A stretch of 64,000 bases of DNA from Bdellovibrionales bacterium (GTDB lineage: Bacteria > Bdellovibrionota > Bdellovibrionia > Bdellovibrionales > UBA1609). The position numbers and the translations under genes were made by a program. The stretch covers positions 1,824,001 through 1,888,000 of the forward strand of contig CBDCMT010000001.1 of the NCBI GenBank assembly GCA_965219095.1. Reading direction: 5' to 3'. A model generated the notes under the pieces. The model saw only the letters and a program-made list of their open reading frames with translations. It had not been told where the DNA came from and ran no database searches. Below are positions 1 through 64,000 of this stretch, one piece after another (the stretch's first letter is position 1; every line of letters starts with the position of its first letter).

Positions 1-565
1 TTTCATTTAGAATTTCTAATGCCTCAGAAAGTGATTGGTTCTCTACATACACTTCAACTTTATTTTTTATTTTCTTCTCTATGATCTCCGATTCATTTAT
101 ATCTTGACTATGGAGAACTTTTTCCAAAATGTTTATATTATTCAGCCATAATTTAGAGTGCTTATACTCTATTTCAGGATATTGTCTAATGAGATTGTTT
201 ATATCTTCATTTCCCAGTACTTCCACATTATTCTTCACGTAATTCTTTAAAAGACTAAACAGTTCTTTTTTTTGAGTAGTGCTGAGCGGACATGAAGTAA
301 CTAAAATATAGTTATCAGGTGCAATGTTTTTAACTTTATTTGATTCTATTCTCGTAATATGAGACACTAAATCAGAATAATTTTTATATCGCTTACATTG
401 GACTATAGTCTCTTTCTTGTCTGTGAAAAATCTACCGTCTATACCCTGATCCTTTCCTTGTTTAAAGGTTTCTATCAAAGATATGTTTTTATATTTTTGC
501 AATAAATCAATAGCTAGAGTTTCAAAGTCTAAAGGAGATAAGTTATCAAAAGTGTAAAAGGTCAT
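1..565 (-). CDS. Mrr-like restriction endonuclease N-terminal domain protein, probably fused to an nSTAND-type NTPase; runs off the window edge
   Basis: Manual translation from ATG at 565: MTFYTFDNLSPLDFETLAIDLLQ...FKQGKDQGIDGRF...IVQCKRY...YILVTS...HSKLWL. It has the PD-(D/E)xK Mrr-type motifs FE, D-x-G-I-D and QCK. The frame stays open to position 2. Not in the ORF track because it is truncated. Confidence 0.75.
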   Translation of the reverse strand, partial: MTFYTFDNLSPLDFETLAIDLLQKYKNISLIETFKQGKDQGIDGRFFTDKKETIVQCKRYKNYSDLVSHITRIESNKVKNIAPDNYILVTSCPLSTTQKKELFSLLKNYVKNNVEVLGNEDINNLIRQYPEIEYKHSKLWLNNINILEKVLHSQDINESEIIEKKIKNKVEVYVENQSLSEALEILNE

Positions 566-1107
566 ATAGTTGGTTTATTATTACAGTAAAGGGTTTTAAT
601 ACACCGTAAACCGAATAAAATCAAATTGTAATAGATTTTATATGATCTGATAGTTACCCTTCCTGAGTTAATAAAAAACTGTCTGTCAGTTTGCGTTCTG
701 TTCAATCATCTTTCTGCCTTATACTTTTTTGTTTGTGGCGTGATTTTTGGCGTTATAGAGCAGTTTAGAGCGGTACGTTGCGGTCTGTCAAGGTCTCAGG
801 TAGTCAGGGTATATTGTTGTTATTATTAAATTTTTCACTGATTCCAAAAACTTAGAAAATGGGCTCGTCTACCCACCTTTAGCTTTATTACAGGAAACCC
901 TAACGCAAAACAGCACATAATCTATGCTCTCGTGGGAACCGCCATAGGCTTTGGTGCTTCGTCTATCGTTGATTTTATTAGGTTTACGGTATATTAATTT
1001 CATAATTCGGACTTCAGGCTAGTATGACTTCAATCACATTTAGTCATGTTGGTAAAAATTAAAAAAGTATCTTTTAAAATAAAAAGGGAAAGTATAAAGT
1101 ATTATTA

Positions 1108-2019
1108 ATGGCTAAAAATTCCATGAAAAAAAACTCCCCTACTCTTGATTTTGCAGTGGATCCGTTGAGCGAAACAATAGCTTATGAAACTTTGCTTAGT
1201 CTAAGAGATGTGACAGAAAAAACACTTGAAAAAGAATTTCCCTCTGATAGTTTTCTGGAACAAGAAACTCTTTTACAAATCCTAGAATTAAAAAAAGAAT
1301 CAAGGAGAGAAGAAATCGAAAAGAATTATTCTGAGGTTAAAAAATTTGTAAGTGCAAAATGGAATGATTTTTCTGTTTGTATAAAAGATAACTTTCATTT
1401 TCCAAATGATTTAAAAAATCATGATCCTTTAAAGCTTTTCTATTACAAAGGCAATATAAGTCTTCTTGAAAGTCGTTGTATGTCAATTATTGGTACAAGA
1501 GAGGCAACGTCAGATGGACTCAAAAGAGCGGAAAAGCTAACTAAGATTCTTGTCAATAAAAATTTTACAGTTGTTTCTGGACTTGCTAAAGGGATTGATA
1601 CAAAAGCTCTTCAAACTGCTATTAACATTAACGGAAGGGTAATCGCTGTGATTGGGACACCTATTGACAAGTTTTATCCAAAGGAAAACAAGGAACTGCA
1701 AGAACTTATTGCCAAGAATCATCTTTTAATCAGCAAGGTTCCTCTTTTTAGATACAAAAAAGAAAATTTTTCTTCACATAAATTTCATTTTCCTAGAAGA
1801 AATATCATTATGTCAGCTATTTCAGAAGCCTCTATCATTGTAGAAGCTTCTGAAACGAGTGGAACACACTCTCAAGCAAGAGCAGCTCTCAAACAAGGGA
1901 AAAAGTTATTTATACTTGATTCTTGTTTCAAAAAATATAAATGGCCATTTATTCTCGAGAAAAAAGGGGCCATTAGAGTTAGACAAGAAGAAGATATATT
2001 GAGGCACATAAAGGAATAA
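1108..2019 (+). CDS. DprA/Smf (SLOG) family protein, ShosA-like
   Basis: Motifs IIGTR, VSGLAKGIDT, VIGTPIDKFYP, FPRRN and VEASETSGT. No C-terminal winged helix. Coupled to a PRTase gene. Confidence 0.9.
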   Translation: MAKNSMKKNSPTLDFAVDPLSETIAYETLLSLRDVTEKTLEKEFPSDSFLEQETLLQILELKKESRREEIEKNYSEVKKFVSAKWNDFSVCIKDNFHFPNDLKNHDPLKLFYYKGNISLLESRCMSIIGTREATSDGLKRAEKLTKILVNKNFTVVSGLAKGIDTKALQTAININGRVIAVIGTPIDKFYPKENKELQELIAKNHLLISKVPLFRYKKENFSSHKFHFPRRNIIMSAISEASIIVEASETSGTHSQARAALKQGKKLFILDSCFKKYKWPFILEKKGAIRVRQEEDILRHIKE

Positions 2020-2024
2020 ACCTA

Positions 2025-2708
2025 GTGTCAAACTACAAGTGGCAAAAAATAAGAACTGGTTCAAACATAATGGATTATCCTATAAATATAAGCACTTTCA
2101 GACATATTGATCCTGACGATAATTGCTTTCATTTAATGGAGTGGATAAAGGGAGGAAGTTACACGGATTCAGAGGCTAATAGTCGCATACTTAATTTTAA
2201 AAACCCACCGAAAGCACAAGGCTCAAATCCTCGTTATTATAAGGATAAGGCTATTAAACAATTTGCTAAGGACTTATACTGTCCTATAGAAAGTGTTATT
2301 AAAAAGTATAAAGAAGAATCTATTTGTGTATCTTTTATACCATCTTCAGTATCAAGTAGTGATAGAAAATATGATGATAGATTTGAAAAAATTTGCGGTC
2401 TGCTTTGCAAAAAATTTTCAAAAATCCATTACGAACAAGCTATTCGGGTAACAGAATCTCGAAACAAGTCAGCTCAAGGTGGAGAGTATAGAAATGATGA
2501 ATATGTAGAAAAAATAAAACAAAGCTTTACATGGGATGGTTTCAGACATACCCCAAGTGCTATTATCATCTTTGATGATGTTATAACAACAGGTTCACAG
2601 TTCAAAGCATATAAAGAGCTTATTAGAGAAAACTTAAACAATGATCCAATAATAATAGGTTTATTTTGGGCCAAAGCCGTTGAAGCTATATCGACCCCTA
2701 ATTTGTGA
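2025..2708 (+). CDS. Phosphoribosyltransferase-fold protein, ShosT-like toxin candidate
   Basis: PRPP-binding loop IIIFDDVITTGSQF; FIPSS motif; starts 5 nt after the DprA-like gene. Confidence 0.8.
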   Translation: MSNYKWQKIRTGSNIMDYPINISTFRHIDPDDNCFHLMEWIKGGSYTDSEANSRILNFKNPPKAQGSNPRYYKDKAIKQFAKDLYCPIESVIKKYKEESICVSFIPSSVSSSDRKYDDRFEKICGLLCKKFSKIHYEQAIRVTESRNKSAQGGEYRNDEYVEKIKQSFTWDGFRHTPSAIIIFDDVITTGSQFKAYKELIRENLNNDPIIIGLFWAKAVEAISTPNL

Positions 2709-2915
2709 TAGTTGCGACTTGACAATTTAGACAGTTGGTTAACAACTCTCCAAGAACCCCAACACCTAAGATCAATAATTACACTTCCTTATAATTTTTA
2801 CAAAAAATCAAACTATAAAAGAATTAAAAGTTTAAATCTTAAATTGACAAAAGAATTGCTATTGTTGATTTTTATTCTTCTTTTATCTTCATACTGATTT
2901 TAAAAGTAAATAAAA

Positions 2916-4604
2916 TCAGTGAATTATAGTTTTCACATTACCCCGACCAACACAAACACTGTGCGGATTTTTGACCGCTTGAACCCAATTTCCCATTTCA
3001 GACTTTTTGGCTCCAAAATACTCCACACCTAGACCATGTTTATAGACTACAACCTTCTTGATGATCTCTGAGAGAAGTTCTTTTTGCTGTCTGGGGGTGA
3101 TTTTGGGTAGAGCCTTGTTTACAACCTTGAGTGCTGAAAAGATATTCTCTGCTGAAATGATGTTTTCTTTGAATTGAGACTTTTCCCTTTTGAGTTTGTC
3201 GATCTCTTCTTCTACCTGAGATTTCTTTTCACTAAGGTTGCCTAATTCTTCAATTAAAATGTCCTGAGCTTTCTGGTTCTTGCTTCTAGCAATGGCCTGA
3301 GTGAGGCTCTCTATATCTTTCCTTATGCCCTTTAAGGCTTCTAGGCGAGAGTACATAAGACTTTCCTGTTGTTTGAGACTCTCCTGGTTTTGGTGAGTGT
3401 TGTTTTGAGCAAGCTTTACTAAAAGGGCCTTATTTTTTGATAACTCTTTGAGTCGAAATAAAACACCTTCCTCTATAGTGTGGGCAGGAACATGCTCTAA
3501 GTCACATTTTTTTAAATGCCGATCTCCATAAGTCATCATCTTTCTTCTGTGGCCATAATAAAAGTACTTTTTTCCGTCTCTATTTGAGCTTCCTTTCCCT
3601 ACAAGCTTATCTCCACAAACTCCACAATACGTTAAACCTGAAAGAATATAACAATGATTGCTAGCTCTTAATTCTTTTTTATTTTTTTCTAAACGATCTT
3701 GAACCTCATTAAAAAGATTTTTATCAATAATAGCAGGCCACTGGCTGTCATAAACTTTGTATCTTTCAGGAACAGAAAGCTCTGACTGATCTTTATTTCT
3801 ATTTTTCTTGTTGAGTTCTCTTTTTCCTAAATAGGAAAAGTTGGTGAGAACAGTGTATAAAGACGAAGCAGTCCATCTTGTTCCGCCTCTTTTTTGTCCC
3901 TTTTTATTTACAAAAGACTTGGTGGTGTAACCATTTTGATTTAAAAAGTTTAAAACTTTAAATGTTGAGCCTAGCTCTAGAAGCTTTTTAAAAATCATTT
4001 GAACTATAGGTTTTTCTTCTTCATTAACTTTCAAATGGCATTTTTTTTCAGGGTGAAGATCATAGCCTAACATTCTTTGTCCACCATTAGAAAGACCTCT
4101 CTCTGCCCTTGCGTGAACTCCATGCTTTATACGCTCTACAGTGGTTTGCCTTTCAAATTGAGCAAAGCTAATGGCTTGGATAACCATAAGCTCTCCCATA
4201 GCAGTTGAGGTGTCAAAGTTTTCCTTTAGACTAAAAAACTTCACTTTATGTTCTTTGAGAAAATCCCAAAACTGGCAGAAATCTTTAACACTTCTACTAA
4301 GCCTTGAAAGCTCTGTTACAATAACAGCATTAACCTTTCCTAAAACAATGTCTCTACACATTTTTTGAAAAGCTGGACGGTTTAAGTTCTTCCCTGAATA
4401 ATCCTTGTCTGTGTAAGTTTCAATAACTTTTCCCCAATTTTTTTCAGTGTTGTTTTTCATATTGATAAAGTTTTTAATTCTTTGTGGGTGAGATACAAGA
4501 GAGCCTTCTTCTCTAATTTCATCACTTGGAGAAAGCCTCACATAAGAAGCTATGTTGTATTTATAATCCAATTGTTTTTTTGAAGTCTTCTTTTTTGAGG
4601 ACAT
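2916..4604 (-). CDS. Large serine recombinase LSR1 (resolvase + recombinase + Zn-ribbon + coiled coil); start uncertain (ATG 4604 or TTG 4571)
   Basis: Motifs YVRLS (catalytic Ser), D..YSGKNLNRPAFQ, LSRLSRS, AQFER, LSGLTYCGVCG, and a coiled-coil C-terminal region. Confidence 0.95.
   Translation of the reverse strand: MSSKKKTSKKQLDYKYNIASYVRLSPSDEIREEGSLVSHPQRIKNFINMKNNTEKNWGKVIETYTDKDYSGKNLNRPAFQKMCRDIVLGKVNAVIVTELSRLSRSVKDFCQFWDFLKEHKVKFFSLKENFDTSTAMGELMVIQAISFAQFERQTTVERIKHGVHARAERGLSNGGQRMLGYDLHPEKKCHLKVNEEEKPIVQMIFKKLLELGSTFKVLNFLNQNGYTTKSFVNKKGQKRGGTRWTASSLYTVLTNFSYLGKRELNKKNRNKDQSELSVPERYKVYDSQWPAIIDKNLFNEVQDRLEKNKKELRASNHCYILSGLTYCGVCGDKLVGKGSSNRDGKKYFYYGHRRKMMTYGDRHLKKCDLEHVPAHTIEEGVLFRLKELSKNKALLVKLAQNNTHQNQESLKQQESLMYSRLEALKGIRKDIESLTQAIARSKNQKAQDILIEELGNLSEKKSQVEEEIDKLKREKSQFKENIISAENIFSALKVVNKALPKITPRQQKELLSEIIKKVVVYKHGLGVEYFGAKKSEMGNWVQAVKNPHSVCVGRGNVKTIIH
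2941..2986. other. attL-like end of the LSR element (core CG at 2944-2945, arm motif 2967-2986)
   Basis: Identity with 15654-15696 begins exactly at CGACCAACAC; the sequence to the left is unrelated. Confidence 0.7.
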
Positions 4605-4776
4605 GGCCTTTGAGGGGTTTTCCCCTTTTGCTATTTTCCTCCATGAACCGCTGTAACATGTTTGCGATTTTTTCGATTCTTTCATCTTCTTCCTCCTGAC
4701 TTAATTCTACGGGAATCCATTTTATATTGTTTAGCATAGAGTCTCTTATGGAGCGAGATTTTTTTCTCTGCTTCAT
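4561..4776 (-). CDS. 71-aa protein overlapping the LSR1 5' end (recombination accessory factor candidate)
   Basis: AAAGGAG RBS; homologous to 13826-14041 (ML..I.WI.VE...EEE.ERI..IA.ML.RFMEEN). Confidence 0.7.
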   Translation of the reverse strand: MKQRKKSRSIRDSMLNNIKWIPVELSQEEEDERIEKIANMLQRFMEENSKRGKPLKGHVLKKEDFKKTIGL

Positions 4777-4854
4777 ACAACAACTCCTTTCAAGGATAAC
4801 AAGCTTTTTTATTGTTTTCTAGGTTTGACGTGGTGAGTATAGAGGTAGGGTTTT

Positions 4855-5136
4855 TTAGTTAAAAAGGGCCTTTATATCGGAAAGCCTAGGGCTTTTATTA
4901 GCACTCTCTAGCTCTTTGATGAGAGATTTGGCATAGGTCACAGGATTTTGAGTTTCTTTTTTAATTTTGTTGATATTTTTTTTAAAGTGCTGCTTTTCAT
5001 AGCTTTCAATAATAAAAGAAGTGAGGGCTTGTTTTTTGACTTTACTGGCAGTCTCTTTATTGAGAGCTTCTAGCATTTTTATAAGAGATTTGTTAGCTTG
5101 ATTTGAAATAGCAATTTTAGAAAATTTTTCTTTCAT
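4855..5136 (-). CDS. 93-aa basic protein of the LSR module (possible DNA-binding protein)
   Basis: AGGAG RBS; paralogue at 9868-10152 and a degraded copy at about 13470-13750. Confidence 0.7.
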   Translation of the reverse strand: MKEKFSKIAISNQANKSLIKMLEALNKETASKVKKQALTSFIIESYEKQHFKKNINKIKKETQNPVTYAKSLIKELESANKSPRLSDIKALFN

Positions 5137-5172
5137 AAATTTTTTCTCCTTTTATTTAAAAGGAAAAATGGC

Positions 5173-5637
5173 CTAGGCCACTTTTCCTTTGTATTTTTCT
5201 ACAAATTCTAGAATATCGTGCTTCCAGTAGTAGTTTACTTCATCGAAGGTTATGAGTTCTTCATCTGAAACTAAGCCGTCTATGTATTCATCTTTAGCTA
5301 ATCTCCAAGAGATTTCATCAAGCTGTTTAATGGCAACTGCTGTATCCACCGTGAGCCAGACGATTTTTGTATCTTCTGAGTAGCACTTATCAATCATAGT
5401 CTCAAATGCTTCCTCTGTATTGACTGGATCAAGAGCTTCTTTTAAAAGTTGTTCATAGACCCATTCGGTTCCGTACTCAACTCCAAAGCCTTCAAGCTCA
5501 CGCATGAGATCATCTGTTCCACAAGCTTCGCAAACTCCTGTTGGTGCTTTCATGTAACAGCCATAGCAAAAGGGCCTTGTTTCGAAAAATGCGATTTGTT
5601 CTAGTTTTTCTGTGATTTGTTTTTTTGTTAGCTCCAT
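5173..5637 (-). CDS. 154-aa acidic protein with N-terminal CxxC...CxxC zinc finger
   Basis: FCYGC...VCEAC; Asp/Glu-rich; AGGAGG RBS; paralogue at 6653-7117. Confidence 0.8.
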   Translation of the reverse strand: MELTKKQITEKLEQIAFFETRPFCYGCYMKAPTGVCEACGTDDLMRELEGFGVEYGTEWVYEQLLKEALDPVNTEEAFETMIDKCYSEDTKIVWLTVDTAVAIKQLDEISWRLAKDEYIDGLVSDEELITFDEVNYYWKHDILEFVEKYKGKVA

Positions 5638-5871
5638 ATTTGTCCTCCTTTGTTTATATGGTTTTTATTGTCAGGAGCTTGCAAAGGCCGAAGTGAGTGC
5701 TTTTCAAGAAAAAAATTGGGGGAAACCTTTAGGAGGAACCGATTTTTTTCTTTAAAAGCAGAACGAGCGCAGGCCTAAGCTCATGACAAAAATAAAAACC
5801 ATCATAAAAAACAAAGGAGATTAGGAGCTAACAATAAATCATAGAAAAACTATAAATTGCTTTTGAAACAG
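5578..5871 (+). promoter_or_regulatory. ~295-nt imperfect hairpin, candidate ssDNA (Frpo-like) promoter, copy 1
   Basis: Nested inverted arms: tagtttttctgtgattt/aaatcatagaaaaacta, ttgttagctcc/ggagctaacaa, ctcctttgttt/aaacaaaggag, atggtttttatt/aataaaaaccat, tgtcaggagctt/aagctcatgaca, aaaaaaattgg/ccgattttttt. Confidence 0.65.
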
Positions 5872-6013
5872 TTCTTTATTGTCTTAGATAAAATCTTGCT
5901 TTGAGATATCTATGACTTTAGTTGTGTCTTAACAAAGACCATTATCTAATTTTATGGAGTATTTATATAGAATGACTTTATATTTGCCCTTGTCAATCCG
6001 TTATAGTTTATAG

Positions 6014-6571
6014 ATGATCCTTTTAAAGAACAGAATAATTCAGAATCCTTTTTATTTATTACTTAGTTTTTTACTCATTCTCTCTCTTTTTTCTTGTGAT
6101 GAAAAATCAAATTCAACTGATTCAAATTCTTGTGAACCATGTAATTCTTGTGAACCATGTAATTCTTGTGAGTCATGTCCTCCTTGTCCTGTTCACAAGA
6201 AATTAAAAGATGGAACTTTTTTCGTCGGTTTAACCACACATGGTATGTTACTTGAAGTATCGAATTCCGGCGCAAACTATAAGATGGCGATACTTGATAA
6301 AGATCAACTGCTTTATATAACAGGATCAGGGAAAATTTCTTATGATGGAAATTATATTCAGTATAACGAAACTCCCTCTAGCTGTGGTACTTTATTCTCC
6401 GAACAAAACATAAAAGGTTATAGAGTTTACTATGTAGGGGAAGATATGTTATATCTAAAAGTATATGAGGATAGCTCTGTTGTGCCTGTATCTTTATATA
6501 AAGAAGATTCAACTTTTGACAGTTTAATAGAATCGATAATAGCTAACGGCTATACTTCTGCCTGTCCTTGA
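6014..6571 (+). CDS. Lipoprotein with Cys-rich linker
   Basis: Hydrophobic signal ending LFSC (lipobox), followed by NSCEPC repeats. Confidence 0.75.
   Translation: MILLKNRIIQNPFYLLLSFLLILSLFSCDEKSNSTDSNSCEPCNSCEPCNSCESCPPCPVHKKLKDGTFFVGLTTHGMLLEVSNSGANYKMAILDKDQLLYITGSGKISYDGNYIQYNETPSSCGTLFSEQNIKGYRVYYVGEDMLYLKVYEDSSVVPVSLYKEDSTFDSLIESIIANGYTSACP
6125..6178. repeat. 18-bp tandem repeat x3 (aattcttgtgaaccatgt)
   Basis: Two perfect copies and one variant copy. Confidence 0.95.
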
Positions 6572-6652
6572 GAAATTAATAAGAATAATATTTTTTAAAT
6601 TAACCCTTGAGAAAAATATCCAGTGTTTTATTTTTCAAAAAGAGAAAGTAGC

Positions 6653-7117
6653 CTAGGCTATTTTCTCTTTATATTTTTCTATAAACTCCATAATATCATG
6701 CGTCCAGTAATAGTTTTCTTCATCAAAAGTGATAAGTTCTTCATCAGAGACTAAGCTATCTATATAACTGTCTATTTCTAAATTCCAAGAAATCTCATCA
6801 AGTTGTTTAATGGCAGTAACAGTGTCTACTGTAATCCAGCCGATTTTAACTTCTTCTGGGTAACATCCATCAACCATAGTTTCAAAGATTTCTTCTTTAT
6901 CGACTGGAACAAGGGCTTCTTTTAAAAGCTGTTCATAGACCCATTCGGTTCCATATTCAACGCCAAAGCCTTCAAGTTCACGCATAAGATCATCTGATCC
7001 ACATTTGTGACAAACTCCTGTTGGTGCTTTTATGTAACAGCCATAGCAAAATGGTGTTGTTTCAATAAAAGCGATTTTTTCTAGTTTTTCTATGATTTGT
7101 TGTTTTGTTAGCTCCGT
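6653..7117 (-). pseudogene. Second copy of the 154-aa acidic zinc-finger gene, start codon ATG>ACG
   Basis: Colinear with 5173-5637; cgt at 7115-7117 replaces cat; the frame is otherwise open. Confidence 0.75.
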
Positions 7118-7354
7118 ATTTGTCCTCCTTTGTTTATATGGTTTTTATTGTCAGGAGCTTAAAAGAGGCCGAAGCGAGTGCTTTTCAAGACAAAAAATTG
7201 GGGGAAACCTTTTAGGGGGAACCGATTTTTTTCTTTAAAAGCAGAACGAGCGTAGGCCTAAGCTCATGACAAAAATAAAAACCATCATAAAAAACAAAGG
7301 AGGTTAGGAGCTAACAATAAATCGTAGGAAAGCTTAGAAATTGCTTTTGAAATA
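7058..7354 (+). promoter_or_regulatory. ~295-nt imperfect hairpin, candidate ssDNA promoter, copy 2
   Basis: Homologous to 5578-5871 with pairing retained, including new G.T pairs on the + strand. Confidence 0.65.
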
Positions 7355-7383
7355 GCTTTTTATTGTCTAGGTGAAAAAAGTAC

Positions 7384-8903
7384 GCCTCCTCAAAAGAATC
7401 TGTGGCTTCCCGGAGGTTCTGGCAGTTTTCCAAGGTTATGATATAAGGCGATTTTTATAGCTTTAGAGGTTCTAAAGCCGTAAGATTTTCTCATAGTGAG
7501 TTTTACTTTGTTGTTTAAACCCTCTACAATCCCTGAGGAGAAGGCTTTTTTAGCCTTGAAGTAATTAAGAATAAGTAGCTTATGTCTTCGTATGGTTTTT
7601 GCTTCTCTTTTCATAGGTTCAATTTTTGAAAGCATGACTCGTCTCGTCCAACTGTCTATAAATTTACCAGCCCAAGTTGGTGAAACATAGGTCCATAACT
7701 GTCGGAAGTCTTCTTTTAAAAAATAACAGCGGATACTTTTTAAATTGTACTGTATTAAATGCCTTAATTTTACTTTCTCATAAGATTTTAAATTTTCTGC
7801 ATTTTTTAACAAGGGCCATCTAGCTTTTGTTAAAAGGGGTTCATACCCGTCTTCTTTCATTTTTTTGTGTTCTGAAGCTCTCACTTCGTCTAAAGCCTTA
7901 TTGAGTCTTGCTACGATATGAAACCGATCTAATATATTCAAAGCTTGACTTGCCCTTTCCTTTATTACTTTTAAATAGGGCTTCCACATATCAGAACACA
8001 CAAACTGTATATCTTTTGACTTCTCTCCTAGTAAATCAAAGAATTTTCTAAAACTCTTTTCTGTTCTTTTTTCTCCTATCCATAGCAAACGAACACTTTC
8101 TTTGCTTATTTCATAGACTAAGGTGAGATACTGATGGTTCTTTTTCCATTGTATTTCATCTACACCTATAGCTTGTATTCCCTTTAAAACCCTTTGTTTT
8201 AAACCATATTCTACGACCCATTCTACCGAAGCATAGACCTGATTCCAACTGACATGAAACTTACAAGAAACCTCTTTCCAAGACAGGTGACGACACCAGT
8301 CAGCTAAGTACTTCATGTAAAAAATTGTTAGGTTTTTCTTACCATCGGCCCAAGGTAAATACTCAACTTTTACCCCACAGCAAGGACAATTAACTCTTCT
8401 TACAAAATAAACAAAAAACACCCTGTAACTTAAAATAGGAAGGGATTCAAAGTCCCGTGATGATTTACTGCTGTCATACACTGAACAGGGCTTCTTACAA
8501 ACACTACAAAAAGCTTGGCCATTTTTACGAGCCTTAATAGGAACATTAATTGACTTTCTATCTTTTGAAAAATAAATGTCTCCGTATACAAAAGACTTCC
8601 ATCTTAAACAATCATTTAGTATAGTCTTCAAAAGCATCTCTTCCCTCCTTTTTTTTTTTTTTTGAATAACATTTTAAGGCATCTGGGAAGTAGGTGCTTC
8701 TTTTTTAAAATTTTAATGTAACACAGCAAATAAAAGCAAATAAAAGAATGTTTTTGAGTTCAATCACCGGAGGTGATAGAGGCCAGTAAGGGCCTCAAAG
8801 AACTCAAAAATACAAGATAGAATGTCTTACTCTTACTTTGATTAATATGAGCTCTTTTGGGGGATTTCTACTACTTTTCACCCACAGATTCCCGGGAGGA
8901 GCC
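7384..8903 (-). mobile_element. ISL3-family IS, complete
   Basis: Ends GGCTCCTCCCGGGAATCTGTGGG and GCCTCCTCAAAAGAATCTGTGG; 8-bp target duplication AAAAGTAC (7376-7383 and 8904-8911). Confidence 0.95.
7390..8637 (-). CDS. ISL3-family transposase
   Basis: Zn-finger CxxC pairs, IGVDE, CSDMW, LDRFH, VEGLNNKVK, YGFR. Confidence 0.95.
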   Translation of the reverse strand: MLLKTILNDCLRWKSFVYGDIYFSKDRKSINVPIKARKNGQAFCSVCKKPCSVYDSSKSSRDFESLPILSYRVFFVYFVRRVNCPCCGVKVEYLPWADGKKNLTIFYMKYLADWCRHLSWKEVSCKFHVSWNQVYASVEWVVEYGLKQRVLKGIQAIGVDEIQWKKNHQYLTLVYEISKESVRLLWIGEKRTEKSFRKFFDLLGEKSKDIQFVCSDMWKPYLKVIKERASQALNILDRFHIVARLNKALDEVRASEHKKMKEDGYEPLLTKARWPLLKNAENLKSYEKVKLRHLIQYNLKSIRCYFLKEDFRQLWTYVSPTWAGKFIDSWTRRVMLSKIEPMKREAKTIRRHKLLILNYFKAKKAFSSGIVEGLNNKVKLTMRKSYGFRTSKAIKIALYHNLGKLPEPPGSHRFF

Positions 8904-8944
8904 AAAAGTACTAACAGGGGTTTTTAGTTTAAAGAATAAGAACT

Positions 8945-9286
8945 CTAGATTGTGACTTTGCAGTACTCCGAAGGGTTGTCTGGATCATCACTTTTTGAAG
9001 CATTATTGTGCCAGTGAAGAGGTTGAAGGTTTGAGAGTTCATCTCCACCACCTTTTGCGACTGGATTAATGTGATCGATTTCCCAGCCGTATTCAGAGCC
9101 TCTATTTCCATATTGGTTGAAGTGGATTGTGGCACCACATTTATCTTGACGATTATTATTGTCGATTACTTCTCGTACAATACCATCGTCTTCTTCAGTT
9201 ATATAACTAGCTTTCTCCCAAACCTGTTCAATGATGCTTTGTTCAAAAGCATCCCCATTTCTTTTTGTATTAGGTTTTCTTTTCAT
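8945..9286 (-). CDS. Small HNH endonuclease
   Basis: GWEIDHINPVAKGGGDELSNLQPLHWHNNASK. Confidence 0.9.
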   Translation of the reverse strand: MKRKPNTKRNGDAFEQSIIEQVWEKASYITEEDDGIVREVIDNNNRQDKCGATIHFNQYGNRGSEYGWEIDHINPVAKGGGDELSNLQPLHWHNNASKSDDPDNPSEYCKVTI

Positions 9287-9590
9287 TTTTACCTCCTAAA
9301 TTTTTTAACCACTCTACTTTTCTTAATAAATTGAAGAAATGTTCATACACATGTATGTCATGGTATTGTTTATTTTGATGAACAAATTGAATAACTTTAA
9401 AAGCTTCTTTAATTTTTTGTTCGTCTTCAAAACTTATTTCAGAGGATTTGTGAAAAAGTGCCTCATGAACATTTCTAAATAATTCATCATAACGAGTTTT
9501 CCTTACTTGATCTTTTGTAAATTTTTTCCCATTTGGAAGTGATATCTCTTTCGCTTTCTTTATATTTTTCAAGCCTATGTCAATTATCAT
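9270..9590 (-). CDS. Hypothetical protein coupled to the HNH gene
   Basis: 106-aa ORF overlapping the HNH start and containing its GGAGG RBS; no recognised motif. Confidence 0.5.
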   Translation of the reverse strand: MIIDIGLKNIKKAKEISLPNGKKFTKDQVRKTRYDELFRNVHEALFHKSSEISFEDEQKIKEAFKVIQFVHQNKQYHDIHVYEHFFNLLRKVEWLKNLGGKNEKKT

Positions 9591-9867
9591 TTTAATTCTC
9601 TTTTCCTGCTTTCGCTTTAAATTACATTTTTCAATAATTTTAAAAAACTATCGGTATTTCTACCAATAATTTTTTTAGTATTACACATAAGACCTCCTTT
9701 GGCAAGATTATCTTGCCAGAAAAATGAAAAACCAGGGTTTTTAGGAAGGGAAAATGCTTTGAAAATGATATAGACTGGGTGTTTAAAGAGCCTTTAGTGG
9801 AGCTTTTCTTACTCTTGATAAGTGGGTTTTGAAAAAGAAGCTTTTTTATTGCGTTATCATTTGTAGA

Positions 9868-10152
9868 TTATTTTTTAAAAAAAGACTGAATGTCTTTAAA
9901 ACCTATGTTTTTGTTGTTTTTTTCAAGCTCTTTTAGAAGAGATTTAGCATAAGCAAGAGGGCTTTGTGTTTCTTTGATCATTCTTTTTCGGTCGATTTTA
10001 AAAAACTTTTTTTCATACTGAATCACAAGCCAAGAAAGAAGAGCCTGCTTTTTAACCTTTGTATGAGAGTCGTTGTTAAGAGATTCAAGCATTCTTTCTA
10101 AGGCATTATTCCCCTTATTTGTAATAGCAATTTTTATGAGTTTTTCTTTCAT
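9868..10152 (-). CDS. 94-aa paralogue of 4855-5136
   Basis: MKEK..KIAI.N..N..L..MLE.LN...KVKKQAL...KETQ.P..YAKSL conserved. Confidence 0.75.
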   Translation of the reverse strand: MKEKLIKIAITNKGNNALERMLESLNNDSHTKVKKQALLSWLVIQYEKKFFKIDRKRMIKETQSPLAYAKSLLKELEKNNKNIGFKDIQSFFKK

Positions 10153-10219
10153 ATTTTTTCTTTCATTCTGTTTGAAAAAGGGTAAGTAGCTATAAAGCCA
10201 TTTTCCCTTTATATTTTTC

Positions 10220-10615
10220 GGCTCCTCCCAGGAATCTGTGGGTAAAAAGTAGCTAGAAATTCCCCAAACGGGTCATATCAAGCAAAGCAAGAAAGTAAAG
10301 ATTAAGATATCCTATCTTATATTTTTGAGCTCTTTGAGATCTTTTGCTGGTCTCTATTGCTTCAGCGATTGAACTCAAAAATCTTCATTTTATTTGCTGT
10401 ATTACATTAAAATCTTAAAAAAGAAGTCCCTACTTCCCAGATGCTTTTGAAGACTATACTAAATGATTGTTTAAAATGGTAGTCTTGTGTATGGAGACAT
10501 TTATTTTTATGCTTTTAAAGTAATTCATCTTAATTTTTACTTTCTTGCTTTGCTTGATATGACCCGTTTGGGGAATTTCTAGCTACTTTTTACCCACAGA
10601 TTCCCGGGAGGAGCC
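10220..10615. mobile_element. 396-bp MITE built from two ISL3-type left ends
   Basis: ~89-bp terminal inverted repeats with 2 mismatches, starting GGCTCCTCCC. The interior holds a degraded transposase start (atgcttttgaagactatactaaatg at 10441). Confidence 0.85.
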
Positions 10616-10779
10616 AAATTTTTAAGCTTAATTTTTCGTTTTTGAGTATAAGGTTCTCTATGTATTAGAAATATTTTGTCTAAATACTTTTTTTTGAAAA
10701 TCATTTTGCTCCTTATGTTGGATTATGTTATTATAGCTAAGGTATATTTTATTCAAGCAAGCTTGAAAAGGCGTAAGAT

Positions 10780-11205
10780 ATGGTTTTATTTTCTAAGATA
10801 ATAAATAGACTTTTAATAGCTTTAGAAGTACTTTCTTATGTTTTTATAATTTTGATACCAGGTAGTATATTTATATTTAGCGATTATGTTGGTATTGGTA
10901 TGTTTTATTATTTAGTAGGTTATTGCCTTTTCTCTTTTATTCTCTTTAGAGTTGTCAGATTTGTTTTAAAGCCTTTTTTAGAAATTCATGAAGGTGATAA
11001 AAATACGGCTCCTCAAAAGAACCTCCGGGAACCCACAGATTCTTTTGAGGAGGCATTTTTTCTTTTGCCTCTATTTTTTCTTACTTCAATTATCATCACT
11101 TGGTTTAAAGGAACAGGTAATTTTATAGAAAAAGTAAAACGTGTTTTTATTGGGACAATTTTGCTTATTGCTTTTCCTGAAATCACAGAGGCTGTTTTAT
11201 CGTAA
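10780..11205 (+). pseudogene. Chimeric membrane-protein ORF joined through a 48-bp ISL3 micro-element
   Basis: Two hydrophobic halves separated by residues encoded by 11007-11054. Confidence 0.55.
11007..11054. mobile_element. 48-bp ISL3 right-end micro-element
   Basis: ggctcctcaaaagaa-cctccgggaacccacaga-ttcttttgaggaggc; recurs at 41981-42028. Confidence 0.85.
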
Positions 11206-11396
11206 CTGTTCGGAAAAATTCTAGTTAGGTTTTACCTGAATTTTAAAATAAATCGTTAAAATTATTAGTGTTTTTTAGTTTTAACCCCCTGCCTTCTTCG
11301 GACAACTACCCGTGACCCTGCTCTCCTTACATAACTGTCGTGCGAATGGGGTCACGGCTAGCTTGAAAGCAGAGGGTATGGTATAAGGAGAGGGTA

Positions 11397-11471
11397 TATA
11401 GTGACAGCGCTTAGATTTTCCATCTATTCCCCCCTAGAAGAAAAGACTGAAAACTAACCGGAAGCACTATA
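11397..11471. mobile_element. ~75-bp IS630-type miniature element
   Basis: Ends tatagtgacagcgcttagattttc and ctgaaaactaaccggaagcactata match the IS630-A IR family. Confidence 0.65.
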
Positions 11472-11524
11472 CATCGGAGACAATAGTGAAGACAATTAGG
11501 TTATGTTTTTAAGTAAAAAAATAC

Positions 11525-12991
11525 ATGGGAAATAAAAAATATATTTATAATTCAAAATTTTTTTCTCCATTTATATTGATTAAAGATAAAGGTAAAATTC
11601 AAAAAATAAGAAAAGAGTTTTATAAAATTAACCATAACAATTGGCACTTTGATAAGACAAGCGGAGAGCAAGCCTCTCAATATACATGTACAGATTTTCT
11701 TCTCTACATTGTTTTTTCATTTAATAGAAAAAATAAAAAAGGCGAAGCTCGTTTATGGTTGATTTATAGCGAAAAAGAGTTATTTGATGGATACCCTCAT
11801 ATATTTATTACAAATATTATTTCCTCAGAAGAGGGTATTGATGTTGTAGAACACAACAATATAGCAAAATCATTTTACAAAGAAGTAATGGTCACATTAG
11901 CTAATAATTTAAACTTAGAGCATGGAGAAACTATGAATGGGAAGCATAGGACTTCAATAGAGAGTACATCAAATACAGATCCAAATCCATGTTATTCGAT
12001 TAAAGAACAAATAAATAACATCTCTTGCCAACGTCCGCACCTTGTCATACTTGGAGCAGGAGCAACTAGAGCAACACTTCCCAATGGAGATAAAAACGGA
12101 AAAACATTACCTTTAATGAATGATCTTATTGAAATTCTTGATCTAAGTAAGTTAATTACAGATTGTACCTCTGAAGTACCAAACAATTTTGAAGTGTTTT
12201 ATAGTTCTATACACAAGGAAAAATCCGATCTATCTAAACAAATAGAGAGAAAGATATATGAATATTTTTCATCTGTCCAAATACCAGATAAGCCCACTAT
12301 TTATGATTATTTGATTTTTTGCTTAAGAGAAAAAGATGTTATAGCTACTTTTAATTGGGATCCTATTTTAGATCAAGCTCTTGAAAGAAGTGCCACTTAT
12401 TTTAAAAATAAATGTAGGGAGTTTCGCCTGCCACAAATATTACACCTTCATGGTAATGTTTCTATTGGTTATTGTATCGACTGTCAAACAAAGGGTTCAA
12501 TAATGACTCTTTGTCATAAATGTAATAAACCTAGAAGAAAATCTCAGTTATTGTATCCTGTATCTGAAAAAAACTATAAATTAGATGCTTATATTGAACA
12601 AAATTGGAAAGCTGTTCAAAAAGTTTTTGAACAAGCGTACATTGTAACAATTTTTGGCTATTCAAAACCTACTTCGGATGCAAAAGCTATAACGCTTTTT
12701 AAAAATGCTTGGGGGACGCAAGAAGATAGAGATCTTGAGGAATTTGAAATTATAAACACAGAGAATACGGTTGAAAGTTGGGAAGAGTTTATACACACAC
12801 ATCATTTCGAATATACAAATAACTTTTTTGAATCTAAAATTGCAAGGTTTCCAAGAAGATCATGTGAGTGCGAATGGGAAAGACTTATGGAATGTAAGTT
12901 TTTCGATGGCAATCCAATAAAAAACCGCTCTTCTTTTAAGGAGCTATATGATTTCATGGAACCACTAATAAAAAGAGAGTTAGAAAAATGA
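11525..12991 (+). CDS. SIR2-like domain protein; possible internal start at ATG 11933
   Basis: Motifs VILGAGA, ATFNWD, LHLHGNV, CxxC...CxxC, IFGYS. A GGAG RBS precedes ATG 11933. Confidence 0.75.
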   Translation: MGNKKYIYNSKFFSPFILIKDKGKIQKIRKEFYKINHNNWHFDKTSGEQASQYTCTDFLLYIVFSFNRKNKKGEARLWLIYSEKELFDGYPHIFITNIISSEEGIDVVEHNNIAKSFYKEVMVTLANNLNLEHGETMNGKHRTSIESTSNTDPNPCYSIKEQINNISCQRPHLVILGAGATRATLPNGDKNGKTLPLMNDLIEILDLSKLITDCTSEVPNNFEVFYSSIHKEKSDLSKQIERKIYEYFSSVQIPDKPTIYDYLIFCLREKDVIATFNWDPILDQALERSATYFKNKCREFRLPQILHLHGNVSIGYCIDCQTKGSIMTLCHKCNKPRRKSQLLYPVSEKNYKLDAYIEQNWKAVQKVFEQAYIVTIFGYSKPTSDAKAITLFKNAWGTQEDRDLEEFEIINTENTVESWEEFIHTHHFEYTNNFFESKIARFPRRSCECEWERLMECKFFDGNPIKNRSSFKELYDFMEPLIKRELEK

Positions 12992-13314
12992 GGAAACCCA
13001 ACACCAACCAATACGGCAAAGACTTCTCAAAAGAAGAGGAGCTTCTTGTCTGAAAAAAAGACGAAATTATTTCTGGTGAAAACCCTACTGTAGTCCGAAA
13101 AGATAAATGTGGAGCAACTATTTACTTTGATCAATATGGATATGATGAAAACGGAAAGCCTCAAAAGTATGGTTGGGAGATTGATCATATTATGTCAGTT
13201 TCAAAAGGTGGGGGAGATGAACTTTCCAATCTCCAGTCTCTTCATTGGAGAAACAATCGCTCAAAAGGTGATAATTCAGATATTCCCCCAGAATATTGCA
13301 AAATCACAGATTAA
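12988..13314 (+). pseudogene. HNH endonuclease pseudogene (paralogue of 8945-9286)
   Basis: MRKPNT...V*KK...RKDKCGATI...YGWEIDHI..VSKGGGDELSNLQSLHWRNN; in-frame TGA at 13051-13053 where the paralogue has Trp; ATGA overlap with the SIR2-like gene. Confidence 0.85.
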
Positions 13315-13469
13315 GTATAAGTTTTCTTCTTAGTCTAGATCAGAGTTTAATAACCAATAAAGAAATCCTATATCAAAAACTATTTCAACATAATTTTTCT
13401 CCCAAACCCTTCCTAAAGTATTTTTTTTAAGTTTGATATTTTTCATAGGAGAATAGATAAAAAAATCTT

Positions 13470-13750
13470 TAAAATAAAAACTCACAAAAATTGCAATTAC
13501 AGATGAGGCTAACAAAGCCCTTGAAAAAATGCTTGAAACTCTTCATAAAAACTCTCTTTTCAAAATCAAAAAACAGAATCTTTCTTCATGGATTATAGAG
13601 ACTTATGAAAAAAGTTATTTTTCAACGCCTAAAGAGGCTCAAAACCCCATACTTATGCCAAGTCCGTTATTAAAAAGCTAGAAGAGACCAAGAAAAATCC
13701 TACACTAAAGGAGATCAACAGTATTTTCTCAAAGCTAGAAGGCACACATA
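13470..13750 (+). pseudogene. Degraded copy of the 93-aa LSR-module gene
   Basis: Encodes KLTKIAITDEANKALEKMLETLHK...KIKKQNLSSWIIETYEKSYF; start lost and frameshifted; bounds approximate. Confidence 0.65.
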
Positions 13751-13825
13751 AGAACTTTATTTATACTCGGCACGTCATGTCTGTAAAATATGATTAAAAA
13801 TTGTTATTATTAAGGAGGAATTCTT

Positions 13826-14041
13826 ATGGGTAAGAACCGAAAACCTTACTCCAAGAAATACCCTATGCTAGACCATATAGAATGGATAAAAGTTGAACAA
13901 ACAGAGGAAGAGGAAAATGAAAGAATTAAAGAGATCGCAAGAATGCTCCACAGGTTTATGGAGGAAAATTGCAAAAGGAGAAAATCCCAAAAAAACAATG
14001 TATTCCAAAAAGAAGGCTTTAAAAAAAGCTTTGGACTGTAA
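13826..14041 (+). CDS. 71-aa protein overlapping the LSR2 5' end
   Basis: AAGGAGG RBS; homologous to 4561-4776. Confidence 0.7.
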   Translation: MGKNRKPYSKKYPMLDHIEWIKVEQTEEEENERIKEIARMLHRFMEENCKRRKSQKNNVFQKEGFKKSFGL

Positions 14042-15692
14042 GTATAGATTAGCGGTTTATGTAAGACTCTCTCCAAGTGATGAAATAAGAGAGGAAGGTT
14101 CTCTTATCTCTCATCCTCAAAGAATTAAAAATTTTGTTAAAATGAAAAACTCTACAGAAAAAAACTGGGGAAAAGTCATAGAAACTTATACAGATAAAGA
14201 TTTTTCAGGAAAGAATCTAAACCGCCCTGCTTTTAAGAAAATGTGTCGAGATATTATTTCAGGAAAAGTCAATGCTGTTATTGTCACAGAGCTTTCAAGG
14301 TTAAGTAGAAATGTAAAAGATTTTTGTGAGTTTTGGGAATTTTTAAAAGAAAATAAAGTTAAGTTTTTTAGTCTTAAAGAAAATTTTGACACCTCTACTG
14401 CTATGGGAGAGCTTATGGTCATTCAAGCTATTAGCTTTGCTCAATTTGAAAGACAAACTACTGTAGAGAGGATAAAACATGGAGTTCAAGCAAGAGCTGA
14501 ACGAGGTCTTTCTAATGGTGGGCAAAGGATGTTAGGCTATGATCCTCATTCTGAGAAGAAATGCCACCTTATGGTGAATGAAAAAGAAAAGCCTCTTGTT
14601 GAGTTTATTTTTAAAAAGTTTTTAGAGTTAGGCTCTCTAAGTAAAACTCTTAATTATTTAAATGAAAATGGCTATACTACAAAATCATTTCTAAACAAAA
14701 AGAAAGAGAAAAAAGGTGGCAACCGTTGGACTATGGGAACTCTTTATACTTGTCTTACGAACCTTGCTTATTTAGGGAAAAGGGAGTTAAATAAGAAAAA
14801 TCGCAACAAAGATCAATCAGAGCTGAGTCCTTCTGAAAGATATAAAGTCTATGAGAGTCAATGGCCTGCTATTGTATCCAAAGAGCTTTTTAATGATGCC
14901 CAAGCTCTTTTAGAAGTGAATAAAAAGCACACAAGGTTTAAGAAGCATTGTTATGTTCTTTCAGGCTTAGCTTATTGTGGGCTTTGTGGAGAGAAGATTG
15001 TAGGAGTTGTGGCTAACGGAAGAGATAGAAAGTATTACTACTATGGCCATAAGAGAAAGATGCTCGCTCATGGAACAAGGCATTTAGAAAGGTGTGAGCT
15101 TGAAAATGTGCCTGCTCATGCTTTAGAAGAAGCGGTTCTTTTTAGAATTAAAAACCTTATAAAAAACAAAAAACTTTTGATAGAGCTTGTCAAAAACAAC
15201 ACTTCGCAAAATGAAAAAAGCCTCAAACAGCATAAAAGCCTTATGCAGTCCCGTATAGAGGAGTTAAAGGCTATAGAAAAGGACATAGAAGGACTTACAA
15301 TGGCCATAGCAAGGGCTAAAGATGACAAAACCCAAGATGTTCTGTTAGCAGAAATGGACAAGTTGACTGAGAAGTCCCACGCTTTAAAAGAAGAGATAGA
15401 AAAGCTCAAAAAGGAAAAATCTAAAATGAAAGAAGGGCTTGTTTCAGCAGAAGGAGTGTTTTCAGCCTTAAAGCTTGTAAACAAAGAGTTACCTAAGCTA
15501 GATCGACAACAGCAAAGACAACTCCTTATGAAAGTTATAAAACGAATTGTGGTCTATAAGGATAAACTAGGGGTAGAGTATCTAGGGGAACAAAACCCCA
15601 ACTTAGACTTTGGGGTTCAAGCGGTCAAAAATTTGTCTGATTTTCGACTTGGTCGACCAACACAAACACTGTGCGGATTTTTGACCGCTTGA
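13893..15692 (+). CDS. Large serine recombinase LSR2 (true start probably about 13999-14032)
   Basis: YVRLS, LSRLSRN, AQFER, LSGLAYCGLCG; clearly diverged paralogue of LSR1. Confidence 0.95.
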   Translation: MNKQRKRKMKELKRSQECSTGLWRKIAKGENPKKTMYSKKKALKKALDCKYRLAVYVRLSPSDEIREEGSLISHPQRIKNFVKMKNSTEKNWGKVIETYTDKDFSGKNLNRPAFKKMCRDIISGKVNAVIVTELSRLSRNVKDFCEFWEFLKENKVKFFSLKENFDTSTAMGELMVIQAISFAQFERQTTVERIKHGVQARAERGLSNGGQRMLGYDPHSEKKCHLMVNEKEKPLVEFIFKKFLELGSLSKTLNYLNENGYTTKSFLNKKKEKKGGNRWTMGTLYTCLTNLAYLGKRELNKKNRNKDQSELSPSERYKVYESQWPAIVSKELFNDAQALLEVNKKHTRFKKHCYVLSGLAYCGLCGEKIVGVVANGRDRKYYYYGHKRKMLAHGTRHLERCELENVPAHALEEAVLFRIKNLIKNKKLLIELVKNNTSQNEKSLKQHKSLMQSRIEELKAIEKDIEGLTMAIARAKDDKTQDVLLAEMDKLTEKSHALKEEIEKLKKEKSKMKEGLVSAEGVFSALKLVNKELPKLDRQQQRQLLMKVIKRIVVYKDKLGVEYLGEQNPNLDFGVQAVKNLSDFRLGRPTQTLCGFLTA

Positions 15693-15696
15693 ACCC
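15613..15696. other. Symmetric attP-like junction between two convergent LSR genes
   Basis: Perfect 20-bp IR GGGTTCAAGCGGTCAAAAAT (15613-15632 and 15677-15696) centred exactly on the palindrome TTGGTCGACCAA (15649-15660). Confidence 0.75.
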
Positions 15697-17282
15697 AATT
15701 TCCTATTTCAGACTTTTTGGCTCCAAAATACTCCACGCCTAAGCCATGTTTATAGACTACAACCTTCTTGATGATCTCTGAGAGAAGCTCTTTTTGTTGT
15801 CTGGGAGTGATTTTGGGCAGAGTCTTATTTACAACCTTGAGTGCTGAAAAGATATTCTCTGCTGAAATGATGTTGTCTTTGAATTGAGACTTTTCCTTTT
15901 TGAGCTTTTTGATCTCTTCTTCTACCTGAGATTTCTTTTCACTAAGGTTACCTAACTCTTCAATTAAAATGTCCTGAGCTTTCTGATTCTTACTTCTAGC
16001 AATGGCCTGAGTGAGACTTTCTATATCTTTCCTTATGCCCTTTAAGGCTTCTAGGCGAGAGTACATAAGGCTTTCCTGCTGTTTGAGACTCTCCTGATTT
16101 TGGTGAGTGTTGTTTTGAGCAAGCTTTACTAAAAGGGCCTTATTTTTTGATAACTCTTTGAGTCTAAACAAAACACCTTCCTCTATAGTGTGGGCAGGAA
16201 CATGCTCTAAGTCACATTTTTTTAAATGCCGATCTCCATAAGTCATCATCTTTCTTCTGTGGCCATAATAAAAGTATTTTTTTCCGTCTCTATTTGAGCT
16301 TCCTTTCCCTACAAGTTTATCGCCACAAACTCCACAATAAGTTAAACCTGAAAGAATATAACAATGATTGCTGGCTCTTAATTCTTTTTTATTTTTTTCT
16401 AAACGATCTTGAACCTCATTAAAAAGATTTTTATCAATAATAGCAGGCCATTGGCTATCATAAACTTTGTATCTTTCAGAAATAGAAAGCTCTGACTGAT
16501 CTTTATTTCTATTTCTCTTATTAAGCTCTCTTTTTCCTAAATAGGAAAGGTTGGTGAGAACAGTGTATAAAGACGAGATAGTCCATCTTGTTCCGCCTCT
16601 TTTTTTCTCCCTTTTTGTTCACAAAAGACTTCGTAGTGTAGCCGTTTTGATTTAAAAAGTTTAAAACTTTAAATATAGAGCCTAGCTCTAAAAGCTTTTT
16701 AAAAATCATTTGAACTATAGGTTTTTCTTCTTCATTAACTTTCAAATGGCATTTTTTTTCAGGGTGAAGATCATAGCCTAACATTCTTTGTCCACCATTA
16801 GAAAGACCTCTCTCTGCTCTTGCGTGAACTCCATGCTTTATACGCTCTACAGTGGTTTGTCTTTCAAATTGAGCAAAACTAATGGCTTGGATAACCATAA
16901 GTTCTCCCATAGCAGTTGAGGTATCAAAGTTTTCTTTTAGACTAAAAAACTTCACTTTATGTTCTTTGAGAAAATCCCAAAACTGGCAAAAATCTTTAAC
17001 ACTTCTACTAAGCCTTGAAAGCTCTGTTACGATAACAGCATTAACCTTTCCTAAAACAATGTCTCTACACATTTTTTGAAAAGCTGGACGGTTTAAGTTC
17101 TTCCCTGAATAATCCTTGTCTGTGTAAGTTTCAATAACCTTTCCCCAATTCTTCTCTGTATTGTTTTTCATATTGATAAAATTTTTGATTCTTTGTGGGT
17201 GAGATACAAGAGAGCCTTCTTCTCTAATTTCATCGCTTGGAGAAAGCTTCACATAAGAAGCTATCTTGTGTTTATAATCTAA
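15617..17282 (-). pseudogene. Second copy of LSR1, frameshifted and with its 5' end replaced
   Basis: Near-identical to 2944-4590. Extra T in the run at about 16600-16606; TTG>TTA at the candidate start; upstream replaced by hsdS. Confidence 0.9.
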
Positions 17283-17878
17283 TCGTTTTTTTGAAGTCTT
17301 CTTTTTTAAGAACAGATTGGCAATAGAGCTTTAGTTTTTCTTTAGCGGTTTCTAGTTCTTTTTTACTTTGGTCAATCAAAGAAAAGAGAGTTTCAATTTT
17401 TTTAACAATGACTCTTTGTTCGGGGATAGGGGCAAGTGGAGAGGGAATCGTCTTTAATTTACTACTTGACAACTCCTTAAAAGTAACACCTGATCCCAAA
17501 GAATTTAGTAAATCCTTCTTCAATTTTAAGAAGTAATAAATATATTCTGAAAGATTATTGCCTTTAACAATTAAGTTACGAAAACCTTGGTTTGTAGTAA
17601 CCATATTTGATGCTATCACAACGTATCCAATTGGAGTTCTTGTTGAGAGCAAGACACTTCCTTTAGGTAATTCTTTGGCGGAAGACTTTTTTAAACCCTC
17701 TAAGGAAATGTTTTTATTCCCTCTTGAAATATACTTGCTTTTATAATTAGAAAGGTCTTTAGGGGTTATCCATGGTATACCTCCGCCCCAATATTTTTCA
17801 TTCATTGTTGAATGGAGTTCCGCCACCTATTATTTCGCATACATCCTCTAACTTACACTCAGTCCAATCATCTCTCAT
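17272..17878 (-). pseudogene. hsdS: Type I RM specificity subunit, single TRD, frameshifted and fused to the LSR-module tail
   Basis: MRDDWTECKLEDVCEIIGGGTP then a frameshift to ...YWGGGIPWITPKDL...LLSTRTPIG...NQGF...PLAPIPEQRVIVKKIE. Confidence 0.85.
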
Positions 17879-19254
17879 TTTTTAATCACCTTCCAATGTC
17901 CGCCTTTGTCGGGGCCTACTCTTTTTAAGAGATTTTTCTTCTTTAAATAATCTAAGCTATGCTTAACAACGTCTGAGGAGACATCTAATTTTTTTGCCAG
18001 GCTTTCTCTGCTCTCATTTGGATTTTTATCTATTAATTTCAATAATTTACTTGATACTTTCTGGGCGGTTTTCTGGGCGGTTTTCTGGGCGGTTTTCTGG
18101 GCGGTTTTCTGGCTAGTTTCTAAGCCACTCCTTTCTTTTCTAAAGATTACATTGTAAAAGAGGTTGCCTTTTTCGTGTTTAATATCCATTTCTACTTTTT
18201 TCTTATGACTTTTTACGGCTTCTTTCATTTTGTTAATACCAGTTCCTGCTTGCTCTATGTAATTGGCCCTATGGAGCATAGATGCAATTAAAAGATTTCT
18301 AGGAACACTTTTCTTTCCAAAATCTTTAGGGTCGAGATCACTTGGCAAATTGCCTGGATTATAAATCTCCACTCTATCGGCAAAAACCTCTACAACTACG
18401 CGACATCTTTTTTCAAAATAATCTCTATGGCAAACAGCATTGATAATAGCTTCCCTTAAGGCTTCTTCAGGGTAATCTCGAACCTCTTCTCTTCTTGGTC
18501 TGCCATCAATGATATATTCATTGTTGGTATGTCTTAGAACAAAAGCTAAGGCTCTTTCAATATTTTGAAGAATACTGCCTTTTTGTTGTTGCCTGTCTAA
18601 AATTTTAATTTTTTCTGTTCCTTCAAATAATATGCAGTCAACAAGAGCATGATTCATAATAAAGTCTATATCTTTAGAAAAAAATAACACTCCTAAGTTT
18701 GTTAGCTTTCTATCTTCTGTTAGGCATTCGAAATTTTTTAAGAATACTTCTGGTTCAAGAGTTGGGCTAATTTTTGAAAGCGTTAGAAAATCCTTAAACG
18801 CATGAATATCAAAATCAGTTTCAAAGTTGGCCTTTTCATTAACAAGCTGTTCAAAACAAATTCGCCCCTCTTTTTTATACAAGTCCATGATTTCATCTCT
18901 TGAGAGCTTTTGAGTGTTTGGGCCAATTCTCCTGAAAAATCCACGAGAGCAAGCATAGGGCTTAACCTTGCCTTCAGGTACGTCAATAACAATTAAATTA
19001 TCTGCAACATTTATTTTAATGTCTAAAATCTGAGGTTGAAGTTGCCTTAGTGTATCTTGGATTTTTGATTTAGTTTCGTTGCTGGTATCAATACCGACTA
19101 TTTCTCCGTTATCGGCAACTCCTAAAATGATTTTTCCGCCAGAGGCATTAGCGAAAGCACAGACTTCTTCAATTAGAGATTTATCAAAACCTTGTTTGAA
19201 TTCTGTGCGATCATCTTCACCTTTAGAAATAATTTTCTCTATGTCTATTTTCAT
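17875..19254 (-). CDS. AlbA_2/Schlafen domain + HATPase_c_4 + HTH protein (often labelled RecG-like transcriptional regulator)
   Basis: GEDDRTEFK, CAFANASGG.IILGV.D.G, YP..ALREAIINAVCHRDY, NPG, EQAGTGI, GPDKGGHW. Confidence 0.9.
   Translation of the reverse strand: MKIDIEKIISKGEDDRTEFKQGFDKSLIEEVCAFANASGGKIILGVADNGEIVGIDTSNETKSKIQDTLRQLQPQILDIKINVADNLIVIDVPEGKVKPYACSRGFFRRIGPNTQKLSRDEIMDLYKKEGRICFEQLVNEKANFETDFDIHAFKDFLTLSKISPTLEPEVFLKNFECLTEDRKLTNLGVLFFSKDIDFIMNHALVDCILFEGTEKIKILDRQQQKGSILQNIERALAFVLRHTNNEYIIDGRPRREEVRDYPEEALREAIINAVCHRDYFEKRCRVVVEVFADRVEIYNPGNLPSDLDPKDFGKKSVPRNLLIASMLHRANYIEQAGTGINKMKEAVKSHKKKVEMDIKHEKGNLFYNVIFRKERSGLETSQKTAQKTAQKTAQKTAQKVSSKLLKLIDKNPNESRESLAKKLDVSSDVVKHSLDYLKKKNLLKRVGPDKGGHWKVIKK
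18059..18112. repeat. 12-bp tandem repeat x4.5 (KTAQ linker)
   Basis: ttctgggcggtt repeated. Confidence 0.95.
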
Positions 19255-19698
19255 TAAGCAACCACAGCCTCGTTTATTTCTGCAATAATAGAGTACATTT
19301 GATTTCCAAAGAGATTATGCATTTTTGCTAAACCACCTTTAGAGTCAAAGGGGGCATTATCAAAATCACTTTCCTCTATATGAAAAGAATCTTCAATATG
19401 ATCTTTTATCATTCTGAGCCACTGCATTTGCTCTTCTGTAAATTTTCTTTTATTCCCTGCATGTTTTTTAAAAATCCAATTTTTGAAGTTCCTGTTGATG
19501 GTTTCAGAGTATGGCGTAATCTTAGGATCAATTTTACATATTTTTCAAATTATAGCAACAATGGCTGTTAGTTCTTTTATAGGTGAATTGATTTGTCTTC
19601 CTTCTAATTTAGCATAGGCTTGAAAGACTTCAATGGGGGCAAGATTAGGTTTAGTATATTTTAGCTTGTCATGAATTTCTTTTATCATAGAATAGGTA
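19255..19698 (-). pseudogene. hsdR: Type I restriction subunit R, C-terminal remnant (EcoEI/EcoAI-like)
   Basis: Fragments YSMIKE...LAP...ELTAIVAII*...ETINRNFKNWIFKKHAG...FTEEQMQWLRMIKDHI...GGL.KM..LFG, with stops and frameshifts. Confidence 0.75.
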
Positions 19699-20073
19699 CC
19701 TGAATTCTGTTAATTTTGGTACTAGGTTTTTATTCGGCCCTCGCAATGCGTCGCATTAGTCGGAGGGGATTTTACAACTTAAAGCTGTGTGGGATTTCTT
19801 GAGTCACATTAAAAGCTTTATAAAGGCTCTTTTGCTTACCGGACAACTCTCCTAATCTTGTTTGTCCTGTGGCCAATTTATAGAACTTTAATTTGTCTAA
19901 AATTTTATAGACCTCTGTTTTTGAAAATTTCTTGTACAGATTCTTTTCTTTCATCACATTGTTTATGTGAGAGATTAAAGTTAAAGCTATAAAGTTAATA
20001 AATAAACTTCCTCTCATGGTTTGTAGCGAATGAGTCCTCGCTCGCTTTTCATTTATATCATGCTTGAAAGACT
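19699..20073 (-). mobile_element. IS1634-family 3' fragment (matches the 29140 end of the complete copy)
   Basis: Terminal cctgaattctgttaattttggtactagg plus the transposase C-terminus (ORF 19772-20017). Confidence 0.9.
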
Positions 20074-20638
20074 ATTATCTTTATTGGCTTTTTTAATGAT
20101 CTTACTTAGCAAGAAGTGAGCATCAAAAACTTTTCCTTCAAAAAATATTTGTTGCTGGGGTTGAATGTCTTTAGTTTTAATTGCATTTAAGATGTTATCG
20201 ACCTTCTTATCTGTTTTCAATTGCTTTTGTTCTATGTTCTTCATTCTTTGAGATACTAAAGAGTTGGTGGATAAAACCTTTCTCATTTGAATAAAGGCTC
20301 TCATAATTCTTATACTTACCTGAACAGCAATTTTACTGTGTAAGATGCCTGATAGGCTAGCTACTCCTTGCTCTGTAAAAACATAAGGAAGACTGCCTCC
20401 AAGGTGCTTTTTAGATGGTATCGCATTTTGCGATACCATAAAATCCACTTCATCTGTATTAAGTTGAAACATAAAATCAGAGGGAAATCGCTCTTTAATT
20501 TCTCTTAACTTGCTCTCTAAGTCGTATAGTTTTAACCTCATATAAGATCGAAAGGTCTCTGTCTAGCATAACATCCTTTCCTCTAAGACTATAAATTTTA
20601 CCTTGTATGCTCTGGCTTTGTGGCACCAATGTTTTCAT
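20074..20638 (-). pseudogene. ORF6N-domain protein, frameshifted and truncated
   Basis: IYSLRGKDVMLDRDLSILYEV...VKRN then +1 to ERFPSDFMFQL...PYVFTEQGVASLSGIL...IMRAF. Confidence 0.85.
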
Positions 20639-20739
20639 AAACCTCTCCTGAGATCCTACCTTTGCTCTATAGCATTCTATAATACAAAAAACTACAAAAT
20701 AGTAGGGAATTTAATGGTTTAGGGCCACAAGTTGTTACC

Positions 20740-22037
20740 CTAGCCAAGATTGTCTTCAGTGTCGCTTGTGGCCACCCAATACTCCTTTTCTGAGGGGTAG
20801 AGCCTAATCACTGCCTTTTCCTCTCCTTGTACCATAAAAGCTTCTGAAAACTCCCTCTTTTTGCTTTGAAGGCTTGCTACAAGAGAGAGTTCCCTCTCAT
20901 TGAGCTTTAATATCTCATAGGCAGGCTTTAGGTCTCCTTTTTGTTGAAGAATAAATTTTGTGGCGGTGTTGTTTAGAATCGCAGGGCCTATGGGGTGGTT
21001 AGCGATTTCCTCTATCCCTTGAGTGATGAATGTTATGCCAGATCCAGTTTTTCTAAGAGTTCGTACACAATACTCCATAAAATTTGAACTAGCCCTTCCC
21101 TTAAGTAGTTCCCAACACTCATCCATCAAAATGCGTTTCTTTTTTAAAGTTGTTTTAGGATCATTTGCTTCTATCCTTTGTAAAATAAAATTAGTGATAA
21201 TTAAAATCATAACACTTTGAAGGTCAGAGTAACTTGATAATCCTTTAAGATCAAAAACTACAAAATCATTTTCAGTGTTAAAACTTCCTTGAGTATCTAG
21301 AAGTTTTTCGTAAGGAGTTGAACTTGTCCAAGGATAGAGCATTTTAGCAAAGTTTTGAAGTTTTTTATCATTTGAATTTTTAAGTAGATTTTTAAAGTCC
21401 GAGAGTCTTGGAGTTTTATTGAACTTATAAAGTTCATCAATTTTTTCCTCTAATAAAGCACGTTCTAATTTGGGAAGTTTCTCTCCCTCAACATCCGTTA
21501 ATAAGTTCTCCATAAGTGCCAATAAGAATTTAATCTTTCCTGAATTTGGAGTCTTTGCGTTTCCTTGTAATGCAAACGGATTAAACGAGAGTGAATTGGG
21601 ATTTTCTTCTGAGTTATTAGACGATGGGGCAACATCAACATATTGACCTCTTGTTAGTTTGCAAATTTTTCTGTAGCTTCCGCCAATATCAATAATAAAA
21701 TTCATGGAGTTTTCCTTAATCTTTTCTTTGGATTGAAAATTCTCTGATTTTCCCTATGAAAACGGAGATTTTTTGAGGCGACCTAGAATGAAAAATCCTA
21801 GTGAGTAAAATTTATTTCGAATCTAGGTGAAGTAAAATAAGATTATTTAAAAAACTCTTCCCCGATCCTCTGGAGCCTGTAACTAGAGAATTGTAGTTAG
21901 AAAGCTTAGAATGAAATGGATCATATTTAACAAGAGCTTTTTCTCTGTTTCTAAAGAGACAAATTAGTTTTTGATCAACTCCTGTGTAGCTTTGATAGAC
22001 TGGTAGAAAATCAGCAAGGTTACTTGCCTTTGTTTTT
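20740..22037 (-). pseudogene. VirB4/TraC-type conjugative ATPase, C-terminal half, interrupted
   Basis: Walker A VTGSRGSGKS at about 21850-21885; IIDIGGSY; Walker B ILMDECW; RTLRKTG...ITQ. An insertion of about 100 bp splits the two parts. Confidence 0.85.
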
Positions 22038-22075
22038 GCCTCCTCAAAAGCATCTGTGGGTTCCCGGGAGGAACC
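22038..22075. mobile_element. 38-bp ISL3 right-end/left-end hybrid micro-element
   Basis: gcctcctcaaaagcatctgtggg-ttcccgg-gaggaacc, i.e. IRR fused to IRL via the shared ttcccgg. Confidence 0.75.
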
Positions 22076-22298
22076 TTAATCTTTAATGAAAAGAATACAT
22101 TCCTAAAACAATGAAAAATTTGATGTGAAAGATAAAAATAACATAAGTTGAATCGCTGGCTTATATTTATAAAAAATTCACTATTGTTATATTTTTGATG
22201 TCTAGTTTTTAGACATAACTAAAAAATCAACCTCCTTTTTTATAGAGCTATTGTAATAAATAGGCCTATTTATTACAATAGCTCTTGAGGTATAAGTA

Positions 22299-23073
22299 AT
22301 GAACATTTCAAAAAGTCGTATCTTTTTATCATATTTTGTCATCACTCTTGCTTGGTTATTTTTTCTACATGGAGAAAGTAACAACAAAAATGAGAACATT
22401 CTTATTGAAAGTGATTTAAGCCGTGAAGAGCTTTGCACAGAAAAAAACTTTGCATTTCTTTTAAACCTCTACAAAAAAACTCCTGAAGACGAGTTAAGCG
22501 AATTTTTAGAAAAATGTAAAGGAGTAAAAGCAGGGGTTTTTAAAAGAAATGATATTTTTAATGAGGAATTAGGAAAGTTTCAAGGCTTTAGACCTTTGTT
22601 TTATTTTATCTATAAGAAAGACCTTCAAAGGGCTAAGTTCCTTTTAGATTATGGTGTGGAAAACGAATTTAAAATTATACCCCCTTCTATCCTCTCAACA
22701 TCAATCAGGTATTTTACGCCACTAATTTTAGCTGTGTACTTAAATGACGCAGATATGGTCAATCTTCTCATTGATTATGACACCCCCCTTGATACAATTT
22801 CACATGAAAATGTTGGGATAACAGCTTTAACTTTAGCTACTCAGAATGAAAATCAAAACATCATTGAAATATTATTAGATCATAGTGCTGATATTGATTT
22901 GCCAGGAATTTATAATTTAATTAAAAAAACACCTCTTATGATTGCTGTTGAAAAAGGAAATTTAAATCTTGTAAAGTATTTTCTAGAAAGAAAGTGTGAA
23001 GTAAATAAAATAGAGTATTATAAAACGGCCTTAGACTATGCCTATGCTCTCCCTGAAATACATAAAAATAGAA
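22299..23073 (+). pseudogene. Exported ankyrin-repeat protein truncated by ISL3
   Basis: TPLILAV, TALTLAT, TPLMIAVEKGNLNLVKYFL, TALDYA; N-terminal hydrophobic segment; last residues come from the IS end. Confidence 0.85.
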
Positions 23074-24580
23074 GGCTCCTCCCGGGAATCTGTGGGTGAA
23101 AAGTAGTAGAAATCCCCCAAAAAGGCTCATATTAATCAAAGCAAGAGTAAGACATTCTATCTTGTATTTTTGAGTTCTTTGAGGCCTTACTGGCCTCTAT
23201 CACCTCCGGTGATTGAACTCAAAAACATTCTTTTATTTGTTGTGTTACATTAAAATTTTAAAAAAGAAGCACCTACTTCCCAGATGCCTTAAAATGTTAT
23301 TCAAAAAAAAAAAAAGGAGGGAAGAGATGCTTTTGAAGACTATACTAAATGATTGTTTAAGATGGAAGTCTTTTGTATACGGAGACATTTATTTTTCAAA
23401 AGATAGAAAGTCAATTAATGTTCCTATTAAGGCTCGTAAAAATGGCCAAGCTTTTTGTAGTGTTTGTAAGAAGCCCTGTTCAGTGTATGACAGCAGTAAA
23501 TCATCACGGGACTTTGAATCCCTTCCTATTTTAAGTTACAGGGTGTTTTTTGTTTATTTTGTAAGAAGAGTTAATTGTTCTTGCTGTGGAGTAAAAGTTG
23601 AGTATTTACCTTGGGCCGATGGTAAGAAGAGTTTAACGATCTTTTACATGAAGTATTTAGCAGACTGGTGTCGTCACCTGTCTTGGAAAGAGGTTTCTTG
23701 TAAGTTTCATGTCAGTTGGAATCAGGTCTATGCTTCGGTAGAATGGGTCGTAGAATATGGTTTAAAACAAAGGGTTTTAAAGGGAATACAAGCTATAGGT
23801 GTAGATGAAATACAATGGAAAAAGAACCATCAGTATCTCACCTTAGTCTATGAAATAAGCAAAACCCGTGTACGCTTGTTGTGGATAGGAGAAAAAAGAA
23901 CAGAAAAGAGTTTTAGAAAATTCTTTGATTTACTAGGAGAGAAGTCAAAAGATATACGGTTTGTGTGTTCTGATATGTGGAAGCCTTATTTAAAAGTCAT
24001 AAAGGAGAGGGCAAGTGGAGCTTTACACATATTAGATCGGTTTCATATCGTAGCAAGACTCAATAAGGCTTTAGACGAAGTGAGAGCTTCAGAACACAAA
24101 AAAATGAAAGAAGACGGGTATGAACCCCTTTTAACAAAAGCTAGATGGCCCTTGTTAAAAAATGCAGAAAATTTAAAATCTTATGAAAAAGTAAAATTAA
24201 GGCATTTAATACAGTACAATTTAAAAAGTATCCGCTGTTATTTTTTAAAAGAAGACTTCCGACAGTTATGGACCTATGTTTCACCAACTTGGGCTGGTAA
24301 ATTTATAGACAGTTGGACGAGACGAGTCATGCTTTCAAAAATTGAACCTATGAAAAGAAAAGCAAAAACCATACAAAGACATAAGCTACTTATTCTTAAT
24401 TACTTCAAGGCTAAAAAAGCCTTCTCCTCAGGGATTGTAGAGGGTTTAAACAACAAAGTAAAACTCACTATGAGAAAATCTTACGGCTTTAGAACCTCTA
24501 AAGCTATAAAAATCGCCTTATATCATAACCTTGGAAAACTGCCAGAACCTCCGGGAACCCACAGATTCTTTCGAGGATGC
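23074..24580 (+). mobile_element. ISL3-family IS, mutated right end, no target duplication
   Basis: Same ends as 7384-8903. The right end reads cgaggatgc (transposase stop TGA>CGA). Flanks aaatagaa and aaaaacat do not match. Transposase starts at ATG 23327. Confidence 0.9.
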
Positions 24581-25759
24581 AAAAACATTAGGCTTTCCTT
24601 CAAGAGATCTTGTGATCATTTCATAAGCTTCGAAATCACTTGTTATATGAGAGACGATTTCTATTCCCAGATCCTTAGCTGTCCTTCCCTCTCCTTCTCC
24701 TATTTTTTTAGTTCTTAAAGGCTCTTTATGAAGCCAAAAAACAAGACTTCCTGCTTCCCATTTATCTCCCCCCAAACTTATGAGCTTTTCTTTTAAACCT
24801 AATTCATCAAGCACTCTCCAAGTTCTCTCCAGATCAGAATTTTGCACAAATAACTTTCTTACATTCATCTTCCACCAGAACTTTGCATAACCTGTTTCTA
24901 ATTTTGAAGCTGAAAATTCATTTATAATTTCTTTAATCCTTTCTAAATCTTCTTTTTTAGGCTTTAGTTCATACTGAAACATCTTAATCAGATAACGGAT
25001 GACTGAAAAGATCTCAGGATTCATACCCTCCTTGTACCTTTGAGTTTCTTTATGATTTTCTGAATCATAATAGCTTATTTCTCCTTTTAGAAGATCTTCT
25101 AAAAGGGAAGGGTTTTTAGCATCCCACTCCTTGATGCTTCTTACTACAGGATCTTTAGATTCGGTCAGCTCTATCATCATCACAGAATAAGAATCGGTAT
25201 GCTGTTTTAATACATCTCCTTCCAATAAAGGTGCCTTTGGACCTCTTGATTCTCTTAAGGGCCTTACCTCCCAAGCACTTTTATTGCTGTTTCCTTGAAA
25301 GTAAGGAAACTTTCTAGAAAGCTCTTCTTCTAGCCTTGAGGCTTCTTCCTCTGACCCCCCTTCTATGACTAAATCTATATCCTGAGTGGGAAAAAAGATC
25401 TTTGTGTAGTCGTAATCGAAATGTTCTTTTTGGAGTTTAAACCAGCCCTTGTTCTTATCTTTCTTTCGTTCTAGATCTTTTTTCACATAGTAAGCTACGC
25501 TGGAGGCTGATCCTCCTAAAAGCCAGACCCGGACTCCCATACTTTCAGCTAAGTTTTTGATGTACCGAAGTTCTGGATTTGTGAGGCGAGCTTCTTTGAT
25601 AGCTTCGGTGAGTTGATCTGAACTCACAGGAGTTTGTGAAAAAGTATACTTCGAGAATGAGAAAAAAACTGGAAAGCTTAAAGCAAACAAAAAGGTTTTA
25701 AAGTTCATAAAATTATATTTCTTAAAATCGTATTTATCCTTTGAAATTAACTGAAACAC
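24581..25759 (-). pseudogene. Truncated tandem duplicate of the 800-aa protein gene
   Basis: Highly similar to the first ~390 aa of 26234-28636, cut at ...GKPNVF by ISL3. Confidence 0.9.
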
Positions 25760-26233
25760 CCAGCGTAATTATTTTTCATCATTATTATCATTTTTTATAC
25801 AGTAAGACAATTAAAAAAGTTCAACTAACTTTTTTACTATATTTTTTACAAGCTTTTTGTAAGTTTTATAGGCTGTGTGATAGATGCTTTGGACTGTGTT
25901 GAAAAAGTGGAGTCAAAAACTAAGATACAATTGTTAAGAAATATCTATGAAGGGATTTCATGCTAAAAATAAAATTTCAGCCCATAGAAAATTAAACCTT
26001 CTTTAGGTAAGTCGGCTTCTTAACAGCCCTTGACTCCTACGAGGAGGATATTTCTTAGATGTGATAGTCGCATTAGTTGTGATAATTTGTAATAGACGTC
26101 TATGAAAAAGAATGTCAAGAAAAAACACTGATCAAAAATCACATTCATGTTCATAGAATAAAGGTTTTAATTCATGTAAAATATTTCTGATATTTCAAGA
26201 CATGTCAGATCAAGCCACAACTATCACACTTTG

Positions 26234-28636
26234 TTAAAAAAGAGGCTTGCAAGAAAAGTCTTCTCCTATTTTTTTAGCAGTTTGAAGCCTTTTTCTCCAC
26301 TGAGAGTGGATTGTGGCTAACTTTTCTTCCATAGATTTAGTAAGAATATCTTTTTCTATCAAAGTTTGAATTAAATTTCCTTCTTGAAGTTTCTTCATCA
26401 CTGACCTCAATAATAAAGTCCAGATCATAGAATCTCCATGGCCTTTTTTAATCGAAATTTCCACCAATTCTATCCATTTTTTAGGGTACTTTTCAATCAT
26501 CAAGACTTTTGATAAAATATCGTTCACAATAGGATAATAAATGTTCTCGTTTCCTTTTTCAATCAAAACTTCCATAAACTTCACCCATTCTTTATGATAT
26601 TCTCGAATCACTAAGTCTTTTGACAAAACGTAATGTACAATATATTTACCGTAGCCTCTTTCAATCAAAACTTCCATAAACTTCACCCATTCTTTATGAT
26701 ATTTTTGAATTACTAAGTCTTTTGACAAAACGTAACGCAAAATATAAAAGCCGTAGCCTTTTTCAATCAAAACTTCCATAAACTTCACCCATTCTTTATG
26801 ATATTCTCGAATCACTAAGTCTTTTGATAAAACGTAACGCAAAATAGACAAGCCGTAGCCTTCTTCAATCAGAGCTTCCATAAATTTCATCCATTCTTGA
26901 TGATATTCTTGAATCACCAAGTCTTTTAATAAAATATTTTCAATAATAATAAAGATAATTTCCCTGTCTCTTATTTCGAATAAGCGCTTAATAAGAGAAA
27001 AATCCAAATACTTTAAGGGAACATCCAGTTCAAACCATTCTTGAAGGATAACTTCCCGTGAAGAATTTTTCTCTTCAATTGAATCTAAAACAATCTCTTT
27101 ATAAACATAATCTATATCCTTATCACTGACTTTACTGTTTAATAATTCACGATTTATTTTTCTTCTTAACCTTTCTAACAAACCTCTTTCTCGCTTCCAG
27201 TTTTTTTCACTTCTTTTCAAAAACTCGAAAAATCCTCTGAAACTTAGGTTAGAGCTATCAGGAATTACTCTCAATACAGCTTTGTTACGAAAAATAACTA
27301 TATCACCGTATAATGCAAAATCCGCTCCCTCTCTTGCTTCAGGGTGTACATGAAATCGAATCGTAAAACCAGTCCCGGCTCTTCCTGTTAGTCCTTTCAC
27401 TGTGTAAAAACCCTCACCATGGAAGGCATGCTCTCCGTCAGCATTTTCTCTTGAAATAAAAACATTAGGCTTTCCTTCAAGAGATCTTGTTATAATTTCA
27501 TAAGCTTCAAAGTCACTTGTTTCATGAGATACGATCTCTATTCCCAGATCCTTAGCTGTCCTTCCCTCTCCTTCTCTTATTTTTTTAGTTCTTAAAGGTT
27601 CTTTATGAAGCCAAAAAGTAAGACTTCCTTTTTCCCATTTATTTCCTCCCAGGCTTATGAGCTTTTCTTTTAAACCTAATTCATCAAGCACTCTCCAAGT
27701 TCTCTCTAGATCAGAATTTTGCATAAATAATTTTCTTACATTCATCTCCCACCAGAACTTCGCATAACCTGTTTTTAATTCTGAAGCTGAAAATTCATTT
27801 ATAATTTCTTTAATCCTTTCTAAATCTTCTTTTTTAGGCTTTAGTTCATACTGAAACATTTTAATCAAATAACGGATGACTGAAAAGATCTCAGGATTCA
27901 TACCCTCGTTGTACCTTTGAGTTTCTTTATGATTTTTTGAATCATAATAGCTTATTTCTCCTTTTAGAAGATCTTCTAAAAGGGAAGGGTTTCTGGAATC
28001 CCACTCCTTGATGCTTCTTACTACAGGATCTTTAGATTCGCTCAGTTCTATCATCATCACAGAATAAGAATCGGTATGCTGTTTTAATACATCTCCTTCC
28101 AATAAAGGTGCCTTTGGACCTCTTGATTCTCTTAAAGGCCTTACCTCCCAAGCACTTTTATTGCTATTTCCTTGAAAGTAGGGAAACTTTTTAGAGATTT
28201 CTTCTTCTAGCCTTGAGACTTTTTCCTCTGACCCCCCTTCTACGACTAAATCTATATCCTGAGTGGGAAAAAAGATCTTTGTGTAGTCGTAATCGAAATG
28301 TTCTTTTTGGGGTTTAAACCAGCCCTTGTTCTCATTTTCCTTTCGTTCTAGATCTTTTTTCACATAGTGAGCTAAACTAGAGGCTGATCCTCCTAAAAGC
28401 CAGACCCGGACTCCCATACTTTCAGCTAAGTTTTTGATGTACCGAAGTTCTGGATTTGTGAGGCGAGCTTCTTTGATAGCTTCGGTGAGTTGATCTGAAC
28501 TCACAGGAGTTTGTGAAAAAGTGAGCTGCGAGAATGAGAAAAAAACTGGAAAGCTTAAAGCAAACAAGAAGGTTTTAAAGTTCATAAAATCATATTCCTT
28601 AAAATCGTATTTATCCTTTGAAATTAACTGAAACAC
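26234..28636 (-). CDS. Probably exported 800-aa protein: nucleotidyltransferase-like N-terminus, ART-like middle, 34-aa helical repeats
   Basis: Signal-like N-terminus; VWLLGGS...DIDLVV (Pol-beta-type NTase motif); SHET...HGEGFYT; tandem repeats; C-terminus CKPLF. Confidence 0.6.
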   Translation of the reverse strand: MFQLISKDKYDFKEYDFMNFKTFLFALSFPVFFSFSQLTFSQTPVSSDQLTEAIKEARLTNPELRYIKNLAESMGVRVWLLGGSASSLAHYVKKDLERKENENKGWFKPQKEHFDYDYTKIFFPTQDIDLVVEGGSEEKVSRLEEEISKKFPYFQGNSNKSAWEVRPLRESRGPKAPLLEGDVLKQHTDSYSVMMIELSESKDPVVRSIKEWDSRNPSLLEDLLKGEISYYDSKNHKETQRYNEGMNPEIFSVIRYLIKMFQYELKPKKEDLERIKEIINEFSASELKTGYAKFWWEMNVRKLFMQNSDLERTWRVLDELGLKEKLISLGGNKWEKGSLTFWLHKEPLRTKKIREGEGRTAKDLGIEIVSHETSDFEAYEIITRSLEGKPNVFISRENADGEHAFHGEGFYTVKGLTGRAGTGFTIRFHVHPEAREGADFALYGDIVIFRNKAVLRVIPDSSNLSFRGFFEFLKRSEKNWKRERGLLERLRRKINRELLNSKVSDKDIDYVYKEIVLDSIEEKNSSREVILQEWFELDVPLKYLDFSLIKRLFEIRDREIIFIIIENILLKDLVIQEYHQEWMKFMEALIEEGYGLSILRYVLSKDLVIREYHKEWVKFMEVLIEKGYGFYILRYVLSKDLVIQKYHKEWVKFMEVLIERGYGKYIVHYVLSKDLVIREYHKEWVKFMEVLIEKGNENIYYPIVNDILSKVLMIEKYPKKWIELVEISIKKGHGDSMIWTLLLRSVMKKLQEGNLIQTLIEKDILTKSMEEKLATIHSQWRKRLQTAKKIGEDFSCKPLF
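26500..26945. repeat. 102-bp tandem coding repeat, ~4.5 copies
   Basis: ttcaatcaaaacttccataaacttcacccattc recurs at about 26558, 26660 and 26762, with a variant at about 26864. Confidence 0.9.
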
Positions 28637-29139
28637 CCAGCGTAATTATTTTTCATCATTATTATCATTTTTTATACAGTTAAGACAATTAAAAAAGTTC
28701 AACTAACTTTTTTACTATATTTTTTATAAAACTTTTGTAAATTTTATAGACTATGTCTAACAGTTAAGAGTTTATAAATATTTTCAGATAAGGAAAAAAT
28801 CAAGGTAAAAGTTGATGTTATCAAAAGGTAGTTTAAAATGTTCTTTCTGGAAAATAGAAGAAAAATCAAAAAGATATCTATGAGAATCTCTTATGACAAA
28901 GGGTTTTCTGTGGATTCTGAGGGGAGAAGTTATAAAAACAAGCTTTAAATTGTAATAGATGTTATATAGTGCTTCCGTTTAGGTTTTCAGTTTCCTAAGA
29001 TAGAGAAGTTATCAGTTATCAAAGTTTCTAATTTAGGTCTGTGTTTTCGTATTCCTCTAAAAAATTGACTTAAACTTCCCTTGAAATCGTCATAGTTTTC
29101 ATAATATCGATTCGCCGTGACCTCTTTTTTCATAAACTT

Positions 29140-31064
29140 CCTGAAATCTGTTAATTTTGGTACTAGGTTTTTATTCGGCCCTCGTAATGCGTCACATTAG
29201 TTGGAGGGGATTTTACAACTTAAAGCTGTGTGGGATTTCCCGAGTCACATTAAAAGCTTTATAAAGGCTCTTTTGCTTACCGGACAACTCTCCTAATCTT
29301 GTTTGTCCTGTGGCCAATTTATAGAACTTTAATTTGTCTAAAATTTTATAGACCTCTGTTTTTGAAAATTTCTTGTACAGATTCTTTTCTTTCATCACAT
29401 TATTTATGTGAGAGATTAAAATTAAAGCTATAAAGTTAATAAATAAACTTCCTCTCATGGTTTGTAGCGAATGAGTCCTCGCTCGCTTTTCATTTATATC
29501 ATGCTTGAAAGACAAAAAAATCTTTTCAATGCTATCTTTGTTTCTATACAACTCTAAGATCTCATCTTTTGAAAGCTTTTGATCGCAATCGGTAAGTAAA
29601 ATCAACACACCCATTTTTCGCATCTGCTTTTTAATATAATCCAAATCTTTCGAAATAAAAAAACCTCCCTTTTTCTTGACAACTGTAAAGCGCTTCTTGG
29701 CACTCTTTAAGGTTTCTGCTATGCACTCATCGCACTCTTTCTTTGTCCTAAATTTCTTCTTAGAAAATCTTCGCTCAAAACAATCCAACTTCAATAGCAT
29801 TTCATTTTTTTTAGACACCCTTCTCTTTTCATCCAAATATATATGAGCCATACAACGAGTCTTTCCAATTTTAATTTCTCGTTTGCAGTAAGAATAAACT
29901 TGACCACGGAATACAAACGAAGAGGGAATTGAATCAAGCTCCTTACTCACAGATCCCAATAAAGCATGGGATAGACTCGTACTAAAGCTCATAGGGACGA
30001 TATACGATGAAGCCTCCCTGTTTAAATCTTTTATGTTTTCTTGGCTGTAAAACCCTTTATCTAAAACAAAACACTTCAAATCTAAATCGTATTCCTTGGC
30101 TAACTGTAACACGCTCCTTAATGACACAACATCAGTAATACTGCCCGGATACAATCGATAACCCAAAGGAAGGCTTGAACTTCCTTTGCCTAAACCTTCC
30201 TTGCTCTGACTTAAAACTCCTAAATTGACTTGATCCAAAGACTCACCATCTCGATTATAACCCCTTTCTAAAAACTCATTCTTAACACCATAAGAAGATA
30301 TAGATGTAATATCAAACATAAAAACTCTGGAGCTTTCTCTGTGTACACCAACCCACTCCATAAAAAATCTCTCCACTCTCTGCTCGTCTAAACCTATAGA
30401 TAAAAGAAAATTACTTATGTCCGGTGAATTAAGACAATTCTTGGAAGAAACAAAAGATTCTTGACACCAATACGGATAAAGATAATAAGCTTCCCCCCTA
30501 ATCACTTTAAAAAAAGACAAATAAAGAACCTTCTCATATTCTTTCGGAAAAACTTTCTTTAACACCTTCACTAAATTTAATTGCTTGCTGATCTCTCGCA
30601 AAAGATGCACCCCCCCAACACCTACAGAACCTATAGGATGTTTGTTCAACTTGGCTTCAAGCTTCCCCGTAGATTGATTCTTCTTGCCCAAATAAACTCT
30701 TCTCTGACGAGATTGTTTTTTTTCTTTGTCCCAGTAACTGCTTATCTCATACACATAGATGCTTCCATTTCTTTTCTCTTCATACCTATAAGACATAGTT
30801 CAAATTGAACTATGTTTTAGGGGCTTTGTCAACTCCCTGTTGATGGCTCAAAACTCTTAACGACAGAATCAAATTTCAATCCAAAAACAGAGCCTATGAA
30901 AAACATAGCTTTAAAAAGACCTATAAAAATAGTGTGTTATAAGTTCTCCAGAAAAACTCAATGAGACTAAATTAACTCGTTCTTATGATTTATCAGGAGT
31001 ATTCTGTTGAAAAAAAACAGGCTCTTAGTCCTGAAACCTAGTACCAAAATTAACAGATTTCAGG
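29140..31064 (-). mobile_element. IS1634-family IS, complete
   Basis: 31-bp perfect IR cctgaaatctgttaattttggtactaggttt; 6-bp target duplication AAACTT. Confidence 0.95.
29213..30796 (-). CDS. IS1634-family transposase
   Basis: FDITSISSY, GYNRD, YPGSITD, LDKGFYS, YRNKDSIEKIF. Confidence 0.9.
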   Translation of the reverse strand: MSYRYEEKRNGSIYVYEISSYWDKEKKQSRQRRVYLGKKNQSTGKLEAKLNKHPIGSVGVGGVHLLREISKQLNLVKVLKKVFPKEYEKVLYLSFFKVIRGEAYYLYPYWCQESFVSSKNCLNSPDISNFLLSIGLDEQRVERFFMEWVGVHRESSRVFMFDITSISSYGVKNEFLERGYNRDGESLDQVNLGVLSQSKEGLGKGSSSLPLGYRLYPGSITDVVSLRSVLQLAKEYDLDLKCFVLDKGFYSQENIKDLNREASSYIVPMSFSTSLSHALLGSVSKELDSIPSSFVFRGQVYSYCKREIKIGKTRCMAHIYLDEKRRVSKKNEMLLKLDCFERRFSKKKFRTKKECDECIAETLKSAKKRFTVVKKKGGFFISKDLDYIKKQMRKMGVLILLTDCDQKLSKDEILELYRNKDSIEKIFLSFKHDINEKRARTHSLQTMRGSLFINFIALILISHINNVMKEKNLYKKFSKTEVYKILDKLKFYKLATGQTRLGELSGKQKSLYKAFNVTREIPHSFKL

Positions 31065-32034
31065 AAACTTCCAAAGCCTTTCTATAGGATTTAAATTCGG
31101 TGAGTACGGAGGAAGATAAACAAGTTTTATATTCAACTCTTTCGCGAACTTCTTGACAGACTTCGATCTATTGTATCCGGCCCCATCTAAGATAAGATGA
31201 ATCTCTTTTTCATCGGGATGCTTCTTGCGAAGATGATGGAGCATATCACATATAGAAACATGGTTAACTGTCTTATGACTCCTGACTACCGTCTTCAAAC
31301 TATTGATCTCAATAGCTCCACAAACATTCACTCTTTTTCTCCAGCCTGAATTGGTCTTCACTTCAAACTTCTTACCCTCTCTTATCCAACCATATGAAAT
31401 CGTAGGGCCCCACTCAGGATGTGTGGAATCAGCAAAGTAAACAGGACCGTCTTTCTTCTTAATTCTCTTGTATTTACGCACAAACTTTTCCTGCTCTTCT
31501 TTCTTTACCTTACCTGGTATCGCTGTGGCTTTTTTATAAGAAAAACCAAGGCGATGGAGAAGATCAATTACACCACTTGTTAAAGTACGTAACACCAAAA
31601 TTCTCCTCAATGAACTGAATAAGGGCCTGTGATGATGGAAAAATTCTTTTCTCTAATTCCTTTAAAAGCATTTTCTCCTCTTTCTTAGTTAAAAAGGACC
31701 TTTTAGGGTTGTAATTGTCGTTGATTAAGCACTCTATCCCACCTTTGTTATAAGGATCTCTATAGGCTCTTATCGTGCCCTCATCAATGAAAAGAAAACG
31801 GGAAATATCTTTACACAACTCACCTTTATCTAAATGGAGAATTGTCATAATCCTTTTTGCGTATTTAAGATTTTTCTCTAGAGATAGTTCATAGAGTAAA
31901 TCTTTTCGCTCTTTTTTTGATAGAAACCCTGATATATGAAACTATTTTTAAAAATAAATGACTTTTTATCAAGACCTTAGAATAAAAACTAGACCTCAAC
32001 TCAAAAAAAACGGAAAACTTAAACGGAAGGAGTA

Positions 32035-32108
32035 TATAGTGCTTCCGTTTAAGTTTTCAAGTTTTTTCTCTAAAGAATCGACCGGAAAATCTAAGCGTAT
32101 TCACTATA
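32035..32108. mobile_element. ~74-bp IS630-type miniature element
   Basis: tatagtgcttccgtttaagttttc ... gaaaatctaagcgtattcactata. Confidence 0.65.
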
Positions 32109-32622
32109 TATCTCTTATTTTTTGATAAAATCTTTTTTCACTAGAACGAATGTCACGAATTCGCTCCATAAGCTCGTCGAAATAATTAACTCCAAGGCTG
32201 TAACCGGACTTTAATCTCTCATCATTCATAGTAAAGCCTTTAACTAGATATTCATTCAATCTCTCTGTGGCCCAACGGCGAAATCGAGTTCCTGCGGAAG
32301 ATTTGACTCTATATCCGACAGCGAGAATAACCTCTAAATTGTAGTAATCAATGGCTCTTTCTATATTTCTTGACCCTTCGCGGCGAACTGTAAAGTATTT
32401 CTTTACAGTTGCCTCTCTGCTCAACTCTTCTTCATTAAAAATATTTTGAATATGAAAGCGAATGTTTTGCTTTGTCGTTTGAAATAACTTTGCCATCAGT
32501 TTTTGAGATAGCCAAACTGTTCCTTCTTCAAGTCTAACTTGTATATGGTTTTCTCCGTCTTCTGACTGATAGATCAAAATTTCTGAGTTTGTTGACTGAG
32601 GGGGCGTCTTTTTTTTTGCCAT
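32104..32622 (-). pseudogene. RhuM/virulence-family DNA-binding protein, truncated at an IS630 TA site
   Basis: TVWLSQKLMAKLF, YYNLEVILAVGYRV.S..GTRFRRWA, IRDIRSSEKRFYQKI. Confidence 0.85.
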
Positions 32623-33078
32623 ATTTTAAATTCCTAACTGCAATTCACTAGTGCAACATTTTCTCTCATCATAACCGCATAAGGTGTTAACCAGTCAAGA
32701 CATTTCATGGGCCTATTGTTAATTTCAAATTAGTGCCTCATAATGAGACGGAAAAACTCTTTATATACTAACCGTGTTTCAAAAACTCTTTTTCTAGCAA
32801 GATAAAAAGGGGGTTTTTAAAGTGTGGTAAGTATATTTCAACAAATTAAAAATAATTGGAAAAAAGTTTAAAAGATTAGGTTATTTTAAGTGAGCCAGAT
32901 TATATTTTTAAATTTTGAAGCAATACCTAAGTTTTCAACTTAGAACTCAAGAACAGAAGCTTCTGAAAAATATATAAAAGTCAAAACTCGGATTAGTAAG
33001 CTCCTTTTTGTGAGCTTACTTCTTAGATGAGTTTAACTCTTCTAATCAGAGTTTTTAAGTCCCAGCCTTTCAAAAAGG

Positions 33079-33282
33079 ATGGTCATCCATGTAAGCATAA
33101 AATCAAGGCTTACTGGAGTCATTTTGCCTCTGGTTTCGGTGATTGGACTGGTGGTAGCCACCTTTAGCTTTATTACAGGAAACCCTAACGCAAAACAGCA
33201 CATAATCTATGCCCTCGTGGGAACCGTCATAAGCTTTGGTGCTTCGTCTATCATTGATTTTATTAGGTTTACGGTATATTAA
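33079..33282 (+). pseudogene. TrbC/VirB2-like pilin, N-terminus missing
   Basis: Two hydrophobic helices joined by GNPNAKQH. Copies at 44195-44398 and a partial copy at 874-997. Confidence 0.55.
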
Positions 33283-33344
33283 TTTCATAATTCGGATTTC
33301 AGGCTAGTATGACTTCAATCACATTAGCCATGTTGGTAAAAATT

Positions 33345-33440
33345 AAAAAAGTATTTAAAAGAAAATCTGTAAGAGCAAGACTTTTATCTTAAAACAGGTC
33401 TAAAGTTAGGGATAACTGAACAATGTAGGTGAGCAGTTAC
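33345..33440 (-). mobile_element. Isolated IS66 left end (~96 bp), inverted copy of 33894-33989
   Basis: Reverse complement of gtaactgctcacctacattg...aaatactttttt. Confidence 0.9.
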
Positions 33441-33637
33441 GTTTTATCATTATTACTCAAAGCATAGAGGTCATAGATTACAAGGTCACTTGTTTTTGGA
33501 GTTCCCCAAGGATAACCTCCAACCCAATGTTTTGAGTGAATCTCAAGCTTAGGGAATTTGTCTAGTTTTAGATTGTGTTCTTTAGCAAAAAGAGTAATAG
33601 GAAGCAAAGCAACTATAAGTAATTTTATTTTCTTCAT
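33441..33637 (-). pseudogene. Exported protein N-terminus truncated by the IS66 end
   Basis: MKKIKLLIVALLPITLFA signal peptide; the stop is supplied by GTAA of the IS end. Confidence 0.55.
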
Positions 33638-33643
33638 ACACGT

Positions 33644-33877
33644 TTAATGCTCCTTATCTTTTGGTGGATTTGGATCATTTCCATAAGAATCTTTTGATCG
33701 TATTTTTCCATCTCTACCATGTGTGACTACTTCGCCTCTATCTTTTTTAGCAATCGATTTAGCTTTGTCTATAGCATTTTTTTGAGTCTTATAAATCGAA
33801 AGAACTTTGCCATTTTTTGTAGTCTTCCAACCACCATTTTTATTTTTTGAAATATGGATTTGTTTTTTGTTAGCCAT
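33644..33877 (-). CDS. DUF2188-family protein
   Basis: HISKNKNGGWK...TQKNAIDKAKSIAK...EVVTHGRDGKIRSKDSYGNDPNPP. Confidence 0.85.
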   Translation of the reverse strand: MANKKQIHISKNKNGGWKTTKNGKVLSIYKTQKNAIDKAKSIAKKDRGEVVTHGRDGKIRSKDSYGNDPNPPKDKEH

Positions 33878-34252
33878 AAAATTACCTTTCTGTGTAACTG
33901 CTCACCTACATTGTTCAGTTATCCCTAACTTTAGACCTGTTTTAAGATAAAAGTCTTGCTCTTACAGATTTTCTTTTAAATACTTTTTTCAAATGACAAT
34001 AAATAAGACCTCCATCAGAAATGAGATTGAAAATATAAGAAGTGACTTTGATAAGTTTGCAAAGAAAGGTTCTGTGCCTACTGAGATTTCTGTGATTGTT
34101 GAATCTCTCTTTAAGGTTGTGAACATTCTGATTGTTGTGCTTTTAGAAAAACAGGTTCGAAAAAATTCCAGCAACAGCGGTCTTCTCCCTAAAGGTATGA
34201 GTGGTCCTCTTCAGTATGGTGTAGGCATTAGAGCTTCCATCATCAATTTCAT

Positions 34253-35665
34253 TATACCATTTCCAAAAATTAATTCGACATTCTTTTAACGCATAGCGTC
34301 CTGGCTTTTTAATCAAACTCTGCTACATTTTTAGAGTCATGTCGAAAAAAGATTTAGTTACACAGATTCAAGGGTATGATTTTCTAGCTACTTACAAAGT
34401 GGAAAGAAGTGCCAACATCAAGATAAAACTTCAAGCTTTGCACCATATGCAAAAAGGAAAATCGATTCAAGAAACAGCAGGTATGGTTTTGTATCACCGT
34501 CACAGTATCAAATCCTGGTTACAGTCTTTTGTAGACTTTGATTACGAGGGATTGATAGATCGAAAAGGCAGAGGACGTAAACCCCGTTTGCCAGTGACAG
34601 AAGAAGAGAACTTCAAAATCAAGTTAGATGAAATTCAAGACACAAGAGAAGGAGGAAGCATAGGAGCAAAGGGAATACAGGAACTTTTAGCAGATGAATT
34701 TGACTGTTGCTATTCTCTTTCTGGGGTTTATGTTTCTTTAGACCGTCTTAATATTGTATGGATCAGTGGTCGTTCTCTTCATCCTAAAACTTCACAAGAA
34801 GCTATGGAACAGTTTAAGGAACATTTTCCAGAAGAGGTGGAGAAAATAAAGGAAAAGATTCAGACTCATAAAATAGAGATTTGGTGGCAGGATGAATGCA
34901 GAATAGGCCAGCAAGGTTCTTTAAGCAGGATTTGGGCAAGAAAAGGCACACGACCTAGAGTTGTGAGACAAAGACAATTTTTATCCACTTATATTTTTGG
35001 AGCAGTTTGTCCGGATAAAGATAAAGGCTGTGCTTGGATTTTACCGGAATGTAATTCAGGGATGATGCAAATTCACTTAGATGAGATATCTAAAAATATT
35101 CAAGAAAACTATCATGGAATTGTTTTAATGGACAGAGCCAGTTGGCATACCACAGAGACTTTGATAGTTCCTAAGAATTTATCCCTGATGCCTTTACCTC
35201 CTTATAGTCCAGAATTAAATCCCATGGAACAAGTCTGGCAACAATTACGAAGGATCAAATTATCGAATGCATGTTTTAAAAACTATGACCATATACTGAA
35301 TACTTGTTGTGAGGCCTGGAATACTTTTTGCGATCAGGAGGGCAGGATTAAAAAATTATGCACTCGATCTTGGGCAAAACAACAAGATGAATCAAGCTTG
35401 TAAATTAATTTGAACCTATAAATTAAATTGCGTAACTGATTTTTTTCATTTTACATCTTAACCTCACTTTTTTACACTTATTTTAACCCATCAATCGATT
35501 CACACAACAATAGATATACATAAAATAAACATATCTTATGAAAACTCAACCTCCCTTCAAAAAAAACTTTTTTAAAGCCTCCTAATTGAAACTTTTCCTT
35601 AAGTCAATTTTAAAATTTTAAATTTGAACATAAAAATGTCGAATTAATTTCTGTAATTGGTATTA
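34253..35665 (+). mobile_element. IS630-family element B, intact copy
   Basis: Ends tataccatttccaaaaattaattcgacat and atgtcgaattaatttctgtaattggtatta; TA target. Confidence 0.92.
34339..35403 (+). CDS. IS630-family transposase (uninterrupted 354 aa)
   Basis: WWQDECRIGQ, LMDRASWH, LPPYSPELNPMEQVW. Confidence 0.95.
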   Translation: MSKKDLVTQIQGYDFLATYKVERSANIKIKLQALHHMQKGKSIQETAGMVLYHRHSIKSWLQSFVDFDYEGLIDRKGRGRKPRLPVTEEENFKIKLDEIQDTREGGSIGAKGIQELLADEFDCCYSLSGVYVSLDRLNIVWISGRSLHPKTSQEAMEQFKEHFPEEVEKIKEKIQTHKIEIWWQDECRIGQQGSLSRIWARKGTRPRVVRQRQFLSTYIFGAVCPDKDKGCAWILPECNSGMMQIHLDEISKNIQENYHGIVLMDRASWHTTETLIVPKNLSLMPLPPYSPELNPMEQVWQQLRRIKLSNACFKNYDHILNTCCEAWNTFCDQEGRIKKLCTRSWAKQQDESSL

Positions 35666-36568
35666 TAGTTCAGATGCTGTCTTTTCAACGTGTTGGGGAA
35701 CATTACATGGGGCTTATAGGTCGAATGATTTCTCCTGCAGTTATGTTGAGATACATTGCTGAATTAGGAGAGTTTCTTAAAAGTTGGGAAGAGCAGATGA
35801 AAGAAAAGATACTTGAATCAGAGGTCATTCATGTTGATGAGACCTCTATGAGGGTTAAGGGTAAAAACTACTGGATTCATACTTATAGTTCAGGAGAATT
35901 AGTCTTGCAGTTTCTCCACCTTTCAGGTGGAAGGGAAGCCATAAAAGATATTGGTCTCTTGGATAGATATGCAGGAGTGCTTGTGCATGATTGTTGGAGT
36001 CCTTACTTTTGTTATGATAAGATAACTCATGCTTTGTGTGTGGCTCACCTTTTGAGAGAGCTTAAATTTATAGAAGAAAGCAATGGATTCAAATGGGCTA
36101 CAAATCTCAAAAAACTTCTTAAAGAGACTGTGGAGTTAGTTCATAAAAAAGAGTCAAGAGTTCTGACTCAAAAAGAGTACGAAACTCTTCAGAGAAGGTA
36201 TAGGAGTATTCTTACAAAAGGCTTAAAAGAGCTTCCAGAATTTCCTAAGAAAAATGGCAAGAAAGGACGAATAAAGCATACACAAGCTCAAAACCTTTGG
36301 CTGCGATTTAAAAAGTATGAAGCAGAAATACTGTGTTTTGCTAAAAGAAAGAACGTAGATCCTACTAATAACAGAGCTGAAAGAAATCTAAGAATGACTA
36401 AGGTGAAAAAGAAAGTGTCAGGGTGTTTCAGAACAGAAGAAATGGCGAAATATTTTTGTCGTATTACCAGCTATGTTAAAACAATGAGAAATAGAGGGTA
36501 TTCTTCTTTAGAAGCCATCTCTATGGCTTTAAATAAAAACTTACGAGAGTGAGCAGTTACCTTTCTGT

Positions 36569-36793
36569 TTAATATTGAAATTTATAAACATACCAATATC
36601 ATGTTCTAAGCCAGCTCCTCCAGGCGAAGAATGACACTCATTCATGTTCTTTAGCCAACTCATCTTCTATGGTTTGGGTCTCAGATTTTGAGTCGTAAGG
36701 TCCGTACGTCTCCCAGTTCCTAAGTCGGGGTGTTTTGTTTCCTACTCCTCTCTTCTCCTTTTTGGGTTTGTTGTGATTCTACTCTGCAAGGCA
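36569..36793 (-). pseudogene. Small GIY-YIG-like protein pseudogene
   Basis: MPCRV then frameshift to ITTNPKRRREE*...NWETYGPYDSK...CHSSPGG...WYVYKFQY; paralogous to 38262-38438. Confidence 0.45.
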
Positions 36794-36843
36794 TAAAAAT
36801 TTCTCCTTTACTTCTTTTATAATAATCGTGAGAATATCCATAG

Positions 36844-38261
36844 TAATACCATTTCCAAAAATTAATTCGACATTTTTTTAACTCATTGCGTCCTGGCTTT
36901 TTGATAAAACTCTGTTAAATTTTTAGAGTCATGTCGAAAAAAGATTTAGTTACACAGATTCAAGGGTATGATTTTCTGGCTACTTACAAAGTAGAAAGAA
37001 GTGCCAACATCAAGACAAAATTATTGGCTTTGCAGCATATGCAAGAAGGAAAATCGATTCAAGAAACAGCAGGTATGGTTTTGTATCACCGTCACAGTAT
37101 CAAATCCTGGTTACAGTCTTTTTTTGTAGACTTTGATTACGAGGGATTGATAGATCGAGAAGGCAGAGGACGCAAGCCTCGTTTGCCAGTAACAGAAGAA
37201 GAGAGGTTCAAAATCAAGTTGATGAAATTCAAGACAAAAGAGAGGGAGGAAGCATAGGAGCAAAGGAAATACAGAAACTTTTAGCAGATGAATTTGACTG
37301 TTGCTATTCTCTTTCTGGGGTTTATGTTTCTTTAGACCGCCTTAATATTGTATGGATCAGTGGTCGTTCTCTTCATCCTAAAAGTTCATTAAGAAGCTAT
37401 GGAACAGTTTAAGGAACATTTTCCAGAAGAGGTGGAGAAAATAAAAGAAAAGATTCAGACTCATAAAATAGAGATTTGGTGGCAGGATGAATGCAGAATA
37501 AGCTCAGCAAGGTTCTTTGAGCAGGATTTGGGCAAGAAAAGGCACACGGCCTAGAGTTGTGAGGCAAAGACAATTTTTATCCACTTATATTTTTGGAGCA
37601 GTTTGTCCGTATAAAGATAAAGGCTGTGCTTGGATTTTACCGGAATGTAATTCAGGGATGATGCAAATTCACTTAGATGAGATATCTAAAAATATTCAAG
37701 AAAACTATCATGGAATTGTTTTAATGGACAGAGCCAGTTGGCATACCACAGAGACTTTGATAGTTCCTAAGAATTTATCCCTGATGCCTTTACCTCCTTA
37801 TAGTCCAGAATTAAATCCCATGGAACAAGTCTGGCAACAATTACGAAGGATCAAATTATCGAATGCATGTTTTAAAAACTATGACCATATACTGAATACT
37901 TGTTGTGAGGCCTGGAATACTTTTTGCGATCAGGAGGGCAGGATTAAAAAATTATGCACTCGATCTTGGACAAAACAACAAGATGAATCAAGCTTGTAAA
38001 TTAATTTGAACCTATAAATTAAATTGTGTAACTGATTTTTTTCATTTTAAATTTTAACCTCACTTTTTTACACTTATTTTAACCCATCAATCGATTTACA
38101 CAACAAATAGATATACCTGAAATAAACTTATCTTATGAAAACTTAAACTCACCTTAAAAGAAGTTTTTTTAAAACCTCCTAACTGAAACTTTTCCTTAAG
38201 TCAATTTTAAAATTTTAAATTTGAACATGAAAATGTCGAATTAATTTCTGTAATTGGTATA
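36844..38261 (+). mobile_element. IS630-B copy with frameshifted transposase
   Basis: Same ends; ORFs 36931-37257 and 37517-37999. Confidence 0.92.
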
Positions 38262-38438
38262 AGGACCTTTTGCCTTTGGTCCCCCTGGGTTATTAGGCTT
38301 TTTGTTTTCCCATTCTTGAGCAGTTTTTTGATCGGGAATTTTTTTTTCGATTTTAAAGTTCTTAACCACAGAATATTCTTGATTTAACTCCTTTTCCCTT
38401 CTTTTAGGGTTGTTTGTAATTCCCCGTCTTTTTGGCAT
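38262..38438 (-). pseudogene. Small GIY-YIG-like protein interrupted by IS630-B
   Basis: MPKRRGITNNPKRREKEL...AQEWE...PGGP...GPY; continues YGYSHDY beyond the IS at about 36820-36843. Confidence 0.45.
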
Positions 38439-38689
38439 TTTGACCTCCTTAATTTAATTGCAAGCATTAGAACAACAGGCCTTATACCCCAGTTAAAATA
38501 TGATGCCGAAATTCTTATGTCAAGGAGAGCAATAGGAAATTTTAGGTAAGTATAGCTTTTAGCAATTACTAAGAATTTATTGCAAAGCATATTTTCAGCG
38601 TTGTACTGAAAACTTTTAGCCATTATGTGCGGCAGTTGTGAGATGTTTGTTTATATCAGCTAGCCCTTAGCCCTGAAAAAAGTCGAAAC

Positions 38690-38905
38690 TCGGGTTAATA
38701 TTTTTCTACACTCCTTAGGGTAATTCTGTTCTATGTCAATAAATTTTCTTCTCGCATGAGACCAACAAAAAGCAAGATCAATTCCCTTTTTACCCTCAAA
38801 GTGGCTTTTATAACTAAACGTATCCATCTGTTAAAATAGGCCACTTATAAGACCCCAAGAGTTCTTTAACAGAACAAGTTGAACGGCTCTTACTTAAAAT
38901 AAAAA
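38690..38905 (-). pseudogene. Fragment of a different IS66 transposase (TnpC)
   Basis: ILTDGY...LAFCWSHARRKFIDIE; followed by an IS3-like terminus at 38906-38931 (TGATCTTCCCCCAAAAAAGTGGACAG on the - strand). Confidence 0.7.
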
Positions 38906-39415
38906 CTGTCCACTTTTTTGGGGGAAGATCAATAACAAAGTTCATGACAATTATCTGATGCTAATTGTCATGAACTTTGTTATTGATCTTTGTATGGTGG
39001 AACACCTCTGATTGTAAGAAGTCTTGTTGGCTCGGGATTTACGGCTTTCACAAGCTCTCTTACTCCAATTGTAGCTATGACTATGGTGTCTGTTAAGGCA
39101 AAAACTATGAAATTGGCACGGATGGGAAAAGAACATTTAAGAGGTTAAACCAAGAAGACGATCTAAAATTATACTTTGAATAACCTTTTTGATAGATGTG
39201 GAAGAAATTTAGAAAAATAATCTACTCTTTATGGCATAGAATTTGCTAGTATAAGAGAATATGCTTCCAAAGTTAATAGACAACTCAAGATACTCTTTAA
39301 GTGCGATTATCGGACAAGTTTTTTCAAACTATAAATATCGAAGCAGTTGGAGTATTTTAAGGGAAATTCAAGCTTATATAGAAGATAAAAACCATGTTTT
39401 CAACAAGGGGCGTAA

Positions 39416-41005
39416 ATGAAGACTTCTAGAAATTTAATATCAATAGATAAAGCAGTTCAAGTGGCAAGCCGTTGGACAAAAAAAACCTTAACTCAATCTA
39501 ACATTTCCTACCTTGTGCAATATGGGAGACTAGAAAAACATAAAATTAATGGACAAACGCTTATTAGTCAAAATGAACTAGAAAAGTATTATAAAGAAAT
39601 GTCCTTCTCTAAAGAGACAGAATGGAAGCAGAAATTAGGAAGTGATTTAAACTGGTCGCTTTCATTTTCTAATTATCGGGAAAAAGAAACAACAAAACAC
39701 GTCCATAGATTGCACCCTTATAAAGGAAAATTTATCCCCCAGCTCGTGGAGTATTTTTTAGATTCAAAGGTGGATTCGTTTAAAAAGAAACCTTACTTTA
39801 AAAAGGGAGACATTGTTATTGATCCATTTTGTGGAAGTGGAACAACTCTAGTTCAAGCAAACGAACTAGGAATAAATTGCTTAGGAATTGACATTTCTAT
39901 TTTTAATACGCTTATTAGCAATATTAAATGTCAACCACATAATATTCAATTAGTGCAAGAAACATTAAATAATTTAACAAAAAATTTAGATAACTTTAGT
40001 CGAAATAAAATGGTTAGAGGGTTTTCAAATGAACTTTCAAGATTCTTATTGAAGTTTAACCAAAAATACTTCCCGTCTCCTCAATTTAAAAGAGATGTGC
40101 TTGCGAAAAAAATAAATGATAAAATCTATGGAGAAGAAAAGGCTAAAATTTTTCTACAGACGTTTAAAAGAATTTTAAATAAATATAATGTTCAATTAGA
40201 TCAAAATAAAGAAGGAGGTGACTTTCTTGATACTTGGTTTTTACTTCCTATTCGAAAGGAAATTGACTTTATGTCATCTCAGTTAGAATCAATAAGAGAT
40301 GATAGCATTCGACAACTGATCATGATTATTTTAAGTCGGACCATTCGATCTTGTAGAGCTACTACTCATTCCGATTTGGGCACTCTTAAAAAAGCTATTA
40401 ACAAGCCCTATTATTGTAAAAAACATGGAAAAATTTGCAACCCTATATTATCTATCTCTAAGAGGTGGAATCAATATTGTAAAGATACGATAAGCCGCTT
40501 AGAAGAGTTTAGTCAATTAAGAACAAAAACTCAACAATTGGCCATTACTGGAGATAGCAGAACAGTTGATATACTAAAAAGACTTAAAAAACAAGATTTT
40601 TCATTTTATAAATTATTAAAAAATAAAAAAATAAAAGGAATTTTTACAAGCCCTCCTTATGTTGGCCTTATTGATTACCATGAGCAACACGCCTATTCAT
40701 ACGATTTATTTGGACTTGAGAGAAAAGATGATCTTGAAATTGGGCCTTTATTTAAAGGACAAGGAAGAGATGCAAAAAACTCTTATGCTGATAGTATTTC
40801 AAAGGTTCTTCTAAACTGTAAAAAGTTTATGCAAGATGATTTTGATATACTTCTAGTTGCAAACGATAAGTATAACCTTTATCCAGAGATTGCTGAAAAA
40901 GCTAAGCTAAAAATTACTCAGAAATATAAGAGACCTGTCTTGAATCGTATTGAAAAAGATCGTTCAGCTTATAGTGAATATATTTTTCATATGAAGAGTA
41001 TATAA
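39416..41005 (+). CDS. Type II DNA methyltransferase (amino-MTase, probably m4C) with an N-terminal HTH-like extension
   Basis: HPYKGKFIPQL, DPFCGSGTT (SAM-binding), FTSPPY (catalytic). Confidence 0.9.
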   Translation: MKTSRNLISIDKAVQVASRWTKKTLTQSNISYLVQYGRLEKHKINGQTLISQNELEKYYKEMSFSKETEWKQKLGSDLNWSLSFSNYREKETTKHVHRLHPYKGKFIPQLVEYFLDSKVDSFKKKPYFKKGDIVIDPFCGSGTTLVQANELGINCLGIDISIFNTLISNIKCQPHNIQLVQETLNNLTKNLDNFSRNKMVRGFSNELSRFLLKFNQKYFPSPQFKRDVLAKKINDKIYGEEKAKIFLQTFKRILNKYNVQLDQNKEGGDFLDTWFLLPIRKEIDFMSSQLESIRDDSIRQLIMIILSRTIRSCRATTHSDLGTLKKAINKPYYCKKHGKICNPILSISKRWNQYCKDTISRLEEFSQLRTKTQQLAITGDSRTVDILKRLKKQDFSFYKLLKNKKIKGIFTSPPYVGLIDYHEQHAYSYDLFGLERKDDLEIGPLFKGQGRDAKNSYADSISKVLLNCKKFMQDDFDILLVANDKYNLYPEIAEKAKLKITQKYKRPVLNRIEKDRSAYSEYIFHMKSI

Positions 41006-41027
41006 TTAATAAGGAAAGGATTAAAAA

Positions 41028-41810
41028 ATGTCTTTAACAATACTACAAAAAAAGGAAATTAAAGAGTTTATTTCTAGAAAAATAGAGGATAAATTAAAAA
41101 AATATGGTAGAGAAACACAATCTATGCCTTTTCTCGCAAGACTTATTCAAGATAATGAAAAAATTGCCGCCTATTCCTTTATTCACTCTATGTCAACAAC
41201 CTTAGGAATGTCCATATATGAGGAAGTTTCTGTTATTATAGCAAAGCCTCATTTTGACGAGTGTTATAGAAATTATGGAGTTGGTGGCATTCTCTCTCCC
41301 AATCAAAAAACTGTTATAGGAGATATTACACGACAGCTTAGAAATAAAAAGAGAAAGCCAGATATGAAAAAAGAAATACAAGAAGTTTTAAATGCTTCTA
41401 GAGTCAATGGATCCTATCAAAAAGATGGTGAAATAGCTGATTTTTTTATGCGAAAAAAAGACAAAGAATATTACTTTGAAATTAAAACTGTTAAACCCAA
41501 TATAGATGTATTTAGTAAGAGTAAAACCAAACTATTAGAATGGGTGGCAAGAAGAAGGAAGAGAATTTATCCATACTTAGCATTTCCGTATAATCCCTAT
41601 TACCCCAAACCCTATAATAGGTTTACTGAGGTAAATCTTGTAAAAATGAATAAAGATTTTCTTGTAGCAGAAAAGTATTGGGATTTTTTAGGAGGGAAAA
41701 ATACTTTTACAGAACTATTGAGTATATTTGATAAAGTTGGAAAATCTTATAAAGAAAAATTAATTCAAAAATTCAAAAAAATTGCGAAAGAAAAGATAGA
41801 TTCTTATTGA
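41028..41810 (+). CDS. Type II restriction endonuclease, TdeIII/MjaII-like family
   Basis: MPF..RL, SMSTTLGMSIYE, ADFF...FEIKTVKPN, AFPYNPY, YWDFLGG; directly follows the MTase. Confidence 0.8.
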   Translation: MSLTILQKKEIKEFISRKIEDKLKKYGRETQSMPFLARLIQDNEKIAAYSFIHSMSTTLGMSIYEEVSVIIAKPHFDECYRNYGVGGILSPNQKTVIGDITRQLRNKKRKPDMKKEIQEVLNASRVNGSYQKDGEIADFFMRKKDKEYYFEIKTVKPNIDVFSKSKTKLLEWVARRRKRIYPYLAFPYNPYYPKPYNRFTEVNLVKMNKDFLVAEKYWDFLGGKNTFTELLSIFDKVGKSYKEKLIQKFKKIAKEKIDSY

Positions 41811-41980
41811 TATTTTTGTACACTTTAATTTCTTGATTCTCTCTTAAATTCAATTTAAATTTAAATTTGATGAGTTTTTTATAATTAGTACTACTTTGGC
41901 AGGTAAATTAAGTTGTGCTATAATAGGCTCAAAGATACCTAAGGAGGGGTTGAGTATGAGATATTCAGAGTTAAAAAAAT

Positions 41981-42028
41981 GCCTCCTCAAAAGAACCTCC
42001 GGGAACCCACAGATTCTTTTGAGGAGGC
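41981..42028. mobile_element. 48-bp ISL3 right-end micro-element
   Basis: One mismatch to 11007-11054; 15-bp perfect terminal IR. Confidence 0.85.
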
Positions 42029-42081
42029 AAGAATTCCTTGGTTTCTTCTTTTTTTGAATCATAATCAATAGAAAGAGCATA

Positions 42082-43224
42082 TATAGTGCTTCCGCTTAGG
42101 TTTTCAGTTTTTTTTGAGTTGAGGTCTAGTTTTTATTCTAAGGCCTTGATAAAAAGTCATTTATTTTTAAAAATAGTTTCATATGTCAGGGTTTCTATCA
42201 AAAAAAGAGCGAGAAGATTTACTCTATGAACTATCTCTAGAAAAAAATCTTAAATACGCAAAAAGGATTATGACAATCCTCCATTTAGATAAAGGTAAGT
42301 TGTGTAAAGATATTTCCCGTTTTCTTTTCATTGATGAGGGCACGATAAGAGCCTGTAGAGATCGTTATAACAAAGGTGGAATAGAGTGTTTAATCAACGA
42401 CAATTACAGTTCTAAAAGGTCCTTTTTAACTAAAGAAAGAGGAGAAAATGCTTTGTAAGGAATTAGAGAAAAGAATTTTTCCATCATCACAGTCTGTCAT
42501 CCAGTTCATTGAGGAGAATTTTGGTGTTACGTACTTTAACAAGTGGTGTGATTGATCTTCTCCATCGCCTTAAGTTTTCTTATAAAAAAGCTACAGCAAT
42601 ACCAGGTAAGGCAAAGAGAGAAGAGCAGGAAAAGTTTGTGCGTAAATACAAGAGAATTAAGAAGAAAGACGGTCCTGTTTACTTTGCTGATTCCACACAT
42701 CCTGAGTGGGGCCCTACAATTTCATATGGTTGGATAAGAGAGGGTAAGAAGTTTGAAGTGAAGACCAATTCAGGCTGGAGAAAAAGAGTGAATGTTTGTG
42801 GAGCTATTGAGATCAATAGTTTAAAGACGGTAGTCAGGAGTTATAAGACAGTCAACGAAGTTTTCCTATGTGATAGGCTCCATCATCTTCATTAAGAAGC
42901 ATCCCGATGAAAAAGAGATTCATCTTATCTTAGATGGGGCCGGATACAATAGATCGAAGTCTGTCAAGAAGTTAGCGAAAGAGTTGAATATAAAACTTGT
43001 TTATCTTCCTCCGTACTCACCGAATTTAAATCCTATAGAAAGGCTTTGGAAGTTTATGAAAAAAGAGGTCACGGCGAATCGATATTATGAAAACTATGAC
43101 GATTTCAAGGGAAGTTTAAGTCAATTTTTTAGAGGAATACGAAAACACAGGCCTAAATTAGAAACTTTGATAACTGATAACTTCTCTATCTTAGGAAACT
43201 GAAAACCTAAACGGAAACACTATA
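42082..43224 (+). mobile_element. IS630-family element A, frameshifted transposase
   Basis: IR tatagtgcttccgcttaggttttcag and ctgaaaacctaaacggaaacactata; ORFs 42183-42458, 42509-42895 and 42870-43202. Confidence 0.92.
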
Positions 43225-43738
43225 TATCTCTTATTTTTTGATAAAATCTTTTTTCACTAGAACGAATGTCACGAATCCGCTCCATAAGCTCGTCGAAATA
43301 ATTAACTCCAAGGCTGTAACCGGACTTTAATCTCTCATCATTCATAGTAAAGCCTTTAACTAGATATTCATTCAATCTCTCTGTGGCCCAACGGCGAAAT
43401 CGAGTTCCTGCGGAAGATTTGACTCTATATCCGACAGCGAGAATAACCTCTAAATTGTAGTAATCAATGGCTCTTTCTATATTTCTTGACCCTTCGCGGC
43501 GAACTGTAAAGTATTTCTTTACAGTTGCCTCTCTGCTCAACTCTTCTTCATTAAAAATATTTTGAATATGAAAGCGAATGTTTTGCTTTGTCGTTTGAAA
43601 TAACTTTGCCATCAGTTTTTGAGATAGCCAAACTGTTCCTTCTTCAAGTCTAACTTGTATATGGTTTTCTCCGTCTTCTGACTGATAGATCAAAATTTCT
43701 GAGTTTGTTGACTGAGGGGGCGTCTTTTTTTTTGCCAT
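43220..43738 (-). pseudogene. RhuM-family protein, truncated (duplicate)
   Basis: Identical protein to 32104-32622. Confidence 0.85.
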
Positions 43739-44194
43739 ATTTTAAATTCCTAACTGCAATTCACTAGTGCAACATTTTCTCTCATCATAACCGCATAAGG
43801 TGTTAACCAGTCAAGACATTTCATGGGCCTATTGTTAATTTCAAATTAGTGCCTCATAATGAGACGGAAAAACTCTTTATATACTAACCGTGTTTCAAAA
43901 ACTCTTTTTCTAGCAAGATAAAAAGGGGGTTTTTAAAGTGTGGTAAGTATATTTCAACAAATTAAAAATAATTGGAAAAAAGTTTAAAAGATTAGGTTAT
44001 TTTAAGTGAGCCAGATTATATTTTTAAATTTTGAAGCAATACCTAAGTTTTCAACTTAGAACTCAAGAACAGAAGCTTCTGAAAAATATATAAAAGTCAA
44101 AACTCGGATTAGTAAGCTCCTTTTTGTGAGCTTACTTCTTAGATGAGTTTAACTCTTCTAATCAGAGTTTTTAAGTCCCAGCCTTTCAAAAAGG

Positions 44195-44398
44195 ATGGTC
44201 ATCCATGTAAGCATAAAATCAAGGCTTACTGGAGTCATTTTGCCTCTGGTTTCGGTGATTGGACTGGTGGTAGCCACCTTTAGCTTTATTACAGGAAACC
44301 CTAACGCAAAACAGCACATAATCTATGCCCTCGTGGGAACCGTCATAAGCTTTGGTGCTTCGTCTATCATTGATTTTATTAGGTTTACGGTATATTAA
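44195..44398 (+). pseudogene. TrbC/VirB2-like pilin fragment (duplicate)
   Basis: Identical to 33079-33282. Confidence 0.55.
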
Positions 44399-44507
44399 TT
44401 TCATAATTCGGATTTCAGGCTAGTATGACTTCAATCACATTAGCCATGTTGGTAAAAATTAAAAAAGTATCTTTTAAAATAAAAAGGGAAAGTATAAGGT
44501 ATTATTA

Positions 44508-45419
44508 ATGGCTAAAAATTCCATGAAAAAAAACTCCCCTACTCTTGATTTTGCAGTGGATCCGTTGAGCGAAACAATAGCTTATGAAACTTTGCTTAGT
44601 CTAAGAGATGTGACAGAAAAAACACTTGAAAAAGAGTTTCCCTCTGATAGTTTTCTGGAACAAGAAACTCTTTTACAAATCCTAGAATTAAAAAAAGAAT
44701 CAAGGCGAGAAGAAATCAAAAAGAATTATTCTGAGGTTAAAAAATTTGTAAGTGCAAAATGGAATGATTTTTCTGTTTGTATAAAAGATAACTTTCATTT
44801 TCCAAATGATTTAAAAAATCATGATTCTTTAAAGCTTTTCTATTATAAAGGCAATATAAGTCTTCTTGAAAGTCGTTGTATATCAATTATTGGTACAAGA
44901 GAGGCAACGTCAGATGGACTCAAAAGAGCAGAAAAGCTAACTAAGATTCTTGTCAATAAAAATTTTACAGTTGTTTCTGGACTTGCTAAAGGGATTGATA
45001 CAAAAGCTCTTCAAACTGCTATTAACCTTAACGGAAGGGTAATTGCTGTGATTGGGACACCTATTGACAAGTTTTATCCAAAGGAAAACAAGGAACTGCA
45101 AGAACTTATTGCCAAGAATCATCTTTTAATCAGCAAGGTTCCTCTTTTTAGATACAAAAAAGAAAATTTTTCTTCACATAAATTTCATTTTCCTAGAAGA
45201 AATATCATTATGTCAGCTATTTCAGAAGCCTCTATCATTGTAGAAGCTTCTGAAACGAGTGGAACACACTCTCAAGCAAGAGCAGCTCTCAAACAAGGGA
45301 AAAAGTTATTTATACTTGATTCTTGTTTCAAAAAATATAAATGGCCATTTATTCTCGAGCAAAAAGGGGCCATTAGAGTTAGACAAGAAGAAGATATATT
45401 GAGGCACATAAAGGAATAA
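44508..45419 (+). CDS. DprA/Smf family protein, ShosA-like (copy 2)
   Basis: 5 aa differences from 1108-2019. Confidence 0.9.
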   Translation: MAKNSMKKNSPTLDFAVDPLSETIAYETLLSLRDVTEKTLEKEFPSDSFLEQETLLQILELKKESRREEIKKNYSEVKKFVSAKWNDFSVCIKDNFHFPNDLKNHDSLKLFYYKGNISLLESRCISIIGTREATSDGLKRAEKLTKILVNKNFTVVSGLAKGIDTKALQTAINLNGRVIAVIGTPIDKFYPKENKELQELIAKNHLLISKVPLFRYKKENFSSHKFHFPRRNIIMSAISEASIIVEASETSGTHSQARAALKQGKKLFILDSCFKKYKWPFILEQKGAIRVRQEEDILRHIKE

Positions 45420-45424
45420 ACCTA

Positions 45425-46084
45425 GTGTCAAACTACAAGTGGCAAAAAATAAGAACTGGTTCAAACACAATGGATGATCTTATAAATATAAGAACTTTCA
45501 GACATATTGATCCTGACGATAATTGCTTTCATTTAATGGAGTGGATAAAGGGAGGAAGTTACAAGGATTCAGAGGCTAATAGTCGCATACTTAATTTTAA
45601 AAACCCACCGAAAGCACAAGGCTCAAATCTTCGTTATTATAAGGATAAGGCTATTAAACAATTTGCTAAGGACTTATACTGTCCTATAGAAAGTATTATT
45701 AAAAAGTATCAAGAAGAATCTATTTGTGTATCTTTTATACCATCTTCAGTATCAAGTAGTGATGGAGAATATGATGATAGATTTGAAAAAATTTGCGCTC
45801 TGCTTTGCAAAAAATTTTCAAAAATCCATTGCGAACAAGCTATTCGAGTAACAGAATCTCGAAACAAGTCAGCTCAAGGTGGAAAGCCTAGAGATGATGA
45901 ATATGTAGAAAAAATAAAACAAAGCTTTACATGGGATGGCTTCAGCCATACCCCAAGTGCTATTATCATTTTTGATGATGTTATAACAACAGGTTTACAG
46001 TTCAAAGCATATAAAAAGCTTATTAGAGAAAACTTAAACAATGATCCAATAATAATAGGTTTATTTTGGGCCAAAGCCGTTTAA
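45425..46084 (+). CDS. PRTase-fold protein, ShosT-like (copy 2, 8 aa shorter)
   Basis: DDVITTGLQF; GAA>TAA at 46082-46084. Confidence 0.75.
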   Translation: MSNYKWQKIRTGSNTMDDLINIRTFRHIDPDDNCFHLMEWIKGGSYKDSEANSRILNFKNPPKAQGSNLRYYKDKAIKQFAKDLYCPIESIIKKYQEESICVSFIPSSVSSSDGEYDDRFEKICALLCKKFSKIHCEQAIRVTESRNKSAQGGKPRDDEYVEKIKQSFTWDGFSHTPSAIIIFDDVITTGLQFKAYKKLIRENLNNDPIIIGLFWAKAV

Positions 46085-46212
46085 GCTATACCGACCCCTA
46101 ATTTGTGATAGTTGCGACTTGACAATTTAGACAGTTGGTTAACAACACTCCAAGAACCCCAACACCTAAGATCAATAATTGCACTTCCTTATAATTTTTA
46201 CAAAAAATCAAA

Positions 46213-46533
46213 CTATAAAAGAATTAAAAGTTTAAATCTTAAATTGACAAAAGAATCCATTAAAAAATGATATGAATAAAACTTTACTAAATTTTCTAAA
46301 TCATGGTCTGTTTTGGTTTCTAAGTTCTTAAAAGACCTTGAAGTCATTTCTCTTTCTGAAAGAAAGATCAAATGAATTAAAAGATCAAAAAGAGGTACTT
46401 CTTCTTTTTTGGAATTTGTGCAGTCCTCTTTCAGAGCTAGTATGAGCTCACACACCTTTGGACAAAGACCCTCCTCCAAAGATTCTAAGCCCTTCTTTAA
46501 GGCTTTATTGATTTCAAAATTGTAAATCATCAT
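46213..46533 (-). CDS. Hypothetical protein
   Basis: 106-aa ORF with AAAGGAG RBS; its 3' end also survives at about 2813-2856. Confidence 0.5.
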   Translation of the reverse strand: MMIYNFEINKALKKGLESLEEGLCPKVCELILALKEDCTNSKKEEVPLFDLLIHLIFLSEREMTSRSFKNLETKTDHDLENLVKFYSYHFLMDSFVNLRFKLLILL

Positions 46534-46729
46534 AATTTATTTCTCCTTTCTGGTTAAAATTTGGACTTAAAACTATAGAGTAGGGCTTTATTTTGAAGCC
46601 TAATGGCTATCAAAAGCTTTAAGGCTGTGATATTAGGTAGAATTAGGCATGCTGTACCTCCCCGAGTTAGGTATGGTTTTTGCTTAGAGGCTGGAAGGTG
46701 TTTTAGGCACTTTCCAGACTCGCTTTTTT

Positions 46730-47430
46730 CTAATCAAACTCGGGTTTCAAAGAAAGTCCACTTTTTTTATAATTTGACTCGGAGAGTTTGATTAGAAAAA
46801 GCTTCTTAAAGCTCTTCTTTTGCAAATTTTTACTTTCTTCTAGCCTTCTTTGAGCTATAGAAAAATAAGCCTTATCCTGCTCTATACCTGTAAAAGAAAA
46901 GTTTTTTTCTAAACAAGCTACCCCCGTTGTACCACTTCCCATAAACGGATCAAGAACCCTCCCACCAGGAGGTGTGATCATCTCACAAAGGTATCTCATA
47001 AGTTTTAAGGGCTTCACTGTAGAATGAGTGTTAAAAGAAAACCTCTCTTTCCTAGAAGCTCTTGAAGCATAGTAAAAAGGAGCTTCAAAAGCTTTTATAG
47101 AGCTTGAAACTCCACCTTGCTTTTCTAAAACCTGACTGGGACAATTTTCTAAAGACTTTGTTATGAGAAAATTATTAGGGTATTTTCTTCTACTTCCAAA
47201 CCTTGAAGCCTCAACATTCAAGCCTCCTGTCCTATACTTCAAAACATTTTGAGCTACATTTTGCTCTGAAATAGGTTTTTGAATTAAAATCCAATGCTCG
47301 CTTGCTGGCTTTAAAGCAGTCCTCCAATCAATCCACTCCATAGCTTTGGGGTCTGTAGAAACTGTCACTTTTCCGTACTTTCTTTTCTTATCTTTTCCTA
47401 AACTCCATGCTGGAGACTGGTGAAAGCCTA
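46730..47430 (-). pseudogene. DNA amino-methyltransferase (beta class) C-terminal part, cut by IS630-B
   Basis: TALKPASEHWIL, HSTVKPLKLMRYL, VLDPFMGSGTTGVA. Confidence 0.85.
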
Positions 47431-48846
47431 TAATACCATTTCCAAAAATTAATTCGACATTTTTTTAACTCATTGCGTCCTGGCTTTTTGATAAAACTCT
47501 GTTAAATTTTTAGAGTGTCGAAAAAAGATTTAGTTACACAGATTCAAGGGTATAATTTTCTAGCTACTTACAAAGTAGAAAGAAGTGCCAACATCAAGAC
47601 AAAATTATTGGCTTTGCAGCATATGCAAGAAGGAAAATCGATTCAAGAAACAGCAGGTATGGTTTTGTATCACCGTCACAGTATCAAATCCTGGTTACAG
47701 TCTTTTTTTGTAGACTTTGATTACGAGGGATTGATAGATCGAGAAGGCAGAGGACGCAAGCCTCGTTTGCCAGTAACAGAAGAAGAGAGGTTCAAAATCA
47801 AGTTAGATGAAATTCAAGACAAAAGAGAGGGAGGAAGCATAGGAGCAAAGGGAATACAGAAACTTTTAGCAGATGAATTTAACTGTTGCTATTCTCTTTC
47901 TGGGGTTTATGTTTCTTTAGACCGCCTTAATATTGTATGGATCAGTGGTCGTTCTCTTCATCCTAAAAGTTCATTAAGAAGCTATGGAACAGTTTAAGGA
48001 ACATTTTCCAGAAGAGGTGGAGAAAATAAAAGAAAAGATTCAGACTCATAAAATAGAGATTTGGTGGCAGGATGAATGCAGAATAAGCTCAGCAAGGTTC
48101 TTTGAGCAGGATTTGGGCAAGAAAAGGCACACGGCCTAGAGTGGTGAGACAAAGACAATTTTTATCCACTTATATTTTTGGAGCAGTTTGTCCGGATAGA
48201 GATAAAGGCTGTGCTTGGATTTTACCGGAATGTAATTCAGGGATGATGCAAATTCACTTAGATGAGATATCTAAAAATATTCAAGAAAACTATCATGGAA
48301 TTGTTTTAATGGACAGAGCCAGTTGGCATACCACAGAGACTTTGATAGTTCCTAAGAATTTATCCCTGATGCCTTTACCTCCTTATAGTCCAGAATTAAA
48401 TCCCATGGAACAAGTCTGGCAACAATTACGAAGGATCAAATTATCGAATGCATGTTTTAAAAACTATGACCATATAGTGAATACTTGTTGTGAGGCCTGG
48501 AATACTTTTTGCGATCAGGAGGGCAGGATTAAAAAATTATGCACTCGATCTTGGACAAAACAACAAGATGAATCAAGCTTGTAAATTAATTTGAACCTAT
48601 AAATTAAATTGTGTAACTGATTTTTGTCATTTTAAATTTTACCCTCACTTTTTTACACTTATTTTAACCCATCAATCGATTCACACAACAAATAGATATA
48701 CCTGAAATAAACTTATCTTATGAAAACTTAACCTCCCCTCAAAAGAAGTTTTTTTAAAACCTCCTAACTGAAACTTTTCCTTAAGTCAATTTTAAAATTT
48801 TAAATTTGAACATAAAAATGTCGAATTAATTTCTGTAATTGGTATA
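47431..48846 (+). mobile_element. IS630-B copy with frameshifted transposase
   Basis: Same ends; ORFs 47515-47997 and 48102-48584. Confidence 0.92.
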
Positions 48847-48958
48847 ATAGCATTCCCTTGTGATCCTAATAAAAAGTTCCTTCCCATACGAGAATCTATT
48901 TTCATATGACCAATGATTGCCTCAACTGAACTTCTTCTTCTGTGAAGTTTTCTCCTGA
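48847..48958 (-). pseudogene. IS5-family transposase C-terminal fragment
   Basis: RRKLHRRRSSVEAIIGHMKIDSRMGRNFLLG. Confidence 0.7.
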
Positions 48959-49083
48959 GTTCAGTGTTTCGGAGCGATGCAGTAATTATAAGTATTTAAT
49001 ATAATTAGATTTTTTTATTTTCTTATTTAAGAAGACAATCAACAAATAGCACAGTATATAAATTCAGAATGGTGTGTATAAAC

Positions 49084-50526
49084 TCAGATCGTTTTTAATT
49101 TTAACTCGTAAGATTCTTCCTCTCTTTTTACATCAAGGGTTTTGTAAATTTCCCTTGCCTCTTTTGATAGCTCTTTAGCAATCATGTACTTTTGTTTTGT
49201 CTTTGTATTTTTTAAGATCCATTTTTCTACATCACATAATATTTTAATTAACTTTCCTACTCCATACTCTACGTTTTTTGATTTTAAAGAAAGTTCTGTA
49301 TATCTTAGGACACTATAAGACAGGAAACAAATTAAAATATGAGCTTTAATTCGCCTTGAAAGCTGATGAAAGATAGGCCTCATTTTAAGAGTGTGCTTAT
49401 TCATCCGAAAAGATTCTTCTATTTTCCAAAGTTTTTTATAGGAAGCTTCTGCTTCTGTTGAGCTAAAGTTTTTTATATTGGTGCAAATTCCTACAATTCC
49501 ATCCCACTGACAATCCTCTAATACTTTATCCTTATTCAGTCGAGTAGAGCTTTTAACTTTCTCTAAATATTTACTCATTCCTCTGTTTTTAATCAGTTTC
49601 TCTGTTTGAATGTCTCCCTTTGAGTTCTGTGCTTTTGTGATCATTTCAAGTATCTTTTCTCTTTTTTTTCTATCATGAGCTGACCTTTTCTCAGAGTGAA
49701 TCACAAAGACATCTTTTTGTTCATAGGAAAATTTAAAAACCCTCTTATCTTCATTGATTGTACTATAATTTTTTTTGTCTAAAATTTCTTTCTTTATCTT
49801 TTCAGACATCTTCCTCAAGGGACAGGATATAATATACTCCATGGAAAAGGAACTGCTATCAAAAGTAAGAGAGATTTTTTTTTGAAAACATTGCTTTATC
49901 TGCTGTCACTCTTATCTTTTTTAAATTGTATTTTTTCTGAGCGTTCTCAAGACAAGGTATGAAGGTCTTTGTTTCTGACATATTTCCAGGGTAAACCTCA
50001 TAATTTATGGGAAGACCATCCCCATCTGTCATAAGAGCTAAAACAACCTGGACCTCCTTAAACTATCCTTAAAACTTGATCATAAGTAAACTTTTCCTGA
50101 AAGCGGTTTAAAATTAAATCAACAGCTCTTAACTTACTTGAAGGCTCTAAAAACCTTGCAAGAACACAGCACTTGAGAAGGGCATTCCAATGCTTATCTT
50201 TTCTTGTACCTTGGATTAATTTCTCAAAACCTAATCGCTCGTAGATAGAACCAAAAACATCCTTGATTCCATCATTCAATGTAATATCTTCTCTTGTGTG
50301 ACATAAATTGAGAGAAGCCATCATAGTGAGCTTTTGTTTTTTTTTTTGTTTCTAACTCCAACTTTAGGCTTAGGGCCATTTTTTTTAAATGCTCTATCTC
50401 TTCCGGAATTTTTGATTGTCCTAGGGTTTTAATGATCTTTATTTTAACTTTTCCATCTTTTCTATAGCCATGGACTAAGCGAATGACCGTGATCCCATTT
50501 TTTCTTTTAGGAGTTGTGATGTACAT
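49084..50526 (-). pseudogene. Second IS1634-family transposase, fragmented
   Basis: RLVHGYRKDGKVK, ARFLEPSSKL, WDGIVGICTN, YKKLWKIEESFR..K..LKMRPIFH...IKAHILICFL across three ORFs. Confidence 0.85.
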
Positions 50527-50654
50527 AGTTCCCCCTTTTCTTTAAGCTTACAGCAAAAATAACAGCAAATCAAAAAAGGCAATCAATAAGAAAAATCAAA
50601 GGAAAATACAAAAAATCTAATGCTTTCAATGGATTAAAAATTTGAAGCAGTGTA

Positions 50655-50875
50655 TATAGTGCTTCCGTTTAGGTTTTCAGGTTCCTAAGATGGAGAAGTT
50701 ATCAGTTATCAAAGTTTCTAATTTAGGCCTGTGTTTTCGTATTCCTCTAAAAAATTGACTTAAACTTCCCTATTTTGGAACCTTTTTGGATATTTTAACA
50801 TTTCCACCTCCTTTGATTTTAGGAGGTAGCCTCTTTTTGGAGGTCATGGACAAAAATCTAAGCGCTGTTACTGTA
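50655..50875. mobile_element. ~220-bp IS630-A derivative
   Basis: Starts with ~115 bp of the IS630-A 3' end; closes with aaaatctaagcgctgttactgta. Confidence 0.65.
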
Positions 50876-51134
50876 TGGCCATGCATTAGGTTTAAATATA
50901 ATGTAAAGGACAAGGACTTCCCAAAAGAATAACAGAGTGGAAAGGGAACTTATGTAATTTTTACATTTGTATTTTTTTCTCTTGAAAAATTGTTTAAGAT
51001 TGATTATAAAGTAAAAGTTCTTTCATAAACATTAGAATGAAGCTGTGATTTTTAAGCTTTATGAAGAAACAAGGAAAAGTAAAATAAAGCAAAAATTTAA
51101 GTAACAGCTAAAGAACAAAAGGAAGGAGAACAAA

Positions 51135-51824
51135 ATGAAATTAACAAAACTATTGACTGCTACTTTGTTAGGAGTCAATACTATAGCATCCCATAATTTA
51201 TGGGCTAATCACTGGGAGAGGGGTTTGAATTCAAATTCATACTCATCTTACTTAAGTTTGAAGAAGATGACCGAAGAGCGAACTGTTGATGTTAAGACTC
51301 TAGCAATACCACAAGGTTCAGAGTGTATTTCAGATTTTGGAGCATTAGTATTAGAAATGGAATGGTCAGAATCAGAACTTGATTCTAACAATGGTAATTT
51401 AGGGGTAGGATCAGGTCTTTTATTTTCGGGTACGTCCTTTCAAGGAGCTAAGTACAATGGCAGTGCAGTAACTCGTTTTAATGGTTTAACAGTCAGTGAA
51501 CTAACTGCAACAGGTATGTTTACTTCTATGGCGCTTTTTGCTTATGCTCTCCATTTACTAGAGAGAAAAACACGAGCAAGAACTGTACAGGCTGTGGCTG
51601 AAGCTTATGAGCTTGTACCGACTTCAAGCATGACTGAGAGGTTGGCTGAGAATTACGGTATGTCTGATGAGGAAGTGAAAACTAAGATTAGACAAATGAA
51701 TGAAGAAGGACAGCTTTGTAAAATCGAAAAGGTTGTGGATCCTCAAGGTCACTGGGAATCACTCACCGTACCTGCTGTAAGAGAGTTGTTTGTTCCTGTA
51801 GCGTTCCATAAAATAGAATTTTAG
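51135..51824 (+). CDS. Exported hypothetical protein
   Basis: AAGGAG RBS, signal-like N-terminus, followed by a terminator. Confidence 0.7.
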   Translation: MKLTKLLTATLLGVNTIASHNLWANHWERGLNSNSYSSYLSLKKMTEERTVDVKTLAIPQGSECISDFGALVLEMEWSESELDSNNGNLGVGSGLLFSGTSFQGAKYNGSAVTRFNGLTVSELTATGMFTSMALFAYALHLLERKTRARTVQAVAEAYELVPTSSMTERLAENYGMSDEEVKTKIRQMNEEGQLCKIEKVVDPQGHWESLTVPAVRELFVPVAFHKIEF

Positions 51825-51851
51825 ACAAGTTCAAGTTTTTTAATTTAGGTC

Positions 51852-51883
51852 AAAAGTTCTCTTCTAGGAGGGAACTTTTTTTT
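51852..51883 (+). terminator. Rho-independent terminator
   Basis: Hairpin aaaagttctctt-ctag-gagggaactttt followed by a T-run. Confidence 0.7.
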
Positions 51884-52281
51884 ATTCTCTTAAGCTCTGA
51901 TACAATATGAAGAGGGAATTGTGTTTCAAAAATTATCTAGAAATAATGATAAAAAAAATATGTTATCTAGGAGAATTTTCTAGTCCTATGAAAGAAAGTC
52001 AATTTTTGCAAAAACAAGGAAGGATGGGTTAAAAGTAAGTCGGTTATCTATAAAAAATTAGGCCTGAAATCCATTTTAACCCCTAAAATCATATAAAAAT
52101 CCTATAACGTACCGTTTAAAATGTAGTGATCACGGTTTTGCGTAACCACTTGAAATCATTAGATTCTTAAAAAGAAAACGCTGAAGTCGGGATAAAGATA
52201 GGGTAGTAGTTGAGCACTTGGGGGTAGAAGATGAAAAAAAAGACATAAGGAAACGTATCGGGGGTTCGATACTTTTCTTAG

Positions 52282-52350
<69 letters not shown>

Positions 52351-52372
<22 letters not shown>

Positions 52373-52848
52373 AAAGAAGATTTTTTCTGTTGCCTCTTTT
52401 CTTTAAAAAAAGTTGTTAACATTTCAGAGCATTCTTTTTTTAAAATACCTTTTGTGACAGAGAGCTTTGAAGAAAGATAGGGGAGATAGGCAGTGGTATC
52501 CAAAACGAGGGGTTGTTCTGCATTTGAAGCTCCATAAATAAGTCTTGAAATACGACTGGAAATAATGGCTCCCCAACACATAACGCATGGATCTAGAGTA
52601 ACATAAAGATAGCAGTTTAACAGCCTCCAGTTTTTAAGTCTTTTTGAAGCTTGGTTGATCACTTTGATTTCAGCATGGCAGATAACATTCTGAGAGAGTT
52701 CTTTTGTGTTATAAGCCTTTGATATAATTTGATTGTTCTTGACTAAGACGGCTCCTACAGGGACTTCATCTAAGATTTGAGCTTTTTGAGCTTCTTTTAG
52801 GGCTTCCTGCATAAAGAGAATATCTTGTTTTTTGGATCCATAAGACAT
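52351..52848 (-). CDS. tadA: tRNA-specific adenosine deaminase
   Basis: EVPVGAVLV, HAE, WRL...LYVTL.PCVMC. Confidence 0.92.
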
Positions 52849-52938
52849 AGTTTATATTTGACATTTTTAGAGGGTTTTGTCAAAAAGTTGTCAAAACCTT
52901 TTTATTTTGCTACAGTCAACAAGTTAAAGGAGTTAAAA

Positions 52939-53136
52939 GTGGCGTTTGTAAGTTTAAGGTATAATGAATCTTTTGAACAGCTTTTTAGGCGTTTTAAGAA
53001 AACTTGTGAAAAAGCAGCTATTTTAACTGAGGTGAAAAAAAGATCCTATTTTGAAAAACCAGGCCTTAAAAGAAAGAAAAAGTCTTTAGCAGCTAGGAAA
53101 AGGAAAACTAGGAAAATAAAAAGGATAGTTTTTTAA
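52939..53136 (+). CDS. rpsU: 30S ribosomal protein S21
   Basis: GTG start after AAGGAG; ESFEQLFRRFKK.CEKAAIL.E.KKR.YFEKP; position ahead of yqeY-dnaG-rpoD. Confidence 0.93.
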   Translation: MAFVSLRYNESFEQLFRRFKKTCEKAAILTEVKKRSYFEKPGLKRKKKSLAARKRKTRKIKRIVF

Positions 53137-53137
53137 G

Positions 53138-53590
53138 ATGGATGATTCTTTAAGAGATAAAATCGTAGAAGATGTTAAGTCTGCTATGAAGAGCAAAGAT
53201 ACTTTGAAAGTAAGTGCTTTGCGTATGATTCAATCAGCTTTAAAAAATAAAGAGATTGAAAGACGTCCTAATAAGTTAAGTCTTCAAGATGTCCTTCAAG
53301 TGTTAAGGAAAATGTATAAAGAAAGAGAGGATTCTATTCAACAGTATACAAAAGCTGGACGTAAAGATTTAGCTGATAAAGAAAATTATGAACTCGATCT
53401 TTTAAAATTTTATCTTCCTAAGCCTTTAAGTGAAGAAGAAATGAAAACTTTAGTTTTTAATGTGATCAAAGATTTACACGCTACATCTATGAAAGATATG
53501 TCTAGAGTTATGAAAGAGATAGGTCAACGTAACCATGGACCTGTTGACAATAGACTTGTTAGTCAGCTAGTAAAAGATCAGCTTTCATAA
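53138..53590 (+). CDS. yqeY: GatB/YqeY domain protein
   Basis: KSAMKSKD...LRMIQSAL...REDSIQQY.KAGR.DLA..E...YLP..LSEEE. Confidence 0.92.
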   Translation: MDDSLRDKIVEDVKSAMKSKDTLKVSALRMIQSALKNKEIERRPNKLSLQDVLQVLRKMYKEREDSIQQYTKAGRKDLADKENYELDLLKFYLPKPLSEEEMKTLVFNVIKDLHATSMKDMSRVMKEIGQRNHGPVDNRLVSQLVKDQLS

Positions 53591-53599
53591 GGGGGCTTT

Positions 53600-55405
53600 A
53601 TGAAATTTTCAGCAGATTTTATCACTCAGGTGTGTGGGGCTCATAATATTGTTGATTTCATCTCTCAGCATACTGAGTTGAAATTAATGAGTTCAGGGCA
53701 ATATATGGGGCTTTGTCCTTTTCCTGATCATAAGGAAAAAACTCCTAGTTTTTCCGTTTCTGAAAACAAACAAGTTTATTATTGTTTTGGGTGTAAGAAA
53801 TCAGGTAATATTTATCATTTTTTAGAAGAAATCCAAGGGCTTCATTTTGTTGATGCTGTGATATTTTTATCTGAGAAAGCAGGAATTTCTCTTTCTCATA
53901 TGCAGGGTTCAAAAAAAGAAGAACAGATCTTGGAAAAGAAGAGAAAATTTTTAGAAATCAATAATTTTTCTTGTGAGTATTTCAAAATACAAATGAAAAA
54001 AATGCCTCTTGATCTTAAAAATTATTTTACAGAAAGAAAGCTTTCAGAAAAAATTATTGAAAAATTTCAAATAGGCTATGCTTCTGATCAGTGGCAAGGT
54101 TTATGTGATTTTTTGCGATCGAAACAAGTTGATCTTCAATTGGCTTCCGATTTAGGACTTATTAAGATGGGTAAGAAAGGTTATTTTGATATGTACCGCC
54201 ATCGTGTGACTTTTTCTATTCTCTCTGCTCACAAAAAAGAGATTATAGGTTTTGGAGCGAGGACTTTAGATGGAGCTCAAAACCCTAAATATATCAATAG
54301 TTCCGATTCTTTGATCTTTAATAAGTCTGAAATACTTTATGGTTTAAGTCATGCTCTTCAAGAGATCCGTAAAGAAGATCAGGTAATTGTTGTAGAAGGT
54401 TACATGGATTATCTTTCTTTGTATCAAGCAGGTATAAAGAATGTAGTGGCTAACTTAGGGACAGCTTTGACCTCTTCTCATATTAAAACTCTGAAAAAAT
54501 ACACTCAGAATATCCTTATTTTCTTTGATGGGGATCAAGCAGGGCAAATGGCTTTAGAAAGAAGTGCTCAAAGTCTCTTTAAAGAAGGCCTTTTTCCTCG
54601 GGGTCTTGTTTTAGAAGACAATCATGATCCAGATGATTTTTTAAGAGCTTATGGTATTAAAGAATTAAAGAAGAGAATCAAAAAAGCCCCTGAGTTGTTT
54701 TATTTTCTTATGACAAAAGCTTTTGAAGGTTATCAAGGGCAGGGGATTGAAAAAGTGCAGATTATTGAGAGACTTAAAGTGTATTTGGAGGGAATTAAAG
54801 ATAACACGCTTAAGATGATTTATTGTCAGAGCTTAGCTGATAGATTGTCTGTAGATTTGTCTTATGTCAAAGGGCTTTTTAGTAACTCTAAAACTCTTTA
54901 TAAAGCAAAACAGCAGTTTGAAAGAGTTACAGAAAGGAAGGGGTCTGGAGATTATGAATTTGATCTTAGAGGAATTTCTCAGCCTGAGCTTTTACTTTTG
55001 AATTTAGCTCTAAGTGATGAGAACTATTTTCTAAAAATTAAAGACTTGGGGGGTTTTGAGGCTTGTGGACATGAGGGGCTCAGGGAGCTTTGGAGGGAGA
55101 TTTTATCCTATGTTTATAAGCCGACACAAGATTTTCATCACATAACCTCTTTTCTTATGAACAGAATTGAGCCACGAGAAAGCCTTCAGGTTTTAGAAGC
55201 ACAACACCACTGGACTCTTATGAATGCAGAAAAAAAAGATAGATTTTTTCAAGATTGCTTGAAAAAAGTCAAAAAACAGTGGCTTGATGTGGAAAGGAAA
55301 AAATTACAATCAAAACTTTTTACTGAGAAATCTGATGTGGATTCGAAGAATATTTTGGAACAGATTGTGAATATACAAAAAGAGAAGTCTCAATGGGATG
55401 GCTGA
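53600..55405 (+). CDS. dnaG: DNA primase
   Basis: CPFPDHKEKTPSF...CFGC, GFGAR, PKYINS, VVEGYMD, FDGDQAG, DPDD. Confidence 0.98.
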   Translation: MKFSADFITQVCGAHNIVDFISQHTELKLMSSGQYMGLCPFPDHKEKTPSFSVSENKQVYYCFGCKKSGNIYHFLEEIQGLHFVDAVIFLSEKAGISLSHMQGSKKEEQILEKKRKFLEINNFSCEYFKIQMKKMPLDLKNYFTERKLSEKIIEKFQIGYASDQWQGLCDFLRSKQVDLQLASDLGLIKMGKKGYFDMYRHRVTFSILSAHKKEIIGFGARTLDGAQNPKYINSSDSLIFNKSEILYGLSHALQEIRKEDQVIVVEGYMDYLSLYQAGIKNVVANLGTALTSSHIKTLKKYTQNILIFFDGDQAGQMALERSAQSLFKEGLFPRGLVLEDNHDPDDFLRAYGIKELKKRIKKAPELFYFLMTKAFEGYQGQGIEKVQIIERLKVYLEGIKDNTLKMIYCQSLADRLSVDLSYVKGLFSNSKTLYKAKQQFERVTERKGSGDYEFDLRGISQPELLLLNLALSDENYFLKIKDLGGFEACGHEGLRELWREILSYVYKPTQDFHHITSFLMNRIEPRESLQVLEAQHHWTLMNAEKKDRFFQDCLKKVKKQWLDVERKKLQSKLFTEKSDVDSKNILEQIVNIQKEKSQWDG

Positions 55406-55572
55406 GATTGAACTGAGGTGGGTTTGAGCCTTGAAGAGGTAACAATTTTTGGAAGGGAGTGACAATTTTTGTCCTTTTGGGTTTTGATTATGGTAAAATG
55501 TAGAGGTTTAAGCCTTGTTTTTTTGAAAAATGGCTTTCCTCAGAAAGAAATTGAAGAAAGGAGTATAAAGTT

Positions 55573-57369
55573 ATGGCAGTTTTATTATCTTTAAAAGAGC
55601 AGAAAAAATTACTTCCGGAAGAGATTCAAAAAATCATTATTCTCTTTCAAGAGGATAAGAAACAGGCCCTTAAAGTAAGGGCTATTAATGAGACTTTAGA
55701 TCCTCGTATTTTAGACCCTAGTGTTATTGACGAGTTCATGAGAGCTTTAGAACTTAAAGGGGTCACTTGGGTTGAGGGTAGTGATTCTCATATTGAAAGC
55801 GAAGTAGAGGATTTTTTACTTGAATTTGATGAAGAGCAAGAAGAAGAAAAAGTTGATTCAAAAAGCAATGATCCTGTGAAGCTTTATTTAAAGAGAATGG
55901 GAAGCGTATCTCTTCTTACAAGAGAAGGAGAGGTGGAGATTGCTACACGGATTGAAGATGGTGAAAGAAAAATTGTGAAAGCTATTTTAATGTCTCCTAT
56001 GGGAACTGATGAAATCATTCGTTTAGGAAAAAGGGTTGAAGAGGGGCGTACTAAACCTCAAGAGATTTTTAGAGGTTTAGAAGGTGAAGATGTTAGCTAT
56101 ACAGATGAAGAGTATTTAGCGAAAATTAAAGAACTTCTTTTTTATGTAGAGGCTTATAAACAAAAAGTAGTTTCTGTTTTTCATACTTTAAGAATTCAAG
56201 ATAGGCTTTCTTTGGAAAGTAAAGAGAGTTTTGAGGTTTTGAGGAGAATAAATGGCGAACTTATGGAGCAATTTCAAAAGATTAACTTTAATAGGAAAGT
56301 CATTAACCGTATTGTTGTGAAATTTAAAAATCTTGTGATGAGGTTGAGAGAACTTCAAAATAGAGAGAAAAACATTCTTAGGAAAACCTTTTCTAATAGC
56401 TATGAAAGTTTTGTGGAAAGAATTGAAAATTCTGAAAATAACGAAAGGACTGTGCAAGAGTTAAAGGCTAATACAGGTTTAAGTTGGAATGAAGCTATAA
56501 AGTATTGTCAAGTAATTAAAGATGCTTATACGAGAAGACAGTGTCTTTTACAAGATTGTAAAATGTCTTTTGAGTGGATACGTGATGTTTACACAGATAT
56601 TTGGAAAGGTGAGAGTGATGCTGATGGTGCTAAGTCAGAGCTTGTAGAGGCTAACTTAAGACTTGTAGTTTCTATTGCTAAAAAATATACAAACCGTGGT
56701 CTTCAGTTCTTAGATTTGATTCAAGAAGGTAATATTGGGCTTATGAAAGCTGTGGATAAATTTGAATATCGTAGAGGTTATAAATTTTCGACTTATGCAA
56801 CATGGTGGATTCGTCAAGCGATTACTAGAGCGATTGCAGATCAAGCTCGTACCATTCGTATTCCTGTTCATATGATTGAAACTATTAATAAAATGCTAAG
56901 AGCTTCTAGGCAACTTGTTCAAGAGTTAGGAAGGGAGCCTTCCCCTGAAGAAGTGGCTGAAAAAATGGGAATGCCTGTAGATAAAACTTTGAAAGTTTTG
57001 AAAATAGCTAAAGAGCCGATCAGTTTAGAAACTCCTGTAGGAGAGGAAGAAGATTCCCATTTAGGAGACTTTATTGAAGATAAAAAAATGGTCAATCCCT
57101 CTGAGGCGATCTTAAATTTGAACTTAGCAGAGCAAACAAGGAAAGTCTTATCGACTCTGACTCCAAGAGAAGAGAGAGTTCTAAGAATGCGTTTTGGTAT
57201 AGGGGAAGAAAGTGATCATACTTTAGAAGAAGTGGGACAAGACTTTAATGTAACAAGAGAAAGAATTAGACAAATTGAAGCCAAAGCCTTAAGAAAATTA
57301 AGGCATCCTAACCGTTCTTCACGTCTTAAAAGTTTTCTTGAAAGTCTTGATCTTGATCAAAAAGATTGA
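55573..57369 (+). CDS. rpoD: RNA polymerase primary sigma factor
   Basis: [56 protein letters not shown]. Confidence 0.98.
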
Positions 57370-57379
57370 TCATAATTGA

Positions 57380-57456
57380 AGGGGCATAGCTTAGTTGGTT
57401 AAAGCATCTGGCTCATAACCGGAGGATCCGAGGTTCAAATCCTCGTGTCCCTACCA
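57380..57456 (+). tRNA. tRNA with CAT anticodon (Ile2/lysidine type likely, elongator Met not excluded)
   Basis: Acceptor AGGGGCA/TGTCCCT; anticodon loop CTCATAA; GGTTCAAATCC; ACCA end. Paired 1:72 and the absence of a GGG/CCC anticodon stem argue against initiator. Position after rpoD favours Ile2. Confidence 0.9.
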
Positions 57457-57812
57457 ATACGAACATTATACGAACCTATGACCATGTCATTATGAGCTTG
57501 GTGTTCGTTATTACTTAATGGAAGATAGGTACATCCAAAGTACTGAACAGCTATTTTATCTTTATAGACTGTGACTTTTTTTATAATGTTTGAGAGGAGT
57601 TCTTTTCTTTGGCACTGTGTTATTTTAGATAATTTTTTATTGACTATTTGTAAGGCTGAAAAAACATTTTCAGCTGAGATAACGGTTTCTTTAAAGGAAG
57701 TTCTTTCGTTTTTAAGTCTTTCTACTTCTTGTTTAATTTCACTAGATTTGTCATTTAAAGAGTTAATTTGCTCGAGCAAAAAATCTCTTGCCTTATTGCT
57801 GGTAGCTCTTGC
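57435..57812 (-). pseudogene. C-terminal fragment of a third LSR paralogue reading into the tRNA
   Basis: ISAENVFSALQIVNKKL.KIT..Q.KELLS.IIKKV.VYK aligns with the LSR1 C-terminus; cut by IS630-B. Confidence 0.88.
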
Positions 57813-59219
57813 TAATACCAATTACAGAAATTAATTCAACATTTTTATGTTCAAATTTAAAATTGACTTAAGGAAAAGTTTCAGTTAGGAGGTTTTAAAA
57901 AAACTTCTTTTAAGGTGAGTTTAAGTTTTCATAAGATAAGTTTATTTCAGGTATATCTATTTGTTGTGTGAATCGATTGATGGGTTAAAATAAGTGAAAA
58001 AGTGAGGGTAAAATTTAAAATGACAAAAATCAGTTAAACAATTTAATTTATAGGTTCAAATTAATTTACAAGCTTGATTCATCTTGTTGTTTTGCCCAAG
58101 ATCGAGTGCATAATTTTTTAATCCTGCCCTCCTGATCGCAAAAAGTATTCCAGGCCTCACAACAAGTATTCAGTATATGGTCATAGTTTTTAAAACATGC
58201 ATTCGATAATTTGATCCTTCGTAATTGTTGCCAGACTTGTTCCATGGGATTTAATTCTGGACTATAAGGAGGTAAAGGCATCAGAGATAAATTCTTAGGA
58301 ACTATCAAAGTCTCTGTGGTATGCCAACTGGCTCTGTCCATTAAAACAATTCCATGATAGTTTTCTTGAATATTTTTAGATATCTCATCTAAGTGAATTT
58401 GCATCATCCCTGAATTACATTCCGGTAAAATCCAAGCACAGCCTTTATCTTTATCCGGACAAACTGCTCCAAAAATATAAGTGGATAAAAATTGTCTTTG
58501 CCTCACAACTCTAGGCCGTGTGCCTTTTCTTGCCCAAATCCTGCTCAAAGAACCTTGCTGAGCTTATTCTGCATTCATCCTGCCACCAAATCTCTATTTT
58601 ATGAGTCTGAATCTTTTCTTTTATTTTCTCCACCTCTTCTGGAAAATGTTCCTTAAACTGTTCCATAGCTTCTTAATGAACTTTTAGGATGAAGAGAACG
58701 ACCACTGATCCATACAATATTAAGGCGGTCTAAAGAAACATAAACCCCAGAAAGAGAATAGCAACAGTCAAATTCATCTGCTAAAAGTTTCTGTATTTCC
58801 TTTGCTCCTATGCTTCCTCCCTCTCTTTTGTCTTGAATTTCATCTAACTTGATTTTGAAGTTCTCTTCTTCTGTCACTGGCAAACGAGGCTTGTGTCCTC
58901 TGCCTTCTCGATCTATCAATCCCTCGTAATCAAAGTCTACAAAAAAAGACTGTAACCAGGATTTGATACTGTGACGGTGATACAAAACCATACCTGCTGT
59001 TTCTTGAATCGATTTTCCTTCTTGCATATGCTGCAAAGCCAATAATTTTGTCTTGATGTTGGCACTTCTTTCTACTTTGTAAGTAGCCAGAAAATCATAC
59101 CCTTAAATCTGTGTAACTAAATCTTTTTTCGACATGACTCTAAAAATTTAACAGAGTTTGATCAAAAAGCCAGGAGGCTATGCGTTAAAAGAATGTTGAA
59201 TTAATTTTTGGAAATGGTA
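57813..59219 (-). mobile_element. IS630-B copy with frameshifted transposase
   Basis: Same ends, inverted; ORFs 58653-59042 and 58066-58548. Confidence 0.92.
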
Positions 59220-59343
59220 CAAAAGAAAGAATGGAAAAAGTTAATTCATTTTATTATTCTATTTTATTATACAATTTTATTGAAATTATATCATTTTAGA
59301 AAACAAATAGAGTGTGCTAGAAAGATTTTAGAGGAGAAAAAAC

Positions 59344-59631
59344 TTGAATTTTAATAAGAGACTAAAAGCTTTAAGACAAGGTCAAGGTTGGACGGTAAAA
59401 AGTACAGCTGAGAAACTCGGAGTTCCGGAAACTGCCTATCGAGAGTGGGAGTATGGGAGAGCGATTCAAGGAGAGGAGGAGCCGTATCCAAAAATCGCCT
59501 CACTCTTTAATCTTAGCCTATTTGAGCTTATTACAGGGAAAAAACTGGATCAGAATAAAATTTTTAGAAAGCTTGAACTCTTGGAAGAAAAGGTAAAAAA
59601 CATAAAAAAAGACCTAATGTCGTTTTTTTAA
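59344..59631 (+). CDS. XRE-family HTH transcriptional regulator
   Basis: RLKALRQ.QGWT....AEKLGVPETAYREWEYG. Confidence 0.85.
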   Translation: MNFNKRLKALRQGQGWTVKSTAEKLGVPETAYREWEYGRAIQGEEEPYPKIASLFNLSLFELITGKKLDQNKIFRKLELLEEKVKNIKKDLMSFF

Positions 59632-59732
59632 AGTGAAAGGAGGATTTTTAATAGATAAGAATAGTTTTTTCAAGTAAAGAGTATCAAGCAAAGTAGGAGG
59701 AAAATAAAATAACAAAATAGGAGGATAAAATA

Positions 59733-60326
59733 ATGAAAAAAATAATTTTTTTAGGTATTTTAATAATATCACAACTTGCATATGCTTCAAGAGAGCCTTT
59801 GCCTAACTTCGAAATCAACTCTTCAGATGGGCTTTTTAGAGTTCGTCCAACTACAGATGGTTCGCATCTGGTGATTCATTTACAAACCCCTTTTTATAAA
59901 GATAGTCTAGACAGACAACTAAGAAGACTTGGTTATCCAATATTGGTGGATGAAACAGTTTCGATTCGAATACCAACTGGTCCCAGCTATGCGTTCAAAT
60001 ATGAAAATAATAATTATTTAATTTATTTTGATAGTCGGTATGCAACAAATAGAAGAAAACAAATGAGCCTTATGTTCCGTACTGAGAAAGGAGAAAATTA
60101 TTATATAGAAGAAAAAAATCATCTCAAGATTGTTTTGGGGACCACTTACGTCACTAGAAAAGACTCAGGTTTAATTATCATTTTTGGACGACCTACACCA
60201 ATAGAGCATGAAGTTAAAGTGTTCTTGAAAGTGGAATTTTATGATGAAGAAAATGAAAAACATAGAAAGCTTATTCTAGATAAATCATTTTTTCTTAGAT
60301 ATGAGTATGACAAAGTACAGCCATAA
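59733..60326 (+). CDS. Exported hypothetical protein
   Basis: AGGAGG RBS; signal peptide MKKIIFLGILIISQLAYA. Confidence 0.7.
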   Translation: MKKIIFLGILIISQLAYASREPLPNFEINSSDGLFRVRPTTDGSHLVIHLQTPFYKDSLDRQLRRLGYPILVDETVSIRIPTGPSYAFKYENNNYLIYFDSRYATNRRKQMSLMFRTEKGENYYIEEKNHLKIVLGTTYVTRKDSGLIIIFGRPTPIEHEVKVFLKVEFYDEENEKHRKLILDKSFFLRYEYDKVQP

Positions 60327-60799
60327 GACTTTTTAGTGATTCTAACAGGGAGCATTCGGTGGGGTGTTCCCTGTATTGGAAGATAGCAGTCTAGGCTGGA
60401 AAGTAGTTGTGTGAACCAGCCTTGTTGTACATAGGTGTTTTAGATCAAGTTGCAACTATCACAGATGAAAAGAGGTTATCCTTTTTCGCTTCCTACTCTG
60501 TGACAGAGATCTTTTGACTTTTTGTAGGAAAAAGACTTTCCGCAGAGTCTTTCTATTTCCTCTTGGAAAAGGTCGAAAAGGTCATGGACTAATTTCAGTG
60601 TTTACTCCTTTAAGCTATATAGCAATAAGCTGGCGAATTTCCTCGTGTTTATTTTTTAACATTTGTAACTGAGATTGATATTGTGTATCTTTCATTTAGG
60701 ACTCCCCTCTGGTTTGTTTATAATACCATGAGATTAGCTCAGGGGAACTCCTTCTTCAAACCCTAACGACTTTATGGACAATCTCTTTTTTAGATTCGA

Positions 60800-60961
60800 T
60801 TACCGTTCTCCCTTAGAAGATTTAATTGGAGTTTTACTATTATCATTATGATTAGGATTCGTATTATCTCCTAAACGACGATTAGGGCTATGTTTGCACT
60901 CTTCAGCTGTTACTGTAATCCCGCTAAGGAAAATTACTGTGATTAAAAATATTTTTTTCAT
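60800..60961 (-). CDS. Small exported peptide (53 aa)
   Basis: GAGGAG RBS; MKKIFLITVIFLSGITVTA-EECKHSPNRRLGDNTNP...; below the ORF-track cutoff. Confidence 0.45.
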   Translation of the reverse strand: MKKIFLITVIFLSGITVTAEECKHSPNRRLGDNTNPNHNDNSKTPIKSSKGER

Positions 60962-61148
60962 ATTTATCTCCTCTTTTTTTGTCTCTACCCTTTTTAATGC
61001 AAGAAAACAGCCAGTAGAAAAAGCTCTTTAATTTCAAATAGTTATAAAAAGAATTTGTAAAACCTTAAAAAAAGATTTTAAGTTCCTAAAAAGGGGAGCT
61101 AAAAGCTCTTTGAGTGTCTAACTTTTAAACAACTATCTAACAATTTTT

Positions 61149-62669
61149 GGCTCCTCCCGGGAATCTGTGGGTGAAAAGTAGTAGAAATCCCCCAAAAGAG
61201 CTCATATTAATCAAAGTAAGAGTAAGACATTCTATCTTGTATTTTTGAGTTCTTTGAGGCCCTTACTGGCCTCTATCACCTCCGGTGATTGAACTCAAAA
61301 ACATTCATTTTATTTGCTTTTATTTGCTGTGTTACATTAAAATTTTAAAAAAGAAGCACCTACTTCCCAGATGCCTTAAAATGTTATTCAAAAAAAAAAA
61401 AAAAGGAGGGAAGAGATGCTTTTGAAGACTATACTAAATGATTGTTTAAGATGGAAGTCTTTTGTATACGGAGACATTTATTTTTCAAAAGATAGAAAGT
61501 CAATTAATGTTCCTATTAAGGCTCGTAAAAATGGCCAAGCTTTTTGTAGTGTTTGTAAGAAGCCCTGTTCAGTGTATGACAGCAGTAAATCATCACGGGA
61601 CTTTGAATCCCTTCCTATTTTAAGTTACAGGGTGTTTTTTGTTTATTTTGTAAGAAGAGTTAATTGTTCTTGCTGTGGAGTAAAAGTTGAGTATTTACCT
61701 TGGGCAGATGGGAAGAAAAACCTAACAATTTTTTACATGAAGTACTTAGCTGACTGGTGTCGTCACCTGTCTTGGAAAGAGGTTTCTTGTAAGTTTCATG
61801 TCAGTTGGAATCAGGTCTATGCTTCGGTAGAATGGGTCGTAGAATATGGTTTAAAACAAAGGGTTTTAAAGGGAATACAAGCTATAGGTGTAGATGAAAT
61901 ACAATGGAAAAAGAACCATCAGTATCTCACCTTAGTCTATGAAATAAGCAAAGAAAGTGTTCGTTTGCTATGGATAGGAGAAAAAAGAACAGAGGAGAGT
62001 TTCAACAAGTTTTTTGATTTACTAGGAGAGAAGTCAAAAGATATACAGTTTGTGTGTTCTGATATGTGGAAGCCCTATTTAAAAGTAATAAAGGAAAGGG
62101 CAAGTCAAGCTTTGAATATATTAGATCGGTTTCATATCGTAGCAAGACTCAATAAGGCTTTAGACGAAGTGAGAGCTTCAGAACACAAAAAAATGAAAGA
62201 AGATGGGTATGAACCCCTTTTAACAAAAGCTAGATGGCCCTTGTTAAAAAATGCAGAAAATTTAAAATCTTATGAGAAAGTAAAATTAAGGCATTTAATA
62301 CAGTACAATTTAAAAAGTATCCGCTGTTATTTTTTAAAAGAAGACTTCCGACAGTTATGGACCTATGTTTCACCAACTTGGGCTGGTAAATTTATAGACA
62401 GTTGGACGAAACGAGTCATGCTTTCAAAAATTGAACCTATGAAAAGAGAAGCAAAAACCATACGAAGACATAAGCTACTTATTCTTAATTACTTCAAGGC
62501 TAAAAAAGCCTTCTCCTCAGGGATTGTAGAGGGTTTAAACAACAAAGTAAAACTCACTATGAGAAAATCTTACGGCTTTAGAACCTCTAAAGCTATAAAA
62601 ATCGCCTTATATCATAACCTTGGAAAACTGCCAGAACCTCCGGGAACCCACAGATTCTTTTGAGGAGGC
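61149..62669 (+). mobile_element. ISL3-family IS, complete
   Basis: Same ends as 7384-8903; 8-bp target duplication CAATTTTT (61141-61148 and 62670-62677). Confidence 0.95.
61416..62663 (+). CDS. ISL3-family transposase
   Basis: Near-identical to 7390-8637. Confidence 0.95.
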   Translation: MLLKTILNDCLRWKSFVYGDIYFSKDRKSINVPIKARKNGQAFCSVCKKPCSVYDSSKSSRDFESLPILSYRVFFVYFVRRVNCSCCGVKVEYLPWADGKKNLTIFYMKYLADWCRHLSWKEVSCKFHVSWNQVYASVEWVVEYGLKQRVLKGIQAIGVDEIQWKKNHQYLTLVYEISKESVRLLWIGEKRTEESFNKFFDLLGEKSKDIQFVCSDMWKPYLKVIKERASQALNILDRFHIVARLNKALDEVRASEHKKMKEDGYEPLLTKARWPLLKNAENLKSYEKVKLRHLIQYNLKSIRCYFLKEDFRQLWTYVSPTWAGKFIDSWTKRVMLSKIEPMKREAKTIRRHKLLILNYFKAKKAFSSGIVEGLNNKVKLTMRKSYGFRTSKAIKIALYHNLGKLPEPPGTHRFF

Positions 62670-62879
62670 CAATTTTTTCTCATCAAATTACTGTAAGTCG
62701 GTTTCTTAACAGCCCTTGACTCCTACGAGGGGAATTTCTAGCTATTTTTCACCACAGATTCCCGGGAGGAGCCATAAATTTAACATATGAGTATTAAAAC
62801 ATAAAAAAAAAATGAGCTCAGGCCCCATTTAAAACGTCAGTGGTGTCTGGGGAAACTTGATTCTAATTTTATTTGGCAG

Positions 62880-63425
62880 ATGGAGAGGGTTTTAGATACT
62901 TATGAGAGAAAATACGATTTAAAAAATCCGGTTCTATGTTTTGATGAAAGGCCTTGTCAGTTGATTGATGATGTTTTGATTCCGGTTCCTGTCAGTCCTG
63001 GAAAAGAAAAGAGAGAGGATTATCATTATAAAAGAGAGGGTGTGTGTGTAGCTTTATTGGCCGTTGAGCCTTTGACAGGAAAGAGGATTGTGGAGGTGAG
63101 TCGTAGAAAGACGAAAGTAGATTATGCAAGGTTTATGAAAAAGGTGGCTGCAAAGTATAAAGGTTGTGAAAAGATCACATTGATATAAGATAATTTGAAC
63201 ACTCATAATCCCTCTTCATTTTATGAAAATATGAAAGCAGAGAGTGCTTTTGATTTAACAAATTGCTTTAAGATGATTTACACACCGAAGAAGGCCAGTT
63301 GGTTAAATATGGCAGAGATTGAGTTTTCAGCCCTTTCAAAAAAGTGTTTAAATCGTCGTATAGGAAAATTCTCTAAGATGGAAAAAGAGATCATAGCTTG
63401 GGCAAAAAATAGAAATAAAAACATG
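62880..63425 (+). pseudogene. Third IS630-family transposase, internal stop, truncated
   Basis: VLCFDERPCQL, DYHYKREG, LI*DNLNTH, YTPKKASWLNMAEIE. Confidence 0.85.
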
Positions 63426-64000
63426 AGCCACTACTCTGTTGCAAAGCCAGTGTCGCACAGGATTTAAATTTGTAACTCCTTTTAAAATTCTGAAAGCTCT
63501 TTCTACGACATCTTTATCAAAATAAAGTTTGACCATATCTTTACCAGAAATATTCTTTGTAGAAAATATACAGGAGTACCCATCAAATTCTTCTGCTTTT
63601 TTCAGCTCCCGATCCTTGATCTTTCCTGTGGGAGTTAGATATTTTTTCAGCCCCTCCTTAATGGACTTGTTTTGAGATAGACAGTTTTGAGCAGCAACTA
63701 TCTCATCATATCTCGCCTCTCGAATTGCATCCTTTCTTTTATGGTTGTAGCAGATTGCCAGTTTTCCTTTAACTTGGCCAAATGTATAATTCATGCTTTT
63801 AACGTAAAAAGTATTCTTGTTCAAAATTACCCTATTTGAAACGTTTACTATAGAACCGGACTTTAAAAAATTTCGTACTGTCTTCTTCTCAACCTCTCTC
63901 ATAGGAATTCCGCACAATGTATTCCAACCCAATTCCCCTGTAAGAAAGGTTTTTAGACGATGCTATACCTCGATCATACACCAATAGGCCAGAACGAAGA
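63420..64000 (-). pseudogene. IS1634/IS4-like transposase C-terminal fragment
   Basis: FDGYSCIFST, YFDKDVVERAFRILK...L.PVRHW...RVVAHVF. Confidence 0.8.

Follow-up and report, generated by a model that had tools for sequence, protein, structure and literature searches.

We analysed a 64,000-nt stretch of DNA from a Bdellovibrionales bacterium (GCA_965219095.1; hereafter, the window), in which two imperfect hairpins of ~295 nt overlap the starts of two copies of a gene for a small acidic protein, here called X. Both hairpins are genuine structures that fold best on the template strand of gene X; across homologous loci the structure is conserved without its sequence, and we regard the hairpin as a selected ssDNA structure. 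The sequence data are best read as describing a site, new in sequence type, that serves as ssDNA promoter and primer. Specifically, we propose, with a probability of roughly 0.6, that the hairpins are promoters forming only when the + strand, which a MOBC-type ICE is predicted to transfer, is single-stranded, and that the resulting RNA expresses X and can also serve as a primer. This reading is supported by a strand preference that exceeds composition, at least 17 unrelated groups of upstream sequence, covariation and template-biased triloops, as well as by the co-orientation of X with the relaxase, the polarity of an oriT-like repeat (23 of 23 cores) and an apical layout like that of Frpo. 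The ICE family extends across the phylum, its relaxase occurring in 217 and X in 56 of 401 genomes, and brings with it an acidic protein yet to be characterised, several new hairpin classes and a candidate oriT family whose polarity can be read; the position of X lets the strand and direction of MOBC transfer be tested directly.

Two hairpins fold best on the template strand of gene X

The preliminary description had claimed two hairpins that pair the RBS and first ~20 codons of the gene with distal DNA, and had taken the template strand to be the folding one. All of this was borne out (Table 1). With DNA parameters, the + strand of hairpin 1 folds at -75.2 kcal/mol (z -13.1) and the - strand at -64.2 kcal/mol (z -10.2), the values for hairpin 2 being -69.2 (z -10.8) and -55.9 kcal/mol (z -8.4), and none of 200 shuffles was as stable as the native fold in any of the four cases. 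The + strand leads by 11-13 kcal/mol across both hairpins; because shuffled sequence alone gives it ~3 kcal/mol, 8-11 kcal/mol of this preference is not compositional. With RNA parameters, hairpin 1 reaches -123.3 kcal/mol on the + strand and -97.3 kcal/mol (z -11.6) in the mRNA sense, so that neither the - strand nor the mRNA folds as well as the template; an equal or better fold of either had been named in advance as contrary to the claim. Hairpin 1 consists of an apical A-tract/T-tract stem, a purine-rich internal loop and an outer stem that takes in the RBS and ~19 codons of X, and its arms are ~67% identical as an inverted repeat.

The template strand had originally been argued for from G.T positions on the + strand. 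The three segments quoted for this are present and paired in the folds, although the excess of G.T is marginal against a composition control (p=0.08, see the next section). Aligning arm against arm with no wobble bonus, we counted G.T to A.C mismatches on the + strand at 3:1 (copy 1) and 6:0 (copy 2), and A.G to C.T at 6:2 and 8:1, respectively. This plain alignment was preferred to folding without G.T pairs combined with a count of small internal loops, which yields few sites (34:21 or 41:16) from an energy that is still strand-biased. Searching the hairpins against Rfam gave nothing at the gathering score; the best hit, MIR2646 (30-32 bits versus a gathering score of 245), was rejected as a generic long-hairpin match.

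Table 1. Features of the X loci and of their surroundings in the window (positions counted from the first letter of the window).
Feature	Position	Strand	Remarks
Large serine recombinase (ICE integrase)	2916..4685	-	Sister copies end at tRNA-Met/tRNA-Pro
93-aa protein gene	4855..5136	-	In relatives often adjoins the relaxase
Palindrome at X stop codon (centre)	5159..5190		Counterpart 6639-6670
Gene X, copy 1	5173..5637	-	154 aa, pI 4.3, CxxC..CxxC motif, confident AlphaFold model
Hairpin 1	5578..5871	+	~294-nt imperfect rod, best fold on + (template of gene X)
RBS of X, AAAGGAGG	5644..5651	-	Paired inside the hairpin
Candidate -35, TTTAAA (distal arm)	5751..5756	+	Putative; opposite TTGAAA of the proximal arm; T.C mismatch at 5753
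Candidate -10, TAAGCT (distal arm)	5776..5781	+	Putative; faces 4-nt template-arm bulge 5681-5684
Distal arm of hairpin 1	5810..5871	+	Copy of the X mRNA RBS and first codons without the ATG
Gene X, copy 2	6653..7117	-	Starts with ACG; 78% identity with copy 1
Hairpin 2	7058..7354	+	93% identical to hairpin 1; candidate boxes 7234-7239, 7259-7264
ISL3 transposase	7390..8637	-	Inserted just past hairpin 2
oriT-like GC-rich inverted repeat	11284..11400	-	85% identical to the post-relaxase repeat of a sister ICE
VirB4/TraG P-loop C-terminal fragment	20740..21705	-	Same orientation as X

Conservation and covariation at homologous loci

Gene X was found at 113 public loci, mainly titled Bdellovibrionales, Bacteriovoracaceae or Oligoflexia. 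Removal of seven candidates with short upstream DNA, 16 duplicates and seven without an anchor left 87 of 117 regions for folding. The template strand folds lower in 84 of these 87, partly owing to composition: with 12 shuffles per region, the excess reaches at least 2 SD for the template in 8 of 25 regions, for the coding strand in one, and for neither in 16. Related sequences are included in the regional counts, so kin are not independent; the upstream sequences themselves, taken from 88 regions, fall into at least 17 unrelated groups.

Pairing of the distal arm with the RBS and start, i.e., a detectable outer stem, is present in 20 of 58 dereplicated regions, and no significant outer stem was found in the closest relatives (L070, L073, L076, L080). 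Outer stems carry G.T and A.C on the template at 54:15, with 16 regions favouring G.T, one favouring A.C and three ties (p 3e-6 against 1:1); shuffled arms give 2.3:1, against which the observed ratio has p=0.076. The cognate distal arm outperforms the best non-cognate arm of its own group in 12 of 19 cases, and the ATG is kept opposite the start in three of 20 distal arms (two alignments stop short of the start).

Covariation among homologues, proposed in the preliminary description as a check, was indeed observed. When the class of the window hairpins is aligned with the L002 class, two-sided changes appear at 9 of 29 pairs (8 sequences from two clades). One helix of the largest group is paired in all 23 representatives despite 10 different sequences, its mismatches on the template being 17 G.T and no A.C, chiefly at one position; this helix was counted per sequence, and consensus folding of the 41-member class was defeated by the alignment register. 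The loops point to the same strand. C-GNA-G triloops are stable loops specific to DNA. Such triloops number 52 on the template versus 13 on the coding strand in the 88 regions (180 versus 207 in 1049 control regions), GCGAAGC occurs 16 times on the template and never on the coding strand (control, 11 versus 15), and UUCG loops are rare on both strands.

Gene X and its protein

The source genome carries four copies of X. Protein X has a pI of 4.2-4.3 (median 4.3 among 75 relatives), and the AlphaFold model has a pLDDT of 95. No match was obtained in Pfam or PADLOC, and neither Foldseek (PDB/BFVD) nor VIA-align identified a clear fold match (best Z 3.8); none of these assigns X to MTase or to the known anti-defence proteins ArdA, ArdB/KlcA, Ocr and Acr. 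The Atlas places it in hypothetical clusters alone, and three unnamed PHROGs match 23-46 of 90 relatives. From its charge and context, we would guess that X is a DNA mimic or an anti-defence factor; under the proposed mechanism, this acidic protein would act in establishment or anti-defence. Copy 2 is possibly inactivated by its start codon, which replaces ATG, and the palindrome over the stop codon of copy 1 is a possible terminator. Between both copies, on the + strand at 6014-6571, lies a gene for a 185-aa lipoprotein-like product with Cys-rich CEPCNS repeats and no family match.

Sister ICEs and the conjugative context

The window is occupied by clustered, decayed integrative elements; among its contents are numerous IS, several large serine recombinases and a fragment of VirB4. 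Two X copies located elsewhere in the genome sit in near-complete ICEs, which encode a pilin (VirB2), VirB4, VirB8, VirB10, T4CP and a Replic_Relax (MOBC-like) relaxase and have the order relaxase, GC-rich inverted repeat, cargo, hairpin-X, 93-aa gene and recombinase ending at a tRNA. The relaxases match Pfam PF13814 (Replic_Relax) weakly (E 3e-6 for the C1 copy, 0.013 and 0.0023), and the 341 kb copy does not match this model. The relaxase family has the make-up of a MOBC/Replic_Relax system: it combines wHTH with a PD-(D/E)xK-type part, lies beside T4CP and keeps the PD..ExE..K motif with conserved D149, E166, E168 and K174. An ssDNA stage of the element had been postulated although no relaxase is visible in the window; that absence stands, and the genome search for relaxase and oriT that had been suggested located both a Replic_Relax relaxase and an oriT-like repeat in the sister ICEs, which are conjugative in content, with T4SS and T4CP.

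The hairpin of one sister copy is 98% identical, and that of the other is unrelated in sequence yet folds, best on the template (z -6.2). A sliding fold scan of both near-complete ICEs ranks the GC-rich repeat and the X hairpin as the strongest folds, the latter being among just two or three strong hairpins per element. The C1 ICE, which is without X, has no strong hairpin and no match to the oriT core. A Shedu (SduA) defence gene (L117:7524-8699) is carried as cargo between the oriT-like repeat and X of a sister ICE. In a third ICE, the slot taken elsewhere by X holds three small genes with acidic-looking products and one gene resembling a methyltransferase, without a strong hairpin (L118:14973-17730), and window positions 46213-47368 were grouped with this set.

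Polarity of the oriT-like repeat and the predicted transferred strand

Of the 14 elements that possess X as well as the relaxase, 13 carry the two in the same orientation (the exception is G400), and in elements with T4CP alone X is co-oriented in two and opposite in two (L049, L054); leading genes of the F plasmid are likewise co-oriented with tra. Transfer genes within the 10-20 kb retrieved were detected at 10 of ~67 longer public X loci and in two of 15 extra regions. At other loci, noted upstream of X in L003, L025, L067, L068, L090, L093 and L107, the neighbour of X is a 160-200 aa protein with HTH and recombinase domains (14 loci) or a double-Xre protein (~10 loci), with no relaxase nearby; such loci possibly represent another element type.

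A long repeat built around a TGACC..GGTCA core is present in 23 (21 distinct) of 36 stretches that follow the relaxase, and the relaxase-template strand folds better in all 23 cores. Twelve of the 13 stretches without a regex match have the relaxase before T4CP, and at nine loci of this kind the profile places the repeat ahead of the relaxase, its polarity unchanged. Phylum-wide, conserved GC-rich inverted repeats with a CloDF13-nic-like core lie beside Replic_Relax relaxases (L141-L170, L114:5860-6030, L117:7110-7260 and the window copy); they follow the relaxase where the order is T4CP-relaxase and precede it where the order is relaxase-T4CP. The window copy has the opposite polarity and was assigned to an adjoining head-to-head relic element.

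Several of the repeats carry GGGTGGTC on the relaxase template, resembling the CloDF13 nic, which is quoted as GGGTG/GTCGGG in PMC5935869, and near-nic sequence is found on both strands. The MOBC oriT of CloDF13 is likewise a long inverted repeat with a CTGACC..GGTC core; an exact nic sequence occurs there once, within the 3' arm and on the strand that folds better, the template of the mob genes, and GGGTGGTC of the repeats described here has the same location. Unlike the ICE class of the window, where the repeat follows the relaxase, CloDF13 has it before, and the profile built here does not match CloDF13 at E<=1. By this analogy, the GC-rich repeat is a candidate oriT family, although, according to PMC2262945, cleavage of related MOBC oriTs may take place on either strand.

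In all 12 elements with both repeat and X, polarity makes the X template the predicted nicked strand (three of the matches being weak, E 0.03-0.16), and, reasoning from the CloDF13 nic, we infer that it is the strand transferred. Ten of the 12 have X 0.8-5.1 kb from the predicted nick, on its 3'-OH side; in the other two X is 12 and 26 kb away, beyond tra. With 5'-first transfer, and provided that the predicted strand is the one nicked, X would enter last, outside the leading region where Frpo resides. A 3'-first order is conceivable, because MOBC relaxases are reported to detach from the 5' end (PMC8152469), and because PMC11541004 describes no leading-region enrichment for MOBC elements, which were left out of the largest leading-region survey for want of signal. 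The MOB_C table of that source (positions -225 to +61) contains no anti-defence gene block near oriT on either side and is thus uninformative on polarity. It would be a bold conjecture, to which we give little credence, that MOBC elements transfer the 3'-OH end first and that hairpin-X, 1-5 kb from the end in two layouts, is a true leading-region ssDNA promoter of a new acidic anti-defence family, its outer stem also acting as a lock on the RBS in the double-stranded element.

Candidate promoter boxes and proposed mechanism

The promoter sequence given in the preliminary description, TTAAAA-N18-TAAGCT, is present with its -10 in the position listed in Table 1, but it agrees with the consensus at no more than 7 of 12 bases and does not appear in the promoter-scan output; the -35 is more likely the hybrid TTTAAA/TTGAAA formed by the two arms. 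Four hairpins of a related class have TTGAAA-N17-GAnGnT in the equivalent place. The start site would fall near 5669, ~32 nt before the ATG of X. Since neither arm alone has a good -35 together with good spacing, specificity for ssDNA would be accounted for. A linear sigma70 scan of 58 representatives detected no excess on either strand (mean z -0.47 versus -0.49); it also misses F Frpo1/2, and therefore this null result neither supports nor refutes a promoter.

The proposed mechanism is as follows. Once the + strand is single-stranded after transfer, the hairpin would fold and the arm bearing the T-tract, -35 and -10 would meet the template arm, allowing host RNA polymerase to start ~30 nt before the ATG of X. 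The RNA would express X transiently in the recipient and could prime second-strand synthesis, as for F Frpo, and the polymerase would find its downstream duplex in the outer stem that spans the RBS and first codons. As a by-product, the RBS would be partly hidden in read-through mRNA from the integrated double-stranded element.

Comparison with known ssDNA promoters and origins

F Frpo1/Frpo2 (ssp1) and ssi1-3 of ColIb-P9/pESBL, the class 1 ssDNA promoters, are likewise long imperfect template-strand hairpins before a gene co-oriented with tra (PMC9849209, PMC12672017, PMC11541004). Such a long, stable template-strand stem-loop before a gene is what we found upstream of X, and the apical A/T-tract followed by a TTG-like hexamer (TT[G/T]) is common to the X hairpins and to F and ColIb Frpo (PMC11541004 supplementary file 7). 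In F Frpo1/2, too, the linear promoter consensus is weak, and the template of F Frpo beats the coding strand by 1-6.5 kcal/mol over 300-nt windows. Compared by eye, the two types show no sequence resemblance. Unlike F/ColIb Frpo, the X hairpin is AT-rich (34% GC) and belongs to a Bdellovibrionota ICE with a MOBC-like relaxase; its stem spans the RBS and ~19 codons, whereas those of F Frpo1/2 stop ~120 nt upstream, and it is predicted to be trailing rather than leading. The original Frpo-like interpretation is partly supported: the strand, the conjugative family and the oriT-like polarity speak for it, but the G.T argument is weaker than first stated, the -35 is more likely another one, and the leading-region placement usual for Frpo does not hold under 5'-first transfer.

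Class 2/3 ssDNA promoters (ssp2 before ardB/klcA/ardA and the M.EcoGIX promoter) share structure without sequence homology, a stem near the RBS and a small gene; they differ in being GC-rich, in residing on enterobacterial MOBF/MOBP plasmids and in having mapped start sites (PMC12672017, PMC13478746). The sso's of rolling-circle plasmids and sso1 of ICEBs1 are orientation-specific long hairpins as well, and most plasmid sso's lie upstream of the nick, matching the X hairpin, whereas ICEBs1 sso1 is downstream of oriT (PMC4595007); in contrast to these, X hairpins are tied to a gene start and its RBS. Within the portion of the literature covered, ssDNA promoters established by experiment are confined to enterobacterial MOBF/MOBP plasmids. 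A search with subscription journals and bioRxiv supplements outside its coverage returned nothing on ssDNA promoters or ICEs in Bdellovibrionota; related work includes 10.64898/2026.01.09.698686, PMC5714925 and PMC12857230.

Alternative explanations

The foremost competitor, which we nonetheless regard as unlikely, is a single-strand origin acting only as primer, with the hairpin recruiting RNA polymerase or a primosome at the trailing end and X being expressed from another promoter. The location 0.8-5.1 kb upstream of the predicted nick (10 of 12) is the usual one for an sso in rolling-circle plasmids (PMC4595007), the GAGCG/GCGAAGC motifs are biased to the template, and the promoter boxes are weak; a pure sso, however, has no need of a structure linked to one gene's start across unrelated sequence classes, nor of a distal arm that tracks the RBS and first codons of its own X (cognate better in 12 of 19). 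Somewhat less probable still is a translational lock in mRNA, whereby read-through from co-oriented tra or cargo genes folds the distal arm onto the RBS and silences X with no ssDNA promoter involved. The mRNA-sense fold is strong in its own right (-97.3 kcal/mol, z -11.6), and in copy 1 accessibility of the RBS-ATG region drops from 0.69 to 0.44 once the distal arm is included; the same data allow that locking may be a second effect under the preferred reading. A weak TTCAAA-N18-TATGAT on the - strand also faces the gene (6 such sites versus 8.2 expected by chance). The accessibility shift is modest, though, the template G.T wobbles would become A.C in mRNA (16 regions versus 1), and the template bears GNA triloops of the DNA type as its loops, UUCG being rare on either strand.

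We give slightly less weight again to transfer of the coding strand through a nick on the other repeat arm, which would make X leading and the hairpin, acting on the coding strand, a replication roadblock or an outward primer site. This arrangement agrees with the rule (PMC11541004) that the relaxase enters last in T4CP-relaxase-oriT-X elements, and the repeat bears near-nic sequence on both strands; yet the template is the better-folding strand both for the oriT-like repeat (23 of 23) and for the hairpin of X, and in relaxase-T4CP elements the repeat precedes the relaxase without a change of polarity, as in CloDF13. By far the least credible is that the 5' end of the gene underwent an inverted duplication of which the hairpin is a neutral relic: the ~67% identity of the arms and the missing outer stem in the four closest relatives would suit it, but it is largely refuted already because of covariation, with compensatory changes, and it sits poorly with several unrelated hairpin classes before one gene and with so few strong hairpins per near-complete sister ICE. 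The ssDNA promoter thus remains our preferred reading, although it is weakened by the null sigma70 scan, the G.T control (p=0.076), the outer stem in only 20 of 58 regions and the lack of a strand excess in 16 of 25. Further weakening comes from the few loci with transfer genes, the opposite orientation in G400, L049 and L054, the unmatched CloDF13, the either-strand cutting mentioned in PMC2262945, and the late entry of X under 5'-first transfer, unlike Frpo. Priming upstream of oriT has, moreover, been argued to be risky for ICEs (PMC4595007).

Other features of the window

DNA contigs confirm the locus and include an additional form that joins 5884 to 8904, which may be the layout of a sister copy. 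Sequence depth of the ISL3 element in sequencing runs is 30-100x that of the remaining sequence, and short repeats matching its ends (10217-10618, 11000-11061, 41980-42029, 8880-8905) are MITE-like or IS scars. The 93-aa protein may be RHH-like, offered as a lead only, its nearest named Atlas clusters being MetJ/RHH_6 at 0.85-0.86. Recombinase relics are numerous in the source genome; at 13893-17252, a + strand recombinase stands tail to tail with a frameshifted - strand copy. A DprA/Smf and PRTase pair is present in two copies (1108-2708 and 44508-46084), the first of which matches PADLOC ShosA/ShosT, and positions 2-565 encode the N-terminus of a Mrr-type restriction endonuclease that matches PADLOC PDC-S73 and short Argonaute-associated models.

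Follow-up and report, generated by a model that had tools for sequence, protein, structure and literature searches.

The large serine recombinase (LSR) genes of this bacterium and its relatives very probably have a split-gene architecture, in which the gene is parted by its own att site and a conserved module, X, lies in frame at the far end of the integrated element. Recombination state is accordingly predicted to rewrite the C-terminus of the recombinase by means of a folded module and not by a degron. Taken as a whole, the comparative sequence evidence makes it likely that these are tRNA- and tmRNA-targeting elements with att inside the LSR gene, that an LSR-X protein is encoded by the excised circle, and that the unusual junction described below arose off this pathway. 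The window, that is, the whole 64,000-nucleotide stretch that was analysed, corresponds to C2:1824001-1888000 of a 3.1-Mb assembly. Its recombinase genes and the junction at which two of them meet are as follows.

13893..15692 (+): LSR2, an intact large serine recombinase ORF, ending ...CGFLTA*
15617..17314 (-): the LSR1 copy, a pseudogene, ending ...DKFLTA*
2916..4685 (-): LSR1, an intact large serine recombinase ORF, ending ...GNVKTIIH*
2892..2945 (no strand): secondary target site of LSR1, with a 54-nt homologue that lacks the LSR arm at C2:742097-742150
15613..15696 (no strand): tail-to-tail junction of two integrase-side att arms, the LSR2 arm on the left and the LSR1-copy arm on the right
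15649..15660 (no strand): 12-bp palindromic core, a match to the core at the tRNA-Pro 3' end
15613..15632 (+): 20-bp block of the LSR2 arm that encodes GVQAVKN and, read antisense, gives the LSR1 copy its FLTA-stop
15677..15696 (-): 20-bp block in the LSR1-copy arm, its antisense forming the FLTA-stop of LSR2

LSR1 and LSR2 both carry PF00239, PF07508 and PF13408 above cut-off and are 71% identical; the true start of LSR2 is likely the Met near 14001, which is conserved with LSR1. LSR1 reads through its own crossover (2944-2945) into a non-tRNA site, and its sister at C2:751174-752916, 98% identical, abuts the 3' end of tRNA-Pro(tgg) at C2:752910 with the same 6-bp core. The LSR1 copy shares 95.4% DNA identity with LSR1 over an alignment with one gap. 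It carries a +1 frameshift (A6 to A7) at 16600-16606, its homology to LSR1 ends at 17314, at the likely start codon, and its 5' end is replaced by a type I restriction S-subunit ORF (PF01420 on 17272-17826). Given the frameshift and the lost start, no full-length FLTA-ending protein is expected from the LSR1 copy, barring a homopolymer sequencing error together with an alternative start. The original prediction had read this sequence correctly in several respects: both junction ORFs end in FLTA (CGFLTA and DKFLTA) while LSR1 ends in GNVKTIIH, the two genes overlap antisense at the junction for 76 nt (15617-15692), no LSR stops before the crossover, and the recombination state alters the C-terminus. 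What the alteration consists of is the point on which the wider family departs from it.

In the genome as a whole, eight LSR ends run on, in antisense, into the 3' end of a tRNA gene (Pro, Met three times, Ile, Leu twice and Ser); six of them stop at the T-loop TGA, and full-length LSR genes account for three of the eight. X occurs exactly three times in the genome, as an ORF of 156-161 aa at the far end of three islands, where it follows a short LSR 3' remnant and the core, and each of the three is in phase with the tRNA-side LSR of its own island. Within the window no HTH/recombinase-domain ORF X is left.

Among relatives, 36 LSR loci were examined, of which 24 were scored and 12, with no called RNA gene at the LSR end, were left out. 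All 24 scored LSRs are open through the core and end in an antisense tRNA or tmRNA (five at tmRNA), with tails beyond the core made of 4-45 aa of the antisense RNA gene. Targets comprise tmRNA together with tRNAs for 11 or more amino acids, and insertion is at the CCA end: the two crossover bases directly precede, on the 5' side, the discriminator-CCA end of the target RNA gene, and the shared core measures 6-9 bp. The integrated LSR keeps its catalytic, recombinase, zinc-ribbon and coiled-coil domains, all of them upstream of the core, and a structure model of one relative has the long paired helices of a coiled coil. What lies at the far end of the island is X, a module of ~155 aa in which an HTH is coupled to the first half of a recombinase domain. 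X matches the recombinase domains of solved LSRs at E 1e-6 and its predicted fold is confident (pLDDT 88); a fold search against the PDB returned nothing at E<=0.001, its best rows being LSR recombinase domains. Within the order, 123 of 251 genomes have a match to X (E<=0.001), and at the level of the phylum 91 of 201 do (E<=1e-8); the LSR family is probably Bdellovibrionota-wide. In viral contigs there were two weak, HTH-only matches to X and no full LSR-X fusion, and plasmid and phage collections gave one weak partial match each. This has implications for the mining of LSRs, where annotated enzymes would be integrated-state truncations with tRNA-derived tails, and where the missing C-terminal module would appear under an annotation of its own, tens of kilobases off, as a small 'recombinase domain' protein. 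Likewise, integrases of varied specificity might naturally be sought in a family that hits the 3' ends of many tRNAs.

One argument that LSR and X are parts of one gene comes from reading phase. LSR/X pairs were chosen by eye (28 pairs, each on one contig and strand with X upstream), and 26 were scored; those left unscored include two without a called tRNA, one whose LSR end falls on a contig edge, another in which X lies downstream, and L118/L079. The two parts are in the same phase in 25 of the 26 scored pairs, including all four minority-phase pairs, and the single out-of-phase cognate pair (L100/L124) has a frame break just past the core. Only 3 of 200,000 permutations reach 25 in-phase pairs, a value that overstates the support because one phase accounts for 22 of the 26 pairs and the genomes are kin.

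Geometry points in the same direction. Symmetry was scored in 29 rebuilt cognate attP sites, with the crossover taken as the two bases after TGGN. The LSR arm and the X arm form inverted repeats 14-24 nt from the crossover, with a mean of 10.3/14, as against 3.4/14 for the LSR arm with the tRNA arm (attL) and 5.4/14 for non-cognate pairs; LSR1's arm and its X arm score 10/14. For the tRNA arm the best match comes with a displacement of 5 bp (5.8 versus 2.6-3.7 at other shifts), and at 26-40 nt out the true attP sites have background symmetry only (mean 4/15). The attP/attB geometry of serine integrases, in the portion available of 10.1101/2025.01.03.631226, follows the same pattern as the rebuilt sites. 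LSR arm and X arm together are, on these grounds, the predicted canonical symmetric attP.

If the circle joins these arms, the predicted LSR-X fusions are 686-757 aa long (nine pairs computed), and related forms exist in nature. Other assemblies hold 12 uninterrupted LSR-X ORFs, of which six have the catalytic motif (738-793 aa between stops). Terminal overlap, a sign of circularity, was found in none of the five contigs with natural fusions, and the symmetry of natural-fusion junctions ranges from 2 to 13 of 14 (median 7, n=11); most natural fusions therefore probably look like hybrid tandem junctions and not circles. Two hybrid junctions, L136 and L137, are out of frame. A low-sensitivity search of length-filtered candidates in the protein collection gave P0001 and one weak match as fused forms; P0150 (702 aa) appears by eye to be a complete fusion, and P0008 is the remnant fusion of this genome itself.

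Whether X also has a life of its own is a separate matter. X could be a stand-alone protein that binds att as a regulator or directionality factor and is made from attR with a core- or host-derived start, the fusion being a relic or secondary form. In the four phase-1 elements of the 29 the core supplies an in-frame ATG or TTG, and many database X proteins are called from that codon (22 of 59 proteins of 148-172 aa start MV), so that X may be made alone from attR in phase-1 elements. The modelled fold is also consistent with independence, as X is predicted to fold alone and, in the model of a natural fusion, is joined by a disordered linker (535-623), so that the model gives no indication of contact between X and the enzyme. 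Against this, in 23 of 29 X ORFs the stretch from core to HTH contains no in-frame ATG, which implies that most X can be read only from upstream; 9 of 29 lack ATG, GTG and TTG alike, and in the commonest phase 20 of 23 X ORFs have no ATG before the HTH. Further, the phase of X follows that of its cognate LSR over three phases, which would be needless for a stand-alone gene. An independent X as the primary form is therefore unlikely, and a gene divided by its att site remains the favored reading.

Against this background the window junction can be placed. Its symmetry in the zinc-domain zone is 6/14, which is the non-cognate level. As both arms are LSR 3' ends and the symmetry is so low, the junction joins two LSR-side arms and is not a cognate attP. 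The description of the site as attP-like does not survive, since both arms are integrase-side and the true partner arm is the start of an X ORF. The left site at 2892-2945, tried as a cognate P arm, was rejected with 2 and 5 of 14 matches (2/14 versus the LSR1 arm). The family symmetry centre coincides with the crossover at 15654/15655, the presumptive crossover dinucleotide is CG at 15654-15655, and the central 10-mer of the core has a single occurrence in the genome. Promoter and terminator scans near the junction gave matches at chance level only. Further features of the window bear on its history.

10202..10620 (no strand): ISL3-end-derived repeats (families D16 and D18), right boundary approximate
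4561..5136 (-): two small ORFs before LSR1, one of 93 aa at 4855-5136 and one of 71 aa at 4561-4776
13480..14041 (+): the two small ORFs repeated before LSR2, the 71-aa one at 13826-14041
57435-57821 (-): LSR 3' remnant of another family member, antisense into tRNA-Met (57380-57456, +), with its stop at the T-loop

The orientation of Bxb1 recombination is set by the central dinucleotide alone (PMC3642061, in the portion available), and palindromic crossover pairs among the 24 scored sites are confined to Pro and Leu targets. With a palindromic CG at the tRNA-Pro core, sites could recombine the wrong way round. Two LSR-side arms would then have been joined, as an off-pathway product, when an LSR2 element entered, or was inverted, against a tandem array of LSR1. 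A matching X-X junction would have formed to the left and later been deleted, plausibly near the ISL3-derived repeats, and the predicted X-X junction is absent from the window. Gene orientation flips at ~10.2-10.6 kb, the LSR1 half being mostly on the - strand and the LSR2 half on the + strand, and the ISL3-derived repeats likely mark the place where both elements' far ends were lost. Of the small ORFs, the 71-aa ORF at 4561-4776 overlaps the start of LSR1, and the ~95-aa ORF before LSR2 is split over two frames, its start approximate; the pair before each LSR are candidate regulators or directionality factors. That the junction is an assembly artefact is scarcely credible. It is near-palindromic, the join is known from the assembly alone, and the frameshift lies within a homopolymer; yet the two sides are different genes (proteins ~71% identical), the right side is a separate copy at 95% identity, and the join coincides exactly with the crossover position of the family.

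The shared FLTA ends have a simple candidate explanation in the 20-bp block. The block is identical in both arms and lies at equal distance (23-42 nt) from the crossover, while the flanks diverge; this arrangement means that the two FLTA tails are one event and not two. It lies mostly beyond the zone of cognate attP arm symmetry. Its 15-mer has three copies in the window and none in 100 shuffles, and each copy represents the same 3' segment in one of the paralogous LSR genes. The block had no exact match in viral contigs. FLTA is thus most probably a by-product, the antisense reading of a conserved coding block, with no selected role, although the perfect 20-bp identity of the LSR1 and LSR2 arms is not fully accounted for in this way.

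The original prediction was of a different kind: a built-in stability switch, in which a two-LSR element carries an attP that adds an FLTA degron to both recombinases, a proteolytic switch like that of phage BPs. Beyond the shared tails and the perfectly shared block between diverged flanks, such a switch would find clpX and prc/Tsp genes in the host, a random frame would end in Ala in only 3.1% of cases and in [ASTV]-Ala in 0.9%, and a 12.7-kb unit, which recurs at that spacing, lies between LSR1 and LSR2. ClpXP favours tails that end in AA, and Tsp favours ends that are small and non-polar; the tmRNA tag of the host ends in FAA (its ORF read by eye), whereas FLTA has no terminal AA. The comparison across the family also tells against the switch. 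The predicted excised-state end is module X, and FLTA is not conserved: none of the 24 scored LSRs ends in FLTA, their tails vary in length as given above, and only two end in Ala, contrary to the conserved FLTA-stop frame that the prediction called for. A convergent LSR pair occurs at one of 82 loci with an LSR C-terminal ORF (duplicates included, selected for tRNA or X neighbours), namely at the window's own junction, where one partner gene is a pseudogene; that junction scores 6/14 against 10/14 for LSR1 arm and X arm. A search for close relatives of LSR2 that might share the junction returned two genome-contig loci (45-46% identity) and three partial metagenome loci, with none in viral contigs. 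The close relative P0001 has VEAVKS in place of VQAVKN, whereby the antisense stop becomes a sense codon. Where a random frame closes within 300 codons, it does so within the first 14 in about 52% of cases, and among 24 simulated self-junctions FLTA arises only with the LSR1 sister copy, two others ending in Ala. The BPs analogy fares no better. In BPs, as here, integration at a tRNA gene rewrites a protein's C-terminus; but there the gene that contains attP is that of the repressor, integration is by a tyrosine recombinase, and an ssrA-like degradation tag is removed (PMC9262239, portion available), whereas here att lies in the recombinase gene and the part removed would be a folded DNA-binding module; the tRNA-gene attB is a feature in common. 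A selected FLTA degron is consequently very unlikely, and the idea should be dropped unless revived by stability data, although FLTA could destabilise LSR2 by accident.

Returning to the split gene, its expected cycle can be set out. An excised circle would encode an LSR-X protein of ~690-760 aa, and given that an incoming circle would encode LSR-X alone, LSR-X would have to be the integration-competent form. Integration would remove X and leave a shorter enzyme, expected to be weaker or altered in direction, so that the integrated state would be stabilised; tandem insertion would restore the full-length gene at internal junctions. The shorter, tRNA-tailed form may need a partner for excision, for which the two small upstream ORFs are candidates. 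That X plays a part in activity or direction we regard as an even proposition. The opposite assignment, in which LSR-X is excision-locked or self-repressing (X being a fused directionality factor or autorepressor) and integration falls to a processed or prematurely ended form, so that excision would feed forward, has some points in its favour: X has two DNA-binding-type folds, and an engineered fusion of SPbeta Int to its RDF promotes excision, a reaction for which the very end of the SPbeta Int C-terminus is also important (10.1101/2025.01.03.631226, portion available). It is nonetheless highly improbable, as the circle coming in encodes LSR-X alone and yet must integrate.

A more specific version of the split-gene cycle, in which the crossover itself would be the switch in a class of enzymes found across the phylum, is offered tentatively. 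The HTH and partial recombinase domain, read across attP or tandem junctions, might license integration, and their loss might set excision. Gene integrity would then, somewhat speculatively, replace a separate directionality factor, and X freed from attR may set excision. It is likewise conceivable, if less than probable, that a single chassis has come to target the CCA ends of numerous tRNAs, and of tmRNA, through a 6-bp core only. Such a scheme suggests directionality control without a separate factor.

The genes of canonical large serine integrases end outside att, and these enzymes rely on a separate directionality factor; to our knowledge none has a second, partial recombinase domain after the zinc domain. 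In other respects the family resembles Bxb1, SPbeta and LI/A118, with which it shares domain order, a symmetric attP, the 5-bp attB shift and orientation by a dinucleotide (PMC3642061 and 10.1101/2025.01.03.631226, in the portions available). Integrase genes that overlap att are themselves already known, in dsiB, the rumA ICEs, Mx8 and the archaeal suicidal integrases; what sets the present family apart is a conserved module, X, split off at attR. No description of a split LSR with an HTH/half-recombinase module at attR, or of this family in Bdellovibrionota, was found, and catalogues, supplements and subscription journals may hold some; the available portions of 10.1101/2020.12.28.424599, PMC12884075 and PMC5861418 contain nothing on an LSR split.

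The nearest serine integrase is DsiB of the Dehalococcoides ssrA islands, compared by description only. Its authors considered that it was possibly fully functional only on the circle, or beside an island with the 'requisite 3' gene fragment' (PMC3146451, portion available). As there, the LSRs here are open through the core in 24 of 24 cases, five of them at tmRNA, and tandem junctions occur. The differences are substantial. The DsiB islands use tmRNA only, with a 20-bp direct repeat, insertion in the T-loop and a partner small recombinase, DsiA, and in the available text of PMC3146451 the 3' fragment is not identified. Here the shared core, which starts at the CCA end, is 6-9 nt long in 26 pairs, and the fragment is a defined, in-frame HTH/half-recombinase module. 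No Pfam match to DsiA, ParB or Mom homologues (of the six-gene DsiB module) was found among the window ORFs scanned. X is a testable candidate for the DsiB question, open since 2011, of what the circle gains for a serine integrase gene that overlaps att.

The remaining comparisons are with systems in which the same logic is carried by other enzymes. In Mx8 and the streptococcal rumA ICEs, as here, att lies inside the integrase gene and the excised form has another C-terminus (PMC4701971, portion available). In Mx8 a 112-residue C-terminus is swapped for 13 residues and the integrated form is less active; Mx8, however, has a tyrosine integrase, and the rumA ICEs target a protein-coding gene with no conserved added domain reported, as far as the available portion of that source goes (PMC4701971). 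In SSV1, pTN3 and pT26-2 the integrase gene is carried in two parts at the ends of the island and is complete only when the element is free or through inter-element recombination (PMC8371274, portion available). Here too att lies in the integrase gene and the parts lie at the island ends, in phase in 25 of 26 pairs. The suicidal integrases are tyrosine recombinases, stated to be exclusively archaeal, in which both fragments are inactive and the catalytic domain lies in int(C) (PMC8371274, portion available), whereas the present enzyme is a serine recombinase whose canonical domains are kept together and from which an accessory module alone is removed. The system described here thus works like Mx8 or like a mild suicidal integrase and is a member of neither group.

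In the source genome, the two large serine recombinase genes of the window, LSR1 and LSR2, agree throughout a 20-bp block carried in their arms (15613-15632, 15677-15696 and 2967-2986) and diverge on either side of it. This identity could reflect shared coding ancestry; it could also mark a putative binding site beyond the zinc-domain zone, or be the product of homogenisation inside the quasi-palindrome.

Elsewhere in the same genome, three LSR 3' remnants (C2:719256-719602, C2:369298-370080 and C1:127026-128957) match the tRNA-side gene of their own island at 96-100% identity, and in these remnants IS sequence either adjoins the truncation or interrupts the copy. Together, this near identity and the position of the IS sequences suggest that tandem duplication occurred recently and that IS-driven deletion came after it. 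Genome-wide, ISL3 is present in dozens of copies at 96-99% identity, a sign that this IS expanded very recently. A 54-nt homologue of the LSR1 secondary site (C2:742097-742150) shares its CCA-like core and lacks an LSR arm; it sits within the tRNA-Pro(tgg) island, in the orientation opposite to the tRNA.

Within the window, the ~94-aa ORF found ahead of the LSRs occurs a third time as an orphan (9868-10152, minus strand), and two HNH genes lie in inverted orientation (8945-9286, minus; about 12990-13310, plus, the latter broken). These features suggest that a third module was once present and has since been deleted. In another genome, one 10-kb locus (L149, G386:C178:1-10000) holds four X ORFs, X being the ~155-aa ORF at the far end of tRNA/tmRNA-targeting LSR islands. 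All four are on a single strand and may form an array whose elements are very small or have collapsed.

Other repeats include a duplicated ORF without known function (5173-5637 and 6653-6985), each copy with a structured-looking repeat upstream (5680-5850 and 7160-7334; families D15 and D20), and 102-nt tandem repeats in an 800-aa ORF (26234-28636) that has no match in a Pfam scan and lies in the vicinity of a TraG-like ATPase fragment (20740-21705).

A 488-aa ORF (11525-12991) has no match in Pfam or PADLOC scans and carries motifs resembling those of SIR2-like defence proteins. A DprA-like and PRTase-like gene pair is present in two near-identical copies (1108-2708 and 44508-46084), the first lying a short way to the left of the LSR1 secondary site (2892-2945) and matched by PADLOC to ShosA/ShosT.
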